Positions 1-62,372 are shown, counted from the stretch's first letter. The stretch: DNA of 62,372 nucleotides from Desulfuromonadales bacterium (GCA_034370465.1 JAXMLA010000040.1:1-62372), one strand, 5' to 3'. Program-made: numbers and translations. Notes: generated by a model from the sequence alone, not told the origin.

Positions 1-40
1 CCCCCCCCCCCGGGGGGGGGGTGGTTTTGGGGGGGGGGGA
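1..40. other. Low-complexity C11/G10...G-run tract at the window/contig edge, probable sequencing or assembly artefact
   Basis: The sequence reads ccccccccccc ggggggggg gtggttttgg gggggggg. It has no coding signal and lies at the extreme 5-prime end. Confidence 0.6.
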
Positions 41-2242
41 AGTTTACTACGGAGTACCGGCGAAGCTTCACCCACCCCCCCACCCCCTCCCGTCAAGGGA
101 GGGGGAGTACGTCCGCCGCTGCAACTCTGGTTCGTCGATCGCCCCACCGGTAAAGCCGCCAACAAGGAGGCCAGCACCGAACGGATCGTCAGCGCCGTGG
201 CAGTGGAGATCGTCCGTCTCCTCAATTCCGGAGCGTGTCTGCGGACGGATGCGGGAGAGCGCCCTCTCAGCGCCGGCGATATCGCCGTCCTCGTCCGCAG
301 CAACCGCCAGGCTGCGGCCATGCAGGACCAGCTCCTGTCCTGCGGCGTGCCGGCGGTGCGGCAGGGGACGGAGAGCCTCTTTGCCGCCGCTGAAGTTGAA
401 GCACTGCTACGCACCCTTGCCGCCATCGTTGATCCGAGCGATACCGCCCTGGCCCGCGGCGCCCTGGCGAGCGGCCTCCTTGACTCTGACGCCGACGCCC
501 TGGCCCGGAGCGGCGATGATCCCGCTATTCTCGATAACTGGCTGCAACGTCTGCGCGACTATCACGACCTCTGGGCGCGGCGCGGCATCACCAGCCTGAG
601 CGGGGCGCTCTTTGCCGGGGAAGGGCTGGCGATGCGCTGTCTGACGCAGAAAGACGGTGAGCGGCGCCTGACCAACCTGCGCCATGCCTTCGAGGTGCTG
701 CACTGCGCCGAGAGTCGCGAAGGGCTGGGGATGGCCGGCCTCCTGACCTGGTTTTCGCGGCAGATCGCCGACCCGCCGGAGGGGGAGGAGTACCAGCTGC
801 GCCTGGAGACGGACGAATGTGCCGTGCAGGTTGTCACCATCCACCGCAGCAAGGGGCTGGAATATCCGGTCTGTTTCGTCCCTTTCTGCTGGAACGGTAG
901 CCAGCCTTTCCCAAAATTCAAGAATCAACCCTTTACCTTCCACGCCGCCTGCGACGACGGACCGGGGGAACTGACCCTCGATCTTGGCAGCCCGGCCGAA
1001 GAGCGTGACGAACATCGCGCCATCAACGTTCGCGAAGCCCTCGCCGAAAATCTCCGCCTCCTTTACGTGGCGATGACCCGTGCCCAGGCCCGCGTCTATC
1101 TGGTTTGGGGGGGATTAACCGGAGCCGAAAGTTCGGCCCCGGCCTGGCTGCTGCACGGGCCGGAGGAGGTTCAGTGTGGTGCTGAGGTAGCGCAGACCGA
1201 AGCACGCTTCAAGGAGCTGGACAATGGGGCGATTCGGGAGCGGTTGCTACCGTTGCTTTCCAACGGTAGCGGCGAAATTGTCGATCTTCCCCTCTATCCG
1301 CAGGTGGAACGCTTGAAGTTCGCCGCCGATGGGCACATCAAGCTGGCGCCCCTGCCGGTTCCGCCCACCATCAGCAACGACTGGCGTCTCTCCAGCTACT
1401 CAGCACTGGTCGCCGCCAGCACCCATCTCGCCGATGGTGAAGCCTGGAAAACCACGGAACGGGTCGGTGAAGAAGGGCCAGCCCGCCTGATCGAGAGCGT
1501 CGAGAGCGGGCCGAGCATCCACACCTTTCCGCGCGGCGCAGATCCCGGCAGCTGTCTGCACGACATCTTCGAGGTCATCGACTTCACTGCCGAAGAGGCG
1601 GAGGCAGAGCTTATTGAGAAGACCCTGGGCGCTTATGCCATCGACCCCGGCTGGAGCCCGGTGGTCAGCGAAATGCTCCGGAAAGTGCTGCACATCCCGC
1701 TTGACGGGGCTGATTTGCAGCTCAGTCGCGTCAGCCGCCGCGACCGCTGCAGTGAAATGGGCTTCTTCCTCCCCCTGACTGCGCTGCGTGCCGCCGGTCT
1801 CGCTGCGATCTTCCGGCGCCATCAAGCTGATCTCCCGGATCCGCGCATTGTTACCACCATCGCCAGCCTCAACTTCGAAACGGTTTCGGGGATGCTGCGC
1901 GGTTTCATCGACCTCGTCTTCACCTGCGCCGGCCGTTACTATCTCATCGACTGGAAATCGAATTATCTCGGTCCGAACAGCGCCGCTTACACGCAGGAGC
2001 GGATGCTGGAAGAGATGCTCAGCTCCGGTTATGTCCTCCAGTATCATCTTTATTGTGTCGCGCTCCATCGCCATCTCCGTCGCACCTTGCCGGGTTACGA
2101 CTATGAGGAGCACTTCGGCGGTGTCTTTTATCTCTTTTTGCGTGGGGTCGAGAGGAGTGGCGAGACCGGTATTTATCGCGATCGACCGAGCTTGGCTTTG
2201 ATTGAGGATCTGGATCGTTTGATGGGTGGGGTGGAATTATGA
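2..2242 (+). CDS. recB: Exodeoxyribonuclease V beta subunit RecB, C-terminal ~745 codons (5-prime end cut by window edge)
   Basis: The frame of ORF 197..2242 stays open back to nt 2. Helicase motifs VVTIHRSKGLEYPVCF and LLYVAMTRAQARVYLVW are present. PD-(D/E)XK nuclease motifs GFIDLVF, YYLIDWKSNYLG and QYHLYCVAL are present. recD follows. Confidence 0.93.
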   Translation, partial: PPPRGGGGFGGGGSLLRSTGEASPTPPPPPVKGGGVRPPLQLWFVDRPTGKAANKEASTERIVSAVAVEIVRLLNSGACLRTDAGERPLSAGDIAVLVRSNRQAAAMQDQLLSCGVPAVRQGTESLFAAAEVEALLRTLAAIVDPSDTALARGALASGLLDSDADALARSGDDPAILDNWLQRLRDYHDLWARRGITSLSGALFAGEGLAMRCLTQKDGERRLTNLRHAFEVLHCAESREGLGMAGLLTWFSRQIADPPEGEEYQLRLETDECAVQVVTIHRSKGLEYPVCFVPFCWNGSQPFPKFKNQPFTFHAACDDGPGELTLDLGSPAEERDEHRAINVREALAENLRLLYVAMTRAQARVYLVWGGLTGAESSAPAWLLHGPEEVQCGAEVAQTEARFKELDNGAIRERLLPLLSNGSGEIVDLPLYPQVERLKFAADGHIKLAPLPVPPTISNDWRLSSYSALVAASTHLADGEAWKTTERVGEEGPARLIESVESGPSIHTFPRGADPGSCLHDIFEVIDFTAEEAEAELIEKTLGAYAIDPGWSPVVSEMLRKVLHIPLDGADLQLSRVSRRDRCSEMGFFLPLTALRAAGLAAIFRRHQADLPDPRIVTTIASLNFETVSGMLRGFIDLVFTCAGRYYLIDWKSNYLGPNSAAYTQERMLEEMLSSGYVLQYHLYCVALHRHLRRTLPGYDYEEHFGGVFYLFLRGVERSGETGIYRDRPSLALIEDLDRLMGGVEL
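83..105. repeat. GC-rich hairpin ccccctccc-gtcaa-gggaggggg (REP-like motif, copy 1)
   Basis: Perfect 9-bp inverted repeat with a 5-nt loop. It resembles the hairpin at 17800-17818. Confidence 0.5.
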
Positions 2243-2309
2243 AAAGCAAAACTCCCTCACCCGGCCTGCGGCCACCCTCTCCCGGAGGGCGAGGGGAACC
2301 TTTTGTTTC

Positions 2310-2346
2310 CCTTCTCCCTGAGGACCCACAGGCCTAAAGGAGAAGG
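2310..2346. repeat. Hairpin ccttctcc-N21-ggagaagg inside the 160-bp recB-recD spacer, next to a cctctccc/gagggg motif at ~2275-2296
   Basis: 8-bp perfect inverted repeat read directly. The spacer is non-coding and G/C-rich, with PLSPxxGEG-type repeat composition. Confidence 0.45.
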
Positions 2347-2403
2347 TGCCTCGAAGAGGCGGATGAGGGGGGAAAGCTGCAAAATGATTGTAAGGATTTT
2401 CGT

Positions 2404-4176
2404 ATGACAAGTCACAACTTCGAACCTGTAGAAACATCTCCAGTCGCCCGTCACTTTGTCGGCCTGCTGGCACGCCTCGCTCCGCACGATCCGCCGATCG
2501 TTGGAGAGCTGACAGCGCGTCTGCTGAGCGCCGGGGAGAGCGGGGATGTCTGCCTCGACCTGCGGCAGGAACCAGAGGCGGAAGCTTTGATCACTGCCCT
2601 GCAACAATCATCCATCATCGGTGCACCGGGGGAGTGGAAGCCCCTCATTCTCGATGCTGCCGGCCGTCTTTACCTTTACCGGCAGTGGGAGGCGGAATAT
2701 CTCCTTGCCGGCGAACTGACCGCGCGGGCGCAGGGGCTGCGGGAGGATGTCGATCTGGAAGTTCTGTCCGGCGGTTTGCTGCGTCTCTTCCCTCTGCGCA
2801 ACAACGGCAGCCCGGACGAACAGGCCCTGGCTGCCGCCACCGCCGTGCTCAAGAACTTGACCGTCATCAGCGGCGGGCCGGGGACGGGGAAGACGACGAC
2901 CGTGGTCAAGGTTCTCGCTCTCCTCCTTGAACAGAGCACAATCCCGCTGCGCATCGCCCTTACCGCTCCGACCGGCAAGGCTGCCGCCCGCCTGCGCGAA
3001 TCGATCAGCCGCGCCCGCACTGCGCTCCCCTGCACCGCGGCGGTACGGGAGACGATCCCGGTCGAGACGAAGACGCTCCATCGCCTCCTTGGCGCCAATG
3101 CCCAGGGGACGGCTTTCCGTTACGGCGCCGAACGCCAGCTGCGGGTCGATGTTGTTGTCCTCGACGAAGCGTCGATGGTCAATCTCGCGCTGATGCGGCA
3201 ATTGGTCAGCGCCCTGCCGAAAACAGCGCAGTTGATCATCCTCGGTGACCGCGATCAGCTTGCATCGGTCGAAGCCGGGGCGGTTCTGGATGATATCTGC
3301 GGGGCAGGGGAAGGGGGACGTTCGGCGGAATTTGCGACGTTGCTGGTGGGACTCTTCACTGGTAGGGGCGCCCCTTGTGGGTGCCCTGCTTCTCCCGGCG
3401 GTCTCGCCGATGCCATCGTCACCCTCAGAGAGAGTCGGCGCTTCACTGCCCAGGGCGGGATCGGCAGCCTTTGCCGGGCCCTCAACGCCGGCGAGGGAGA
3501 AGCGGCGCTGCAGCTGCTGCGCAGTGACGATCCGCAACTGAGCTGGGCCGATCTCCCTGAGCCGGCGGCGCTGATAACGGCATTGGCCGAAGAGGTCGAT
3601 GCCTGGGTCGGTAACTATCTGGCGGCGGAGAATCCGCAGGAGGCTTTGCAGCGTTTCTCTAACTTCATGCTCCTCACCGCCCTGCGTCAAGGACCCTTTG
3701 GCAGCACCGCCCTCAATCCGGCGCTCGAACAGCTGCTGGTCCGCCGCCAGCGCATCGCCAGCAACAAGCTCTGGTACGCCGGCCGGCCGGTGATGATCAC
3801 CCGCAATGCCCCGGCTCAGGATCTCTTTAACGGCGATATCGGCCTTTGTCTCCCCGACCCCGCCGCCAATGGCGCGTTGCGGGTCTTCTTCCTCACCGTT
3901 ACTGGCGAGGTGCGGGGATTGGCGCCCCTGACTATGCCGGCGCACGAAACCGCCTTTGCTATGACCGTCCACAAAAGCCAGGGCTCGGAGTTTAGCCGCG
4001 TCCTGCTGATTCTGCCGGGGCAGCGGTCGGCCATTCTCACCCGCGAACTCCTTTATACTGCGGTCAGTCGGGCGCGCGATTCGTTGAAGGTTTTCGGGGT
4101 AGGCGAGGTTCTGGTGGCGGCGTGTCGTGAGCGGATCAAGCGGACATCGGGTCTGCGCGAAGAGTTGGGGAGCTAA
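2404..4176 (+). CDS. recD: Exodeoxyribonuclease V alpha subunit RecD
   Basis: Walker A VISGGPGTGKTTTV, VVVLDEASMV, ILGDRDQLASVEAG, AMTVHKSQGSEF and LYTAVSRAR. The gene sits downstream of recB. Confidence 0.93.
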   Translation: MTSHNFEPVETSPVARHFVGLLARLAPHDPPIVGELTARLLSAGESGDVCLDLRQEPEAEALITALQQSSIIGAPGEWKPLILDAAGRLYLYRQWEAEYLLAGELTARAQGLREDVDLEVLSGGLLRLFPLRNNGSPDEQALAAATAVLKNLTVISGGPGTGKTTTVVKVLALLLEQSTIPLRIALTAPTGKAAARLRESISRARTALPCTAAVRETIPVETKTLHRLLGANAQGTAFRYGAERQLRVDVVVLDEASMVNLALMRQLVSALPKTAQLIILGDRDQLASVEAGAVLDDICGAGEGGRSAEFATLLVGLFTGRGAPCGCPASPGGLADAIVTLRESRRFTAQGGIGSLCRALNAGEGEAALQLLRSDDPQLSWADLPEPAALITALAEEVDAWVGNYLAAENPQEALQRFSNFMLLTALRQGPFGSTALNPALEQLLVRRQRIASNKLWYAGRPVMITRNAPAQDLFNGDIGLCLPDPAANGALRVFFLTVTGEVRGLAPLTMPAHETAFAMTVHKSQGSEFSRVLLILPGQRSAILTRELLYTAVSRARDSLKVFGVGEVLVAACRERIKRTSGLREELGS

Positions 4177-4196
4177 CGGCAGGAATTACTCGCCCC

Positions 4197-4952
4197 CTAC
4201 AACCGTCCCAGCATCCGCAGCAACCCGTCGAGCACCGTGTAAGGATGGGGGGGGCAGCCGGGGATGTAAAGATCGACGGGGAGGAGATCCCCGATGCCGT
4301 TATGGACTTCCGGGCTGTTGGCGAAGGGGCCGCCGCTGATCGCGCAGGCGCCGGAGGCGATGACGATCTTCGGTTCCGGGACGGCGGCGTAGGTGTCGAG
4401 AAGGGCGCTGCGCATATTCTCTGTGACCGGGCCGGTGACGAGCAGGCCGTCGGCATGGCGGGGGGAGGCGACGAACTGGATGCCGAAGCGGCCGAGATCG
4501 AAGACCAGGGTGCCGAGGACATTGATGTCGGCTTCGCAGGCATTGCAGCCGCCGGCCGAGACCTGGCGCAGCTTCAGCGAGCGGCCGAAGAGGCGCAGCA
4601 TTTTGGCGTGGAGGGCGGTTGCCAGTTGTCCTTCCTTCTCCCCTGTCCACAACCACTGGCGTTGACTGGCGGCGAGACGGTGATCAGTGCTGAAAGATAA
4701 AGCGCCGTGCGGGCAGGCGGTTGCACACTCCGGGCAGAAGAGACAGCGGCCGAGGTCGATCTGCAGGGCATTGTCGCGCCGGGCGAGGGCGGCAAAGGGA
4801 CAGCGCGCCAGGCAGTCCTGACAATCTGGCGGGCATTTTTCCTGATCAATAATCGGCCGTCCCCGGAATCGTGCCGGGAGGGTCGGTGCTTCCTGCGGGT
4901 ACTTTCCGGTGCGGTGTCCTTGGCGGATGCGCTCACGAATGATGCTCAGCAT
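4197..4952 (-). CDS. Fusion of a HycF/HyfH-like 2x[4Fe-4S] ferredoxin module and a NuoB/HycG/HyfI-like small subunit
   Basis: The N-terminus RTGKYPQEAPTLPARFRGRP with CPPDCQDCLARCP and CLFCPECATACP is HycF-like. The C-terminal domain carries GGCNACEADI, ASGACAISGGPF and IPGCPPHP, which are NuoB/HycG cluster ligands. Confidence 0.88.
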   Translation of the reverse strand: MLSIIRERIRQGHRTGKYPQEAPTLPARFRGRPIIDQEKCPPDCQDCLARCPFAALARRDNALQIDLGRCLFCPECATACPHGALSFSTDHRLAASQRQWLWTGEKEGQLATALHAKMLRLFGRSLKLRQVSAGGCNACEADINVLGTLVFDLGRFGIQFVASPRHADGLLVTGPVTENMRSALLDTYAAVPEPKIVIASGACAISGGPFANSPEVHNGIGDLLPVDLYIPGCPPHPYTVLDGLLRMLGRL

Positions 4953-4963
4953 GGTAAGACTCC

Positions 4964-6493
4964 TTACAGATCAAAGCCGCAATACGACAGATTAAAGCTC
5001 TTGTTGCACAAGGGAAAGTCGGAAATCTGTTGGTCGCGTAACGCCATCGCCAGACCGCTCCAGTTATGGAAGGAGGGGTCGATAATTTTGTAGCGATCGA
5101 ATTTCCCCGCAGCATCGGTGATCCCCACCTGCACCAACTCCCCCCGCCAACCTTCGACCATCGCCACCGCCAGAGTATCCGCCGCCAGGGGCGGAAGTTC
5201 GCGCCGCAGCTCTCCCCGCGGGAGATCCCGTAAACTTTGTTTGAGCCAATGCAGCGATTTATAGATTTCCCGGCGGCGGATATTGGCGCGGGCAAAGACG
5301 TCACCGCTATCCTCGATCACGCAGTGGTCGTAGGTTTCGATATAGCCGCCGTAGGGATAGTGCAGCCGCACATCCCGGGTCAGACCGCAGGCGCGCGCCG
5401 CTAACCCGACAATCCCCAGAGCCTCGGCGTCATCGATGCTCAGGGTGCCGATCCGTTCCATGCGCGACAGGGCCGAGGGGGCGTCGAAGAAGAGTTCGAT
5501 GGCGCCGCGGGTCTCCGTTTCAATGATGTGCAAGCGGTTCAGCATGCGCGCAGCGAGGTCATCATCAAGAGCAAAACCGACCCCGCCGGGGCGCATCAGG
5601 CCACGGCCGAAGCGACTGCCGCAAATTTCCGCGGTGAGGTTGAGGTAGTCGCCGCGCAGCCGTCCGCAGAAAGAGGCGGTCGGTAAAAAACCGACATCGC
5701 CGGCCAGGGCGCCGATATCGCCGACATGATTGGCTAAACGTTCGAGTTCGAGGGCGATCGCCCGGATCGCCTCGGCGCGGGGGGAGGGAGCAATTCCCGC
5801 CAGCGTTTCGAGGACCATGCAGTAGGCGCTGGTATGCCCGGCGGTGGTATCGCCGGCGACGGTTTCGAGTTGATAGATTGATGTTGGATGCGGACCACCG
5901 AGCAGGAGCTGTTCGACGCCGCGATGCTGATAGCCGAGGGAGATCTCCAGGTGCATGACGTTTTCGCCGTGACACTGAAAACGGAAGTGCCCCGGTTCGA
6001 TCACCCCGGCATGGACCGGACCGACGGCAACTTCATGGACTTCCTCTCCTTCGACCCGATAATAATCCATCTCCCCCGGCAGCGGTCTTTCCTCGCCGCG
6101 ATTCCAGGCGTCGCTGCCGGCGCGCCAAGGGCGATGGAAGCGGACCGGCTTGAACCAGGGGTGACCGGTCGGGACGACCCCGTAGGTTTCGGCAATCTCC
6201 CGTTCAAAGAGGTGGAGTTGCGGGCAGAGCGGGGTGAGGGAGGGGAAGCTGCGGCCGATGGTGCAGCGCAGAATCAGCAGTTCCCCTTCCCAGCAGCGGG
6301 CGATGATGGCAAAGAGTTCGAGATCATCCCCTTGCGGCAGCGGCCGTGCAAAGTAGGCGGCAATCCGCCCCCCTTCCTTGCACAATTCGAGACAGAGTTC
6401 ACCAAAGCGACTATATGCCAGAACCGGGAGGGTGGTCAGGGCAATAGATCCGGGATTTTTAGCGATCTTGCCAAATTCTTGCGGAGTCATCAT
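4964..6493 (-). CDS. HycE/HyfG/NuoCD-like large subunit lacking the NiFe cysteine ligands (Ehr-type)
   Basis: GPVHAGVIEPGHFRF and LGYQHRGVE are present. I set the start at ATG 6493, which forms an ATGA overlap with the upstream stop at 6490-6492. The protein has VAGDTTAGH where RxCGxCxxxH is expected. The C-terminus is FNLSYCGFDL where DPCxxCxxR is expected. Confidence 0.88.
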   Translation of the reverse strand: MMTPQEFGKIAKNPGSIALTTLPVLAYSRFGELCLELCKEGGRIAAYFARPLPQGDDLELFAIIARCWEGELLILRCTIGRSFPSLTPLCPQLHLFEREIAETYGVVPTGHPWFKPVRFHRPWRAGSDAWNRGEERPLPGEMDYYRVEGEEVHEVAVGPVHAGVIEPGHFRFQCHGENVMHLEISLGYQHRGVEQLLLGGPHPTSIYQLETVAGDTTAGHTSAYCMVLETLAGIAPSPRAEAIRAIALELERLANHVGDIGALAGDVGFLPTASFCGRLRGDYLNLTAEICGSRFGRGLMRPGGVGFALDDDLAARMLNRLHIIETETRGAIELFFDAPSALSRMERIGTLSIDDAEALGIVGLAARACGLTRDVRLHYPYGGYIETYDHCVIEDSGDVFARANIRRREIYKSLHWLKQSLRDLPRGELRRELPPLAADTLAVAMVEGWRGELVQVGITDAAGKFDRYKIIDPSFHNWSGLAMALRDQQISDFPLCNKSFNLSYCGFDL

Positions 6494-7914
6494 TGCACCT
6501 CCAACAGGACGACGGCATCTTCGAGTAAACGGCGCAGCGGCGGCGGGAGATAAAGCCCGAGCAGCAGAACCAGGAGGAGAAGGAGCAGGGGGGGCGCCAC
6601 CAGCAGAAAAGTATCCTGGAAGGCCGGATCGGTGGTGGCGTCCGGCGTCCCCTGCACCATCCCCAGCACTGTCGATCCCATGCCGATAAAGACGATCGCC
6701 AGCAGGAGGAGGAAGGCCCCGGCCAGCCAGTAATGATTGTCGGCAAAGATGCCGCGCAGAATCGTAAACTCGCTGATAAACGGCCCGAAGGGGGGCGAAC
6801 CGGTCACCGCGAAGAAGCCGGCGAGAAAGATCGTCCCCGAGATCGGCAGCCGCCGCATGGCGCCATGAATGTCGGTAATCTTCTTGCTGGCAAAGGCGCG
6901 ATGGATATTGCCGACCGAAAGGAACATGCACCCCTTGGTCAGGGCATTATTGACCAGATGCAACAGGGCGCCGAAGGTGGCGAGGCCGCCGATGCCGATA
7001 CCGATGGCAAGGATCCCCATATGCTCGACACTCGAATAAGCGAGCATCCGCTTCACATCGTTCTGACGTACCATGAAGATGGCGGCGACCAGCAGGGAGA
7101 GGACACCGAGAACGAGGAGTTGCTGCCGGGCCAAATCCCCGAGCCCGGCGGCATTCATCACCTGCACGGCGCGCAGGATGGCGAGAAAGGAGATACTCGT
7201 CAACCCGCCGGCCAGGAGAGCGCCGATCATCCCCGGTGCTTCTCCATAAGCGTCCGGCTTCCAGCTGTGCAGCGGCGCCAGTCCCATCTTGGTGCCGAAT
7301 CCGACGAGCAGGAAGACAAAGCCGGCCCGCAGCCAGGCGGTGGAAAGGGCCGAACTCTCGGCCAGGAGGTGGTCAAATTGCAGGGTCACCTCGACCCCTC
7401 CCAGCAGCGCCGCATAAGCAAGAAAGAGCATGCCGAGGAGGGCGAGGGCAATACCGACAGAACAGATCAGGAGATACTTCCAGGTCGCTTCTATCGATAA
7501 GCGGTTGCGGTTGTAATAGATCAGCGGAGCGCTGGCGATCGTCGTCGCCTCGACCGCCATCCACAGGAGCCCGAGGTGGCGGGCTGCTGTGGCCAGGGTC
7601 ATCGCCGACAGAAAGATCAGCAGACAGGCGACGATGGTGCGGGTCCCCCGATCGCTGCGCAGTTGCAGATAGCTGACAGCATAGATCGAACAGGCAAAGT
7701 ACAGGGTCGAGGTCACCAGCAGAACGAGCAGTGACAAGGCATCGAGACCGATCCAGAGATTGCCGGTGAGGGGATTGCAGGCGATGACCACTACGTCGCC
7801 GAGATGCAGGGTGCCGGCCAGGGGGAGGAGCCAGCAGCGCAATCGTTCTGACGGCAGAAATAGAGCCAGCGTGCCGAGCAACAAAGGGAAGAGGATCAGA
7901 AAAAGGAGCATCAT
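6490..7914 (-). CDS. NuoM/NuoN/HyfF-like antiporter-type membrane subunit
   Basis: 474-aa polytopic protein with LAYSSVEHMGILAIGIG and WKPDAYGEAPG motifs typical of the NuoLMN/Mrp family. It abuts the neighbouring genes with no gap. Confidence 0.85.
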   Translation of the reverse strand: MMLLFLILFPLLLGTLALFLPSERLRCWLLPLAGTLHLGDVVVIACNPLTGNLWIGLDALSLLVLLVTSTLYFACSIYAVSYLQLRSDRGTRTIVACLLIFLSAMTLATAARHLGLLWMAVEATTIASAPLIYYNRNRLSIEATWKYLLICSVGIALALLGMLFLAYAALLGGVEVTLQFDHLLAESSALSTAWLRAGFVFLLVGFGTKMGLAPLHSWKPDAYGEAPGMIGALLAGGLTSISFLAILRAVQVMNAAGLGDLARQQLLVLGVLSLLVAAIFMVRQNDVKRMLAYSSVEHMGILAIGIGIGGLATFGALLHLVNNALTKGCMFLSVGNIHRAFASKKITDIHGAMRRLPISGTIFLAGFFAVTGSPPFGPFISEFTILRGIFADNHYWLAGAFLLLLAIVFIGMGSTVLGMVQGTPDATTDPAFQDTFLLVAPPLLLLLLVLLLGLYLPPPLRRLLEDAVVLLEVQ

Positions 7915-8556
7915 CTATTCCTTTAACGCCGAAAGACGTTCGGTATTCACCGTCGAGAATTCGCGATTGATCTGGTTAATGACGATCCCCATGACAAAGA
8001 TGCCGACCATCATGTCGAGAAGGACCCCGGCCTCGACCATTAGTGGCATCGCTTCAGAGAGGAGGATGCCGAAGATGAAGATGCCGTTTTCAAGGATGAG
8101 ATAGCCGACGACCTGGGTGATCGCTTTGCGCCGGGTCATGAGCAGGAGAAATCCGCTGAAAAAGGTCGCTAATGCAGTTGGGATAAAGAGACTGCCGCGG
8201 TGTTCGGCAATCAGCGGCAGGTAATTGGCAAAGATGAAAGCGCCGGACGTGACCAGGGCGCCAAGGGCGAGGGTCGGGATAAAACCGATCAGCGGTTCCA
8301 TCTCGCGACGGATACGCACTTCGCGGATGGTGCGGGTGAGCAGGGTCGGAATCAGGATCGCCTTGATCAGCAGTGCCCAGAAAGAGAGGATCAGGGTGTG
8401 CAGGGAAAGTCCGTGCGCCACCAAGGGCAGCAAGGCCAACAGTCCCCCCTGGATGGCGACGGCACGGATACAGGCGACCAGACGCGAGGTGCCGAGGGTG
8501 TAGAAGTTGATCAGCACCACCAGCAGCAGGATAAGATTACCCAGTTCGATCATCAT
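7915..8556 (-). CDS. HyfE-like small polytopic membrane subunit
   Basis: 213 aa and entirely hydrophobic. Its size and its position between the HyfC-like and HyfF-like genes match E. coli hyfE. Confidence 0.65.
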   Translation of the reverse strand: MMIELGNLILLLVVLINFYTLGTSRLVACIRAVAIQGGLLALLPLVAHGLSLHTLILSFWALLIKAILIPTLLTRTIREVRIRREMEPLIGFIPTLALGALVTSGAFIFANYLPLIAEHRGSLFIPTALATFFSGFLLLMTRRKAITQVVGYLILENGIFIFGILLSEAMPLMVEAGVLLDMMVGIFVMGIVINQINREFSTVNTERLSALKE

Positions 8557-8592
8557 TGAAAAATCTCCCGTCGCAGCTTAAAAAATCCGACC

Positions 8593-9504
8593 TCAACGCA
8601 AAACCAGTACCAGGGCAAAGATCGAAATCATCGTCGTGCCGATCAACAGCTGCGGAATGCGCACCATTTGCAATCGCGCCATCACCGATTCGACGACACC
8701 GATCGCCACGGCAATGAAGAGCATCCCGGCCATGAAGACCACCGCATCGACGCCGGGGTTGCCGCTGTCCCAGGGGAGGATCAGCCGCACCAGGAGGGCG
8801 CCGAGGACGAGCAGCTTGAGGCTGGCGCCGTAAAGGATCATGGCGAAGGCCGGTCCGCTGTGATCGAGGACCATGACTTCGTGAATCATTGTCAACTCCA
8901 GATGGGTATTCGGATCGTCAAAGGGAATCCGGCAATTCTCGACGAGGAGGACGACAAAGAGGGCGATCACCAGTAAGAGCAGGGATGCCCCGGCGCTTTG
9001 CCAGGACGTGACCAGATGTTTGCCCAAAAGATCATTCAGTGAGAAACCGCCGGAGAGCCGGACGAGGACGATCAGGGCAAAGAGGAGGGTCGGTTCGACC
9101 AAACAGGCAAAGGTCACCTCTCGCGCCGCCCCCATCCCTTCAAAGCTCGACCCGGTATCGAGGGCCGAGCTGGCGGTAAAGAAACGGGCTAAAGCAAATA
9201 AGTATACAAAGAGGATGAGATCGCCGTTAAAGGAGAAGGGGGCGGGAATCGCGCCAAAAGGGATCAGCAGCGCCGCCAGCAATGGGACAATGAGGCCGAC
9301 GATCGGTCCGGCGCGAAAGACCCAGGTAGTGGTGCGGCTGATGACAAAGCCCTTCTGCCACAGCCGGTGCAGGTCGTAGTACGGCTGCAGCAGCGGCGGT
9401 CCCTTGCGGCCGGCAAAGAGTGCCTTGGTCCGGGTGATCACGCCGAGGAGGAGCGGCGGGAAGAGGAGCACTATCAGGAGATGGAGGAGGAGTTGCAGGA
9501 GCAT
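8593..9504 (-). CDS. NuoH/HycD/HyfC-like membrane subunit
   Basis: 303 aa and polytopic. ENCRIPFDDPNTHLELTMIHE matches the PFD...E.EL loop of the NuoH/HycD family. Confidence 0.85.
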   Translation of the reverse strand: MLLQLLLHLLIVLLFPPLLLGVITRTKALFAGRKGPPLLQPYYDLHRLWQKGFVISRTTTWVFRAGPIVGLIVPLLAALLIPFGAIPAPFSFNGDLILFVYLFALARFFTASSALDTGSSFEGMGAAREVTFACLVEPTLLFALIVLVRLSGGFSLNDLLGKHLVTSWQSAGASLLLLVIALFVVLLVENCRIPFDDPNTHLELTMIHEVMVLDHSGPAFAMILYGASLKLLVLGALLVRLILPWDSGNPGVDAVVFMAGMLFIAVAIGVVESVMARLQMVRIPQLLIGTTMISIFALVLVLR

Positions 9505-9514
9505 CGTTACCTCG

Positions 9515-11485
9515 CTAGCGCCCGCTGATAATCAGCAAAGCGATTAAAGTCAGGACGACATACAGCAGATAAAGACTGGTGACGCCGTTTTGCAGCCAGG
9601 TGCGCAGCCAGGTCGCCGCTATGGCGAGAACGCGGAAGAGCGGCAACAGCAAACGGTCAAGGACGCTGTCGGGGGTGTGGCTGGAAAAATCTGTCCGGGG
9701 CGGGAAGAGCCCGATTGTTCTGCCGCCATGCTCACTGCTCCACAGCCCGAAACGGAAGAGTTTCACCAAGGCATCGGCAAAAGAAGACGCGGTGTACTGC
9801 ATCCTGGCGGTCGGCCACAGGTAGCCGCAGCCCCAGGTCGGCTGCTGAGCGTCAGCCAGGCAACTGCGGCGGTGCAGCCACCAGCTGAGAAGGCCACTGA
9901 AAAGGATCAGAGCCGTGCCGAGGATACCGATCCAGATCAGGGAGGTCATGCTGGCGCTGATCGCCTCGCCGCCGCTTATCGGTGCCCAGGCCAAAGCGGC
10001 ATCCTTGAGCATGGGGGCGAAGAGCCAGGGGAGGAGGCCAATACTGAGGCAGGCGGCGAGAAGGATGAGCATCGCCGCGCGCATGAGCCGGGTGGCATCG
10101 TGCCCGTTGGCCGCCGCCGGAGTGCGGGGGGCGCCGAGAAAGACGATGCCGAAGACCTTGACGAAACAGGCCAGGGCGAGGCCGCCGATCAGGGCAAGGA
10201 CCGGGGCGACCAGAATCGCCAGACTCAGCGATAAACGCTGATCGATCAGGGCGCGAAAACTCCCCTGATAGATGAACCATTCACTGATAAAACCGTTAAA
10301 GGGGGGGAGACCACAGATGGCGACAGCTCCGCCGAGAAAGAGGGCGGCCGTCCACGGCTGCGAACGGATCAGTCCGCCCATCTGGTCGATCTCGCGGGTG
10401 CCGGTGGCGTGAATCACCGCGCCGGCACTCAAAAAGAGGAGCGATTTAAAGAGGGCATGATTGACAACATGAAGCAGGGCGCCGGCCAGGCCGAGCATTG
10501 CCAACTCCGGCAATCCGGCACTGCGGCCGAGGAGGGCGAGTCCCAGTCCCAGGGCGATGATGCCGATATTCTCGACGCTGTGATAAGCGAGGAGGCGTTT
10601 GAGATCGTGCTGGGCCAGGGCGTAGGCCACGCCGAAGATGCCGGTGATGACTCCAAGGACGATCAGAACCCAGCCCCACCACAGCGGGATCGTCGCAAAG
10701 AGCGAGGTAATTCGCACCAGGCCGTAAATGCCGGTCTTGATCATGATCCCGGAAAGGAGGGCAGAGATATGACTCGGGGCGGCAGCATGGGCACCGGGGA
10801 GCCAGATATGCAGCGGCATGATCCCGGCCTTGAGACCGAAGCCGAAGAGGGCGAGGAGAAAGATCGCCGTGGTGACCGCGCCAGCGGGGAGGGTGCCGGC
10901 AGCGGGGAGGGAGAAGCTGCCGCAACTGAGGTCGAGGAGGGCAAAGAGGGCAAAGAGAGCGAGGGTGCCGGTATGCGTTGCCACCAGATAGATGAAGCCG
11001 GCACGGCGTGTTGCTTCGAGATCATCCTCGGTGGTGATGAGAAAGTAGCTGGCCAGGGCCATGATCTCCCAGGAAAGGAGGAAGAGGATGCCGTTTTGCG
11101 CAGTCAGGACCAGGGCGATGGCGGCGGCGATCAGGCCGTGAAAAAGGCGTAGTTTGCGGCTGTTCTCAGGATGCTGCGTTTGCGGCCAGTAATCCTTGCC
11201 AAAGATAACGCTCATCGCAAAGACGAGAAGGAAAGGGAGGAGAAAGATCAGGGAGATGGCATCGATGCGAATCAGCAGTTCACCGCCGGGGATGTTCCAG
11301 CCGGCGCGCAGCACAGTTTCGCCGGCGTTAGTCGTGCAGAGGAGCAGGCCGATAAAGGTTGTGATCGTCCCGAGCAGCGCCAGGATTTCGGCAAACGCTT
11401 GTCCCCGATCATCCCGGCTCGACATAAACAGGCCGGGAAGACCCGAGAGTGCGATGATGACGATGCCGCTGAGGAAGAAGATCAT
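9515..11485 (-). CDS. NuoL/MrpA/HyfB-like antiporter-type membrane subunit (paralogue 2)
   Basis: 656 aa. IWLPGAHAAAPSHISALLSG, LAYHSVENIGIIALG and ALFKSLLFLSAG are present. Confidence 0.88.
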   Translation of the reverse strand: MIFFLSGIVIIALSGLPGLFMSSRDDRGQAFAEILALLGTITTFIGLLLCTTNAGETVLRAGWNIPGGELLIRIDAISLIFLLPFLLVFAMSVIFGKDYWPQTQHPENSRKLRLFHGLIAAAIALVLTAQNGILFLLSWEIMALASYFLITTEDDLEATRRAGFIYLVATHTGTLALFALFALLDLSCGSFSLPAAGTLPAGAVTTAIFLLALFGFGLKAGIMPLHIWLPGAHAAAPSHISALLSGIMIKTGIYGLVRITSLFATIPLWWGWVLIVLGVITGIFGVAYALAQHDLKRLLAYHSVENIGIIALGLGLALLGRSAGLPELAMLGLAGALLHVVNHALFKSLLFLSAGAVIHATGTREIDQMGGLIRSQPWTAALFLGGAVAICGLPPFNGFISEWFIYQGSFRALIDQRLSLSLAILVAPVLALIGGLALACFVKVFGIVFLGAPRTPAAANGHDATRLMRAAMLILLAACLSIGLLPWLFAPMLKDAALAWAPISGGEAISASMTSLIWIGILGTALILFSGLLSWWLHRRSCLADAQQPTWGCGYLWPTARMQYTASSFADALVKLFRFGLWSSEHGGRTIGLFPPRTDFSSHTPDSVLDRLLLPLFRVLAIAATWLRTWLQNGVTSLYLLYVVLTLIALLIISGR

Positions 11486-11491
11486 AAGGGC

Positions 11492-13486
11492 CTAGAGTCC
11501 TTTGCTCGCAAGAATGCTCCACAGCATGAGTCCGGCACAACAGATGAAGATATAAAGGAGATAGAGATGTTGTTTACCTTGTTGCAGCCAGCGGAGTTGC
11601 ACACAGCGCTCGGCCAGATAGGAGAAGAGGGGTTGGTAGCCGCGCTGGAGAATGACTTCCTGGGAATGCTGGAAAAATTCGACAGTCGCTGGAAAGAGGG
11701 TGCGCGGCCGTTTTTTACTGACCTCCGGTTGCAGCGTTTGCGGCAAAAGATGGTGATGGGCCAAGCCGCTGAAACTCTCGGCTGTATAAGCCATCTGTGC
11801 TGTCGGACGGGGGAAGGCGCATCCCCAGGTCGCAGCGATCGTCGTCGGACGGCGCCGCTGCAGAGCGACCAAAAGGAGGGCGACCATGATGAGAGCGGCG
11901 CAAAGGATCACCCCCCAGAGGCCGATCTGCCCGAGTTGGCTAAAGGTTGCAACCAGCTCCGGGGCCGCGGTCGGCGTCAGTTGGCTGAGAACCGGGGAAA
12001 GGAGATGAAGAGTCAGTTGCGGCAGGAGGCCGATAATCAGGCAGCCAAAGAGGAGGAGGCGCATCGGCCAGAGCATCGTTGTAGACGCATCATACGCCCG
12101 GGCCGCTGCCGGCGAGCGCGCTTCACCGAGGAGGGCAATGCCGATCAAGCGGGTAAAGGTCACCACCGCCAGGGTGCCGACGACGCCGAAGAGCGCCAGC
12201 ACCATGCTCATCCCCAAGGCACTGACGCCGCTCATGGCGACCCCGGCGTGGAGGAGACCAAGATAGATCAACCACTCGCTGACAAAGCCGTTTAAAGGGG
12301 GGAGGGCAGCGAGGGCGACGCTGCCGCCGATGATCAGCAGGCCGGCCTGCGGCATGCGTCGCAGCAACCCCCCCATTTGATCGAGATTGCGGGTGCCGGT
12401 GGCATGGAGCAGGGTGCCGGCCCCGAGAAAGAGGAGTCCCTTGAAGAGGGTGTGATTCCAGAGGTGGAGGAGAGCGCCGGCAAAGGCCAGGGCCGCAACT
12501 ACCGGCAACTGCTGCGCTGTTGCCAGGACACCGAGGCCGATCCCCATAAAGATGATGCCGATATTCTCCACCGTCGAATAAGCCAGGCAGCGTTTCAGAT
12601 CCTTTTGCACCATCGCCATGGCGATACCGTACAGTGCTCCGAGCAGGCCGAGGGCGAGGATGATCGCGCCCCAAAGTGCTGACAGGGGGGGGAGCCAGGT
12701 CATCACCCGCAGGATGCCGTAGATGCCGGTCTTGACCACGACTCCGGACATGACCGCCGAGACATGACTCGGTGCGGCCGGATGGGCATCGGGAAGCCAG
12801 ATATAGAAGGGGAAGAGACCGGCTTTGATGCCGAAACCGACCAGGGCCAGGGAGAAGAGGATCGCCGTGAGTGTCGGCCCGGCCTGAGTCAGCGGGGTGA
12901 AGTCGGCAAAATTAAGGCTTCCGCAATGGCTGCCGGCAAGGAGAAAAAAAGCAAGGATCAGTAACAGGCCAAAATGGGCGACCAGGAGATAAAGCCAGGC
13001 TGCCTGACGGACCTCTGCATGATGATGATCGTAACTCACCAGGAAAAAAGAGGAGATGGTCATGATCTCCCAGGCGGCGATAAAGAGGAGGGCATTGGCC
13101 GCGGTCACTACCAAGGTCAAGGCTGCAACCAGCAAACAGTAAAGGGAGAAATGAGCTCCGAGATTTCGTCTTTTGCTATCTTCGTCGAGATAGGCGACTG
13201 CATAAATGGCGGCAAGGGGCGGGAGGATAGTGACGGGGAGCAGGAAGAAGCCGGTAAGGGGGTCGACTTGCAGGGCGAAGGCGCCGCCGGGGACGAGCCA
13301 GGTGAAGTTGGCGATGAGCGTTTCCTGGTTGAGCAAGACTCGCAGAGCCGTCGTCGCGGTTAATAACGAAGCGACGATGATGGCAGTCAGCGCGGCAGTC
13401 AGGGCAATACGGTGGTGTTTCCCGGCGATCAGGCTGATCAAAGCGCCAATTATCAGGAGTGCCAGGGCCGCCACTAAAAAGCTCAT
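11492..13486 (-). CDS. NuoL/MrpA/HyfB-like antiporter-type membrane subunit (paralogue 1)
   Basis: 664 aa. IWLPDAHPAAPSHVSAVMSG, LAYSTVENIGIIFMG and TLFKGLLFLGAG are present. The start ATG at 13486 overlaps the upstream stop (ATGA). Confidence 0.88.
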   Translation of the reverse strand: MSFLVAALALLIIGALISLIAGKHHRIALTAALTAIIVASLLTATTALRVLLNQETLIANFTWLVPGGAFALQVDPLTGFFLLPVTILPPLAAIYAVAYLDEDSKRRNLGAHFSLYCLLVAALTLVVTAANALLFIAAWEIMTISSFFLVSYDHHHAEVRQAAWLYLLVAHFGLLLILAFFLLAGSHCGSLNFADFTPLTQAGPTLTAILFSLALVGFGIKAGLFPFYIWLPDAHPAAPSHVSAVMSGVVVKTGIYGILRVMTWLPPLSALWGAIILALGLLGALYGIAMAMVQKDLKRCLAYSTVENIGIIFMGIGLGVLATAQQLPVVAALAFAGALLHLWNHTLFKGLLFLGAGTLLHATGTRNLDQMGGLLRRMPQAGLLIIGGSVALAALPPLNGFVSEWLIYLGLLHAGVAMSGVSALGMSMVLALFGVVGTLAVVTFTRLIGIALLGEARSPAAARAYDASTTMLWPMRLLLFGCLIIGLLPQLTLHLLSPVLSQLTPTAAPELVATFSQLGQIGLWGVILCAALIMVALLLVALQRRRPTTIAATWGCAFPRPTAQMAYTAESFSGLAHHHLLPQTLQPEVSKKRPRTLFPATVEFFQHSQEVILQRGYQPLFSYLAERCVQLRWLQQGKQHLYLLYIFICCAGLMLWSILASKGL

Positions 13487-14232
13487 AAGCCGTTATTATC
13501 CTCTTCGGGGGGGAAGTACCCCCAGCGATCGATGGTGAATTCCTCGTAATGCCGGTTGCGCCAGATAAAGTAGCAGAGTCCGGCGACAAAACAACCGGCC
13601 GCCAGGGAAAAGAGCGGATAAATCCCGTAGTAGGTATAACTGACGCCGCCGCTGATCCCGCCGATGACAAATCCCGAAAAGATGACCAGTAGCAGGGCGA
13701 GCTTCCAATATTCGATGCGTTGATAGCGAATCCAGTGCCCGAGCAAAACGCCGATATCCGTCACCATCCCGGTGACGTGGGTTGTGCGCAGAATCAGCCC
13801 GCAGTAACTGCTGGCCATGGCATTCTGCAGTCCGCAAGCCATGGCGGCAACGGGGATGCCGCTGCGGGTATTGTTGTTGATCAGCAGCGTTGCCGCAATG
13901 AAGAGGAGACAGGCTTCGGTCATCATCGCCACCCCGTAGCGGCGTCCCGGTTGAACACGGGTCCCGCCGATGATTAAACCGCTCACGATCGCCCCGAAGA
14001 GAAAACCGATAAAGATCGAAAAGGCTCCCCAGAAATCAGCGCGATTGCTCGAAGAGATATCGATGGCAATCCGCGCGACCGCGCCGGTCATGTGACTGAC
14101 CGGAACGTGATAGATGCCAAGGAGGAGGACATTAACAAAACCGGCCGCAGCCGCGAGCATGGCACCGTAAATAAAGACCCATGGCCGTTCTTTAAAAGTT
14201 TTGTTCTGTTCTTTGTAAGGGATATAGGGCAT
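13483..14232 (-). CDS. DUF1275/YoaK-family membrane protein
   Basis: 249 aa with about 6 TM segments. AAAGFVNVLLLGIYHVPVSHMTGAV, MASSYCGLILRTTHVTGMVTDIG are typical of the YoaK family. Its stop overlaps the start of the next gene. Confidence 0.8.
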   Translation of the reverse strand: MPYIPYKEQNKTFKERPWVFIYGAMLAAAAGFVNVLLLGIYHVPVSHMTGAVARIAIDISSSNRADFWGAFSIFIGFLFGAIVSGLIIGGTRVQPGRRYGVAMMTEACLLFIAATLLINNNTRSGIPVAAMACGLQNAMASSYCGLILRTTHVTGMVTDIGVLLGHWIRYQRIEYWKLALLLVIFSGFVIGGISGGVSYTYYGIYPLFSLAAGCFVAGLCYFIWRNRHYEEFTIDRWGYFPPEEDNNGL

Positions 14233-14238
14233 GTCTTT

Positions 14239-14916
14239 TTATTCGCTCAGGCATTCTTCTTCCGCACGCAATGTTGTCATAATCTCTTCCCGCCCGCCGG
14301 GGGCCGCCAGCACCCGGCGCAGGACCGGTCGTTGCAGAAGAAAATTCAGCCGCGCGTAAAGGTAAAGATGAGCCGGAAGATCCGGCGCCATAATGGTGAA
14401 GAGGGTATCGACCGGCAGATTGTCGAGGGCATGAAAATCGACTTTGTTTTCGAGAAAGCAGAGGGTGACAGTGGCGCGACTGATCGGCAGGATGCCGGGA
14501 TTGCGCAGATGCGGCAGGGCGATGCCGTTGCCGATTCCAGTCGAACAGAGATTTTCTCTGACAATCAAGAGCTTGAGGAGTTTATCGCGATCAATACCGT
14601 CAGCCAGGCGTAAATGCGTGACAGTATCAGCCAGTACCTGATCGCGGGTGCTGCCGCTGATGCGATAAAAGATTCCACCGGCTTCCAGGGCTGCACTCAG
14701 ACTGATTCGGGGCGAGGCGGGAGCTGCCGGAGAGAGGAGGGATTCCGGTTTCGCCCCGACCGGCCGCGAGGTTGTCCACTCCATGAGCTCGGCGCGATTA
14801 AAGCGGTACTGCTCGTGGATGCGGTAGGCCGGGATGACCTCTTTTTGAATCCAGCGGTAGATGGTCTTTTCTGAAACGGAGAGGAGGCGCGCCGCCTCTT
14901 TGACTGAAAGGTTCAT
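14239..14916 (-). CDS. Regulator with an N-terminal MerR/excisionase-type HTH fused to a PTS EIIA(Ntr)/fructose-type (EIIA-2) domain
   Basis: LSVKEAARLLSVSEKTIYRWIQKEVIPAYR is an HTH_17-like motif. GIGNGIALPHLRNPG carries the phosphorylatable His motif of PTS_EIIA_2. The stop lies 6 nt before the DUF1275 start. Confidence 0.85.
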   Translation of the reverse strand: MNLSVKEAARLLSVSEKTIYRWIQKEVIPAYRIHEQYRFNRAELMEWTTSRPVGAKPESLLSPAAPASPRISLSAALEAGGIFYRISGSTRDQVLADTVTHLRLADGIDRDKLLKLLIVRENLCSTGIGNGIALPHLRNPGILPISRATVTLCFLENKVDFHALDNLPVDTLFTIMAPDLPAHLYLYARLNFLLQRPVLRRVLAAPGGREEIMTTLRAEEECLSE

Positions 14917-14925
14917 AATCCTCGC

Positions 14926-14988
14926 CTGTCACATAGTGTCATCTTTGGACATTTGTGGACACTAGCAACTTTTCGTGACAGATGTCAA
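14926..14988 (-). promoter_or_regulatory. Candidate sigma70 promoter (TTGACA-18-TAGTGT on the minus strand) embedded in nested inverted repeats
   Basis: On the plus strand, ctgtcac (14926-32) pairs with gtgacag (14975-81), and tagtgtc (14934-40) pairs with gacacta (14958-64). The minus-strand TTGACA is at 14983-88. The site lies directly upstream of the regulator gene. Confidence 0.4.
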
Positions 14989-15000
14989 TAGGATTAATCT

Positions 15001-17751
<2,751 letters not shown>

Positions 17752-17799
17752 GCTTGCATCCTCCTTTTTCCGACGGTCAAGGTTCAAATCGCCCTCAAT

Positions 17800-17818
17800 C
17801 CCCCTTTGTCAAAGGGGG
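17800..17818. repeat. GC hairpin ccccctttg-tc-aaaggggg (REP-like motif, copy 3) between cydC and ppc
   Basis: Perfect 8-9-bp inverted repeat immediately 3-prime of cydC, with no U-tract. It has the same architecture as 83-105. Confidence 0.5.
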
Positions 17819-17849
17819 AGGCTTAAACTTTACCAAACAAATGTAACCT

Positions 17850-19508
17850 TTATTCCCGATTATCACCGGTTGCGGTCATCCAGATCACCTTGTCCGCCAG
17901 CTGCAGGCAGGCGGGACGGTGGGTGATGATCAGCACCGTCTTACCGGCCAGGCGTGCTGCCAAGCGCGTGACGACCTTTTTCTCGGTGTCGAGATCGAGC
18001 CCTTCGGTCGGCTCATCGAGGATCAGGATAGGCGTGTCCTTGAGCAGTGCCCGGGCCAGAGCGATACGCCGTGCTTCACCGCCGGAGACAGCGCTGCCGC
18101 CTTCGCCGACCCGGGTCTCAAGCCCCTCCGGCAGGCCCGCGACCCAGGCGGTCAGGCAGGCATCGTCCAGGGCCTGCTGCAACTGCGTGTCGCTGGCGTC
18201 GGGATTGGCGAGGAGGAGATTGTCACGCAGGGTGCTGTTAAAGAGATGCGGGCGCTGCGGCACCGCCGCGATCAAGGAGCGCAGATCGTCGCTGGCTAGA
18301 TTCTTCGCTTCAGTGCCGCCGACCGTGATCTCGCCACCATAAGGACGGAAGCGGAAGAGCAGCTCGACGATGCTGCTTTTGCCGCAACCACTTGCGCCGG
18401 CGAGAGCGAGGCGTTCGCCGCTGCGGATGTGGCAGGAGAAGTTTTGCAGCACCGGTCGCGCCGGATCATAGGCAAAGGAGACGTCTTTAAATTCAATCCC
18501 GTAATCGGAAGGGAGGGCGAGCGGTGCTGCCGGTTCCGGGACGGGGAGGGGGGCATCGGCGAGTTCGCGGATGCGCCGGATCGATTCCCGGCAGCCGGGG
18601 AGGAGTTGCAGCGCAATTGGCATCCCGGCTGTTGCTTCGAAGGCGGCAGCGGCAAAGAGGAGGAGCATGACCAGAATCGGACCGGCCAGGGTGCCGCTGC
18701 CGACCGCCGAACCGGCGCCGATCAGGACTCCGCTCAAGCCGAGGCCGGCGCAGAGGACAGCGCCGGCGAGGGTGATGCCGTTGATTTTCGCCAGTTTCTC
18801 CTGCTCGGCGATCAGTTGCGTTGAAAGTTTCTCGACCCGCATTGCCTGCAACTCTACCGCGCCGAGGAGGAGCAATTCTTCCCCGCCCTGCAAGCCTTCG
18901 GTGACCATGCTCCGCAGTTCTCCGGACAGTTCCACCGCCTTGCGTCCTGGTTCGGTCGACAACCGCCCCGCCAACAGCGGGAGGAGGAGACCGGCCGCCA
19001 ATAGCGCCAACAGCAGCGCGATCGCTGCCGCCAGATTCCAGCAGGCCACGAAGAGCGCGGCGAGAATGATGGCGATGATCCCGCTGGTCAGGGGCAGAAC
19101 AATCCTCAGATAAAGGCTCTCCAGCGCATCGATATCGCTGCGCAATCGCCCGGCAACATCGCCGGCGGTATAGGATTCGAGGCCGGCCGGGGCAAGGGGT
19201 TCGAGACGGCGGAAGAACCAGACGCGCAGCAGCGCCAGGACGCGGAAACCGGCTTCGTGCGTCACCAGCCGTTCGCCATAGCGGCCGACAGTGCGCAGGA
19301 TGGCAAAGGCGCGAATCGACGCCGCCGGGATCAGATAGTTGAAGGAGGCGCCGGTGATCGACGCCACGGCCATGGAGGCGATGAACCAGCCGGAGATCGC
19401 CATCAGCAGCGCGTTGGCGATGATCACGGCGATGGTCAGGAGGATGCCGCCGGCCATCCTCAGCCACTGTTCGCGGGCGATGCCGAGGATGCGGATCACT
19501 TCGCGCAT
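17850..19508 (-). CDS. cydC: Thiol-reductant ABC exporter subunit CydC
   Basis: ABC TMD+NBD protein of 552 aa. GASGCGKSS and LSGGEARRIALARALL are present. It is the second gene of a cydD-cydC pair and overlaps the first by 13 nt. Confidence 0.85.
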   Translation of the reverse strand: MREVIRILGIAREQWLRMAGGILLTIAVIIANALLMAISGWFIASMAVASITGASFNYLIPAASIRAFAILRTVGRYGERLVTHEAGFRVLALLRVWFFRRLEPLAPAGLESYTAGDVAGRLRSDIDALESLYLRIVLPLTSGIIAIILAALFVACWNLAAAIALLLALLAAGLLLPLLAGRLSTEPGRKAVELSGELRSMVTEGLQGGEELLLLGAVELQAMRVEKLSTQLIAEQEKLAKINGITLAGAVLCAGLGLSGVLIGAGSAVGSGTLAGPILVMLLLFAAAAFEATAGMPIALQLLPGCRESIRRIRELADAPLPVPEPAAPLALPSDYGIEFKDVSFAYDPARPVLQNFSCHIRSGERLALAGASGCGKSSIVELLFRFRPYGGEITVGGTEAKNLASDDLRSLIAAVPQRPHLFNSTLRDNLLLANPDASDTQLQQALDDACLTAWVAGLPEGLETRVGEGGSAVSGGEARRIALARALLKDTPILILDEPTEGLDLDTEKKVVTRLAARLAGKTVLIITHRPACLQLADKVIWMTATGDNRE

Positions 19509-21223
19509 GCGTCCTCCTGGGCAAGAAACTGCGCGGTGGTGACGACATCAACAATTCGGCCAGCGGCCATGACCGCCACCTGCTGTGCCGAACGAACCGT
19601 GGTTTCGCGATGGCTGATCACCAGGACCGTCCGGTTGATGGCGAGGCGCTGCAGGGCGGTTGCCACCAGCTCTTCGGTCGCTGCGTCGAGGCCGGCGGTC
19701 GGTTCATCGAGGACAATCAGATCGGCCTGGCGCAAAAAGGCCCGGGCGAGGGCAAGCCGGCGCAGTTCGCCGCCGGACAGACCGGCACCACGATCGCCGA
19801 GGAGGGTGTCGAGGCCGGCGGGGAGTTGATCAACAAAATCGGTGGCCGCGGCGGCGTTCAAAGCTACTCTGATCTCGGCATCGCTCGCCGCCGGGCAGCC
19901 GAGGAGGAGATTGGCGCGCAAGCTGCCGCTGAAGATAAAGGGCTGCTGCGCCACCCAGGCGATGCGCTCCCGCCAGGCAACGCCGTTCAGCTCAGCGAGA
20001 TCGATACCATTGATCAGGATGCGGCCCGCTTCCGGTCGGGCCAAACCGAGGAGGAGACGGGCGAGGGTGGTCTTCCCTGAACCGCTTTCTCCGATTAGAG
20101 CAGTGACGCTGCCCGCCGGGAGCTCAAGATCGACCTCCGACACGCCGCCGCGGGTGCCGCCGTAGCGGAAGCTGACGCCAGAGAAACGAACCGTCGGCGG
20201 CCCCGGCGCTACCGCCAGCGTCGCTCCATCTTCCTCCGGCAGCGGCAGCGCCAGCAAGGGAGCGATCTTCTCTGCCGCCGCCAGTCCCTGCATGCGGGCA
20301 TGGTAGGAAAGGCCGAGGGTGCGCAGGTGCAGGTAGAATTCCGGGGCGAGGAGGAGGACAAAGAGGCCGTCGACCAGGGAGAGGTAGCCATAGAGGAGGC
20401 GGAAGCCGATGATCACCGCCACCACCGCCGTGCCGACCGTGGCAAAGAATTCGAGGGTGAAGGCCGAAAGGAAAGCGACGCGAAGGACGACCATCGTCGA
20501 CTGGCGATAGTCATCAGCCACCCTGGCCACGCTTGCCGCTTCGCGTTTGGCGGCGCTGCAGATACGCAGATCAGGGAGGCCCTGGATCATGTCGAGGAGA
20601 TGGCCGGCCATCCGCCCCAGTTTTCCCCACTGCTTGCGGTTGAGATTCTCGGTGCCGCGGCCGATGAGGATCATGAAGATCGGGATAAAGGGGGCGGAAA
20701 AGAGGAGGACGAGGCCGGCCCGCCACTCGACCGGCAGGACGATGAGGAGGGCGACGATCGGGAGCAGGGCGGCGAGGGCGAGGTGAGGGAGAAAACGCAG
20801 GACATAAGGTTCAAGCCCCTCGACCCCGGCGGTGACCGCCTCGACCAGCGGCCCGGTCTCTTCGCCGCTCCGGCCGCTCGGTCCGAGAAGTTGCAGGCGG
20901 TGATACAAGCGGCGGCGGACGTCGCTCTTCACTCCTGCCGCCACTGCCGCGGCGCGGCGTTCGGCGAGAAGGAGGAGCCCGCCGCGCAGCAGGGCGAGCC
21001 CGGCGACCAGGCCGACCAGCGGCAAAATCAGGCTGAAGGCGGATTTGTCGATAATCAGCCGGTGACAGGCCAAAGCCAAAAGGCGCGCTTGCAGCAGGAC
21101 CAGGACTCCGGCGGCAAAGGCCCAGGCGATCGACCACAGGAGATCCCCTTTGACCCGGCGTGTCGTTGCGATCAGCCATTTTTCCGGGGTGAGTTCAGGC
21201 GCTTGCGTTACTGCATCACTCAT
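19496..21223 (-). CDS. cydD: Thiol-reductant ABC exporter subunit CydD
   Basis: 575 aa. GESGSGKTT, LSGGELRRLALARAFL and VLDEPTAGLD are present. It is the first gene of the pair. Confidence 0.85.
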   Translation of the reverse strand: MSDAVTQAPELTPEKWLIATTRRVKGDLLWSIAWAFAAGVLVLLQARLLALACHRLIIDKSAFSLILPLVGLVAGLALLRGGLLLLAERRAAAVAAGVKSDVRRRLYHRLQLLGPSGRSGEETGPLVEAVTAGVEGLEPYVLRFLPHLALAALLPIVALLIVLPVEWRAGLVLLFSAPFIPIFMILIGRGTENLNRKQWGKLGRMAGHLLDMIQGLPDLRICSAAKREAASVARVADDYRQSTMVVLRVAFLSAFTLEFFATVGTAVVAVIIGFRLLYGYLSLVDGLFVLLLAPEFYLHLRTLGLSYHARMQGLAAAEKIAPLLALPLPEEDGATLAVAPGPPTVRFSGVSFRYGGTRGGVSEVDLELPAGSVTALIGESGSGKTTLARLLLGLARPEAGRILINGIDLAELNGVAWRERIAWVAQQPFIFSGSLRANLLLGCPAASDAEIRVALNAAAATDFVDQLPAGLDTLLGDRGAGLSGGELRRLALARAFLRQADLIVLDEPTAGLDAATEELVATALQRLAINRTVLVISHRETTVRSAQQVAVMAAGRIVDVVTTAQFLAQEDACAK

Positions 21224-21448
21224 GCGTGCGTGTCCATTCCACCGCTGACTTGCCGGGATTGCTGCTTTGCTGATCGCTGTCGCGACCAGCCGACTTCAGT
21301 CGTTAGTTTGAATCTTGTCATAACCTATCGCCGTTGAAAAATAAATCTTTTCGACCCTATTCTAAAGGTGTATTACTGTTAACATTGGAATCGAGTTCCC
21401 CTGTACAGACGCTACCATTTTAAGCGGGGAACACATCAGGAGGTTACC

Positions 21449-21646
21449 ATGATGATTCCAGTCGTCTACAACACCGGTACACATGACATAGTCAAGTCAG
21501 AGATGTTGAATCGTCTCCTGATGTATGGTGTCGTCGCCGAATTCAAGCGAAGCACGGGGTGGGTCAAGGTCGGAAGGGAGCCGATTCGGAAAATCCGTCA
21601 GGAAGATTATCCGGAAAAGTTCGATCGCCGCCATCTTGACGCCTGA
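21449..21646 (+). CDS. Small (65 aa) basic conserved-looking hypothetical protein
   Basis: A strong AGGAGG lies 6 nt upstream of the ATG. The composition is clean and not GC-biased (MMIPVVYNTGTHDIVKSEMLNRLLMYGVVAEFKRSTGWVKVG...). I recall similar small ORFs in Geobacter-type genomes but cannot verify that here. Confidence 0.55.
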   Translation: MMIPVVYNTGTHDIVKSEMLNRLLMYGVVAEFKRSTGWVKVGREPIRKIRQEDYPEKFDRRHLDA

Positions 21647-21706
21647 AGGACCTGGCCTCCGCAGGGAGCGGTAAAGAACCTGCCGCCGGCAGGGTAAGAG
21701 ATCAGG

Positions 21707-22984
21707 ATGCCCGAGGAGGCTGCATCTGTGACCAGAGCTGAAAAGAGCTGGATTCTTTATGATGTCGCCAACTCTGCCTTTGTGTTGGTGATCGTGACGG
21801 CGATCATGCCGATCTTCTTCAAGGAGGTTGTCACCCGCGGGGTTGCCGCCGAGGTCTCCACTGCCTGGTGGGGGTACGCGAACGCCTTCTCGGCACTCCT
21901 GCTCGCCCTGATGGCCCCGCTCCTCGGCGCCTGTGCCGATTATCAAGGGTGGAAAAAGCGTCTCTTTGCCCTCTTTCTCACGATTGGCATCACCGCGACC
22001 GCCTTTCTTTTCTTCTGCAGCCAAGGGGCCTGGTTATACTGCCTCGGGGTTTTCGTTATCGCCCGCACCGGTTGGGCCGGCGCCAATGTCTTCTATGATG
22101 CTTTTATCACCGATATCTGCGATCACCGGGAGATGGACCGGGTCTCCGCCGCCGGCTATGCCTGGGGATACATCGGCAGCATCGTCCCCTTTCTCCTCGT
22201 CATTTTCCTGATTTTCACCCTGCAAACGCCCGACGCCACCGAGAGCATTCCTGTCTTGGCGGCCCAGCTCAGTTTCCTCATTGTCGCCTTGTGGTGGCTC
22301 CTCTTCTCCCTGCCGATGCTCCGCCATGTTCAGCAGATTCATTTTATTCCGACGGTGGTCCGGCCGGTGGCTTCGGCGTGGCGCCGGGTGATCGCGACGC
22401 TGCGCCAGGTGCGCGCCCATCGCAATGTCTTCACCTTTCTCCTCGCTTATTTCTTCTACATCGACGGGGTCCACACCATCATCACCATGGCCGTGGTCTA
22501 CGGGGTCGATATCGGTATCGGCAGCAGCGCGCTGATTCTGGCGATTCTGGTCATCCAGATTATCGCCTTCCCCTGCACTCTGGTCTGGGGTCGTCTGGCT
22601 CAGTACTTCCCGGCCAAGCGCCTGCTGCAGTCCGGCATCGCCATTTATGGCCTGATCACCCTCCTTGCTTTTCTGCTGCCGTCGCTGGCAAACCGTCAGG
22701 AAAAGACCATCGGCTTCTGGCTCCTGGCAGTTCTTGTCGCCACTGCGATGGGGGGGATTCAGGCGCTCAGTCGCAGCTTCTATGGTCGTTTGATCCCGCC
22801 GCAGCAGTCAGGGGAGTTCTTCAGCTTCTACGATATCTTCGGGAAATTCGCCGCGATCATCGGTCCATTTCTGGTCGGCATCACCGGGCATTTGAGCGGT
22901 GATGCGCGCTACGGCGTCCTCAGCGTCCTTTTCCTCTTTCTCGCCGGGAGCGTGCTGCTGGCACAGGTCAAGGAGGAGGCCTAG
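21707..22984 (+). CDS. MFS transporter, UMF1/Atg22-like family
   Basis: 425 aa with about 12 TM segments. The N-terminal WILYDVANSAF motif is typical of the UMF1 family. Confidence 0.8.
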   Translation: MPEEAASVTRAEKSWILYDVANSAFVLVIVTAIMPIFFKEVVTRGVAAEVSTAWWGYANAFSALLLALMAPLLGACADYQGWKKRLFALFLTIGITATAFLFFCSQGAWLYCLGVFVIARTGWAGANVFYDAFITDICDHREMDRVSAAGYAWGYIGSIVPFLLVIFLIFTLQTPDATESIPVLAAQLSFLIVALWWLLFSLPMLRHVQQIHFIPTVVRPVASAWRRVIATLRQVRAHRNVFTFLLAYFFYIDGVHTIITMAVVYGVDIGIGSSALILAILVIQIIAFPCTLVWGRLAQYFPAKRLLQSGIAIYGLITLLAFLLPSLANRQEKTIGFWLLAVLVATAMGGIQALSRSFYGRLIPPQQSGEFFSFYDIFGKFAAIIGPFLVGITGHLSGDARYGVLSVLFLFLAGSVLLAQVKEEA

Positions 22985-22989
22985 AACGC

Positions 22990-25467
22990 ATGCAGACCCT
23001 CATCGACCTCTTTGCGACCTTTGCCGGGCTGGGTGACAAACCGGCCCTGATCTACCACACCGGGATCCGCCGCCTGCACTGCTCTTATCAGCATCTCGAC
23101 CAGCGTGCCCGGCAGATGAACCGCTGGCTGGCGCAACAGGGGATTGTCGCCGGCGACAAGGTGCTCCTCTGGGCGCCGAACTCGCCGTCCTGGGCAATGG
23201 CATTCTGGGGGATCATCTGCCGCGGCGCGATTGTCGTCCCCGTCGATTTCATGTCGAATCAGGAGCGCGCTGCAACTATTGCCGACCTGACAAGTGCCCG
23301 CCTCGTCATCCAGAGCCGTTTCAAGCTCGAAGGGCTCAGCGGCCCGCCATCGGTCCTGATCGAAGATCTCGAATTCCTCCTCGACCCTCTTTTGCCCCTC
23401 AATGAGTTGGCAACGACGAACCCCGACAGCACTGCCGAGCTGATCTACACTTCCGGCACCACCGGTGCGCCCAAGGGGGTGATCCTTACCCACCGAAACC
23501 TGGTCGCCAATCTCCTTCAGGTCAACGCCCATTTGCCGGTGGTCACGAAAAAATTTACCTTCCTGTCGCTCTTACCCCTGTCGCACATGTTTGAGCAGAT
23601 GTGTGGATTTTTCATCCCGCTTTATCACGGCGCTACTATCGTCTATCTGCGCACGCTCAAACCTTCGGCGATCATGGCGGCGCTGGCCGCTGAGGATATT
23701 TATGCGGTCATCGCCGTGCCGCGGCTGTTGCAGCTGCTCAAAGGGTCGATCGAAGCGGAGTTTGCCAGCCTCCATCTTGCCGGAGTGTTGCGCAGTCTGC
23801 TGCGTCGGGGAGAAAGGCTGCCGCGGCGGCTGCGCAAGTCTCTCTTCTTTCTTGTCCATCGCAAGTTCGGCCGCCACTTTACTCTCTTCGTCTCCGGTGG
23901 CGCCCCCCTCGATCCCGAGCTCTTTCGCTTCTGGAATGCCCTCGGGTTTATGGTCGTTGAGGGCTACGGCCTCAGCGAATGTTCACCGGTTCTGACTGCC
24001 AATACCCTGCAAAGGCAAGAGCGCGGCTCGGTCGGAATTGCGCTCCCCGGCGTCGAATTAAAGATCGAAAAGGGCGAAATTCTCGTCCGCGGCGCCAAGG
24101 TCTTTTCCGGTTATGAGCAGAATCCCACGGCGACAGCCGCGGCCTTTACTCCGGAGGGCTGGTTTCGCACCGGTGATCTCGGCGAAATCGATGCGGAGGG
24201 ATGGCTGCGGATCAAGGGGCGGAGCAAGGAGTTGATCGTCACCGGCGCCGGGATCAATGTCTATCCCGATGAAATCGAACGGATCGTCAATGCCCTCCCC
24301 GGCGTCCGCGAAGCCTGTGTGATCGGCCTCGACAGAGGGGGAGGGGAGGAGGTGCATGCCGTCCTCCTGCTCAGCGACGAAAAAGAGAGCGGTGAAGCGA
24401 TCATTGTCGCCGCCAATCGCCGCCTTGACGCCCTGCAGCAGATCACCAGCTTTTCCCTTTGGCCGGAAGCGGATTTCCCCAAGACCACCACCCTGAAGAT
24501 CCAGAAGTTCAAGGTGCGGCAGCAACTCCTGGAGCGGCAGGTTCAGGGCGGCGCAATCTCCCGCGATCCCCTGCTCACCATCCTTGCCGCGATTACCGGG
24601 GTTGATTCCGCCCTTATCGACGAGGAGTCGCTGCTGGTTGGAGCTCTCGGTCTCACCTCCATCGGCCGTCTCGAACTGGTCAGCCGTCTCGAACAGGAAT
24701 TCCGTCTCGATCTGGACGACGCGGCGATTAATGACACGACCCGGGTTGCAGACCTGCGCCGCATGCTGGCGCAACGCAAAAAGCTGCAGGCCCCGCACCA
24801 CTTCCACTTCTGGACCAACACCCCGCCGGGGCGCCTGTTCCGGCAGGGCTGCGATCTGCTCATCCATTATCCGCTGCTGCGCACCATCGTCACCCTGGAG
24901 AGGGTCGGGACGGAGAAGCTGGCAGGTATCAAGGCGCCGGTCCTCTTTATCGCCAATCACACCAGCTTGCTCGACCAGCCGGTCTTCATGTTCGCTCTGC
25001 CGCGCTCCTGGCGCTATCGCACCGCCACCGCTGCCTGGGAGGAATTCTTCTTCAAAAATTACCGGAATCTTGCCGGCAAGCTCTGGAAGCGGCTCACCTA
25101 CGAATACAGCAGCGTCGCGGCCAATGTCTTTCCCTTGCCGCAGAGCGGTTCCATTCGCCCGTCTCTGCAGTACATGGGGAAGCTTGCCGATCATCGCTGC
25201 AATATTCTCATCTTCCCGGAGGGGGAACGGACGCAGAATGGTCAGCTTCTCCCGCTGCAACCGGGGCTCGGCATCATCGTCCAGGAACTCGGGATAGCGG
25301 TGGTGCCGGTGCGCATCGACGGACTCGATAAAGTTCTGCCGCGCGGTGCGCGCTGGCCGAAACCGGGAAAGGTCATTGTCACCTTTGGCGCTCCCCTCGA
25401 CTTTCAAAACGAAGAACCGCCCGGGATTGTCGCCCGGTCCCGTCAGGCTCTCCTTAACCTTGAGTAG
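22990..25467 (+). CDS. Tri-domain acyl-AMP ligase / acyl-carrier domain / PlsC-type acyltransferase (Aas-like, rearranged)
   Basis: IYTSGTTGAPKGV and TGDLGEID mark the AMP-binding domain. LGLTSIGRLELVSRLE is a carrier-protein Ser motif. FIANHTSLLDQP (HX4D) and IFPEGERT mark the acyltransferase domain. Confidence 0.85.
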   Translation: MQTLIDLFATFAGLGDKPALIYHTGIRRLHCSYQHLDQRARQMNRWLAQQGIVAGDKVLLWAPNSPSWAMAFWGIICRGAIVVPVDFMSNQERAATIADLTSARLVIQSRFKLEGLSGPPSVLIEDLEFLLDPLLPLNELATTNPDSTAELIYTSGTTGAPKGVILTHRNLVANLLQVNAHLPVVTKKFTFLSLLPLSHMFEQMCGFFIPLYHGATIVYLRTLKPSAIMAALAAEDIYAVIAVPRLLQLLKGSIEAEFASLHLAGVLRSLLRRGERLPRRLRKSLFFLVHRKFGRHFTLFVSGGAPLDPELFRFWNALGFMVVEGYGLSECSPVLTANTLQRQERGSVGIALPGVELKIEKGEILVRGAKVFSGYEQNPTATAAAFTPEGWFRTGDLGEIDAEGWLRIKGRSKELIVTGAGINVYPDEIERIVNALPGVREACVIGLDRGGGEEVHAVLLLSDEKESGEAIIVAANRRLDALQQITSFSLWPEADFPKTTTLKIQKFKVRQQLLERQVQGGAISRDPLLTILAAITGVDSALIDEESLLVGALGLTSIGRLELVSRLEQEFRLDLDDAAINDTTRVADLRRMLAQRKKLQAPHHFHFWTNTPPGRLFRQGCDLLIHYPLLRTIVTLERVGTEKLAGIKAPVLFIANHTSLLDQPVFMFALPRSWRYRTATAAWEEFFFKNYRNLAGKLWKRLTYEYSSVAANVFPLPQSGSIRPSLQYMGKLADHRCNILIFPEGERTQNGQLLPLQPGLGIIVQELGIAVVPVRIDGLDKVLPRGARWPKPGKVIVTFGAPLDFQNEEPPGIVARSRQALLNLE

Positions 25468-25470
25468 TTT

Positions 25471-26157
25471 TCAGGGTCGTCCAGCTACTTTGTGCCATTC
25501 GTTGATCTGTTTGTTATGGTGAAGGCGGGTGCCGGCAAAATGTGCGCCGACCTGTTGGTAGAAAGTGTTCGCAGCGTGATTGTTCTTCTCGGTGTGAATT
25601 ATATAAGGCTCGTGCAGGCCATGGTTACGAAAGTACATTTCCAACTCATCAAGGAGTCGGGTTGCAAGATGCAGACTCCGGAACCGCGGGTCGATGGCAA
25701 TCATCAGCAGCTCGGCCTGCAACGGGGAATCCTCTCTTTTTGACGTGTGGCGGCTGTCAGCCAGCCAGCGCAGAAAGGCTGGAGAGAAGAGTCGGAAGTG
25801 AGCCGCTATCACCAGCTGCAGCTTGAGGGTGAAAGGCGGTCGAAGGACGCGCTGGCGGTCGAGTGTGCCGATCACGACCCCGGCCAGGGTCCCGGCCTGG
25901 TCGAAGGCGGCGATACTGACAGAGCCCGGAGCTTCTGCCATGTGCCGGTAGTAACAGACGCCGAAGGGGCGTCCAAGGGATGAAGCCAGGGCGTTAGGAA
26001 TCGACTTTGCGAAGAGCTCGGCAATCTGTGGCCAGTCCTCTGGTTTTGGGGATCTGAGCAGAATGGATGAATCGTCACAACTTTTTGCTAAGACGGAAGT
26101 TTTTGTGGGCATTCTTAAAGATACATGATTTGAATCCAGATTCAACGCTGTGGTCAA
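25471..26157 (-). CDS. GNAT-family N-acetyltransferase (start uncertain; an alternative Met is at 26112)
   Basis: LLMIAIDPRFRSLHLATRLLDELEMYF and NNHAANTFYQQVG match GNAT motifs A and B. Confidence 0.7.
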   Translation of the reverse strand: MTTALNLDSNHVSLRMPTKTSVLAKSCDDSSILLRSPKPEDWPQIAELFAKSIPNALASSLGRPFGVCYYRHMAEAPGSVSIAAFDQAGTLAGVVIGTLDRQRVLRPPFTLKLQLVIAAHFRLFSPAFLRWLADSRHTSKREDSPLQAELLMIAIDPRFRSLHLATRLLDELEMYFRNHGLHEPYIIHTEKNNHAANTFYQQVGAHFAGTRLHHNKQINEWHKVAGRP

Positions 26158-26180
26158 TAATAGTTGTACAGGAGAATCTT

Positions 26181-27176
26181 ATGTCCGAAACATTCAAGGC
26201 ACTGCTGGTCGAACAACCCGGGAGTAAGGTCTTTACCCGCACGATTATCGAGCGCAATATCGATGATCTCCCTGCCGGAGAACTGCTGGTGCGGGTCCAT
26301 TATTCGTCGCTCAATTTCAAGGATGCACTTTCGGCCACGGGGAATCCCGGCGTCACCCGCAACTATCCGCACACCCCCGGTATCGACGCGGCCGGTGAAG
26401 TGATCAGCTGCAGCGCTGGCCGGTTCGTTCCCGGCGATCAGGTGATTGTCACCAGTTATGATCTCGGCATGGAGACCGATGGCGGCTTCGGGCAGATTAT
26501 CCGGGTGCCGAGCTCATGGGCATTAAAGCTGCCGGTCGGCCTCAGTCTCAGAGAGAGCATGATGCTGGGGACGGCCGGATTGACCGCTGCGCTTTCGGTC
26601 TACGAACTGGAGCAGGGTAGGGTAAAGCCGGAAGACGGCCCGATCCTGGTCACCGGGGCAACCGGCGGAGTCGGCAGCCTGGCTGTGGCCATTCTCGCCA
26701 AGGCCGGCTACCAGGTGACGGCTGCGACCGGAAAAGCAGCGGAAGCGGATTACTTGCAGACCATCGGCGCCGCCGCTGTGATCGAACGGATCGAGGTCAC
26801 GCAGGGGAGCGAACGGCCGCTGATGAAGCCGGTCTGGGGCGGAGTTGTCGACTGCGTTGGCGGTGAGATGCTGGCGGCAGCCATCAAGTCGACCAAGCCG
26901 GGCGGGGTGATTACCTGCTGTGGGTTGGTCGGTTCCAGTGACCTGCCGCTGACAGTTTTCCCCTTTATTCTGCGGGGAGTTCGCCTGATCGGGATCGATT
27001 CAGCTGCCTGCCCGATGACTCACCGCACCGAAGTCTGGCAAAATCTCGCCACGAAGTGGAAACTCACCGCTCTTGAGTCGATGGTTGAGGAGGTCGGTCT
27101 TGACGGGCTGGAAGAGAAGATTCAGTCGATGCTGAAGGGCGGGCTCAAAAGACGGATCCTGGTGCGGTTGATCTAA
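26181..27176 (+). CDS. YhdH/AcuI-type MDR-family NADPH:quinone/acrylyl-CoA reductase
   Basis: The ATG at 26181 follows an AGGAG. LVRVHYSSLNFKDALSATGNPGVTRNYPHTPGIDAAGEV and VTGATGGVGS are present. Confidence 0.85.
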   Translation: MSETFKALLVEQPGSKVFTRTIIERNIDDLPAGELLVRVHYSSLNFKDALSATGNPGVTRNYPHTPGIDAAGEVISCSAGRFVPGDQVIVTSYDLGMETDGGFGQIIRVPSSWALKLPVGLSLRESMMLGTAGLTAALSVYELEQGRVKPEDGPILVTGATGGVGSLAVAILAKAGYQVTAATGKAAEADYLQTIGAAAVIERIEVTQGSERPLMKPVWGGVVDCVGGEMLAAAIKSTKPGGVITCCGLVGSSDLPLTVFPFILRGVRLIGIDSAACPMTHRTEVWQNLATKWKLTALESMVEEVGLDGLEEKIQSMLKGGLKRRILVRLI

Positions 27177-27430
27177 GGCCACAAGTGCCAGCCGATGAGG
27201 AGGGCGATGTTGAACAGGACAATCAGCCAGAAGTCGACTTGAAAGGTGCGATTGCGCCGCTTGTGGCGAAAGATCCATTGTCCTGCCAGCGCCCCCGGCC
27301 AGCCGCCGCAGAGGGCGAGGAGATGCAGGGTGCGTTCTCTGACGCGCTTGCCGCCGCGCTCGGCCGCGAGCTTATCGAAGCCGTAGACGACGAAGGTGAG
27401 GGTGCTGAGGAGGGTGTAGAGAGTGATCAT
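27173..27430 (-). CDS. DUF1294 small membrane protein
   Basis: YGFDKLAAERGGKRVRERTLHLLALCGGWPGALAGQWIFRHKRRNRTF is the DUF1294 signature. The start overlaps the upstream stop (TGATG). Confidence 0.85.
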   Translation of the reverse strand: MITLYTLLSTLTFVVYGFDKLAAERGGKRVRERTLHLLALCGGWPGALAGQWIFRHKRRNRTFQVDFWLIVLFNIALLIGWHLWP

Positions 27431-27981
27431 CAGCGCATTCTCTGATAGCGAAGGATCACGCAGCCGTTAGAAAGCGGGCGTGTTTCGAACAACTCCAGCC
27501 CTTGCGATTTCAATCCGCCACCGAACAATAGTCTGCCGTTGCCATGAATGACCGGTGCAATACCAAGGCGATATTCATCAAAGAGTCCTTCATTCATAAG
27601 AGTTTTCGAGAGATGAGCGCTCCCGAAGACGAAGATGTTCCCATTCCCCTGTTGCTTCAGTCTGGCGACTTCCCCCGCAACGTTGTCCTTGACCAGTGTC
27701 GTATTGTTCCAATCGGCCGTCTGAAGAGTGCGCGAACAGACCAGCTTCGGAAGACCGTTCATGTACTCCGCAATTTCTCCCTGGGCCGTCTGCCAATATG
27801 CGGCCATGCCCTCATATGTCACGCGCCCGAACAAAAGCAAGTCGGTCGACTCCAGCTGCTCAAGGGAGAATCGTTCGAGCTCTTCGCCCCAAACCTGTTC
27901 GTGCCAGGGCAAGTCCCAGTTCCTGGTCCCCTCGAAGTAACCATCCAGGGTGATGAGATTCCACATGATCAGTTTTCGCAT
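27430..27981 (-). CDS. Dihydrofolate-reductase-like (RibD C-terminal domain) family protein
   Basis: MRKLIMWNLITLDGYFEG and LLFGRVTYEGMAAYW are present. I chose the ATG at 27981 because AAGGAAGG precedes it. The ORF-track TTG is at 28005. Confidence 0.8.
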   Translation of the reverse strand: MRKLIMWNLITLDGYFEGTRNWDLPWHEQVWGEELERFSLEQLESTDLLLFGRVTYEGMAAYWQTAQGEIAEYMNGLPKLVCSRTLQTADWNNTTLVKDNVAGEVARLKQQGNGNIFVFGSAHLSKTLMNEGLFDEYRLGIAPVIHGNGRLLFGGGLKSQGLELFETRPLSNGCVILRYQRMR

Positions 27982-28001
27982 CGTATGAACCTTCCTTTTT
28001 G

Positions 28002-28241
28002 TCAAAGAACCGATTCTGATCTGGATCGTTCGATAGTCTGCTCGCGCTGGGCTTTGTATTGGTCATACGTCGTGTTGTTCACGCGGTCGAGGCACTGCTG
28101 AGTATCGGAAGAATTCATATTATTCTCATAGCATTGTTGTCTCTGCGCCTCTTGGAACCCGGCATACCATGCTTGATAGGTACACCCTTGGGCAGTTAAG
28201 CAAAGGGTGATGACGAGCATTCGCAATATAGTGATTATCAT
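28002..28241 (-). CDS. Small putative lipoprotein (79 aa)
   Basis: It has a signal peptide with the lipobox-like LTAQGC. The mature part is Q/N-rich with two QQC motifs. I recognise no family. Confidence 0.5.
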   Translation of the reverse strand: MIITILRMLVITLCLTAQGCTYQAWYAGFQEAQRQQCYENNMNSSDTQQCLDRVNNTTYDQYKAQREQTIERSRSESVL

Positions 28242-28355
28242 TTTTGCTCCTTTTTATCGACTCCGTGGTAGGAATGTCGGTCACTCGGCACTCACCGCAC
28301 GGTCTCTTTCTTGGCTTGGAGGCTCAACCCACTATCGCGACAAAAATCTCCACTA

Positions 28356-28958
28356 TTACAAAGACTCGGGTAAATCGAGCCACAATTCCTGCAGGCTAGT
28401 GTACATCTTCAATCGCTCGACCACACTCTCCACTGGAGCCGCAAAGATCGCTTCGTAGATGAATTCATCGGCCGCCGGGTCCATGGCAAAGGCGAGCTGC
28501 TCTTTTTGGGTATTGAATTGCGCGTTGATGCCGTTGCTGTTGCCGCGCGCATCGACGCGGATCCATTTGCCGAGGGTGGCGAGGTAGATGGCATTTAACC
28601 CGTGCAGAACCGTTTCGTTGTCATCGGCAGCGGGATCGCGGCGTAAGACCTGGTAGCAGAAGCCGGCGGGGATGCCGACCGCCCGGAGCAAGGCGGCCAA
28701 AAGGTGGCTCTTGGCAAAGCAGATTCCAGTCCCCTGTTGCAGCACTTCGCTCGCCGTGCAGGTGATAATGTCGGTGTCGACATCATCGGAGTGGGGGATG
28801 GTGTCCCGCACCCATTCGTACAGACAACGGGCTTTGGCGACTTCGTCGGCTGATGAAGCTGTCAGTTCCAGCGCTTTTTGCCGGACAGCGGGGGTCTGCC
28901 AGTCGATGATGGCGTCGGATTGGAGGTAGTCGTTTAAGTCGTCGGATTCAGGGTACAT
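28356..28958 (-). CDS. Transglutaminase-like cysteine-protease-fold protein
   Basis: ASEVLQQGTGICFAKSHLLAALLRAVGIPAGFCYQ is the transglutaminase-core Cys motif. The start at Met 28958 is preferred over 29147/29150 because 28960-29146 is AT-rich and looks non-coding. Confidence 0.75.
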   Translation of the reverse strand: MYPESDDLNDYLQSDAIIDWQTPAVRQKALELTASSADEVAKARCLYEWVRDTIPHSDDVDTDIITCTASEVLQQGTGICFAKSHLLAALLRAVGIPAGFCYQVLRRDPAADDNETVLHGLNAIYLATLGKWIRVDARGNSNGINAQFNTQKEQLAFAMDPAADEFIYEAIFAAPVESVVERLKMYTSLQELWLDLPESL

Positions 28959-29146
28959 GTCGGGACTCTCATTGAGGTTTGTTTTTGTGGTCAACGGTGA
29001 GAATTGACCGGATGGCGGTCTTGTTTTCTGGTTGGGATGTCTACACTCGGTAAATAAATCCGTCCCCTTTTCTCGGAGGTTAATCATCAGAGGAAGCCTT
29101 TTTTGGGTGTAATTTATGGGGTCGCTGTCCTCGCTTATTATAATCA

Positions 29147-29857
29147 TCACCGGCTCAGCGAATCAGGCGGGGTGTAGGCGGCGTAGTGGAGATCGGTGGT
29201 GAGCTTGTAGCCGGGATAAAGGCGCCGGGCGATAGGGTCGATGAGGGGGTCGGTGAGACCATTGAGAAAGGCATAACTGACGTTGTTGTGCAGATGGTGG
29301 CGGGCGTGGTGGCGTTTGCCGAGGAGGATGCCGCAGTCGCCGAGCCATTTGGCCAGCGGCGAGTTGGAGCTGTGACAGAGGTAGTGGGAGACTTCAGCGA
29401 CGCAGGAAAGGATGCCGACGTAGACCAGCAGCCAGGCGAGGAACGGCGTCGCGAGCAGGAGCGGCAGCGCCAGCGCGACGATGGCGAGATAGCCGACCAG
29501 CCAGACTTTGGCCCCGGATTCGTGGAAGTAAACGACGTAGAGCGGATTCTGGCGGTATTGGGGAATTTTGTGGTGGAGATGAAAGTTTGCGACCAGAGGC
29601 CCGACCAGCGATTCGTAGTCGTCGTAGTTATCCATGATCATGTGTATCAGGCCATTGACGAAGTCAGTGACCAACCAGGCAAGCAGAAGTACCAGTCCCT
29701 GTCCCAAGGGGCCGAGGTCGATGGGCCAAACCTTTGCCAGCAGGTAGAGTTGCAGGCCGCAATTGATCGTGGCGACCAGCCAGCCAAACCCCACATAGCT
29801 TTTTCCGGCATTGAAGCGGGCCATGGCGGCGTTAAATTGTTGCTGCTTATCTGTCAA
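29147..29857 (-). CDS. CarF/FAD4/TMEM189-family membrane lipid desaturase (Kua-type His-box protein)
   Basis: The His boxes are HMIMDNYDDY...FHLHHKIPQ, SHYLCHSS and KRHHARHH...YAFLNGLTDPLID. This matches the plant FAD4 pattern (HW.VDNYG...FQGHH..P, H..HH...YC..G..N). Confidence 0.8.
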   Translation of the reverse strand: MTDKQQQFNAAMARFNAGKSYVGFGWLVATINCGLQLYLLAKVWPIDLGPLGQGLVLLLAWLVTDFVNGLIHMIMDNYDDYESLVGPLVANFHLHHKIPQYRQNPLYVVYFHESGAKVWLVGYLAIVALALPLLLATPFLAWLLVYVGILSCVAEVSHYLCHSSNSPLAKWLGDCGILLGKRHHARHHLHNNVSYAFLNGLTDPLIDPIARRLYPGYKLTTDLHYAAYTPPDSLSR

Positions 29858-29925
29858 TTGGCATGTTCCTTAGCGGAAGGTTATCAGCGTCAAATTCTCG
29901 GCTCCTGTAAAGGGGACAGGCTACT

Positions 29926-30402
29926 TTAACGATCTTTTACTGGTCTTCCTCTCCGCCTCATTGTTGATTCCGACGACCAAGGCCACTCAGCCAGGCTGGG
30001 GACTATTCCGGCCCAAAGCGGATTACCTTCTACATAACGGGCTACAGTCAACAAGTGGTCATTCTCTTCCACTATGAAACTCTTGTAACGTCCTTGCCAG
30101 ATGTGCCCGCTGCTACCGTAATGACGATGGTATCGGCGAACGTGACTGGTCATGAACCATTGCATCCCCCGACTCAAGTCTCCGGCCTGCACCGTACGCA
30201 GCAGCAGATGGAAGTGGTTCGGCATCAGACAGTAGGCAAATAACTCTATGGAGTAGCGTTTTGTTGTTTCGCCTAGTAAATTGATAAAAGAACGGTAGTC
30301 GTCGTCTTTATGAAAAACCTGTTGCCGACCATTTCCAGTTAAGGAGTGCACAAGAGGCAACCCTCCCAAGCTCAAAAAAAAATCCGTCGCTTTCCCACTC
30401 AC
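29926..30402 (-). CDS. REP-associated tyrosine transposase (RAYT; IS200/IS605 TnpA Y1-type), solitary
   Basis: The HUH motif is MPNHFHLLL and the catalytic Tyr helix is ARYVEGNPLWAGIV. LTGNGRQQVF is also present. There is no tnpB and no terminal IS structure. Confidence 0.85.
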   Translation of the reverse strand: MSGKATDFFLSLGGLPLVHSLTGNGRQQVFHKDDDYRSFINLLGETTKRYSIELFAYCLMPNHFHLLLRTVQAGDLSRGMQWFMTSHVRRYHRHYGSSGHIWQGRYKSFIVEENDHLLTVARYVEGNPLWAGIVPSLAEWPWSSESTMRRRGRPVKDR

Positions 30403-30728
30403 TCCGCCATCGCGACTGAAATCGTACCCTCAAACCCGCCGCTGCCGACAAACAAAAACCGCCACCTCGGTCGATACCGGGACGGCGGTGAAGATGAACG
30501 CAAAGCACGCCGGCCCCCGACGGGCGTCCCCCCTTTTAATGGCCGGCATTAGAGCGGATTCGTAAAGTAAAGTCAAGGAAGTGGCTGTCCAATCCCCCTC
30601 ATTTTGTCTTTGTGGGGAGGGAGAGCTTGAATCAGGTTGATTTGCCGGGACCAGATAAATTTCGAGCGTGCACCAACCGCCTGGGCAGGCCGCGTGTTTT
30701 TCCAAAGCGTAGATAGAGAAGGTGGTGG

Positions 30729-30757
30729 TTGACTTCTGTAAACAAATTGTTTATACT
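30729..30757 (+). promoter_or_regulatory. higBA promoter TTGACT-17-TATACT with an embedded palindrome aacaa-a-ttgtt (candidate HigA operator)
   Basis: The -35 is at 30729-34 and the -10 at 30752-57, with exactly a 17-nt spacer. The palindrome at 30741-51 lies in the spacer, 7 nt upstream of the higB ATG region. Confidence 0.65.
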
Positions 30758-30763
30758 CTCTGC

Positions 30764-31030
30764 ATGATTACATCATTCGCAAACAAAGAAACGGAAAAAC
30801 TCTTTGCAACAGGGAAGTCCAGGAAATTTCCTTGTGAAATCATTGCTCGCGCCATCATGCGACTGACGCAGTTGGACAGCGTACGCGAAGTTAAAGATTT
30901 AATGATGCCGCCATCAAACCGCCTTGAAGCTCTTTCCGGCAACAGAGCAGGACAGTGGAGTATCAGAATTAATGAGCAGTGGCGGATCTGTTTTTCATTC
31001 GCCAACGGCGAAGCAACTGAAGTCGAATAA
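30764..31030 (+). CDS. higB: HigB (RelE-superfamily) toxin, C-terminally truncated by an apparent 1-nt indel
   Basis: MITSFANKETEKLF...NRLEALSGNRAGQWSIRINEQWRICFSF.NGEATEVE aligns with E. coli HigB. The canonical end IIDYH-stop is encoded at 31027-31044 in another frame. Confidence 0.8.
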   Translation: MITSFANKETEKLFATGKSRKFPCEIIARAIMRLTQLDSVREVKDLMMPPSNRLEALSGNRAGQWSIRINEQWRICFSFANGEATEVE

Positions 31031-31055
31031 TCGACTACCATTAAGGAGAAATCTC

Positions 31056-31358
31056 ATGGCGACTAAAAACGGTCTTCCTCCCATTCATCCCGGCGTATTC
31101 CTGAAAGAAATACTTGATGAACTTGGCATCTCACAGAATGCCTTTGCTCAAGCTATCGGCGTTTCGCCTATGCGAGTCTCGCACGTTATCAAGGGCTCGC
31201 GTCCTGTCACTGCTGAGCTGGCACTGCTTTTCGGTAAGGCATTTGGTCAGTCGCCGAACTACTGGATGAACCTGCAAACGAGCTATGATCTGAAGACTGC
31301 TGAAAAAGCACTGGTGCAGAAGGTGCTTCAAGTGCAGCCACTTTCGCAGGCTGCGTAA
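31056..31358 (+). CDS. higA: HigA antitoxin (XRE-type HTH)
   Basis: IHPGVFLKEILDELGISQNAFAQAIGVSPMRVSHVIKGSRPVTAELALLFGKAFGQSPNYWMNLQ is present. AAGGAG lies 8 nt upstream of the ATG. Confidence 0.9.
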   Translation: MATKNGLPPIHPGVFLKEILDELGISQNAFAQAIGVSPMRVSHVIKGSRPVTAELALLFGKAFGQSPNYWMNLQTSYDLKTAEKALVQKVLQVQPLSQAA

Positions 31359-31410
31359 GGTGTTCATTCGAATTTACCGGGGAAATGTTCGTGAAATAAG
31401 GAGACAACCA

Positions 31411-31878
31411 ATGTTTACACGCCCTTTGTTGCCCATCCTGTTCTTCCTGCTGTTCAGTTCTGCGACGCTGTACGCGGCCCCGCAACTGAACGACCATGAC
31501 GCTCTGTCCGGCTTAAAGACCGTTAAAGTCATTTTCGATGTACGAGTGCCGGATAGCGACAAACTCGTCTTCAATCTTGAACTCTTTGCAGAAACCCGCG
31601 CAGGTTTGATTAAGCAGGGGGTGACTCCGGAGATGGTCGTGGCTTTTCGCGGTCCCGGTGTCAAACTCCTCACCAGCGACGCTATTGATGAAGAAGCGCG
31701 CGACCTCATCCGTGATCTGCAAAAAAAAGGGGTGCGTTTTGAGGTCTGTGCTGTCGCCGTACGAACGTTCAAGGCTGAACCCGGCAAATTGATTCCCGAG
31801 GTCAAGCTGGTGGCCAACGGCTTTAATTCATTGATCGGCTATCAGAATAAGGGCTATGCGATGATCGCCATTAATTAA
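31411..31878 (+). CDS. Exported DsrE/DsrF-like (COG1416-type) protein
   Basis: The signal peptide is MFTRPLLPILFFLLFSSATLYA/AP. VKVIFDV, VAFRGPGVKLL, GVRFEVCAVAV and GYQNKGYAMIAIN are present. AAGGAG lies upstream of the ATG at 31411. Confidence 0.75.
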   Translation: MFTRPLLPILFFLLFSSATLYAAPQLNDHDALSGLKTVKVIFDVRVPDSDKLVFNLELFAETRAGLIKQGVTPEMVVAFRGPGVKLLTSDAIDEEARDLIRDLQKKGVRFEVCAVAVRTFKAEPGKLIPEVKLVANGFNSLIGYQNKGYAMIAIN

Positions 31879-31907
31879 GCCTCCGGCGACTTCCCCTGCA
31901 CTCACGC

Positions 31908-31937
31908 AAAAAAGGCGACCGATTGGCCGCCTTTTTG
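31908..31937. terminator. Bidirectional rho-independent terminator between the convergent DsrE-like and rhodanese genes
   Basis: aaaaaaGGCGACC-gatt-GGCCGCCttttt forms a 7-bp stem with one mismatch, flanked by an A-run and a T-run. Confidence 0.7.
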
Positions 31938-31961
31938 TTGCCTCTCAGCAATAAATCGGGT

Positions 31962-32387
31962 TTATTTCCCTTCGGTCAAGGCCGCGCAGGCCCAACCTTC
32001 CTGTCCTTTTTCGAGGATCAGCAGACGCTCGGCGGCAATTCCCTGACTGAGCAGGTACTCGTAGGTGCGGGTTGCACCACCGGCACCACGCGGACAGACC
32101 ACCACGACCGGGGCGCTGTCGGACTTGAGTTTGCTGAGCACCGCCTCAAGCTTGGCTCTGTCGGCGTCCGATTTGACCGGATAAGCAAAGGTCGCAGTCG
32201 CGCCGGTAATGTGGTGCCTGGCGAATTCCTCCTCGACCTGAATGTCGACGAGATGGGTCGGTTCCTTGGCGATGAGACGGGCTTCGAGGGCCGCGGCGCT
32301 GATGTAGTTGTAAGGATCGGCAGCGAGTGCAGCCATCGGCAGCAAGGTGCAGCAGAGAAGAAGCAGGCAAAGACGATGGACGGACAT
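31962..32387 (-). CDS. Exported single-domain rhodanese (sulfurtransferase)
   Basis: The signal peptide is MSVHRLCLLLLCCTLLPMAALA/AD. The active-site loop is VVVCPRGAGGATR. The ATG at 32387 is preceded by CAGGAG. Confidence 0.8.
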   Translation of the reverse strand: MSVHRLCLLLLCCTLLPMAALAADPYNYISAAALEARLIAKEPTHLVDIQVEEEFARHHITGATATFAYPVKSDADRAKLEAVLSKLKSDSAPVVVVCPRGAGGATRTYEYLLSQGIAAERLLILEKGQEGWACAALTEGK

Positions 32388-32593
32388 GGGAAACTCCTGA
32401 AGGGGATGATGAAACTTTTCAAAAAATAACCTGTTGCAAAGGAAGAAGTAAACGTAAAAATGAAATGGCATCTCAGTTCAGCTCCGATGAACAAGGGTCT
32501 TCGAAAGCACCTTTGCGATGGAATATAACCTTATAATCTGCTATGGATACGCTCGTTATATGACAGTGGAAAGAACAGGCAAGGGACGAACAC

Positions 32594-33283
32594 ATGTTGT
32601 TACAAGGGACCGCAGTTAATATCTTCGCCATCGTTGCCGGCGCGCTCATCGGTCGGGCGGCCGGCAAACTCCTTTCCGAGCGCGTGCACCGGACGATCAT
32701 GGCCGGGCTCGGTCTCTCGGTCCTGCTCATCGGGCTGCAGCTCGGGTTGCGCTGCCAGCAGCCGCTGGTCGCCATCGGCAGCCTGATTATCGGCGGCCTT
32801 ATCGGGGAATGGATCAATATCGAGCGTCGCCTCGAAAATTTCGGCATTCGCCTCGAACGCCTGAGCAGCAGTGACGGCATTGCCCGCGGCTTTGTCTCCG
32901 CCAGCCTCCTCTTCTGCGTCGGGGCGATGGCGATTATGGGTTCGATTCAGGCCGGCAGCGGATTAGAGCCGACCATCCTGTATGCCAAGTCGGCTCTCGA
33001 CGGTATCGCCGCCGTCGCCCTCGCTTCAACTCTGGGGATCGGTGTCCTTTATTCGGCCCTCCCGGTCCTTCTTTATCAGGGCGGCATCACCTTGGTCGCC
33101 AGCAGTGCCGCCGCCATCCTGACCGCAGCGGTGATGACCGAAATGAATGCGGTCGGCGGCCTGCTGATCGTCGCCATCAGCCTCGATCTGCTCGGCATCA
33201 AACGCTTTGCCGTCGGCAATCTCCTCCCCTCGGTCTTTGTCAGTATCGGACTGATGTGGCTTTTCGGACTCGCCGGCGCCTGA
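32594..33283 (+). CDS. DUF554-family membrane protein (YdfK/YqgA-like)
   Basis: MLLQGTAVNIFAIVAGALIG..., GSIQAG, KSALDGIAAVALAST are characteristic of DUF554. Confidence 0.8.
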   Translation: MLLQGTAVNIFAIVAGALIGRAAGKLLSERVHRTIMAGLGLSVLLIGLQLGLRCQQPLVAIGSLIIGGLIGEWINIERRLENFGIRLERLSSSDGIARGFVSASLLFCVGAMAIMGSIQAGSGLEPTILYAKSALDGIAAVALASTLGIGVLYSALPVLLYQGGITLVASSAAAILTAAVMTEMNAVGGLLIVAISLDLLGIKRFAVGNLLPSVFVSIGLMWLFGLAGA

Positions 33284-33417
33284 CGCCCCCCCTTCTGATC
33301 GGACGGAAGAGTGAATATGAAATTCTCTGAAATATGATTGGGAGGCCGCATGGTCGAAATGGTACGGTCAAGTTGCATGGGTAAATGATCGAAATCTCTC
33401 AGGGAAGGAAACACAGT

Positions 33418-33633
33418 ATGTCGGCAGATTCGAATACAATGTCCAAGCTCATCGGTGTGGTTCTTTTGATCGGAGGCATCGGGATGATCTTCTGGGGTTA
33501 CCAGATGTCCGGTGCATTGGCTTCCAAGCTGGCTAAAGGAATCACCGGGGCGCTTCCTGATGAAGTGATGTATCGCTACATCGGCGGCGCCATCAGCAGT
33601 GTAGCCGGACTGTTTTTACTGATCAAAAGATGA
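33418..33633 (+). CDS. DUF3185-like two-TM small membrane protein
   Basis: KLIGVVLLIGGIGMIFWGYQ...YIGGAISSVAGLFLLIK is present. The ATG at 33418 has a GGAAGGA RBS. The ORF-track start is at 33385. Confidence 0.65.
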   Translation: MSADSNTMSKLIGVVLLIGGIGMIFWGYQMSGALASKLAKGITGALPDEVMYRYIGGAISSVAGLFLLIKR

Positions 33634-33680
33634 AGAAGGGCGGGCAAGGCCGCTTTACAGAGCGATAACAGGATAACAGC

Positions 33681-35066
33681 ATGAAAAAGCCGTCGATCAG
33701 CGGAAAAAACCTGCGGTGGAACGCGTTCAACAGAAGATTCGGTCGCCTTGGACTGAAACTCTCACTCCTCTCAATGGCGCTGATTACCTTGCTGACCGTC
33801 GGCACCGCCTTTCTCGTCATCGACATCATGGATGATTTTCTTTTCCGCGAAATGGTCAAACGCGGCTCGGCTATCGTCGTGAACACGGCCACTCCGGCGG
33901 GATACAGCCTGCTGGCAGAGGATCTTCTTGGTCTCGATCACCTTGTCTCTAAAATTGAGAAATCCCAGAGCGATGTCCTTTATGTCGCCATTGTAGACCC
34001 GCAGGGTCGACTCCTCGCCCACAGTCGGCTCAAGGAGATGGGGGAGATAATCCCGCCACCCTCCGGCAAGCTCTTGGCGCAACAACATGACGTCGCGGTG
34101 CGTAGTGGCCTGCGCGAGGGGAAGGCGTCCTTTGAATTCGATGCTCCGATCCACTTTCAGGGTAGAGAGTTCGGCAGGGTTCAGCTCGGCATCGACGCCA
34201 CGGCACTGACTGCCACCAAGGAGTTGGCTCGCAGCAAGATTTTTATCGTTTCTGCGATTTTTCTCCTCTCGGGGACGATTGCCACCCTCTTTCTTACCCA
34301 AATCGTCACCCGGCCGGTCGCACGCCTGAGCGAAGGGGTTGCAAGTTTGAAGAGTGGTGAATATAATTCTCCGATCGTGGCAGTCTCGCACGACGAGCTG
34401 GGTGATTTGACGCGCAATTTCAACGACATGGCCGCCGAACTTCTCGCCCAGAAGGAGAGCCTGGACCATTATGTCGTCACCCTGAATGAATCGTATCTGG
34501 CCACGCTGAAGATCCTCAGCGCCTCGATCGATGCCCGTGATCAGTACACTCTGGGCCACTCCCAGCGGGTATCCCAACTCTCCGTCCTCATCGGCCGCAA
34601 ACTCGGCATGGACGAAGCTGAACTCAAGGATCTGGAGATTGCCTGCTTGCTTCATGATATCGGTAAAATCAGAGTCCCGGACCGCATCCTCCAGAAAGAG
34701 GGCGCACTGAACGATACAGAACTCACCCTGATGAGCCAGCACCCGCAACACGGCGCTGATATCCTCGGACTGGCGGCGTCCATGCAGCAATTTATCCCAG
34801 CCGCCATCTCCCATCACGAACGTTATGATGGCCGGGGTTATCCTCAGGGTCTCAAGGGGGAGGAGATTCCGCTCTTCGCGGCGATCGTCTCCATTGCTGA
34901 CTGTTTCGACGCAATGACCACCAGCCGTCCCTATCGCGCCGGGCTCCCCCATTCTGTGGCGCTGGCGGAGATTCAACGCTGCCGGGGCACCCAGTTTTCG
35001 CCAAAACTTGTCGACCTATTCCTTGAAACCCAGCAAGAGTCGGCCAGAAGATTGATATTACGGTGA
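33681..35066 (+). CDS. Membrane sensor - HAMP - HD-GYP domain protein (putative c-di-GMP phosphodiesterase)
   Basis: Two TM segments flank a periplasmic sensor region, followed by a HAMP domain. HSQRVSQLSV, LLHDIGKIRVPDRIL and HHERYDGRGYPQGL mark the HD-GYP domain. Confidence 0.88.
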   Translation: MKKPSISGKNLRWNAFNRRFGRLGLKLSLLSMALITLLTVGTAFLVIDIMDDFLFREMVKRGSAIVVNTATPAGYSLLAEDLLGLDHLVSKIEKSQSDVLYVAIVDPQGRLLAHSRLKEMGEIIPPPSGKLLAQQHDVAVRSGLREGKASFEFDAPIHFQGREFGRVQLGIDATALTATKELARSKIFIVSAIFLLSGTIATLFLTQIVTRPVARLSEGVASLKSGEYNSPIVAVSHDELGDLTRNFNDMAAELLAQKESLDHYVVTLNESYLATLKILSASIDARDQYTLGHSQRVSQLSVLIGRKLGMDEAELKDLEIACLLHDIGKIRVPDRILQKEGALNDTELTLMSQHPQHGADILGLAASMQQFIPAAISHHERYDGRGYPQGLKGEEIPLFAAIVSIADCFDAMTTSRPYRAGLPHSVALAEIQRCRGTQFSPKLVDLFLETQQESARRLILR

Positions 35067-35073
35067 AGAGCAT

Positions 35074-35670
35074 ATGCGCATAGTCAACTGGTTGTTTCGA
35101 TTCATCCTGATCGCCTTTCTGGTTTCCTGTACCACTACCCCGCCAACCGGGCAGTCGTCCCGCCAGGAAGACCCGACAACGGGGAGAAGGAATGACCTCG
35201 GGCAGTTGCAGACCTTCCGGCCGGAGATACATTCCTTGTTGGAACGCCGCGAGTTCTTGAAAGCACTACGTTTAATGCAGCAGCAGGTGAATTTGGGATT
35301 AAGCGAGGCGAGTCTCAGGGAAGAGTACGCGCTCGCCCTGCGGGGAGGGATGATCTACAGCGAAGAGTTGTCGAAGAAGGAACGCTTCAGCGAATGCGGA
35401 ATCTATTTACAGCAACTGCTGAACCTTTATCCGCGTCACCTGCCCGACCTTTCCGGCGTCTCGGCGGCACAGATCAAGGAAAAGCTGAACTTCTGTTCCG
35501 ACCAGTTGATGATCAAGGGGTTGGCCGCGTATCGTGCCGGCCAGATGGAGGAGGCGATCAACTTCTGGAAGGCGCTGCTGGTCTTCAACCCGGAGCGGAC
35601 CGAAGCGGAGAAAGCGATCGAGACCTGCTCGATCCAGTTGCGCAACCTGAAACCAAAACCAGAAGTTTGA
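35074..35670 (+). CDS. Lipoprotein with a TPR-like C-terminal region
   Basis: The lipobox is AFLVSC. The C-terminal AAYRAGQMEEAINFWKALLVFNPERTEAEKAIE is TPR-like. The start is 8 nt after the HD-GYP stop. Confidence 0.6.
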   Translation: MRIVNWLFRFILIAFLVSCTTTPPTGQSSRQEDPTTGRRNDLGQLQTFRPEIHSLLERREFLKALRLMQQQVNLGLSEASLREEYALALRGGMIYSEELSKKERFSECGIYLQQLLNLYPRHLPDLSGVSAAQIKEKLNFCSDQLMIKGLAAYRAGQMEEAINFWKALLVFNPERTEAEKAIETCSIQLRNLKPKPEV

Positions 35671-35731
35671 TGAACAAAGACTCTGTTTTTCCAGAAATAT
35701 TCTGGTTCGGACTGATACGAAAAAATAAAAC

Positions 35732-35766
35732 AAAAGGCCACCCAATTGAGGTGGCCTTTTTGTTTT
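35732..35766. terminator. Bidirectional rho-independent terminator (lipoprotein gene / panE)
   Basis: aaaaGGCCACC-caattga-GGTGGCCtttttgtttt forms a perfect 7-bp GC stem flanked by A and T runs. Confidence 0.85.
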
Positions 35767-35804
35767 AAATCAACGAAAAAGGGTTTTCTTTTGGATAACA
35801 GATT

Positions 35805-36710
35805 TTAACGGCTCACCTGCAGCAGCGTCGCCAGCATCTCCACCCTGGGCATGGCAATCCCCGTTTTCCGCCCATAATCGAGGGGCGCTATCAGGATGGA
35901 AGAGATCTCCAGGGGCCGCCCTTCTTCCCGATCGATCTGCATCGACGGTCTGTATGCGCCCATGCTGTCGGTGAATTCGAGCATTCTTTCGGCGTAATTT
36001 TCCGGAATCGGTCTTTGCAATCCCTGGGCATTGGCGGCGCTGATGACTTCGAGCATGAGCTCGCGCACGAGCTGGCGGGCGGGACCCGGCGTCAGCAGAT
36101 GATCGACCGACTGCTGCAGTAAAGCGCAGAGGCCGTTGAAGGGGATATTCCAGACCAGTTTCTCCCAGCGCGCCCGTTTCAGATCGTCCGTGGCGCGGCA
36201 ATCGACACCGGCCTGGCTGAAGATCGCAACCAATGTCTCAAGGCGTTTTTGCTCCACGCGCTGATATTCACCGAGGACAATCCGGCCTTCGCCGAGGTGG
36301 TGGACTTCGCCGGGGATGCCGCGATTGGAACAGAGGAAGGCGACGCCGCCTAAAATCCTTTCCCCGCCGAAGAGATTGGCCAGCGTTTCTTCGTTGCCGA
36401 GACCGTTCTGCAGGGTAAGGATCTGCGTGCCCGCGCCGAGAAGGGGTGTAATCAGTTCCTTGTAGCGATCATTGGCAAAGGTCTTCAGCCCGACCAGAAC
36501 CAGATCGACCGGGCCGATCTCCTCGCTACGCCGGTAGCACTGCACCTGGGGCAGGCTGAAATCCCCGTTGATGGAAAAGACCTTGAGTCCTTCTTTGCTG
36601 ACCGCGTCGTAATCACGGCGCAGCAGAAAATGGACATCCTTGCCGCTGCGCTGCAGCAGCGCGCCGTAATAAAGTCCCAGCGCGCCGGCGCCGACAATGG
36701 CTATTTTCAT
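35805..36710 (-). CDS. panE: 2-dehydropantoate 2-reductase
   Basis: MKIAIVGAGALGLYYGALL is a Rossmann motif. The 301-aa length and overall ApbA/PanE pattern fit. Confidence 0.85.
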   Translation of the reverse strand: MKIAIVGAGALGLYYGALLQRSGKDVHFLLRRDYDAVSKEGLKVFSINGDFSLPQVQCYRRSEEIGPVDLVLVGLKTFANDRYKELITPLLGAGTQILTLQNGLGNEETLANLFGGERILGGVAFLCSNRGIPGEVHHLGEGRIVLGEYQRVEQKRLETLVAIFSQAGVDCRATDDLKRARWEKLVWNIPFNGLCALLQQSVDHLLTPGPARQLVRELMLEVISAANAQGLQRPIPENYAERMLEFTDSMGAYRPSMQIDREEGRPLEISSILIAPLDYGRKTGIAMPRVEMLATLLQVSR

Positions 36711-36888
36711 GAGAAGACCTCACTTGTCCTTTTTATAATGCGGGAAATCTGTCGCACTATAGCTGATTTCAGGTGATGGCGACAATGACAATGCCTGCCT
36801 CGAAGTCGTTGCTATTTGACAGTTGAACAGGCGGGGATAAAATTCCGCTTAGGCTCATAACGCGGCAACCGCCGCAGGGAGGTAGACG

Positions 36889-37392
36889 ATGAAAGCTTTG
36901 ATCCTGAGCGCAAACAACTTTGAGGATTCGGAATTGCTGGTTCCCCTTTATCGCTTGCAGGAAGCGGGATTTGTGGTCGATGTGGCGGCGGCGGAACGGG
37001 GGACTATTGTCGGCAAGCATGGTTACGAGGTACAGATCAACAAAACTTTCGCCGATATCCGTGCGGATGATTATGTTGTCCTTATTTTGCCGGGAGGAAA
37101 AGCGCCGGCGGCGATTCGCAACCTGCCGACGGTGCAGGCGATTGTCCGCGCCTTCTTTGCCGCCTACAAACCGGTTGGCGCCATTTGTCACGGGCCGCAA
37201 ATTCTGGTTTCCGCCGACGTGCTCAGCGGCCGTCATGTCACCTGTTACCAGGGGGTAGCGGAGGAAGTCCAAAAGGCCGGTGCAAAATATTCGGACAACG
37301 AAGTGGTGGTCGACAGCCGCCTCGTCACCTCGCGCCAACCCGGTGACCTGCCCGCCTTTATGCGCGAACTGATGCGGCTGTTGCCGCACTGA
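36889..37392 (+). CDS. DJ-1/PfpI-family protein
   Basis: KALILSANNFEDSELLVPLYRLQEAG, the nucleophile elbow AICHGPQIL, and TSRQPGDLPAF are present. Confidence 0.88.
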   Translation: MKALILSANNFEDSELLVPLYRLQEAGFVVDVAAAERGTIVGKHGYEVQINKTFADIRADDYVVLILPGGKAPAAIRNLPTVQAIVRAFFAAYKPVGAICHGPQILVSADVLSGRHVTCYQGVAEEVQKAGAKYSDNEVVVDSRLVTSRQPGDLPAFMRELMRLLPH

Positions 37393-37402
37393 GCGGATTA
37401 TG

Positions 37403-38215
37403 CTAGCGCTGTTCTTTCCGGGCCAGGCCGTAAATCACCTGATAGGTCGCAGGGATGCTGTTGTTGCTGCCGAAGCGCTCTTGATAGATGGCCATCATCC
37501 GCTCAGTTGTTCTCCGTCCAGAGAGTCCGGTGGGGCGTTGACTGGCGGCGTTCTGGGCGCCGATCCGTTTGAGACTGCGCAGCAGGTGGGGGACATCGGG
37601 ATGTACTTCCTGCTCGTCCTGCAACTCCAATGTGCCGGTTAAACCGGCGGCTGCAAGCGCGGCGGCAACGGTACTTTCATCCGGAAAGCGCTGCATGTGG
37701 GAGCTGGCATCACGGCCTGTTTCGACGAGGGCGGCGCTATGCGCGGCGCGCAGCTCACGCAGCGTCCCGGCCCCGAAGAGGGCAAAGGCAAAGAGGCCGC
37801 CCGGTTGCAGGACTCGCTGCACCTCGGCAAAGGCGCGGGGGAGATCGTTCACCCATTGATACATCGAGGCGGAGAGGACGAGACCGAGCGAGGCGGAGCG
37901 CAACGGCAGGGCTTCGGCATCGGCATCAAAGGCGGCAACGGTTACTAATCGTGTCGTCGCGGTACAGGTCATGGCGTGGGCAATATCGGCGACGAGAAGG
38001 GGGAGGAACGGGGCTTTTTCTTGCAGCTTATGGGCGAGATCGCCGGTGCCGGTGCCGATATCGAGGGCGAGCTGATAAGGGGAAAGGTCTTCAGGGAGGC
38101 GGGCGATCAGTCCGGCCACCACCCGCTTTTGCACCTGGGCATAGCAATCGTATTCCCCGGCGTGCGCGGAGAAGTGCTGGCGCACCTGGCGGCTGGAGAC
38201 GGAAAGTGTGTTCAT
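37403..38215 (-). CDS. bioC: Malonyl-ACP O-methyltransferase BioC
   Basis: The SAM motif is LDIGTGTGDL, and SASMYQWVNDL is present. It is the last gene of a bio operon, with 4-nt overlaps. Confidence 0.8.
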   Translation of the reverse strand: MNTLSVSSRQVRQHFSAHAGEYDCYAQVQKRVVAGLIARLPEDLSPYQLALDIGTGTGDLAHKLQEKAPFLPLLVADIAHAMTCTATTRLVTVAAFDADAEALPLRSASLGLVLSASMYQWVNDLPRAFAEVQRVLQPGGLFAFALFGAGTLRELRAAHSAALVETGRDASSHMQRFPDESTVAAALAAAGLTGTLELQDEQEVHPDVPHLLRSLKRIGAQNAASQRPTGLSGRRTTERMMAIYQERFGSNNSIPATYQVIYGLARKEQR

Positions 38216-38982
38216 GACAGGAACTGACGGATGACGGCGCTGGCCGGTGCAGCTGCGCGGTAAAAAGGGGCGTGGCCGTAACCGCTGAATTCATGGAACA
38301 GCGCTTGCGGCAAAGCGTCGGAGAGAAAGCGTCCGGCACCGATCGGGATGATGACATCGGCGCTGCCGTGCAGCACCAGGGTCGGCAGGGTGATGGCGGA
38401 GAGCTGGTTGCGCAGGTCGACCTGGCGGAGCAGTTCCAGTCCGCCGAGAGCGGTGGCCGCTTTTACATCGACCCGGAGCGGGGGAGGGGGGGGACATTCC
38501 CCTTGAAACTGCAGGGACCAGAAGTTTGCGAGGGTTGGAGTCGGCGACCGTTTGAAGTCGCGAGCGAGAGCGCGGACCGTGGTGTCAGTCAAGCCATGCG
38601 GCCAATCCGCTGTCGAAACAAAGCGGGGCGTGGTTGCAATCAGAGCCAGTCGCTCAAATCGCTGCGGAAAGCGGGCCGCCAGCTCCTGGGCAATCATCCC
38701 CCCCAGCGACCAGCCGAGGAGGGTCACCTTTTCCAGACCGAGAGCGTCGAACCAGTCGATATAATCCTCGGCCAGAGCAGCCAGATCGATCGTTGCCGTT
38801 GCCGTTGAAGCGCCGTAGCCGGGGAGATCGGGGGCAAGGCAGTGGCAGCCGGGGAGTCGGCTCATCAGTTCGTCAAAGATCGCTGCGGAGCTCCCCCAGC
38901 CATGAATGAGAACGAGTGGCGCACCGCTGCCGCTCGTCCGCCAGGCAAAGGTGCGGCCGTCCGGCAGGAGCAGAGAGTTCAT
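38212..38982 (-). CDS. bioH: Pimeloyl-ACP methyl ester carboxylesterase BioH
   Basis: LVLIHGWGSSAAIF and LLGWSLGGMIA (GxSxG) are present. The protein aligns along its length with E. coli BioH. Confidence 0.8.
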   Translation of the reverse strand: MNSLLLPDGRTFAWRTSGSGAPLVLIHGWGSSAAIFDELMSRLPGCHCLAPDLPGYGASTATATIDLAALAEDYIDWFDALGLEKVTLLGWSLGGMIAQELAARFPQRFERLALIATTPRFVSTADWPHGLTDTTVRALARDFKRSPTPTLANFWSLQFQGECPPPPPLRVDVKAATALGGLELLRQVDLRNQLSAITLPTLVLHGSADVIIPIGAGRFLSDALPQALFHEFSGYGHAPFYRAAAPASAVIRQFLS

Positions 38983-40175
38983 TCCGCTCCCCCCTGTCCT
39001 TTGATGATGGCAATGATCTTCTCCGCCGCCGCTTCAAGCTCAAGCGGGTCGTGCGTCGCCATCACCGTGGCGCGCAGACGGCAGCGGCCGACCGGAACCG
39101 TCGGGGGACGCACTCCTTGCAGGCAGATACCGGCGGCCAAAAGGGCGTTGGCTGCCGCCATGGTCGGCTGCGGGTCCTTGGTGAGGATCGGTACAATCTG
39201 GGTCGTGCTGCCGAGGAGGTCGAGACCGCCAGCCTGGAGACGGGTGCTAAAACGCTGGCGATTCGCCCTAAGCCGGGCGCGCAGCTCTGCTCCCTCCGGG
39301 CTGGCAATGATGCGGAGCGCGGCGCTGGCCGCGGCCGGCACCGCCGGCGGCAGGCTGGTGGAGAAGATAAAGGAACGGCTGCGGTTGATCAGAGTGTCGA
39401 TCAGCGGCCGGGGAGCAGCGAGATAAGCGCCGGCGCCGCCGAGAGCTTTGCCGAGCGTCCCCATCTGCAGGTCGATGGCGCCAGCACACCCGCAAAGTTC
39501 GGCACTGCCGCGCCCTGTAGCGCCGAGGACGCCGGTACCGTGCGCGTCGTCGACCATGAGCAGCGCATCGTATTTCTCCTTGAGGCGCGCCAGCTCCGCC
39601 AGCGGAGCGATGACCCCATCCATGCTGAAGACGCCGTCGGTGACGATCACCCATTTGCCGCACCGGTTCGGCATTTCAGCCAGGAGGAGTTCTTCGAGGG
39701 CAACAACATCGGCATGCGGATAAACAATGGTGCGGGCGCTGCTGAGGCGACAGCCGTCGATAATCGAAGCATGATTGAGAGCATCGGAAAAGATGATGTC
39801 GTCGGCGCCGCCGAAGAGGCCCTGGAGGATGCCGGTATTGGCGGCATAACCGCAGTTGAAGAGGAGGGCCGCTTCCGTCCCCTTGAAGGCGGCGATCTCT
39901 TCTTCAAAGTCGCGATGCGGGGGGAGCGAACCGGAAAGGAGGCGGCTGCCGCTGCTGCCGACACCATAACGGGTCATGGCGCTGCTGGCGGCGGCGATGA
40001 GCTGAGGATGAGTGGCGAGGCCGAGGTAGTTGTTGGAGGAGAGGAGAAGGGTGTCGCGACCGTTCATGCGGACATGGGCGGCCGGAGCACTCTCGATGGT
40101 GCGCAGCAGTCGGCGCATCCCCTGGGCTTCAAGGCTGGTCAGGTCGTTGCGATAGTCGGCAAGGAGATCGTTCAT
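38979..40175 (-). CDS. bioF: 8-amino-7-oxononanoate synthase BioF
   Basis: It has the PLP-dependent alpha-oxoamine synthase pattern: SNNYLGLA, DDAHGTGVLG and TLGKALG (the PLP lysine). Confidence 0.9.
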   Translation of the reverse strand: MNDLLADYRNDLTSLEAQGMRRLLRTIESAPAAHVRMNGRDTLLLSSNNYLGLATHPQLIAAASSAMTRYGVGSSGSRLLSGSLPPHRDFEEEIAAFKGTEAALLFNCGYAANTGILQGLFGGADDIIFSDALNHASIIDGCRLSSARTIVYPHADVVALEELLLAEMPNRCGKWVIVTDGVFSMDGVIAPLAELARLKEKYDALLMVDDAHGTGVLGATGRGSAELCGCAGAIDLQMGTLGKALGGAGAYLAAPRPLIDTLINRSRSFIFSTSLPPAVPAAASAALRIIASPEGAELRARLRANRQRFSTRLQAGGLDLLGSTTQIVPILTKDPQPTMAAANALLAAGICLQGVRPPTVPVGRCRLRATVMATHDPLELEAAAEKIIAIIKGQGGAE

Positions 40176-40969
40176 CCGGCAAAAACCTCGTCCTCATGAA
40201 TCCGTCCGATCCGGCTAAAGAGGACCGGTTCTTCTTCGAGAAAAGTGGTGATCTCGGCGAGATTGAAGGTCGAACCCTGATAAAAGAAGGCGCGGCCGCC
40301 GAGCTTGTCCCCTTTTGCCTTCAGATGAGGGAAGCGCACATAGCCCCGCAGCGGGGAGGCGACATAACCGGCGGTATAATCGGGATCGTCGGACCAGCAG
40401 AGCTCTGCCACGATCCCCGGTGACAACAGGACTTTGCCGGCCAGGGCGAGAGCTTCGCGTAGATGGGCCGTGTCGCGTCCACTATCTTGCAGCGCTGCAG
40501 TCAAGGCTGCGTGGGCTGCAAGGTTGAGATCCATGCGGCTGACGCGGAGTCCACGGGCCGGGTCACTCTCCAGGCGTTCCCCACTGCCGGCATCGACGAG
40601 CATGGCGCCGCGCATGACTTTCCCGCCGGGTGCGGCGCCGCTGGCCAAGGCCGCGATGGCGGCAGTCGCGGCGGCGTCACTGACTCCGGCGCGCAACAAT
40701 TCCGTCTTGGCCGCAGCGCGACCGGCATGAAGATCACTAACCAGAATTGTCGTGATATCGGGGAGGGGAGCGTCCTTGATGGCGATCATTGGCAGGGCGT
40801 CGATGGCGAGTCGAATCGCATCAGGATTGCCCCGCGAATGACCAAGGGCCCGGGTGATCATCGCCGTGGCAATGGTTGCCAGATCGAGAGCCGGAGCAAT
40901 CCGCTCGGCGCCGGAGATGTGTTCGTTCGATTGCGCGGCGCGCATGCGGATGCTGAAGAGTTGGCTCAT
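40172..40969 (-). CDS. bioW: 6-carboxyhexanoate-CoA ligase (pimeloyl-CoA synthetase) BioW
   Basis: FSIRMRAA...HISGAERI, GLRVSRMD and VAELCWSDDPDYTAGYVA closely parallel B. subtilis BioW. Confidence 0.88.
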   Translation of the reverse strand: MSQLFSIRMRAAQSNEHISGAERIAPALDLATIATAMITRALGHSRGNPDAIRLAIDALPMIAIKDAPLPDITTILVSDLHAGRAAAKTELLRAGVSDAAATAAIAALASGAAPGGKVMRGAMLVDAGSGERLESDPARGLRVSRMDLNLAAHAALTAALQDSGRDTAHLREALALAGKVLLSPGIVAELCWSDDPDYTAGYVASPLRGYVRFPHLKAKGDKLGGRAFFYQGSTFNLAEITTFLEEEPVLFSRIGRIHEDEVFAG

Positions 40970-41000
40970 AATGGCGCGAAATTAACATGCTCATACCTCA

Positions 41001-41033
41001 TTGTCAACCATATGGAATATATAAGGTTGACAA
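41001..41033. promoter_or_regulatory. BirA-type biotin operator TTGTCAACC-N15-GGTTGACAA upstream of bioW
   Basis: A perfect 9-bp inverted repeat lies 32 nt upstream of the bioW start. Its half-sites differ by one base from E. coli bioO (TTGTAAACC...GGTTTACAA). Confidence 0.7.
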
Positions 41034-41053
41034 TCATTGAACCGCAAACCGGG

Positions 41054-41081
41054 TTGACATTCTGTGCCGCTGCTCTACAAT
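41054..41081 (+). promoter_or_regulatory. Candidate sigma70 promoter TTGACA-16-TACAAT for the Isf-like gene
   Basis: The -35 is at 41054-59 and the -10 at 41076-81, about 48 nt upstream of the ATG at 41129. Confidence 0.55.
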
Positions 41082-41128
41082 ATGCAGCATTGAATTGCGA
41101 ACTTTCCACCCCTTGCTGAAGGAGTTAT

Positions 41129-41767
41129 TTGATGAACGTTGTCGCCTTTAACGGTAGTCCAAAAGAGAATGGCAATACTGCGGCCGCGCTGAAACTGGTC
41201 GCGACAGAACTGGAGGGGGCGGGAGTCACCGTCAACTTCGTTCATCTCGGCAAAGAAGTGATCCGCGGCTGCACGGCCTGCGGTGCCTGCATCAAGAATC
41301 GCAATGAACGCTGCATCATCGAAACAGACAACGTCAACGATTACATTCAACTGATGAAGAATGCCGACGGTATCCTCTTCGGTTCGCCGGTACACTTTGC
41401 GGCCATTGCCGGCACCATGAAATCCTTTCTCGATCGCGCTTTTTACGTCACCGGGGTCAATAATTCACTGCTGCGCCACAAGGTTGGAGCTGCTGTCGTC
41501 GCTGTCCGTCGTTCCGGCGGAGTCACCACCTTCGATGCCTTGAACCATTATATCAACTATGCAGAAATGGTCATGCCCGGATCCAATTACTGGAACGTCA
41601 TCCACGGCACCCGTCCCGGCGATACTGTCAAGGATGAAGAGGGCGAACAGATTATGCGCGTTTTAGGGCGCAACATGCTCTGGCTCCTGCAGTTGATCGA
41701 GGCGGGCAGGAGCACACACCCGGCTCCGGCCCTGGAGCGCAAGGTTTACACTAACTTTGTGAGATGA
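41129..41767 (+). CDS. Iron-sulfur flavoprotein (Isf)-like NADPH-dependent FMN reductase family protein
   Basis: MNVVAFNGSPKENGNT is flavodoxin-like. The compact Cys motif CTACGACIKNRNERC has CX2CX2CX7C spacing, as in Isf. Confidence 0.75.
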   Translation: MMNVVAFNGSPKENGNTAAALKLVATELEGAGVTVNFVHLGKEVIRGCTACGACIKNRNERCIIETDNVNDYIQLMKNADGILFGSPVHFAAIAGTMKSFLDRAFYVTGVNNSLLRHKVGAAVVAVRRSGGVTTFDALNHYINYAEMVMPGSNYWNVIHGTRPGDTVKDEEGEQIMRVLGRNMLWLLQLIEAGRSTHPAPALERKVYTNFVR

Positions 41768-41807
41768 TGATTGACAGCTTGATCCCCGTACACGATACTC
41801 CTCCCCT

Positions 41808-42107
41808 ATGATCCGTGACGACTATGATGACCAGGCATGGGACGCACTCTGTAAAGGGTGCGGCCTGTGCTGTTTTGAAAAACTTGAAGCTGAAGATGGC
41901 CGGATCAGCTATACGCAGATCCCCTGCCGTTATCTTGACGTTGTGACCCGCCGTTGTCGGATCTTTGAGCGGCGCTTGGAGATCAATCCTTCCTGCATCA
42001 AGTTGACCCCGGCGCTGGTGCCGAAGCTCCACTGGCTGCCGATGCACTGCGGATATCGCGGCGACCTCTCCGTGGTGCCAAAGAAGAATCCACGCCGCCG
42101 GCGCTGA
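41808..42107 (+). CDS. YkgJ/UPF0153-type zinc- or iron-chelating CxxCxGxCC domain protein
   Basis: CKGCGLCCFEK...PCRYLD...RCRIFERR is present. Confidence 0.7.
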   Translation: MIRDDYDDQAWDALCKGCGLCCFEKLEAEDGRISYTQIPCRYLDVVTRRCRIFERRLEINPSCIKLTPALVPKLHWLPMHCGYRGDLSVVPKKNPRRRR

Positions 42108-42916
42108 TGACCTGTCCGTCTTCCTCAAAAGGAGATCTTATAGTGCTGCGCCTTGTCCACTTGCTCCTCCTTCTGTTCACTCTCTGTCTCCTGTCGGCCT
42201 GTCGTCTTTCTTCACCGTCACCACCACCTCAATCAGCGATTTCCGGTCCGACGGGAATTTCCGGACAGGTTACAAACAAGGAGGGCGCTCCCGCGCTCGG
42301 TGCCGCGGTCTATGCTTATCGCAGTCCGAAAGGGGGCTTGCGCGGCCCGGCTGACTTTGAAGCGCTGGTCGGGGCCGAAGGCGATTACTTTCTCGACCTG
42401 GTTGAGGGGACCTATTATCTGACTGCCCGCCTGCGGCGCAGTGGCAGTGATGCCGGTCCGCCCCGCTCCGGCGACGGTTGGGCGATCTTTGGCCATAACC
42501 CGGTGACGGTCCGGCCGGGGATGACCAGTCGTGCGGATCTGATCCTGCGCGGTGTGACCCAGCCGATGCTCCTCAAGGAGGGGAGCCTGACTTCCGGTGA
42601 CAGCGGTTTTACCGGCCAGATTGTCGATAGTGCCGGCCATCCGGTGGCCGGGGCGATTGCCCTGGCTTACCGCTCCCCTGATTATCACCGCATGCCCGAT
42701 TATACTGCCGCCGCCACCGGGGAGGATGGCCGCTTCGCCCTTTATCTCCCCCAGGGCGGCACCTATTGCCTTGCTGCCCGCACCAAAACCCGCGGCCAAC
42801 CCCGCGACGGGGAACCTTACGGCCTTCTCGCGGAGGGGGCAGAGGGGTGTCGCAGCCTCACCAAAGGTGAAATACGCGACGTCGGCACGATCATCCTTTC
42901 TCCCTATCACCGCTAA
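42107..42916 (+). CDS. Lipoprotein with two carboxypeptidase-regulatory-like (Ig-like) repeats
   Basis: The lipobox is LLSAC. There is an internal repeat: GQVTNKEGAPALGAAVYAYRS and GQIVDSAGHPVAGAIALAYRS. The start overlaps the upstream stop (TGATG). Confidence 0.6.
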   Translation: MTCPSSSKGDLIVLRLVHLLLLLFTLCLLSACRLSSPSPPPQSAISGPTGISGQVTNKEGAPALGAAVYAYRSPKGGLRGPADFEALVGAEGDYFLDLVEGTYYLTARLRRSGSDAGPPRSGDGWAIFGHNPVTVRPGMTSRADLILRGVTQPMLLKEGSLTSGDSGFTGQIVDSAGHPVAGAIALAYRSPDYHRMPDYTAAATGEDGRFALYLPQGGTYCLAARTKTRGQPRDGEPYGLLAEGAEGCRSLTKGEIRDVGTIILSPYHR

Positions 42917-43006
42917 CTTCACCGCCTTTACCCTTGAGGGGGGCGGCTCCTTGTGCTAGTATGCGCGCCCTGCAACTTTATAAATTGTCCATCGATGGAG
43001 CTTGAT

Positions 43007-45703
<2,697 letters not shown>

Positions 45704-45732
45704 TCATTTAAATTCAGCGCATTAAAGGTTGA

Positions 45733-46929
45733 ATGATCATGCAGAATCTTAAGATAAAAGGCTTTCGTTTTGCCGCCTGCGCTGCCGGGATCAAAAAGAG
45801 CGGCAAACTCGACCTCGGTTTGATTGTCTCTTCGACCCCGGCGCGCTGTGCTGCGGTCTACACCACCAACAAGGTCGTAGCCGCGCCGATCGTCATCACC
45901 CGCGACCGTCTTGCCGCCGGTTACTGTCAGGCGATTCTGGTGAACAGCGGCAATGCCAATGCCTGTACCGGTGCTGCCGGTCACGACGTTGCTCTGCAGA
46001 CCGCCGACCTTGTTGCGGCGCAGTTGCAGATTCCGGTCGAAACTGTTGCCATTGCTTCGACCGGGGTTATTGGTCAACTTCTGCCGCTCGCCCCCTTTGC
46101 CACCTTTTTGCCGCCAGTGGTCGCCGCCCTGGCGGAAGATCGCTGCGCTGACGTTGCCGAGGCGATCCGCACCACCGATGCTTATCCGAAGATAGCAACC
46201 GCCGCGGGGAGGAGCGCCGGCAATCTTTATAATATTGTTGCCATCGCCAAAGGGGCGGGGATGATCCACCCGAACATGGCGACCATGCTCGCTTTTGTTA
46301 TGACCGACGCGCAGGTGGCGCCGGATCTTCTTGATGCCGCGCTGCGGCGTGCGGTCGATGCGTCCTTTAACAGCATCACTGTCGATCGCGATACCTCGAC
46401 CAACGATATGGTTTTGCTCCTCGCCAACGGCGCATCGGGGGGTGCGGAGATTCAAGGCAATACCCCGGACGGCGATGCTTTTGCCGGGAATCTTGCAGTT
46501 GTCCTGCTGGAGCTTGCCAAACTCATTGTCAAGGATGGCGAAGGGGCGACCAAGGTGGTCGAGATCGAAGTGCGCGGGGGGCGGGATGATGCCCAGGCGC
46601 GGCAGGCAGCGATGAGTGTTGCCACCTCCAGTCTGGTCAAGACCGCTTTCTTTGGCGAAGACGCCAACTGGGGACGGATCATTGCTGCGGTCGGTTACTC
46701 CGGGGCCGAGATAAATCCGGAACGGGTCGCCATCTCTTTTGGCGAGATCCCGGTGGTGCGTGACGGGATCAGCACCGGCGTTGAACTCGAAGCCCAAGCG
46801 ACGGCGGTACTGAAGCAGCCCGAATTCAAGGTCACCATCGATCTCCATCTCGGTAACGGTCTCGGCCGCTATTACACCTCGGACTTGACTTATGACTACG
46901 TCAAGTGCAATGCCTCCTATCGCAGTTAA
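45733..46929 (+). CDS. argJ: Bifunctional ornithine acetyltransferase / N-acetylglutamate synthase ArgJ
   Basis: KGAGMIHPNMATMLAFVMTDA (the autoprocessing site) and the C-terminal YVKCNASYRS are present. Confidence 0.93.
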   Translation: MIMQNLKIKGFRFAACAAGIKKSGKLDLGLIVSSTPARCAAVYTTNKVVAAPIVITRDRLAAGYCQAILVNSGNANACTGAAGHDVALQTADLVAAQLQIPVETVAIASTGVIGQLLPLAPFATFLPPVVAALAEDRCADVAEAIRTTDAYPKIATAAGRSAGNLYNIVAIAKGAGMIHPNMATMLAFVMTDAQVAPDLLDAALRRAVDASFNSITVDRDTSTNDMVLLLANGASGGAEIQGNTPDGDAFAGNLAVVLLELAKLIVKDGEGATKVVEIEVRGGRDDAQARQAAMSVATSSLVKTAFFGEDANWGRIIAAVGYSGAEINPERVAISFGEIPVVRDGISTGVELEAQATAVLKQPEFKVTIDLHLGNGLGRYYTSDLTYDYVKCNASYRS

Positions 46930-46981
46930 GGCTTTTCCTCCGCCTGTGCGCTCCTCCTCTTCTGATCTCTCTGGATAGTTC

Positions 46982-48157
46982 ATGTCGATTCAACGCGTTA
47001 TCCTTATCGTCCTCGACGGCGTCGGCATCGGCGCCCTGCCGGATGCCGTCCGTTATGGTGATAGCGACGCGAACACCTTGCTGCATATTGCTCAGCAAGA
47101 AGGCGGGTTGCACTTGCCGAACCTGCAGCAACTCGGTCTCGGCAACATCCTGACTCTCCCCGGCGTCCCACCCGCGACCCCGCCCCGGGCGCATTTCGGG
47201 CGCATGCAATCGACCGCCGTCGGCAAGGATTCCACCACCGGCCACTGGGAACTCTGCGGCGTCACCCAGTTGCAGCCTTTTACCACCTTTGCACACGGTT
47301 TCCCGGCAGAAATTATCGCCGCCTTTACGCAGCAAACCGGCCTGTCACCCCTGGGAAATGTCGCAGCCAGCGGCACCGAGGTGTTACGCCGCTTCGGCGA
47401 AGAACACAGGCGCAGCGGTCGGCCGATCATCTATACCAGTGTCGATTCCGTCTTTCAGATTGCCGCACATGAAGAGGTTATCGCTCCGTCGCGCCTTTAC
47501 GAAATCTGTCAAATCAGCCGCAAGATTCTTGATCCCTATCGCATTGCTCGCGTGATTGCCCGGCCCTTTATCGGCACAGCGGCGGACAATTTCAAACGCA
47601 CCCGGCGCCGCCATGATTTTTCCATGCCGCCGACCTCGCCAACGGTTCTCGATGACCTGACAGCGCATCACCTGACGGTTCATGCCGTCGGCAAGATCAG
47701 TGATCTTTTTGCCGGACGGGGCATTTCATCATCGACTGCCACGCGCAATAATCAGGAGGGGATGGCGCAGACTGTGGCAGCGCTCAAGTACGTCGAGCGG
47801 GGGATGATCTTTACAAATCTGATCGATTTTGACATGGAGTACGGGCATCGCCTCGATGTTGCCGGCTTTGCCCGGGCTTTGGAGAGTTTTGATACGGATT
47901 TGCATCCCCTGATGGCAGCCATGTCTCCGGGGGATCTCCTTTTACTCACCGCCGACCACGGTTGCGACCCGACCACTGCCGGCAGCGATCACAGCCGCGA
48001 ATATGTGCCACTCCTTGCCTGGCAGCCGGAAATGATCACGGGTCGGGATCTCGGGACAAGAACCACCCTGGCCGATGTTGCCGCCACCATCGCCACAATC
48101 TTCTCTTTGCCGCTGCGAAGTGGAACGCCCCTGGCGCTTTTTCCAGATCAAACTTGA
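46982..48157 (+). CDS. deoB: Phosphopentomutase
   Basis: VILIVLDGVGIGALPDA, NLIDFDMEYGHR and LLLTADHGCDPT are present. Confidence 0.92.
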   Translation: MSIQRVILIVLDGVGIGALPDAVRYGDSDANTLLHIAQQEGGLHLPNLQQLGLGNILTLPGVPPATPPRAHFGRMQSTAVGKDSTTGHWELCGVTQLQPFTTFAHGFPAEIIAAFTQQTGLSPLGNVAASGTEVLRRFGEEHRRSGRPIIYTSVDSVFQIAAHEEVIAPSRLYEICQISRKILDPYRIARVIARPFIGTAADNFKRTRRRHDFSMPPTSPTVLDDLTAHHLTVHAVGKISDLFAGRGISSSTATRNNQEGMAQTVAALKYVERGMIFTNLIDFDMEYGHRLDVAGFARALESFDTDLHPLMAAMSPGDLLLLTADHGCDPTTAGSDHSREYVPLLAWQPEMITGRDLGTRTTLADVAATIATIFSLPLRSGTPLALFPDQT

Positions 48158-48172
48158 CTTTATTTCCCTCAG

Positions 48173-48198
48173 ACCTTATCCATATATCAGAATAAGGT
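48173..48198 (+). promoter_or_regulatory. Inverted repeat accttat-N12-ataaggt upstream of arsR (candidate autoregulatory operator)
   Basis: A perfect 7-bp IR lies 40-65 nt upstream of the arsR ATG. A TTGACT at about 48154 may be the -35. Confidence 0.45.
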
Positions 48199-48237
48199 TT
48201 GAGCTGCTGATTTTATCTGTCCCAGGAGAAGAAGACT

Positions 48238-48540
48238 ATGGCCCAACAGGAATTTGACAAGCACGCCAACCTTGAACGTCAAGCCGAAATCCTTAAAGTT
48301 CTCGGGCATCCCATCCGCCTGAAGATTGTTGCCGGTCTCCTTTCCCAGAGTTGCAATGTCAAGAAGATCTGGGAGTGTCTCGAATTGCCGCAGGCGACAG
48401 TCTCCCAGCATCTCTCCCTTTTAAAGAGTAAGCAGATCATTGCCGGCCGCCGGGACGGCACGGAAGTCTTTTACAGCGTCACTTCTGCTGAAGCCAAAGA
48501 AATTATCGCCGCCCTCTTTGCCCCGCAAAGTAGCTGCTAG
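48238..48540 (+). CDS. ArsR/SmtB-family transcriptional regulator
   Basis: LKVLGHPIRLKIVAGLL...CNVKKIWECLELPQATVSQHLSLLKSKQII is present. Confidence 0.9.
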   Translation: MAQQEFDKHANLERQAEILKVLGHPIRLKIVAGLLSQSCNVKKIWECLELPQATVSQHLSLLKSKQIIAGRRDGTEVFYSVTSAEAKEIIAALFAPQSSC

Positions 48541-48548
48541 CATTGGCC

Positions 48549-49385
48549 ATGTATACAAACCGTCTCTATCGCCTGACTCTTTCTCTTCTTTTTGGCACAA
48601 GTCTCCTCCTTTCTACTCTTTGTCCCCTTGATGCCGCTGAATCTCCCCCGGTTCCTGCGCAAAAGGCGTCATTACAGTCCTTGATTGACCTTGATCGTCA
48701 CTATAACCTCTCTTTTCTTTGGTTTGACCGTCTCGCGGTTGGACAGTTAAGTTTTCGTCGTGATCTCTCGGCTCCCAATCGATACCGGGCGATCCTCGAT
48801 GCCAGGACTCTCGGTGTGGCGGCTTGGTTGACAGGGGAACGGAAGCAGCATTATGAAACCTTGATGGAGATGACCCCACAAGGACGATTTGTTGCCATTG
48901 AATACCGTTCGATGATTCACAAAAATAAAGGGGGGCAGGTCGTTGAACAGACCAAGAGCTATAAGTTTGAACCGGCGACCCGGACGATTTTCGTTACCCG
49001 CCAGAAAGCCGATCAAAAGGGGCCGGAAGAGCCGCGTAAGATCGTTTGTGAGTCTTGCCCTGTCGATTTTCTGACCGCGGGTTTTAATTTTATTTCCGGC
49101 GCGGATGGACCCCTGGAGCCCGGAGTTCGCAAGGAGATTCTGACTTTCACGGACAAGGGAGAAAGCCATATTTTCATTGAGGTTCTCCGTGCATCCGACT
49201 GGCCGAAGACCTCTTTCCTGACAAAGGGGAGTGGAACTCTCCTCAAAATTACCCTCCCGACAGAAATCCTTGATACCGGCGGCGGCGCTGTCTATGCCCT
49301 GCTCGATGAAAAGTTTTTACCGCAACGGGTGATCGTTGAGAAAGTTTTAGGGTTGGGGGATGTGCGCGGGGAGCTACGGCGTTGA
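48549..49385 (+). CDS. Secreted hypothetical protein (tentatively DUF3108-like)
   Basis: It has a signal peptide and is rich in beta-strand-type sequence. It starts 6-9 nt after the arsR stop. The family assignment is from memory only. Confidence 0.5.
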   Translation: MYTNRLYRLTLSLLFGTSLLLSTLCPLDAAESPPVPAQKASLQSLIDLDRHYNLSFLWFDRLAVGQLSFRRDLSAPNRYRAILDARTLGVAAWLTGERKQHYETLMEMTPQGRFVAIEYRSMIHKNKGGQVVEQTKSYKFEPATRTIFVTRQKADQKGPEEPRKIVCESCPVDFLTAGFNFISGADGPLEPGVRKEILTFTDKGESHIFIEVLRASDWPKTSFLTKGSGTLLKITLPTEILDTGGGAVYALLDEKFLPQRVIVEKVLGLGDVRGELRR

Positions 49386-49409
49386 ATTCATATGTTCAGG
49401 TGAACAACA

Positions 49410-49835
49410 ATGACACAGCGTCGCGCTGAATTCGTTCGGCTGCGCAAGCCGGAACGGGCCCGCCATCTCTATGAGTTGGCGTCGGAATTCTATAATGCCG
49501 GACATCGGGTGCTGCTTCTTGTCGCGGATGACGATCAGGGGATCAAACTCGATCATTTTTTGTGGACCTGGAAACGCGATTCTTTCCTGCCCCATGCCTT
49601 TGACAACGGCGCTGTCGAGTGTCTCGGCGAACCGATTGTCATTGCCTCGGCCGAGCGCAACGCCAACGCCAGTCGGGTCGTGATCCTCGGCCGTCCGGCC
49701 ACGCTGAACTTCCTCCGTCAGTTCGATACCATTGTTGATTTTGCCGAAACCTACGACGATGCTCTCGCCGCGGCGAGCCGGCAGCGTTATCGCACTTATC
49801 AGGAGGCCGGTTATGTTGCCAGCCTCCGCGAGTAG
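49410..49835 (+). CDS. holC: DNA polymerase III chi subunit
   Basis: 141 aa. The motif ...RVLLLVADDDQGIKLDHFLWTW.RDSFLPHA... is typical of HolC. Confidence 0.75.
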   Translation: MTQRRAEFVRLRKPERARHLYELASEFYNAGHRVLLLVADDDQGIKLDHFLWTWKRDSFLPHAFDNGAVECLGEPIVIASAERNANASRVVILGRPATLNFLRQFDTIVDFAETYDDALAAASRQRYRTYQEAGYVASLRE

Positions 49836-50580
49836 CGGCGGCGCCGGGACTCTGGTCCGATTGGCCGTTAACTTCCAGTCCGGGGTTCCCTGTCCGTTTT
49901 CGGTGGATGTTGTAACTTCTTTAAAACACTGGCATGCGCGCTGCGGGATGATTGTCACGGTCATTTCTGCCGACGGGGAGTTGTGGCGGGGGCGGCTGGC
50001 GGAACTGGGCGAAGACAGCGGCATCCTGATTCCTTTTCAACGCTCCTTGCGTCCCCTCGAAAGTTCTTTAACTCTGACTGTTTATCAGGCCCTGCCGGAG
50101 AAAGAGCGCTTCGAGCTCATCCTCGAAAAACTCACTGAACTCGGGGTGACCCGCATCGTCCCCTTTGTCTCGCAGCACTCTTCAACACCTGCGGCGCGTG
50201 ACGCCAAACAGCCAAAATCCCACCGCTGGCCGGAAGTGCTGCGCCGGGCCGCGGTCCAATGCCGCCGGGCGATCATCCCCGAACTCAGCCCCTGCCTTGA
50301 TCTTACTACCGTCTTTACCGATGCCCCGGACACCGCTCTTCGTCTCATCTTGTATGAAGGGGAGGGGACGTCCTCCCTCAAAGAGACCCTCGCCGGTCAG
50401 GAGTGCCGGCAGGTCGCGTTGCTGATCGGTCCCGAAGGGGGCTTTGCCGCCGAGGAAGTCGCCAGCGCGCGTCACCACGGATTTCTCCCGGTCTCCCTCG
50501 GCCCACGCATCCTCCGCACCGAAACAGCAGCAATCAGTGCCGCGACCGTCATCCAGTTCGCTCTCGGCGATTTGAACTAA
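49813..50580 (+). CDS. rsmE: 16S rRNA (uracil1498-N3)-methyltransferase RsmE
   Basis: The ATG at 49813 follows AGGAGG. EKLTELGVTRIVPF and LLIGPEGGFAAEEV are present. Confidence 0.85.
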   Translation: MLPASASSGGAGTLVRLAVNFQSGVPCPFSVDVVTSLKHWHARCGMIVTVISADGELWRGRLAELGEDSGILIPFQRSLRPLESSLTLTVYQALPEKERFELILEKLTELGVTRIVPFVSQHSSTPAARDAKQPKSHRWPEVLRRAAVQCRRAIIPELSPCLDLTTVFTDAPDTALRLILYEGEGTSSLKETLAGQECRQVALLIGPEGGFAAEEVASARHHGFLPVSLGPRILRTETAAISAATVIQFALGDLN

Positions 50581-50591
50581 GGAAGTTATCG

Positions 50592-51365
50592 ATGTCTCTC
50601 CCCCCCGCGCCAGCGTCACCCTTAACCAACATTGCCGTTATTCTCATCGAACCGCAAGGTCCCCTCAACATTGGCTCAGTCTGCCGGGTGATGATGAACT
50701 TCGGTCTGGCGGATCTCCGTCTGGTCAATCCCCAGACCGACCACCTCGGTGACGAAGCGCGGCGCATGGCGGTGCGGGCCGCCCCTCTCTTGGAGCAGGC
50801 GCGGGTCTACCCCTCCCTCCCTGATGCTCTCGCCGGCTGCAGTCTCGCCATCGGCACCACCCGCCGCTTCGGCAAATATCGCGAGGACTTCATCCACCCG
50901 AACGATGCCGGACGCGAGATCCTCACGGCCGCCGCATCGGCTTCGACCGCCCTGGTCTTCGGTCGCGAAGATCGCGGCCTCCTCACCAGCGAACTCGACC
51001 TGTGTCAGCGCTTCCTCACCATCCCCACCAGCGACGAACTGCCATCGATGAATCTCGCCCAGGCCGTCGCCGTCTGTCTTTACGAAGTCGGTCAGGCAGC
51101 CGCGGAAGCCGCGGGAAAAGTGCGGGAAAAGAGTCGTAAAAGTGCACCTTCTGCCGCCATTGAGGCGATGTACAGTCACATGCGTCATAGCCTCCTTGAG
51201 ATCGGTTACCTCGATCCACAGAATCCTGAACACATCCTCCGCACCTTCCGCCGCATCTTCAGCCGCGCCGGGCTCAATGACCGGGATGTCCGCATTCTGC
51301 AGGGGTTGTGGAGCCGTCTTGACTGGATCGAGAACGAGCGCCGTAAAGAGAAAGAGAAGAAATGA
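50592..51365 (+). CDS. trmJ: SpoU/TrmH-class RNA 2-prime-O-methyltransferase, TrmJ-like
   Basis: IAVILIEPQGPLNIGSVCRVMMNFGLADLRLVNP, ALVFGREDRGL and PSMNLAQAVAVCLYE are present. Confidence 0.8.
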   Translation: MSLPPAPASPLTNIAVILIEPQGPLNIGSVCRVMMNFGLADLRLVNPQTDHLGDEARRMAVRAAPLLEQARVYPSLPDALAGCSLAIGTTRRFGKYREDFIHPNDAGREILTAAASASTALVFGREDRGLLTSELDLCQRFLTIPTSDELPSMNLAQAVAVCLYEVGQAAAEAAGKVREKSRKSAPSAAIEAMYSHMRHSLLEIGYLDPQNPEHILRTFRRIFSRAGLNDRDVRILQGLWSRLDWIENERRKEKEKK

Positions 51366-51802
51366 TGCTCCTCCCTCCCGTCAGTTCCCAGCAACACCCG
51401 GCCGCAACGACCGCGACCGTCGCCGCTCCTCCTTTTGCCGAAGAAAGACTGACCAACGGTCTTTACCTGCGTTTTTTTGATCAAAGTAATCGCTACTTCG
51501 GTGATTATCACCGCCTGCGCATTGTCGTTGAGATCGAGTTGAATCTCAGCAACGAACTGCTGACCGATCCTGAACTCCTCTCCGCCGCCAAGAAGCGCTT
51601 TGGCGCGAGCCTGACGACCAGCAAGGTTCTCGAGCGGATGGGGGTTCCCGGCAGCCGTGTCGATGCCCTGCGGGGAGAACTGGTCGCCAGTTATCAAACC
51701 GAAGTGCAGAGTTATCTCAGCCGCCCGGAAGTCCCCCTGCGTCTCCTCCGTGCCGAATTAGCCAACAAACCGTCAGCGTCGACCATTTTGAGGATGTGCT
51801 GA
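51362..51802 (+). CDS. Hypothetical protein (146 aa), translationally coupled between two RNA methyltransferase genes
   Basis: It has an ATGA overlap with trmJ and a 7-nt overlap with rlmD. The codon and amino-acid composition look coding-like. I recognise no family. Confidence 0.55.
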   Translation: MMLLPPVSSQQHPAATTATVAAPPFAEERLTNGLYLRFFDQSNRYFGDYHRLRIVVEIELNLSNELLTDPELLSAAKKRFGASLTTSKVLERMGVPGSRVDALRGELVASYQTEVQSYLSRPEVPLRLLRAELANKPSASTILRMC

Positions 51803-53085
51803 TGGTCGAATTAACCATTGAGAGCCTCGTCTTTGGCGGCAACGGTCTCGGTCGTCTCGACGGCAAAGCGATCTTTGTCCCCCTGACCGCTCCCGGCGAT
51901 CAGATCCACTGTCGCATTGTCCGCGACAAGGGACGCTGGGCCGAAGCCGAGCTGATCGACATCCTTCAGCCGGCAGCAGAGCGGATCACTCCGCCCTGTC
52001 CGGTCTTTGGTCTCTGCGGCGGCTGCCAGTGGCAGTTTCTGCCGTATAGCGAGCAGGCAAGGTGGAAGGAAGCGATCTATCGCGATCTTTTGCAACGTCA
52101 GGCCGGGGTCGCAGTCGAGAAGATCCGGCCGATTGTCGTTGCGCCTGAGCCTTACGCTTATCGCAGTCGCGCCCAGTTCAAATGCTGCCAGAGCAGTAAC
52201 GGCTTCACTCTCGGATTTTTCCGCAAGGGGAGTCATAGCGTCATCGGAATCGACGCCTGCCCGCTGCTGCCGGCAACGGTGAATGATTTGATTTCCTTAC
52301 TGAAGTCGGCGATAGACGGAACCGCCGTAGCGGCTCATATCCCCCAGATCGACGCCGGCATCGACGATCGCGGAAAGGTGCGGCTGGTCATCCATGCCCG
52401 CAACAACGTCGCCGCTACAGTCGCTGAACTTCTGCGCCCGCTGGCCATCTCGAAGGGTGTTGCGCTCTTTGTGCAGGGTGATCGGCAGGGAGGATTACAA
52501 CACATTTGCGGCGAGGAGGATCTGGTGATCAGCTGCGATACGCCGCCGCTGGCGTTGGCGTACAAGGCAGGAGGATTCTCCCAGATCAATCTGGAGCAGA
52601 ATCGGGCGCTGCTCAACGCTGTGCTCAGCGCCGCAGAGTTACAAGGGACGGAACGGGTTCTCGATCTTTATTGCGGAATGGGGAATTTTTCGCTCCCCCT
52701 GGCGCGGCGCTGTGCCGAAGTCGTCGGGGTCGAGGATTATGCGCCGTCGATTGCCCAGGCCAAAATCAACGCCAAGCAGAACGGCTTGAACAACATCCGC
52801 TTTTATGCCCGTCCGGCAGCCGGCGCCTTGCGCGCCTACGGTCAGAAGGCCCCCTTCGATCTCGTCGTTCTCGATCCGCCGCGGGAGGGAGCGAGCGACG
52901 TCTGCCGCGAACTCATCGACCTTGGTCCGCCGCGGGTCATCTACATCTCCTGCGACCCTGCCACCCAAGCCCGGGATCTCAAGACCCTCCTGCAGAACGG
53001 TTATAACTGCGTTGCCGCCCAGCCCTTCGACTTCTTTCCGCAGACCCATCACATCGAAAGTTTGGCCATTCTCGCCCGCAACTGA
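51796..53085 (+). CDS. rlmD: 23S rRNA (uracil-C5)-methyltransferase RlmD/RumA family
   Basis: It has an N-terminal TRAM-like domain and the Fe-S cysteines CPVFGLCGGCQWQ. DLYCGMGNFSLPLA, VLDPPREG and YISCDPAT are present. Confidence 0.9.
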   Translation: MLMVELTIESLVFGGNGLGRLDGKAIFVPLTAPGDQIHCRIVRDKGRWAEAELIDILQPAAERITPPCPVFGLCGGCQWQFLPYSEQARWKEAIYRDLLQRQAGVAVEKIRPIVVAPEPYAYRSRAQFKCCQSSNGFTLGFFRKGSHSVIGIDACPLLPATVNDLISLLKSAIDGTAVAAHIPQIDAGIDDRGKVRLVIHARNNVAATVAELLRPLAISKGVALFVQGDRQGGLQHICGEEDLVISCDTPPLALAYKAGGFSQINLEQNRALLNAVLSAAELQGTERVLDLYCGMGNFSLPLARRCAEVVGVEDYAPSIAQAKINAKQNGLNNIRFYARPAAGALRAYGQKAPFDLVVLDPPREGASDVCRELIDLGPPRVIYISCDPATQARDLKTLLQNGYNCVAAQPFDFFPQTHHIESLAILARN

Positions 53086-54203
53086 TCCTTGATCGTCTTC
53101 TCCACAGCAGTCAGCAACCAGCGCAGCCAGCTCTTCATCCGGATCAACTGCAGGAGAAGTCGCTGGCTGTTTTGTTGCTCCTCTTCGGTAAGTTCACCCG
53201 CACGTAGAAGATTCGGGGCGAAGTGCTGCGCATCGTGGCTTTGCCAGTGGGCAGCAAGATTGGCGAGGAGCTGGCGGTCGGCACCGCGCCGTCGCAGGAT
53301 CTCGACAATTTCGTCGCGGCAGAGCTGCGTCGGCGGCCGGCCGATAATCCGCTCCAGCGCTTCTTCGACCGTGCGCGGGGTGCGACTCTTGCGGTACGAG
53401 CGCAGCAGAAGATAGAGGGCAAGCAGGGTGAAAAGAAGGAGGGCGCTGTGCACCAGCCAGGTCGGTATATGTTCGATCCCCGCATTCAGAATGACATATT
53501 TGTGCGCCAGCGGATCGAAGACCGGCAGGCGGAAGACGAGTCGGCCGCGATCGTTGCCGCCGGGGAGGTAAAGGTAGCGCAGGGTGCGGGTGCGCTCCTG
53601 CGGCGCGCTGCCGATCGTGGCATCATGGAGGAGAATCAGCCGTTCGTTCGCGCCGACTTCGGCTTGCGGCGCCGGGAAGGTTTCGAGTACGGCCGGACCC
53701 TTTAGCACCAGCTGGATCTCGCGACTGCCCCGGCCTTCTGCCAGCAGCTCCATCTCCACCTGACCGATCGCCCCGGCAAAGTTCTCCGGTCGGCCCCGTT
53801 CCGGCAAGGGGAGCACCCGCAGTTCGACCGGTTGGGCATGATAAGTCTGACCGGCGATGCTCACCCCGGCCGCGCTCAGGGGGAGTCGACCGCTGCGCAG
53901 GGGGCGGACAGCGCGCTGCATGATCTGCACGAGGGCCGCTTGATCTTCCTCCAGGCGGGGGGGAGGGGTCGGGAGCTCGGAGCTGGCGCTGCTGTCGAGA
54001 TTGGGCCAGATCGGGATAATGGCACTTTGCGGTCGCGGCGGGGTACGGACTTCGAGGGTGACAATGACCTCTTCGCCGACATAGGGCGCCGGGTTGGAGA
54101 GGAGCAGGCGCACCGCCGGGAGATTGTCGGCGGCCAACGAGCCGGCGCTGCTCAAGCTCAGGCAGAGGAAGGAAATAATTACGATAAGAGGCCGCATTAC
54201 CAA
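53049..54203 (-). CDS. BatD-like (oxygen-tolerance family) membrane protein
   Basis: It has a signal peptide, an Ig-like N-terminal region (VGEEVIVTLEV), a single TM segment and a C-terminal helical region. It is the last gene of the MoxR/DUF58/VWA operon. Confidence 0.7.
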   Translation of the reverse strand: MVMRPLIVIISFLCLSLSSAGSLAADNLPAVRLLLSNPAPYVGEEVIVTLEVRTPPRPQSAIIPIWPNLDSSASSELPTPPPRLEEDQAALVQIMQRAVRPLRSGRLPLSAAGVSIAGQTYHAQPVELRVLPLPERGRPENFAGAIGQVEMELLAEGRGSREIQLVLKGPAVLETFPAPQAEVGANERLILLHDATIGSAPQERTRTLRYLYLPGGNDRGRLVFRLPVFDPLAHKYVILNAGIEHIPTWLVHSALLLFTLLALYLLLRSYRKSRTPRTVEEALERIIGRPPTQLCRDEIVEILRRRGADRQLLANLAAHWQSHDAQHFAPNLLRAGELTEEEQQNSQRLLLQLIRMKSWLRWLLTAVEKTIKDQLRARMAKLSM

Positions 54204-56458
54204 TCCTTCTCGACGCTGCGTTCGCGGATCTCCGCCTGACTTGCGGCGTCAGCAAAGGCTTGCGGCTTCACCGCTTCGACCAGTTGCAGGGCCTGTTCAC
54301 GATTCATCGGCGCATCAACGGAACTCTCTTCGCTCTGGCGCTCGCCATCGCCACTGCCGCTGGCCGGGTGATCACCGAGGAGACGCAAGGCCAGAGCAAG
54401 ATTGGTCCGCGCGGCCGTATCGCCGGGGAGGAGGAGGAGTGCCTGTTCCAGGGCGGTGACCGCCGGGGCGGCAGCGCCTGCCTGCAAAAGCGCCGTCCCC
54501 TGATTGTAGAGAACCAGCCCCCGTTCATTGGCGGGGAGGCTGGGGATGGCGCGGGCAAAGGCGCCGGCAGCCTCCTCGAAAGCGCCGTTTTTGGCGTGGC
54601 GCATGCCGCTGTCAAAGTCATTTTCGCCCCGCTCGATGATCTGGCCGCAGGCGCTGACCACCAGAGTCAGCATGGTAAAGGCCGGGACCCAGGCGCTCCA
54701 GCCCCGCACTTTGCGGGACCAGGGGAATTGCCGCAGCAGCAGGAGTCCGAGCGCTGACCAGAGCCACCATAATGCCGGTGGCGCCAGGAGCTCCGGGGGG
54801 CGCCAGCGTTCAATCAGCGCCAGGGTGGCCGGGGCGCTATCCGGACGCAGCAGCATTTCGCCTTTGGTAACGCTGGCGATCTGCCGCAGGCGGTCATCAT
54901 CCCTTTGGCTGATGACGGTGGCGCCGTCGCGACCGCGCCGCACCTCGCCGTTCTCCTGCAGCACCGGGCTCCCTGCGGTGCTGCCAAGGGGGATCGTGTA
55001 GACCGGAATTGACTGCGGCAGGCGCGGCGCCGGAGTCGGTACGGTCCGCTCGCCGTCGGAGAGGAGGATGACGGCCCGTTTGCGATTGCCACTGCTCAAT
55101 GTCGACAGGGCGGTGAGGATCCCTTCTTCCGGTGCCGAGCCGGGCGAAGCCACCATCCTCGGCAGGAGGCGGTCGACAAAGAAGAGGATCGCTTCCCGAT
55201 CTTCGGTCAGGGGCGCCTGCACCACCCCTTCACCGCCGATCAGGGTGAGACTGAAACGGCTGTGAGGCAGGGAGGTTATCAGCGTCCGCACTTCCCGCTG
55301 TGCCAAAGCAAGTCGGCTGTCACCATTATCGCTGCTGGCCATGCTCGCGGAGACGTCGATAGCCAGAGCGAGATCCGGGCCATTTTGCTCGCCCCGTAGA
55401 ATCGGCCCGGCCCCCGGCGGCGGAATCAGCAGGAGGGAAAAGGCGGTCAAGGCAACGAGATCCAAAAGATAACCGGTCGGTCGAATGCGCAGCCAGAGGC
55501 GGAAGAGGAGGAGTTCTGCGGCCAAAAGGACGAGGATGAGTCTTTGCAGGAGCGGCGCCAACGGGTGATCGGTAATCCGGTCTTTCACCTCGAGCGGGCT
55601 CTTCTCCAACGCATCGATGCGCTGATAAACGTCGCGCAGCGCTTCGCCGCTGCTGGCAAGAAAGTGCTGGCCGCCGGTAAGACGGGCGATTTCGAGCAGC
55701 GGCTCTTCTTCCAGGGCACTGAGCAGGAGCGAGCCGTCGGCGAGGCGGGCCGGGGTGCCGGCGCTCCCTAAAGGAACCTCGCTCCCTTGCAGCGAGCCGA
55801 AGCCGATGGTGTAGATGCGAATCCCCAGGGCCGCAGCAGCACGGGCCGCGGCGCGGGGGGTGATACTCCCGCGGTTCGAACTGCCGTCTGTGAGGAGAAT
55901 GACCGCCTTGCTCTGCGCCGGAGAATCCTTGAGCCGGGCGAGAGCGGTGGAGAGGGCATCGCCGATAGCGGTGCCGGTCCCGGAGCGATCCGCCTCGACT
56001 GCCCGCAGGCGGGCGATGAGATGACCTTTGTCGAGGACCGGCGGAGAAAGGAGGACCGGTACGCCGGAGAAGAGGATAACCCCGACCCGATCATTCTCGC
56101 GCTCGACCAGGAAGTCAGCTGCGGCATTGCGGGCGGCAGCCATGCGGCTCGGCAAGATATCGGTAGCGCCGAGGGAGGCGGAGACATCGAGGACGAGCAT
56201 CAGATCGACCCCCTCCCGCACCGTCGTCCGACTCGTTTCGCGTTGCACCGGATCGGCAAGGAGGAGAATAAGAAAGGCGATGGTCAACGCCGCACACCAG
56301 CTATGCAGCCGGTAAAAGCGGAGGCGCCAGGTCGTTCTGAGGAGCCGTAGCGGCTCCAGGGAGGAGAGTGGTGAACTGAGACGCCGGCGTGGGATAAAGG
56401 GGAGGAGCGCCAGGGGCAAAAGCCAAAGGAGATACGGGGCGGTAAAGGTAAAGTTCAT
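54197..56458 (-). CDS. BatA-BatB-BatC fusion: two VWA domains plus TPR in one polytopic protein
   Basis: The N-terminus MNFTFTAPYLLWLLPLALLPFI is BatA-like. The MIDAS motifs are LVLDVSASL and LAIDVSASMA. The C-terminal TPR region contains FEEAAGAFARAI...LYNQGTALLQAG... Confidence 0.8.
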   Translation of the reverse strand: MNFTFTAPYLLWLLPLALLPFIPRRRLSSPLSSLEPLRLLRTTWRLRFYRLHSWCAALTIAFLILLLADPVQRETSRTTVREGVDLMLVLDVSASLGATDILPSRMAAARNAAADFLVERENDRVGVILFSGVPVLLSPPVLDKGHLIARLRAVEADRSGTGTAIGDALSTALARLKDSPAQSKAVILLTDGSSNRGSITPRAAARAAAALGIRIYTIGFGSLQGSEVPLGSAGTPARLADGSLLLSALEEEPLLEIARLTGGQHFLASSGEALRDVYQRIDALEKSPLEVKDRITDHPLAPLLQRLILVLLAAELLLFRLWLRIRPTGYLLDLVALTAFSLLLIPPPGAGPILRGEQNGPDLALAIDVSASMASSDNGDSRLALAQREVRTLITSLPHSRFSLTLIGGEGVVQAPLTEDREAILFFVDRLLPRMVASPGSAPEEGILTALSTLSSGNRKRAVILLSDGERTVPTPAPRLPQSIPVYTIPLGSTAGSPVLQENGEVRRGRDGATVISQRDDDRLRQIASVTKGEMLLRPDSAPATLALIERWRPPELLAPPALWWLWSALGLLLLRQFPWSRKVRGWSAWVPAFTMLTLVVSACGQIIERGENDFDSGMRHAKNGAFEEAAGAFARAIPSLPANERGLVLYNQGTALLQAGAAAPAVTALEQALLLLPGDTAARTNLALALRLLGDHPASGSGDGERQSEESSVDAPMNREQALQLVEAVKPQAFADAASQAEIRERSVEKDW

Positions 56459-57150
56459 TTGCCCACCGCTTCAGCCAGAGACAACAGTGTACGATACAGG
56501 CGCTGAATGTCGTCGGTGCTGCTGGGAAGCGGTGCAAAGCGGCGCTCCCTGATTTCGTCGAGGAGATTGGTGCATGCCGCTGTGGCCGGGAGTTGACGGG
56601 CACGGGCTTCAAGGCGGGCTAACTGTACCGCTTGCGGAAGTTTGAAAAAGTCCGGGCGGTGCCACCAGCGCCAAAATACGGCAATCCCCCCCCCGACCAG
56701 GAGGAGGAGCAGGGCACCGGCCAGAATCCAGCCGCCCGGACCGGAACCGACCAGGGGGAAGGGGCGACGTTTGAAGGGGGCGATCGCGGCATCCTGGGCA
56801 ATCCCCTCGAGGACGGTGACCGCCAGTGGCGTGGTTTCGATCTGACGGGCGGTGCCGACCTGTAAGGGGAAGGGGGGGATCTCCCGAACTCCCGGCCGCA
56901 TCGGCAGGACAACCAGGCGGATCTCGGAACCATGATGCAGCGGCGGGGCAAGGGGTTCAAAGGAGCCGAGATCAGGGAGGCCGGCGAGTCCGGTCTCTTC
57001 GTCGTCGAGAGTGATGATGATGGAGAGCGGCTTGCCGAGGATCGGTGTCGCCGGGTCGAGACGGACGATTGGAGCCGCCAGGACCAGGGTCGCCGGCAAC
57101 AGCGCCAACACCAAGATTGAGCCGAGAGGTCCCAAGGTTGCGCGGCTCAC
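56455..57150 (-). CDS. Membrane protein of the Bat operon (Ig-like exported N-domain, one TM, DUF4381-like C-terminal region)
   Basis: It has a signal peptide, the TM segment WILAGALLLLLVGGGIAVFWRWW, and 4-nt overlaps with both neighbours. Confidence 0.55.
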   Translation of the reverse strand: MSRATLGPLGSILVLALLPATLVLAAPIVRLDPATPILGKPLSIIITLDDEETGLAGLPDLGSFEPLAPPLHHGSEIRLVVLPMRPGVREIPPFPLQVGTARQIETTPLAVTVLEGIAQDAAIAPFKRRPFPLVGSGPGGWILAGALLLLLVGGGIAVFWRWWHRPDFFKLPQAVQLARLEARARQLPATAACTNLLDEIRERRFAPLPSSTDDIQRLYRTLLSLAEAVGK

Positions 57151-58067
57151 CGGCGTCTCCCGCTGCGGCGCCGGAAGAGGCGCAACAAGGTCGGTAGCAC
57201 CGACTCGCCGGCATTAAGAAATGCGTGATCGATGGTCAGGGTGTGCAGCTGTTCGGTCAGTTCGTGATCGCCGTATTCCCATTGAGCAGCATAAGTTTCG
57301 CGCTTCGCTTCACTGGAGAGATCAACGATCTTCTCGGTCAGGGTTTCGCGGTCGGCGACCCGCCATAAACCTTTGGTTTGCGGCAGGATCTCCTGCGGAT
57401 CACGGGGGATGAGGACCACCAGGTCGTGGCGGCTGTGGGCTTCGCTCAATCGCTTCAGCGGCAGGGGCGCGTGCAGATCGGAGAGGAGAATGATAATCCC
57501 CGGTCGCCGGTTGAGCTGCAGGGCCGCCTCGATCGGGGGGGCAAGATCGGTGTAACGCCCCTGCGGCCGATGCGCAATCAGTTCGGCGAGGATCCGCCGG
57601 GCGTGGCGGACGCCGGTCTCGGGGAGGATGAGATGCTCGATGCGGTCGGTAAAGGCGACCAGGGAGACGCGGTCGCCGCTGTTGGCGGCGGCAAAGGCGA
57701 GGAGGCCGGTGGTTTCGAAGAGGAGATCGCGCTTGGCGCCGGCAAAGGAAGCCGAGAGATCAACGAGCAGGGTTAGTGAGCGGCTGCGCTCCTCACGGTA
57801 CTGGCGGACATGCGGCACCCCGGTACGGGCGGTGACATTCCAGTCGATGGTGCGAACATCGTCCCCGGGCTGATAAGGGCGGAGCTCGGAAAATTCCATC
57901 CCCTGACCGCGAAACTGACTGCGGTAGGCGCCGGCAAGGCTGGCGGCGAGACGCCGGCGCGAGTTGATCTCCAGTCGTCGTACCAGCCCGCGGTTGGCCA
58001 GCGGAATCGGCGTCGCCTCGGGCTCAGGGCGTCGGAACAGCGGAGAAAATCTGCGCAAGTACCTCAT
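57147..58067 (-). CDS. DUF58-family protein (MoxR partner, VWA-like)
   Basis: GQGMEFSELRPYQPGDDVRTIDWNVTAR is the DUF58 signature. Confidence 0.88.
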   Translation of the reverse strand: MRYLRRFSPLFRRPEPEATPIPLANRGLVRRLEINSRRRLAASLAGAYRSQFRGQGMEFSELRPYQPGDDVRTIDWNVTARTGVPHVRQYREERSRSLTLLVDLSASFAGAKRDLLFETTGLLAFAAANSGDRVSLVAFTDRIEHLILPETGVRHARRILAELIAHRPQGRYTDLAPPIEAALQLNRRPGIIILLSDLHAPLPLKRLSEAHSRHDLVVLIPRDPQEILPQTKGLWRVADRETLTEKIVDLSSEAKRETYAAQWEYGDHELTEQLHTLTIDHAFLNAGESVLPTLLRLFRRRSGRRR

Positions 58068-59022
58068 CGCTGCTGATCCCTTTGGCGTCGGCTTCGTAAG
58101 AAAGGAGGAGGCGGTGGCGCAAAACCATCATGCCGACCGCCAGCACATCGTCGGGGATAACATAGGGACGATGGCGCAAAAAGGCGTGCGCCCGGGCAGC
58201 GCGGGCCAAGGCAATGCCGCCGCGCGGCGAAACACCGTGCTCGATCAGGGATTGCAACTCCCCCTTGCCGCAAATGGACGGTTCGCGCGTCGCTTCGATA
58301 ATGTCGAGGATGTACTCGCGAATTTTATCGTCAAGGTGGAGGGTGCGGACCGCTTCGCTCGCCGCTGCCAGGGTGGCGGCGCTGACCACCGGACGGATCT
58401 CCACACTGCTTTCGCTACTGATGCGATCGATGACCTCGGCCTCTTGATGGCGCAGCGGATAAGTGACAATCACCTTGAACATGAAGCGATCGACCTGGGC
58501 CTCGGGGAGAGGGTAGGTCCCTTCGTGCTCCAGGGGATTCTGGGTGGCGAGGACGATAAAGGGCTGTGGCAGAAGTTCCGTCACCTCGCCCAGCGTGACC
58601 TGCCCCTCTTCCATCGCTTCGAGGAGGGCTGACTGGACCTTGGCCGGGGCCCGGTTGATCTCGTCGGCCAAAACGACATGGGCAAAGATCGGTCCTTTGC
58701 GGATATCGAACTCGCCACGGCCGGGGTGATAGACCGGGGTGCCGATGAGATCGGAGGGGAGGAGATCAGGGGTGAACTGGATGCGCTTAAAGGAGAGATC
58801 GAGCGCGCGGGCCAGGGCATTGACGGTGCGGGTCTTGGCCAAGCCCGGCACTCCTTCGATGAGGACGTGACCGCGGCAAAGGAGGCCGATCAACAAAGCT
58901 TCCAGGAGCTTGCGCTGACCAACGATCGATTTGCCGATCTCGGTCATAAGCGGCTCGACAAAAGCGCTCTTTTTGGCAATGTCCGCTTCAAGTTGGGCGA
59001 GGGTGAAATTCGATGATGACAA
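58024..59022 (-). CDS. moxR: MoxR-family AAA+ ATPase
   Basis: GHVLIEGVPGLAKT is the Walker A motif and VLADEINRAPAKVQSALLEAMEE the Walker B region. The protein is 332 aa. Confidence 0.93.
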   Translation of the reverse strand: MSSSNFTLAQLEADIAKKSAFVEPLMTEIGKSIVGQRKLLEALLIGLLCRGHVLIEGVPGLAKTRTVNALARALDLSFKRIQFTPDLLPSDLIGTPVYHPGRGEFDIRKGPIFAHVVLADEINRAPAKVQSALLEAMEEGQVTLGEVTELLPQPFIVLATQNPLEHEGTYPLPEAQVDRFMFKVIVTYPLRHQEAEVIDRISSESSVEIRPVVSAATLAAASEAVRTLHLDDKIREYILDIIEATREPSICGKGELQSLIEHGVSPRGGIALARAARAHAFLRHRPYVIPDDVLAVGMMVLRHRLLLSYEADAKGISSDEVLAQIFSAVPTP

Positions 59023-59326
59023 AGGAGGTGACTCCGGCGTTCAGGTAGGTTGGCAAGGATGGAAGTATAGAGAGAAGTTCCTTATCCTTCAAGGGAAATT
59101 TCGATTTTGTCGGGGGTGTTGGTTAGCAAAGCAAGTCCGCAAGGAACCACTTTTACCGGTAAAGCTCAAAAAAAAGATTAATGCTGGAAATCTGCATAAA
59201 AATCAGCGTAATATGAAAGAATAATTTTTACGTCAGCAGATAGATGATGAGCCGGAATTGACGTTTTTCCTGTTGATAATACCGCGGCAAAGATAATGCC
59301 CCCTTTTTAATGGAGCGAGCCCTTGT

Positions 59327-60223
59327 ATGAATGATATCACCAGCGAAAAGATTCTCGACAGCCTCTTTGACGGCGTCTACTTTGTCGATTGTGAGCGACG
59401 GATCACTTATTGGAATCCCGCCGCGGAACGGATCTCCGGCTACACGAAAACAGATATGCTCGGTCACCGGTGCGCTGACAATTTATTGCGTCACGTCGAT
59501 GGCGGCGGCGTCGAACTCTGTCTCAACGGCTGCCCCCTCACCGCCTCGATCGGCGATGGAAAACCGCGTGAGGCGAGTGTCTTTCTTCATCATAAACTCG
59601 GTCATCGCGTTCCGGTCTCGGTCAGGACCTCTCCGGTGCGTGATGACCAGGGGATGATTATCGGCGCGGTCGAGATCTTTACCGACAATTCATCGGCTTT
59701 GCAGCTTCTGCGGGAATTCGAAGCACTCAAACACGAAGTCTATCAGGACGCCCTCACTGCCATCGGCAACCGCCGCTACGGTGAGGTGACCCTCTCGACC
59801 CTTATTTATGAGTGGCAGGAACATGCCCACCCCTTTGGGCTCCTCTTTCTCGATGTCGATCACTTCAAGATTTTCAACGACAACTACGGGCATCAGCAGG
59901 GGGATGAGGTTTTGATCATGGTCGCAAAGTCGATCAGCAATTCACTGCGCAACATGGATGTGGTTGCCCGCTGGGGCGGCGAAGAGTTTGTCGTCATCCT
60001 CCCCGGCGCTACGCCGGTCATCGTCAAGGCGATTGCCGAGCGGGTTCGCATGCTGATTGCCAGCAGCTTTATCACCAACAGTGCCGAAGATCTCCGGGTC
60101 ACCGTTTCGATCGGAGGGACGGTCTCCCGTTGCGGCGAGACCGCAGAGTCGATTGTCAAGCGGGCCGATGAATTGATGTATTGCAGCAAGGCCAACGGTC
60201 GCAACCGGGTCACGATCGACTGA
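59327..60223 (+). CDS. PAS-GGDEF diguanylate cyclase
   Basis: The PAS region contains DGVYFVDCERRITYWNPAAERISGY. The active site is RWGGEEFVVILPG, and DHFKIFNDNYGH is present. Confidence 0.92.
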   Translation: MNDITSEKILDSLFDGVYFVDCERRITYWNPAAERISGYTKTDMLGHRCADNLLRHVDGGGVELCLNGCPLTASIGDGKPREASVFLHHKLGHRVPVSVRTSPVRDDQGMIIGAVEIFTDNSSALQLLREFEALKHEVYQDALTAIGNRRYGEVTLSTLIYEWQEHAHPFGLLFLDVDHFKIFNDNYGHQQGDEVLIMVAKSISNSLRNMDVVARWGGEEFVVILPGATPVIVKAIAERVRMLIASSFITNSAEDLRVTVSIGGTVSRCGETAESIVKRADELMYCSKANGRNRVTID

Positions 60224-60253
60224 GATCCATTTATTGTTCAGCTGACCGGATAT

Positions 60254-60280
60254 AAAAGACGGCCAAATCGGTCGTCTTTT
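60254..60280. terminator. Bidirectional rho-independent terminator between the GGDEF gene and mazF
   Basis: aaaaGACGGCC-aaatc-GGTCGTCtttt forms an 11-bp stem that includes the A/T runs, with one G-U pair. Confidence 0.75.
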
Positions 60281-60341
60281 ATAATTAGGGGAATGTCTTC
60301 TCAAACGCTTTTTCAAGAGTTTCACCAGCAGACGTTGTTCT

Positions 60342-60731
60342 TTATGCAAGTTGTACGATCTGGTTCAAACGGGCACAAACCTCGGCAAAAGGATGGTCCG
60401 ACAGACGATGAAGGGGATGGGGTGAGGCCTTGCGACTTCGCCAGTCAAAGGATTTTGGTTGATGACAAAGGACATAGCTGGTCTTTTCCGCCTTCTGTCC
60501 CCGCGCATTCCCGACCGCCACGGCAAAGGGGTTGTCGGCATTGTACTCCGCTGTCGTCATGGGGAGACCGATGACCAATGATGTTCGATCGTTAAAGATA
60601 CGTGGCGAGAGGACCAGGAAGGGATGCAAATCACGCATCTCACTTCCGGCTTGCGGATTACAGTTGATCCAGATGATCTCCTGACGATCCGGAACCCAGA
60701 TCTTTCCTGCATGTCCTTTTGGCGCTACCAC
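60342..60731 (-). CDS. mazF: MazF/PemK/ChpB-family endoribonuclease toxin
   Basis: VPDRQEIIWINCNPQAGSEMRDLHPFLVLSPRIFNDRTSLVIGLPMTT...LCHQPKSFDWRSR is present. Confidence 0.88.
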   Translation of the reverse strand: MVAPKGHAGKIWVPDRQEIIWINCNPQAGSEMRDLHPFLVLSPRIFNDRTSLVIGLPMTTAEYNADNPFAVAVGNARGQKAEKTSYVLCHQPKSFDWRSRKASPHPLHRLSDHPFAEVCARLNQIVQLA

Positions 60732-60985
60732 TTTTCCGCCCCAAGCGGTTCATCGGTCGCCATGACTTCGCCGCCATGCTGGGCCGGATCAAAAAGGGCC
60801 AGACGCTGTTCAAGGGTCAGCGGTGCATCTTCCACCGGGGTGATAACCAGCCGCCCCTCCTCGACGCAAACCCTGACCCGTTGATCGACATGGAGATGGG
60901 CGGCGCGAGCCACTGCGACCGGCAACCGAACACCCAGATTATTCCCCCACTGTTTCAAATCAAGAAACGCTTCCACGTGAGCCAT
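60725..60985 (-). CDS. mazE: MazE/AbrB-fold antitoxin
   Basis: LKQWGNNLGVRLPVAVARAAHLHVDQRVRVCVEEGRLVITPV parallels E. coli MazE. It overlaps mazF by 7 nt. The ATG is at 60985. Confidence 0.85.
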   Translation of the reverse strand: MAHVEAFLDLKQWGNNLGVRLPVAVARAAHLHVDQRVRVCVEEGRLVITPVEDAPLTLEQRLALFDPAQHGGEVMATDEPLGAEKW

Positions 60986-61150
60986 GATGGCACTCCTTTT
61001 GTTATCGTTTAAACAATGTTTAAACGATAGAGCGTACACAGTCAAATAAAAAGAATGCTCACACTTTACTTTTGTCTCGCGTCAAGGGCTGAGCCTTTGG
61101 GGCATTTGGGGGCGCGCCCCATTACCATTCACACCGCGCTCCGTCCACAT

Positions 61151-61765
61151 TCAGGAATACCCTTCCCCAGCCGCTTCGCTCTTGAGGTCTAGGTACGCGG
61201 AAATGCCGTTCGCCCATATTTCAATCTCCTGAGCGGCGTTATCCATCTCTTTTCGTAGGAGCCGAACGTTAATTCGCGATACCCGGTGTGCAACCGGTTT
61301 GTCGTCCCTGTGCCGGGGATAGCGAAAGAACTCTCCAGTCGGGTCAACTTCGGCAAACTGCTTGATACAATTGTCGATGATGGATAGGTTCGGCCATTTC
61401 TGACCATCAAGACGAGCAGCAGCATTTATGACCTCTTTCGCTTGAATCCACAGTTTGTTGAGGCCATGACCTTCCGGCGGTTTTATTCCTAAATCCAAAA
61501 GGCATACTCCATCGCGAATGAGTCCCTTAAGCGATAGCTCCAGATAGTGCCTGTATAGATAAAGGATCGGAAAGATTAGGAAATCTATCTCGGACCGGTC
61601 ATCAGCGAGGGAATCAATTAGTCGATTCGCGGCCATTCGATATGCAGAAGTATAGATAGTCCAATTAGTGGCGTGTGGACTGACGAGGGCATCGTGCCAC
61701 CAGTCCTCTCCTCCGCGAAAAAACTCATCACTTGGGCGTCGAGTCGGCAAACCAATCGGGGGCAT
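61151..61765 (-). CDS. Hypothetical all-alpha protein (204 aa), family not recognised; possibly HEPN/Abi-like
   Basis: The ORF is clean and lies in AT-richer DNA. LYLYRHYLELSLKGLI, EGHGLNKLW and GEFFRYPRHRD are present. The HEPN/Abi resemblance is a subjective impression. Confidence 0.5.
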   Translation of the reverse strand: MPPIGLPTRRPSDEFFRGGEDWWHDALVSPHATNWTIYTSAYRMAANRLIDSLADDRSEIDFLIFPILYLYRHYLELSLKGLIRDGVCLLDLGIKPPEGHGLNKLWIQAKEVINAAARLDGQKWPNLSIIDNCIKQFAEVDPTGEFFRYPRHRDDKPVAHRVSRINVRLLRKEMDNAAQEIEIWANGISAYLDLKSEAAGEGYS

Positions 61766-61951
61766 AATACATCTCCAGTCTGGGTTATCTCACCAACGGG
61801 TTGCCTTTGGCCTGCGCAGCGGTTTTATGTCGCGCTAGTGCCTAAGTGAGTGTTGAGAGTTGCCCCTGATCTCCTTCCACTACAAATATCAGGTATTTAA
61901 ACAGTCTAAGACAACAAAAATATTGGGATTTTTGCAAGGGGTTAGTACCAT

Positions 61952-62372
61952 TCAGTCTTGCCAGCTAGTTACCTTGCCATTGTCAAAATACACGTAGAAT
62001 CCTTTGTAGACCCACTGCTCGTTTATCCCCCACCGCCCTCCGCTCCTATTGATCTGTTCAGGTATCCCCACACTGGCCCGAACTTGGTCCTTGGTCATTT
62101 CAAGCAAAATATCCCCATTGCGGACAGCGCTAAGAATTTTTTTGCTCCACCCTTTCGCAGGATTCGTTTTAGAGAAAATTGAGTCGAGAAAATCGATATC
62201 CATACTGATATCGATCACGTCCTCTTCACCACATTCGTTGAAGGTCATAATGACCCTATTTTGATAGGATATATCGGTCAATTCCACGTATCTATAGGAG
62301 CTGTTTTCGCCAATGATATCCGTTACAACTGAGACATCGGTAACCTGAATATAGTCCAGAAACTTGAAATTG
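61952..62372 (-). CDS. Hypothetical protein with a BamE/SmpA_OmlA-like C-terminal module, 5-prime end beyond the window
   Basis: The frame is open from the stop at 61952 to the window end; I translated codons 62288-62371 by hand. The C-terminus is MTKDQVRASVGIPEQ...EQWVYKGFYVYFDNGKVTSWQ. Confidence 0.5.
   Translation of the reverse strand, partial: NFKFLDYIQVTDVSVVTDIIGENSSYRYVELTDISYQNRVIMTFNECGEEDVIDISMDIDFLDSIFSKTNPAKGWSKKILSAVRNGDILLEMTKDQVRASVGIPEQINRSGGRWGINEQWVYKGFYVYFDNGKVTSWQD

What the first reader, a model, noticed from the sequence alone, without database searches (positions are those of the whole stretch)
4197..13486. Seven-gene Hyf/Hyc-colinear membrane complex of the hydrogenase-related (Ehr) type with no catalytic partner in sight
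The minus-strand gene order is NuoL/HyfB-like, a second NuoL/HyfB-like, NuoH/HyfC-like, HyfE-like, NuoN/HyfF-like, HycE/HyfG-like, and a HycF+HycG fusion. This mirrors E. coli hyfB-I. The genes are packed with 0-36-nt gaps or ATGA overlaps. The large subunit cannot bind NiFe (see the next finding). The window has no hyp or hycI maturation genes. It also lacks formate dehydrogenase, CO dehydrogenase and NuoEFG-type input modules. Comparative-genomic literature on Geobacter hydrogenases and complex I evolution calls such complexes Ehr (energy-converting hydrogenase related). To my knowledge their substrate and physiological role remain undetermined. That makes this a known-unknown respiratory module rather than a characterised enzyme.
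Basis: partly seen in the sequence, partly recalled or inferred. Interest (0 to 1): 0.7.

Follow-up and report, generated by a model that had tools for sequence, protein, structure and literature searches.

The report
Ehr hydrogenase-like membrane complex operon
This is an intact copy of the Ehr complex, a hydrogenase-shaped, ion-pumping membrane enzyme that has lost its nickel-iron site; the family has been known since the Geobacter genomes but its substrate is still unknown, and here it comes with a conserved regulator and operator that I did not find described.

Summary
Seven tightly packed minus-strand genes (4197-13486) encode two HyfB-like subunits, then HycD/NuoH-like, HyfE-like, HyfF-like and HycE-like subunits, and a HycF+HycG fusion. 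The large subunit has none of the four NiFe cysteines. It nests in a large cysteine-less clade, not among intact group 4 hydrogenases.

This is the Ehr complex described in Geobacter sulfurreducens (GSU0739-45: ehrA-1, A-2, B, C, D, L, S). Its function is still uncharacterised in the literature I could search.

What I add:
- The complex is not decaying. All 12 FeS cysteines and the antiporter pump residues are conserved, the former NiFe pocket is near-invariant across phyla, and dN/dS is 0.05-0.16.
- No redox partner gene is conserved in 80 related loci from more than 10 phyla, and none lies in the window.
- The unit is nine genes. It starts with an HTH + PTS-EIIA regulator, present in 37 of 41 complete loci. 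Upstream of that gene lie tandem TGTCCA boxes overlapping a promoter. A DUF1275 membrane gene follows the regulator.

Best reading: a self-contained, ferredoxin-fed, ion-translocating oxidoreductase whose acceptor binds in a metal-free pocket. Menaquinone is the best guess and is unproven. This is a new member of a known kind, of moderate interest.

The parts
14946..14988 (-). Candidate promoter and operator. The -35 hexamer TTGACA is at 14988-14983, followed by an 18-nt spacer and the -10 hexamer TAGTGT at 14964-14959. The -10 overlaps a tandem direct repeat TGTCCAcaaaTGTCCA at 14961-14946.
   Evidence: The exact repeat occurs only once in the 62-kb window. The same arrangement lies upstream of the regulator gene in all six other Desulfuromonadales loci, exactly in L084 and L086-L089 and with mismatches in both boxes in L085. 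Tandem TGTC(C) boxes occur in 12 of 49 regulator-upstream regions, from several phyla, against about 0.1% of random 120-nt windows of the same loci. The function of this element is inferred, not shown.
14239..14916 (-). Regulator (REG, 225 aa): an N-terminal HTH_17 (excisionase/MerR-like) DNA-binding domain fused to a PTS EIIA-2 (PtsN-like) domain.
   Evidence: Pfam gives HTH_17 at 6e-16 and PTS_EIIA_2 at 2e-19. NCBIfam matches PtsN at 1e-13. The GxGxAxPH motif, which I take to be the PtsN-type phospho-histidine motif, is conserved in at least 90% of 46 homologues. The gene is present in 37 of 41 complete related loci and is directly adjacent in 35. Public gene calls show it in L084-L089.
13483..14232 (-). 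DUF1275 (YoaK-like) membrane protein, 249 aa. Its stop overlaps the start of ehrA-1 (ATGA).
   Evidence: Pfam gives DUF1275 at 1.4e-29. The gene holds the same position in D. versatilis L084 and in the close relatives L087 and L088. It is absent in Geopsychrobacter, Syntrophotaleaceae and Geoalkalibacter. It recurs independently in three Phycisphaerae Ehr loci. dN/dS is 0.08.
11492..13486 (-). EhrA-1: HyfB/NuoL-like antiporter-type subunit, 664 aa.
   Evidence: NCBIfam 'hydrogenase 4 subunit B' at 6e-161. 38% identity to E. coli HyfB. The TM5 Glu140, TM7 Lys221, TM8 Lys252 and TM12 Glu404 are present.
9515..11485 (-). EhrA-2: second HyfB/NuoL-like antiporter-type subunit, 656 aa. Most related loci that carry a single A gene carry the A-2-like type.
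   Evidence: NCBIfam 'hydrogenase 4 subunit B' at 2e-170. 37% identity to HyfB over 606 aa. Glu140, Lys219, Lys250 and Glu402 are present and are conserved family-wide. For locus patterns.
8593..9504 (-). EhrB: HycD/HyfC/NuoH-like membrane subunit, 303 aa.
   Evidence: Pfam NADHdh at 7e-34. 33-36% identity to HycD/HyfC. The acidic loop motifs DTGSxFEGMG and E..R.P.DDP.THLELTM.HE are conserved in at least 95% of 56 homologues.
7915..8556 (-). EhrC: HyfE-like membrane subunit, 213 aa, with a NuoK-like C-terminal half.
   Evidence: NCBIfam 'hydrogenase 4 membrane subunit' at 1e-21. Pfam Oxidored_q2 at residues 127-212. The ENG and LD motifs are conserved in 63 homologues.
6490..7914 (-). EhrD: HyfF/NuoN-like antiporter-type subunit, 474 aa.
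   Evidence: NCBIfam 'hydrogenase 4 subunit F' at 2e-89. 35% identity to HyfF. Glu122, Lys209 and Glu382 are present; the TM8 position is Ser, where HyfF has Asn.
4964..6493 (-). EhrL: HycE-like large subunit (NuoC-like plus NuoD-like domains), 509 aa, with none of the four NiFe-ligand cysteines.
   Evidence: The best solved relative is HycE, PDB 7z0s_E, by sequence (1.3e-42) and by fold (E = 7e-21, TM 0.71). The L1 motif is ETVAGDTTAGH and the L2 motif is NLSYCGFDL. G214, D215, H220, S503, Y504, G506 and D508 are invariant in 78 homologues from many phyla. It sits in the cysteine-less clade.
4197..4952 (-). EhrS: fusion of a HycF/NuoI-like 2x[4Fe-4S] domain (residues 1 to about 105) with a HycG/NuoB-like small subunit (about 112-251).
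   Evidence: Pfam Oxidored_q6 at 1e-28 plus Fer4 families. PDB matches are HycG 7z0s_G at 1e-32, MbhJ at 3.5e-32 and HycF 7z0s_F at 9e-12. All 12 Cys are conserved in at least 67 of 70 homologues, and the fusion is present in nearly all loci.

Best explanation
The locus encodes an Ehr (energy-converting-hydrogenase-related) complex. It is the orthologue, in an uncultured Desulfuromonadaceae bacterium, of the Geobacter ehrA-1/A-2/B/C/D/L/S cluster.

Proposed mechanism, with each step marked shown or inferred:

1. A soluble low-potential carrier, most likely ferredoxin, docks on the HycF-like domain of EhrS. This is inferred from the lack of any conserved partner gene and by analogy with Ech and Mbh.
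2. Electrons pass through two [4Fe-4S] clusters to the proximal [4Fe-4S] cluster of the HycG-like domain. The ligands are shown to be conserved; the electron path is inferred.
3. Electrons reach an acceptor bound in the former NiFe pocket at the EhrL/EhrS/EhrB interface. The pocket holds no metal-binding cysteines, but it carries a near-invariant set of polar residues (Glu166, His169, Asp215, Thr216, His220, Ser503, Tyr504, Asp508). The conservation is shown; the role of these residues is inferred.
4. Turnover drives H+ or Na+ translocation through EhrB and EhrC and three intact antiporter-like subunits (EhrD, EhrA-2, EhrA-1). The reaction may also run in reverse. The pump residues are shown; the coupling is inferred.

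The acceptor is not established. Menaquinone is my best guess for this lineage, at about 0.3. That would make the enzyme a ferredoxin:menaquinone oxidoreductase, possibly reversible.

Expression is probably controlled by the co-transcribed HTH + EIIA(Ntr)-like regulator acting at tandem TGTCCA boxes over the promoter. This would tie the complex to the phosphorylation state of the nitrogen-related PTS. This last step is inferred.
For: **Identity as Ehr**
- Subunit assignments.
- No NiFe cysteines.
- Placement in the cysteine-less clade.
- Same seven-gene composition as GSU0739-45.
- The same nine- or eight-gene block in cultured Desulfuromonadales (D. versatilis, Geopsychrobacter, Geoalkalibacter).

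**A functional redox enzyme, not a relic**
- 12 of 12 FeS cysteines are conserved in at least 67 of 70 homologues.
- dN/dS is 0.045-0.16 for all nine genes against L088.
- Pocket residues are invariant in 78 sequences from more than 10 phyla.
- The GD[ST] and NKSFxLSY.G motifs hold across 150 representatives of 50%-identity clusters.

**Pump competence**
- TM5 Glu, TM7 Lys, TM8 Lys and TM12 Glu are present in A1 and A2.
- Glu, Lys and Glu are present in D.
- These residues are conserved family-wide.

**Self-contained input**
- No FDH, HycB/HyfA-like, CODH or NuoEFG gene lies in the window.
- None is conserved next to the cluster in 80 loci.

**Regulation**
- The regulator gene is present in 37 of 41 complete loci.
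- The His of its GxGxAxPH motif is conserved.
- The operator-like repeat is strongly enriched upstream of the regulator gene.
Against: - No experiment exists for any Ehr complex.
- The quinone guess is weak. The residues that bind the quinone head group in complex I (T. thermophilus Nqo4 His38 and Tyr87) align with Ile165 and Gly214 here.
- Ehr-type complexes have been reported in Riflemargulisbacteria, where no complete quinone biosynthesis pathway was found (PMC6349859). That subgroup may differ from this one.
- Ferredoxin as donor rests on analogy only.
- The AlphaFold model is poor exactly at the pocket: pLDDT is below 50 for residues 139-188 and 477-509. No geometry could be examined.
- G. 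sulfurreducens Ehr subunits are more abundant on formate. This could point to a formate-linked role.
Confidence: 0.6

Rival explanations
1. A formate-linked complex (FDH-Ehr). The complex takes electrons from a formate dehydrogenase encoded elsewhere. It would act like formate hydrogenlyase but with an acceptor other than protons.
For: All Ehr subunits of G. sulfurreducens were more abundant with formate than with H2-containing donors (PMC7894505). An FDH-Ehr complex was proposed for Riflemargulisbacteria and Saganbacteria (PMC6349859). The closest solved relative of EhrL, and the best-scoring match of EhrS, are the FHL subunits HycE and HycG.
Against: No FDH gene, and no HycB/HyfA-type connector ferredoxin, lies in the window. 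None is conserved beside the cluster in 80 loci across more than 10 phyla. The G. sulfurreducens FDH is described as periplasmically oriented, the wrong side of the membrane for direct docking. The proteomic correlation is indirect.
Confidence: 0.12
2. A sulfur or polysulfide reductase of the MBS/Mbx type. In this reading the proximal [4Fe-4S] cluster itself reduces a sulfane-sulfur substrate in the cysteine-less pocket, as I recall was proposed for P. furiosus MBS.
For: MBS is a precedent for a hydrogenase-derived respiratory complex with no NiFe site. From my own knowledge, Desulfuromonas and Geobacter species respire elemental sulfur. EhrL and EhrS do match the MBS chains (6u8y_L at 5e-18, 6u8y_J at 5e-20).
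Against: EhrL is much closer to HycE (1e-42) than to MbsL (5e-18). The gene content differs from my recollection of the mbs/mbx cluster, which is larger (about 13 genes) and carries small Mrp-type subunits. All four cysteines of the proximal cluster are conserved in EhrS. The family is spread over Planctomycetota, Verrucomicrobiota, Hydrogenedentota and others, which I do not know as sulfur reducers.
Confidence: 0.08
3. A degenerate, non-functional hydrogenase remnant drifting under relaxed selection, as stated for G. sulfurreducens KN400 in PMC13194489.
For: The catalytic NiFe ligands are lost. Missense mutations accumulated in ehrA-2 and ehrB during 17 years of growth on an electrode.
Against: dN/dS is 0.045-0.16 for every gene. 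All reading frames are intact and match relatives in length. All 12 FeS cysteines, the pump residues and the replacement pocket are conserved across phyla at 50-60% overall identity. The proteins are detected and differentially abundant in Geobacter.
Confidence: 0.03
4. A true H2-evolving or H2-consuming enzyme that uses non-canonical ligands, or a fragment of a canonical 14-subunit nuo operon continued elsewhere.
For: Overall homology to both families. Databases often annotate the large subunit as 'Ni,Fe-hydrogenase III large subunit' or 'NADH-quinone oxidoreductase subunit C'.
Against: None of the four Cys ligands is present, and the wider family shows no conserved alternative metal-binding set: the remaining Cys505 varies between C, S and A. 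The window holds no hyp or hycI genes. The cluster is bounded by a regulator and ppc on one side and recD/recB on the other. There is no NuoA, NuoJ, NuoE, NuoF or NuoG. EhrS has the hydrogenase-type CxxC motif, not the tandem CC of NuoB. The complex I quinone ligands are absent.
Confidence: 0.02

Closest known systems
Ehr (Ech-/energy-converting hydrogenase related) complex of Geobacter sulfurreducens, GSU0739-GSU0745 (ehrA-1, ehrA-2, ehrB, ehrC, ehrD, ehrL, ehrS)
   Same: The same seven subunit types with matching published descriptions: a NuoL-like EhrA-1, a HyfE-like EhrC, and large and small subunits. Both are reported to lack the NiFe centre. Both come from the same order-level lineage. 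The same block, with the same regulator, is seen in cultured Desulfuromonadales.
   Different: I could not retrieve the GSU sequences, so orthology rests on composition and taxonomy rather than a direct alignment. This lineage, together with D. versatilis, has an extra DUF1275 gene translationally coupled to ehrA-1. Whether Geobacter has the HTH-EIIA regulator was not checked.
E. coli formate hydrogenlyase complexes: Hyc (hydrogenase 3, PDB 7Z0S) and Hyf (hydrogenase 4)
   Same: These are the closest characterised relatives of every subunit, by sequence and by fold. The gene order is colinear with hyfB, C, E, F, G, H, I. EhrL retains the hydrogenase-type beta1-beta2 loop (EPGHFR), and EhrS retains the CxxC proximal-cluster motif.
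   Different: There are no NiFe cysteines. There is no HycB/HyfA connector, no FdhF partner, and no HycH, HycI or HyfJ. There is no HyfD; instead there is a second HyfB-type subunit. HycF and HycG are fused into one chain. The TM7 Lys is present in all three antiporter-like subunits, whereas HycC has Leu208.
Respiratory complex I and its ferredoxin-dependent 11-subunit relatives (photosynthetic NDH-1, Fpo-type)
   Same: The same modular design: a NuoB/C/D/I-like peripheral arm, NuoH-like and NuoK-like subunits, and NuoL/M/N-like pump subunits. The NiFe site is lost, so the proximal [4Fe-4S] cluster becomes the terminal cofactor. Ferredoxin-dependent relatives work without a NuoEFG input module.
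   Different: EhrL is closer to HycE than to NuoD (1e-42 against 1e-33 or weaker). The positions of the quinone ligands His38 and Tyr87 hold Ile and Gly here. EhrS lacks the tandem-Cys N2 motif. There are no NuoA or NuoJ genes.
Pyrococcus furiosus MBS/Mbx (membrane-bound sulfane sulfur reductase, PDB 6U8Y)
   Same: A group 4 hydrogenase derivative without a functional NiFe site that still works as a ferredoxin-oxidising, ion-translocating respiratory enzyme. It shows that cysteine-less relatives can be active.
   Different: Sequence similarity is much lower (5e-18). From memory, the gene set is different and larger, with Mrp-type small subunits. MBS is archaeal. The Ehr pocket motifs (GD[ST], NKSFxLSY.G) were not compared with MbsL here.

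Membership tests
Ehr complex (hydrogenase-related, NiFe-less) | Large and small subunits homologous to those of group 4 [NiFe]-hydrogenases | tested here: met
   EhrL matches HycE at 1.3e-42 by sequence and TM 0.71 by fold. EhrS matches HycG at 1e-32 and MbhJ at 3.5e-32.
Ehr complex (hydrogenase-related, NiFe-less) | Absence of the conserved L1 and L2 cysteines that coordinate Ni and Fe | tested here: met
   The four positions hold A, T, S and G in the window. 78 of 78 related large subunits have 0-1 Cys at these positions.
Ehr complex (hydrogenase-related, NiFe-less) | Membrane arm of NuoH-like plus Mrp/NuoL-type antiporter-like subunits encoded in the same cluster | tested here: met
   EhrB matches NADHdh. 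EhrA-1, EhrA-2 and EhrD match Proton_antipo_M. EhrC is HyfE/NuoK-like.
Ehr complex (hydrogenase-related, NiFe-less) | Geobacter-type gene set and order A-1, A-2, B, C, D, L, S | tested here: met
   The window's order matches the published subunit list for GSU0739-45. It also matches the gene calls in D. versatilis, Geopsychrobacter, Syntrophotaleaceae and Geoalkalibacter. A direct alignment to the GSU proteins was not possible.
Ehr complex (hydrogenase-related, NiFe-less) | Large subunit groups phylogenetically with cysteine-less sequences, apart from bona fide group 4 hydrogenases | tested here: met
   In a neighbour-joining tree of 94 sequences the window's EhrL sits inside the 0-1 Cys clade. 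The 4-Cys proteins P0318, P0363, P0368, P0369 and P0388 form the sister group, and HycE/HyfG lie further out. The tree is rough and has no bootstrap. HydDB was not available.
Group 4 [NiFe]-hydrogenase (Hyc/Hyf, FHL type) | L1 RxCGxCxxxH and L2 DPCxxCxxR/H motifs with four Cys ligands | tested here: not met
   The window has ETVAGDTTAGH and NLSYCGFDL where HycE and HyfG have RVCGICGFAH and DPCYSCTDR.
Group 4 [NiFe]-hydrogenase (Hyc/Hyf, FHL type) | Maturation genes (hypA-F, specific endopeptidase) and an FDH or HycB-type partner | tested here: inconclusive
   None lies in the 62-kb window. The rest of the genome is unseen. In E. coli hypF and fdhF also lie away from hyc (hypF; fdhF: from memory).
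Respiratory complex I (Nuo) | NuoA, NuoJ and NuoK membrane subunits, with or without the NuoEFG input module, in one operon | tested here: not met
   tBLASTN with E. coli NuoA, E, F, G, J and K finds nothing in the window. Only a NuoK-like half of EhrC is present. The cluster is bounded by unrelated genes.
Respiratory complex I (Nuo) | Quinone-binding His (Nqo4 His38) and Tyr (Nqo4 Tyr87) in the NuoD homologue, and the tandem-Cys N2 motif in NuoB | tested here: not met
   The Nqo4 positions align with Ile165 and Gly214 (alignment). EhrS has GGCNACE, a CxxC motif, not CC.
MBS/Mbx | The mbs/mbx-type gene set of about 13 genes with Mrp-type small subunits, and closest similarity to MbsL/MbsJ | tested here: not met
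   There are only seven structural genes and no small Mrp-type subunits. MbsL scores 5e-18 against 1e-42 for HycE. The Mbs gene list is from memory.

The most novel reading that the evidence does not exclude
Ehr is not a relic. It would be a widespread class of respiratory ion pump, found in more than 10 phyla, with a new metal-free, Asp/Ser/His-lined catalytic pocket fed by a three-cluster FeS wire. It would run as a reversible ferredoxin:(mena)quinone, or ferredoxin:unknown-acceptor, oxidoreductase. It would be switched by a dedicated PTS(Ntr)-type phospho-regulator through TGTCCA operator boxes. In Desulfuromonas and Geobacter it would supply the unassigned link between the ferredoxin pool (2-oxoglutarate:ferredoxin oxidoreductase, nitrogenase) and the membrane. 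The second EhrA subunit would raise the ion/electron ratio for uphill ferredoxin reduction.
Probability: 0.25. Interest if true: 0.75.

Novelty: new member of a known kind. Interest (0 to 1): 0.42.

Why it matters
Ehr complexes are among the most widespread members of the complex I / group 4 hydrogenase superfamily that have no assigned reaction. Nearly all of the best 150 lack the NiFe cysteines.

Knowing their substrate would change energy budgets drawn for Geobacter and Desulfuromonas, Planctomycetota, Verrucomicrobiota, Nitrospira and many candidate phyla. It would also bear on how complex I evolved from hydrogenases.

This window does not solve that problem. The comparison does give three usable handles:
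1. Evidence of strong purifying selection on the cysteine-less pocket, which argues against the 'non-functional' reading still found in a 2026 paper.
2. Evidence that the complex needs no dedicated partner enzyme.
3. A conserved regulator and operator pair, which offers an experimental route to the inducing condition.

Tried and rejected
- **Gene calling.** My first greedy longest-ORF calls lost EhrD to an antisense ORF and to the 5'-extended EhrL ORF. I replaced them with homology-supported calls.
- **Literature searches.** Searches on 'Ehr' were swamped by electronic health records and Ehrlichia. Locus-tag and phrase searches returned only genome, proteome and MAG papers, with no biochemistry.
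- **DUF1275/YoaK literature.** Nothing useful.
- **Rfam scan of the whole window.** No hits.
- **Promoter and terminator scan.** Promoter-like sites were at the level of the shuffles (6 found against 3.9 expected). Terminator-like sites were about twice the shuffle mean (19 against 10.4), but nearly all lie inside the coding sequences and I give them no weight. The scan missed the conserved promoter because its -10 hexamer is atypical.
- **AlphaFold2 model of EhrL.** The fold is confident but pLDDT is below 50 at residues 139-188 and 477-509, exactly the pocket. I made no claim about cavity geometry.
- **G. sulfurreducens protein sequences.** I could not retrieve them.
- **Genome-wide co-occurrence.** I could not test co-occurrence with nuo, rnf, hyp, quinone biosynthesis or PTS-Ntr genes.
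- **Inorganic-carbon role.** I considered and set aside a bicarbonate-related role. It was prompted by a SulP-STAS-PII transporter next to Ehr in 6 of 80 loci and by ppc upstream in the window. The association is too sparse, and the ppc adjacency is not conserved in relatives.

Full report
**1. What is in the sequence**

Nine ORFs run head to tail on the minus strand between 14916 and 4197.

| Gene | Coordinates | Length |
|---|---|---|
| EhrA-1 | 11492-13486 | 664 aa |
| EhrA-2 | 9515-11485 | 656 aa |
| EhrB | 8593-9504 | 303 aa |
| EhrC | 7915-8556 | 213 aa |
| EhrD | 6490-7914 | 474 aa |
| EhrL | 4964-6493 | 509 aa |
| EhrS | 4197-4952 | 251 aa |

- The mechanical ORF for EhrL extends to 6931. 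The ATG at 6493, overlapping the stop of the preceding gene (ATGA), agrees with the public gene calls in four relatives.
- The junctions between the seven genes are gaps of 6, 10, 36, 0 and 11 nt and one 4-nt overlap.
- Pfam and NCBIfam and BLASTP against E. coli K-12 proteins taken from NC_000913.3 give these best matches:
  - HyfB at 38% and 37% identity for the two long antiporter-like proteins.
  - HycD/HyfC at 33-36% for EhrB.
  - HyfE at 33%, C-terminal half only, for EhrC.
  - HyfF at 35% for EhrD.
  - HycE at 28% over 490 residues for EhrL.
  - HycF at 30% (residues 1-99) plus HycG at 47% (residues 113-251) for the fusion protein EhrS.
- 'Mirrors hyfB-I' needs one qualification. There is no HyfD equivalent, and the additional pump subunit is a second HyfB-type gene.

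**2. The large subunit cannot bind NiFe and is not a stray hydrogenase**

- The best solved relative of EhrL is E. coli HycE (7z0s_E). This holds by sequence (1.3e-42) and by fold of an AlphaFold2 model (Foldseek E = 7e-21, TM 0.71; model pLDDT 72.5).
- In the alignments, the HycE motif RVCGICGFAH corresponds to ETVAGDTTAGH. DPCYSCTDR corresponds to NLSYCGFDL. The four ligand positions hold Ala, Thr, Ser and Gly.
- The complex I quinone ligands are also absent. Nqo4 His38 and Tyr87 align with Ile165 and Gly214.
- An exhaustive search of 1.84 billion cluster representatives found 869 at E <= 1e-30.
- Nearly all full-length sequences among the best 150 lack the cysteines. They share the motifs x-G-D-[ST] and DFP.[CIV]NKSF.LSY[CSA]G.DL.
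- The nearest 4-Cys proteins (P0318, P0363, P0368, P0369, P0388; 36-38% identity) share the DFPLINKSF motif.
- In a rough neighbour-joining tree, the window's protein sits inside the cysteine-less clade. The 4-Cys proteins form the sister group, HycE/HyfG lie further out, and NuoCD is the outgroup.

**3. It is the known Ehr complex**

- The closest relatives are Desulfuromonadaceae MAGs (L001, 92%). Cultured Desulfuromonadales follow: D. versatilis at 71%, and Geopsychrobacter and Desulfuromonas sp. AOP6 at 65-66%.
- Papers on G. sulfurreducens describe a seven-gene 'Ech-hydrogenase-related (Ehr) complex', GSU0739-45. It has a NuoL-like EhrA-1, EhrA-2, EhrB, a HyfE-like EhrC, EhrD, EhrL and EhrS.
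- Those papers say it lacks the NiFe centre and has never been investigated functionally.
- MAG studies say the same for Ehr in other phyla.
- Six further searches found no biochemical or structural characterisation.
- I could not align the GSU proteins directly. The assignment rests on composition, order, defining motifs and taxonomy.

**4. It is under selection and looks catalytically competent**

- Against the orthologous block in L088, dN/dS is 0.045-0.16 for all nine genes. dS is 0.7-1.1, so it is near saturation but still usable.
- In 70 EhrS homologues, all 12 cysteines are conserved in at least 67. Eight lie in the two ferredoxin-type motifs and four in the HycG-type motif.
- In 78 EhrL homologues from many phyla, two regions are essentially invariant:
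  - the beta1-beta2 loop VAVGPVHAG.IEPGHFRF;
  - the residues replacing the NiFe site (Gly214, Asp215, His220, Ser503, Tyr504, Gly506, Asp508).
- Cys505 varies between C, S and A in the wider family. No alternative metal site is therefore evident.
- The antiporter-like subunits keep the canonical TM5 Glu, TM7 Lys, TM8 Lys and TM12 Glu (A-1, A-2), or Glu, Lys and Glu (D). By contrast HycC has Leu at the TM7 position. These residues are conserved family-wide.
- This contradicts the statement in PMC13194489 that Ehr is non-functional and drifting.

**5. No partner enzyme, here or elsewhere**

- Pfam scans of the remaining ORFs in the window found no hyp, hycI, FDH, CODH or NuoEFG-type gene.
- What those scans did find was:
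  - recB and recD;
  - ppc;
  - two ABC transporter genes, likely cydDC;
  - an MFS transporter;
  - an acyl-ligase/acyltransferase;
  - biotin synthesis genes;
  - secA and argJ;
  - a MoxR/VWA cluster.
- tBLASTN with the E. coli proteins found nothing outside 4197-13486.
- I analysed 80 related loci from Myxococcota, Hydrogenedentota, Planctomycetota, Verrucomicrobiota, KSB1, Acidobacteriota, Spirochaetota and others, using my own homology-supported gene calls.
- The only recurrent genes are A (one or two copies), B, C, D, L, S and one more gene, the regulator described in section 6. Everything else is lineage-specific housekeeping.
- The flanks differ even among the closest relatives. The block therefore behaves as a self-contained unit.
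- This favours a diffusible donor such as ferredoxin docking on the HycF-like domain, as in Ech and Mbh. That is an analogy, not a test.

**6. A conserved regulator and operator**

- The gene at 14239-14916 encodes an HTH_17 domain fused to a PTS EIIA-2 (PtsN-like) domain.
- Homologues are present in 37 of 41 related loci that have a complete cluster and at least 1.2 kb of upstream sequence. They are immediately adjacent in 35.
- In several Planctomycetota loci the cluster is split into two divergent units, and the regulator stays with L and S.
- The GxGxAxPH motif, which I take to be the PtsN-type phospho-histidine motif, is conserved in at least 90% of 46 homologues.
- Upstream in the window lies TTGACA-18 nt-TAGTGT. 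The -10 hexamer overlaps TGTCCAcaaaTGTCCA at 14961-14946. This is the only exact match to the repeat in the window.
- The same architecture precedes the regulator gene in all six other Desulfuromonadales loci.
- Tandem TGTC(C) boxes 10-11 nt apart occur within 120 nt upstream of the regulator gene in 12 of 49 loci, from several phyla. The background is about 0.1% of random 120-nt windows from the same loci (binomial p about 2e-21).
- I infer an autoregulated operon controlled through the nitrogen-related PTS. I did not find this described in the papers searched.

**7. DUF1275**

- A 249-aa DUF1275 membrane protein (13483-14232) overlaps ehrA-1 by ATGA.
- It is conserved at that position in D. 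versatilis and in the nearest MAGs.
- It is absent in Geopsychrobacter, Syntrophotaleaceae and Geoalkalibacter.
- It recurs in three Phycisphaerae Ehr loci at other positions.
- Its role is unknown. It may be an accessory subunit.

**8. Mechanism and verdict**

- The best-supported reading is a ferredoxin-fed, three-cluster electron wire. It ends at a metal-free, proton-connected pocket at the L/S/B interface and is coupled to ion translocation through three antiporter-like modules.
- The acceptor is unknown. Menaquinone is my best guess (about 0.3). The evidence against it is listed in the Best explanation section.
- The rivals are less supported:
  - an FDH-linked complex;
  - an MBS-like sulfur reductase;
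  - a relic;
  - a cryptic hydrogenase or a nuo fragment.
- The finding is a new member of a known but uncharacterised kind. The conserved regulator and operator and the selection evidence are modest additions.
- Interest is moderate (0.42). A specialist would not be surprised to see ehr in a Desulfuromonas relative, and the open question is no more testable from this MAG than from Geobacter itself.

Noticed in passing
window 14239-14988 (minus strand); loci L003-L089: An HTH_17 + PTS-EIIA(Ntr)-like regulator gene heads the Ehr cluster in 37 of 41 complete loci across many phyla. Upstream of it are tandem TGTCCA boxes overlapping a sigma70-like promoter. I did not find this pairing described in the papers searched.
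   Followed up: yes
window 13483-14232 (minus strand); L084, L087, L088; L031, L061, L069: A DUF1275 (YoaK-like) membrane gene is translationally coupled to ehrA-1 in this lineage. It recurs independently inside or beside Ehr clusters of Phycisphaerae, where the ORFs are longer (389-437 aa against 249 aa). The C-terminal extension looked STAS-like by eye, but Pfam matched only the DUF1275 domain.
   Followed up: partly
L085 1-2029 (Geopsychrobacter electrodiphilus): Directly upstream of the regulator and ehr block lies a second large subunit, with a weak NiFeSe_Hases Pfam hit, and a separate 169-aa small subunit. This looks like a bona fide group 4 hydrogenase next to the cysteine-less Ehr.
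   Followed up: no
L002, L044, L054, L070, L073, L074: A SulP-family transporter with STAS and P-II-like domains sits next to the Ehr cluster or its regulator in six loci, most of them Planctomycetota or Verrucomicrobiota. This might hint at an anion or bicarbonate link, but the association is sparse.
   Followed up: partly
L039, L044, L054, L076 (Planctomycetota): The cluster is split into two divergent units, D-C-B-A on one strand and regulator-L-S on the other. The regulator is therefore kept with the peripheral-arm genes.
   Followed up: partly
L001, L087, L088, downstream of ehrS: In the closest relatives ehrS is followed by a GAF-SpoIIE phosphatase (1069 aa), a STAS protein and an anti-sigma kinase, a partner-switching module (Pfam-annotated in L087 and L088; in L001 only a same-sized 1069-aa ORF was seen). 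In the window this is replaced by convergent recD/recB, so the ehr block has moved relative to its flanks.
   Followed up: no
window 28000-36000: A lower-GC stretch (0.51-0.56, against about 0.60-0.65 elsewhere). It holds an IS200-like transposase (29926-30402), a DsrE-like gene (31360-31878), a rhodanese-like gene (31962-32471), DUF554, and an HD-GYP/HAMP sensor. It may be acquired DNA with sulfur-transfer genes.
   Followed up: no
window 37403-40969 (minus strand): A biotin synthesis cluster: BioW (6-carboxyhexanoate-CoA ligase), a class I/II aminotransferase (BioF-like), an alpha/beta hydrolase and a methyltransferase (BioH-like and BioC-like).
   Followed up: no
EhrS residues 40-51 (window about 4800-4835): The first ferredoxin motif of the HycF-like domain has the spacing Cx3Cx2Cx3CP rather than, as I recall, the CxxCxxCxxxCP of HycF and NuoI. 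This spacing is conserved across the family.
   Followed up: partly
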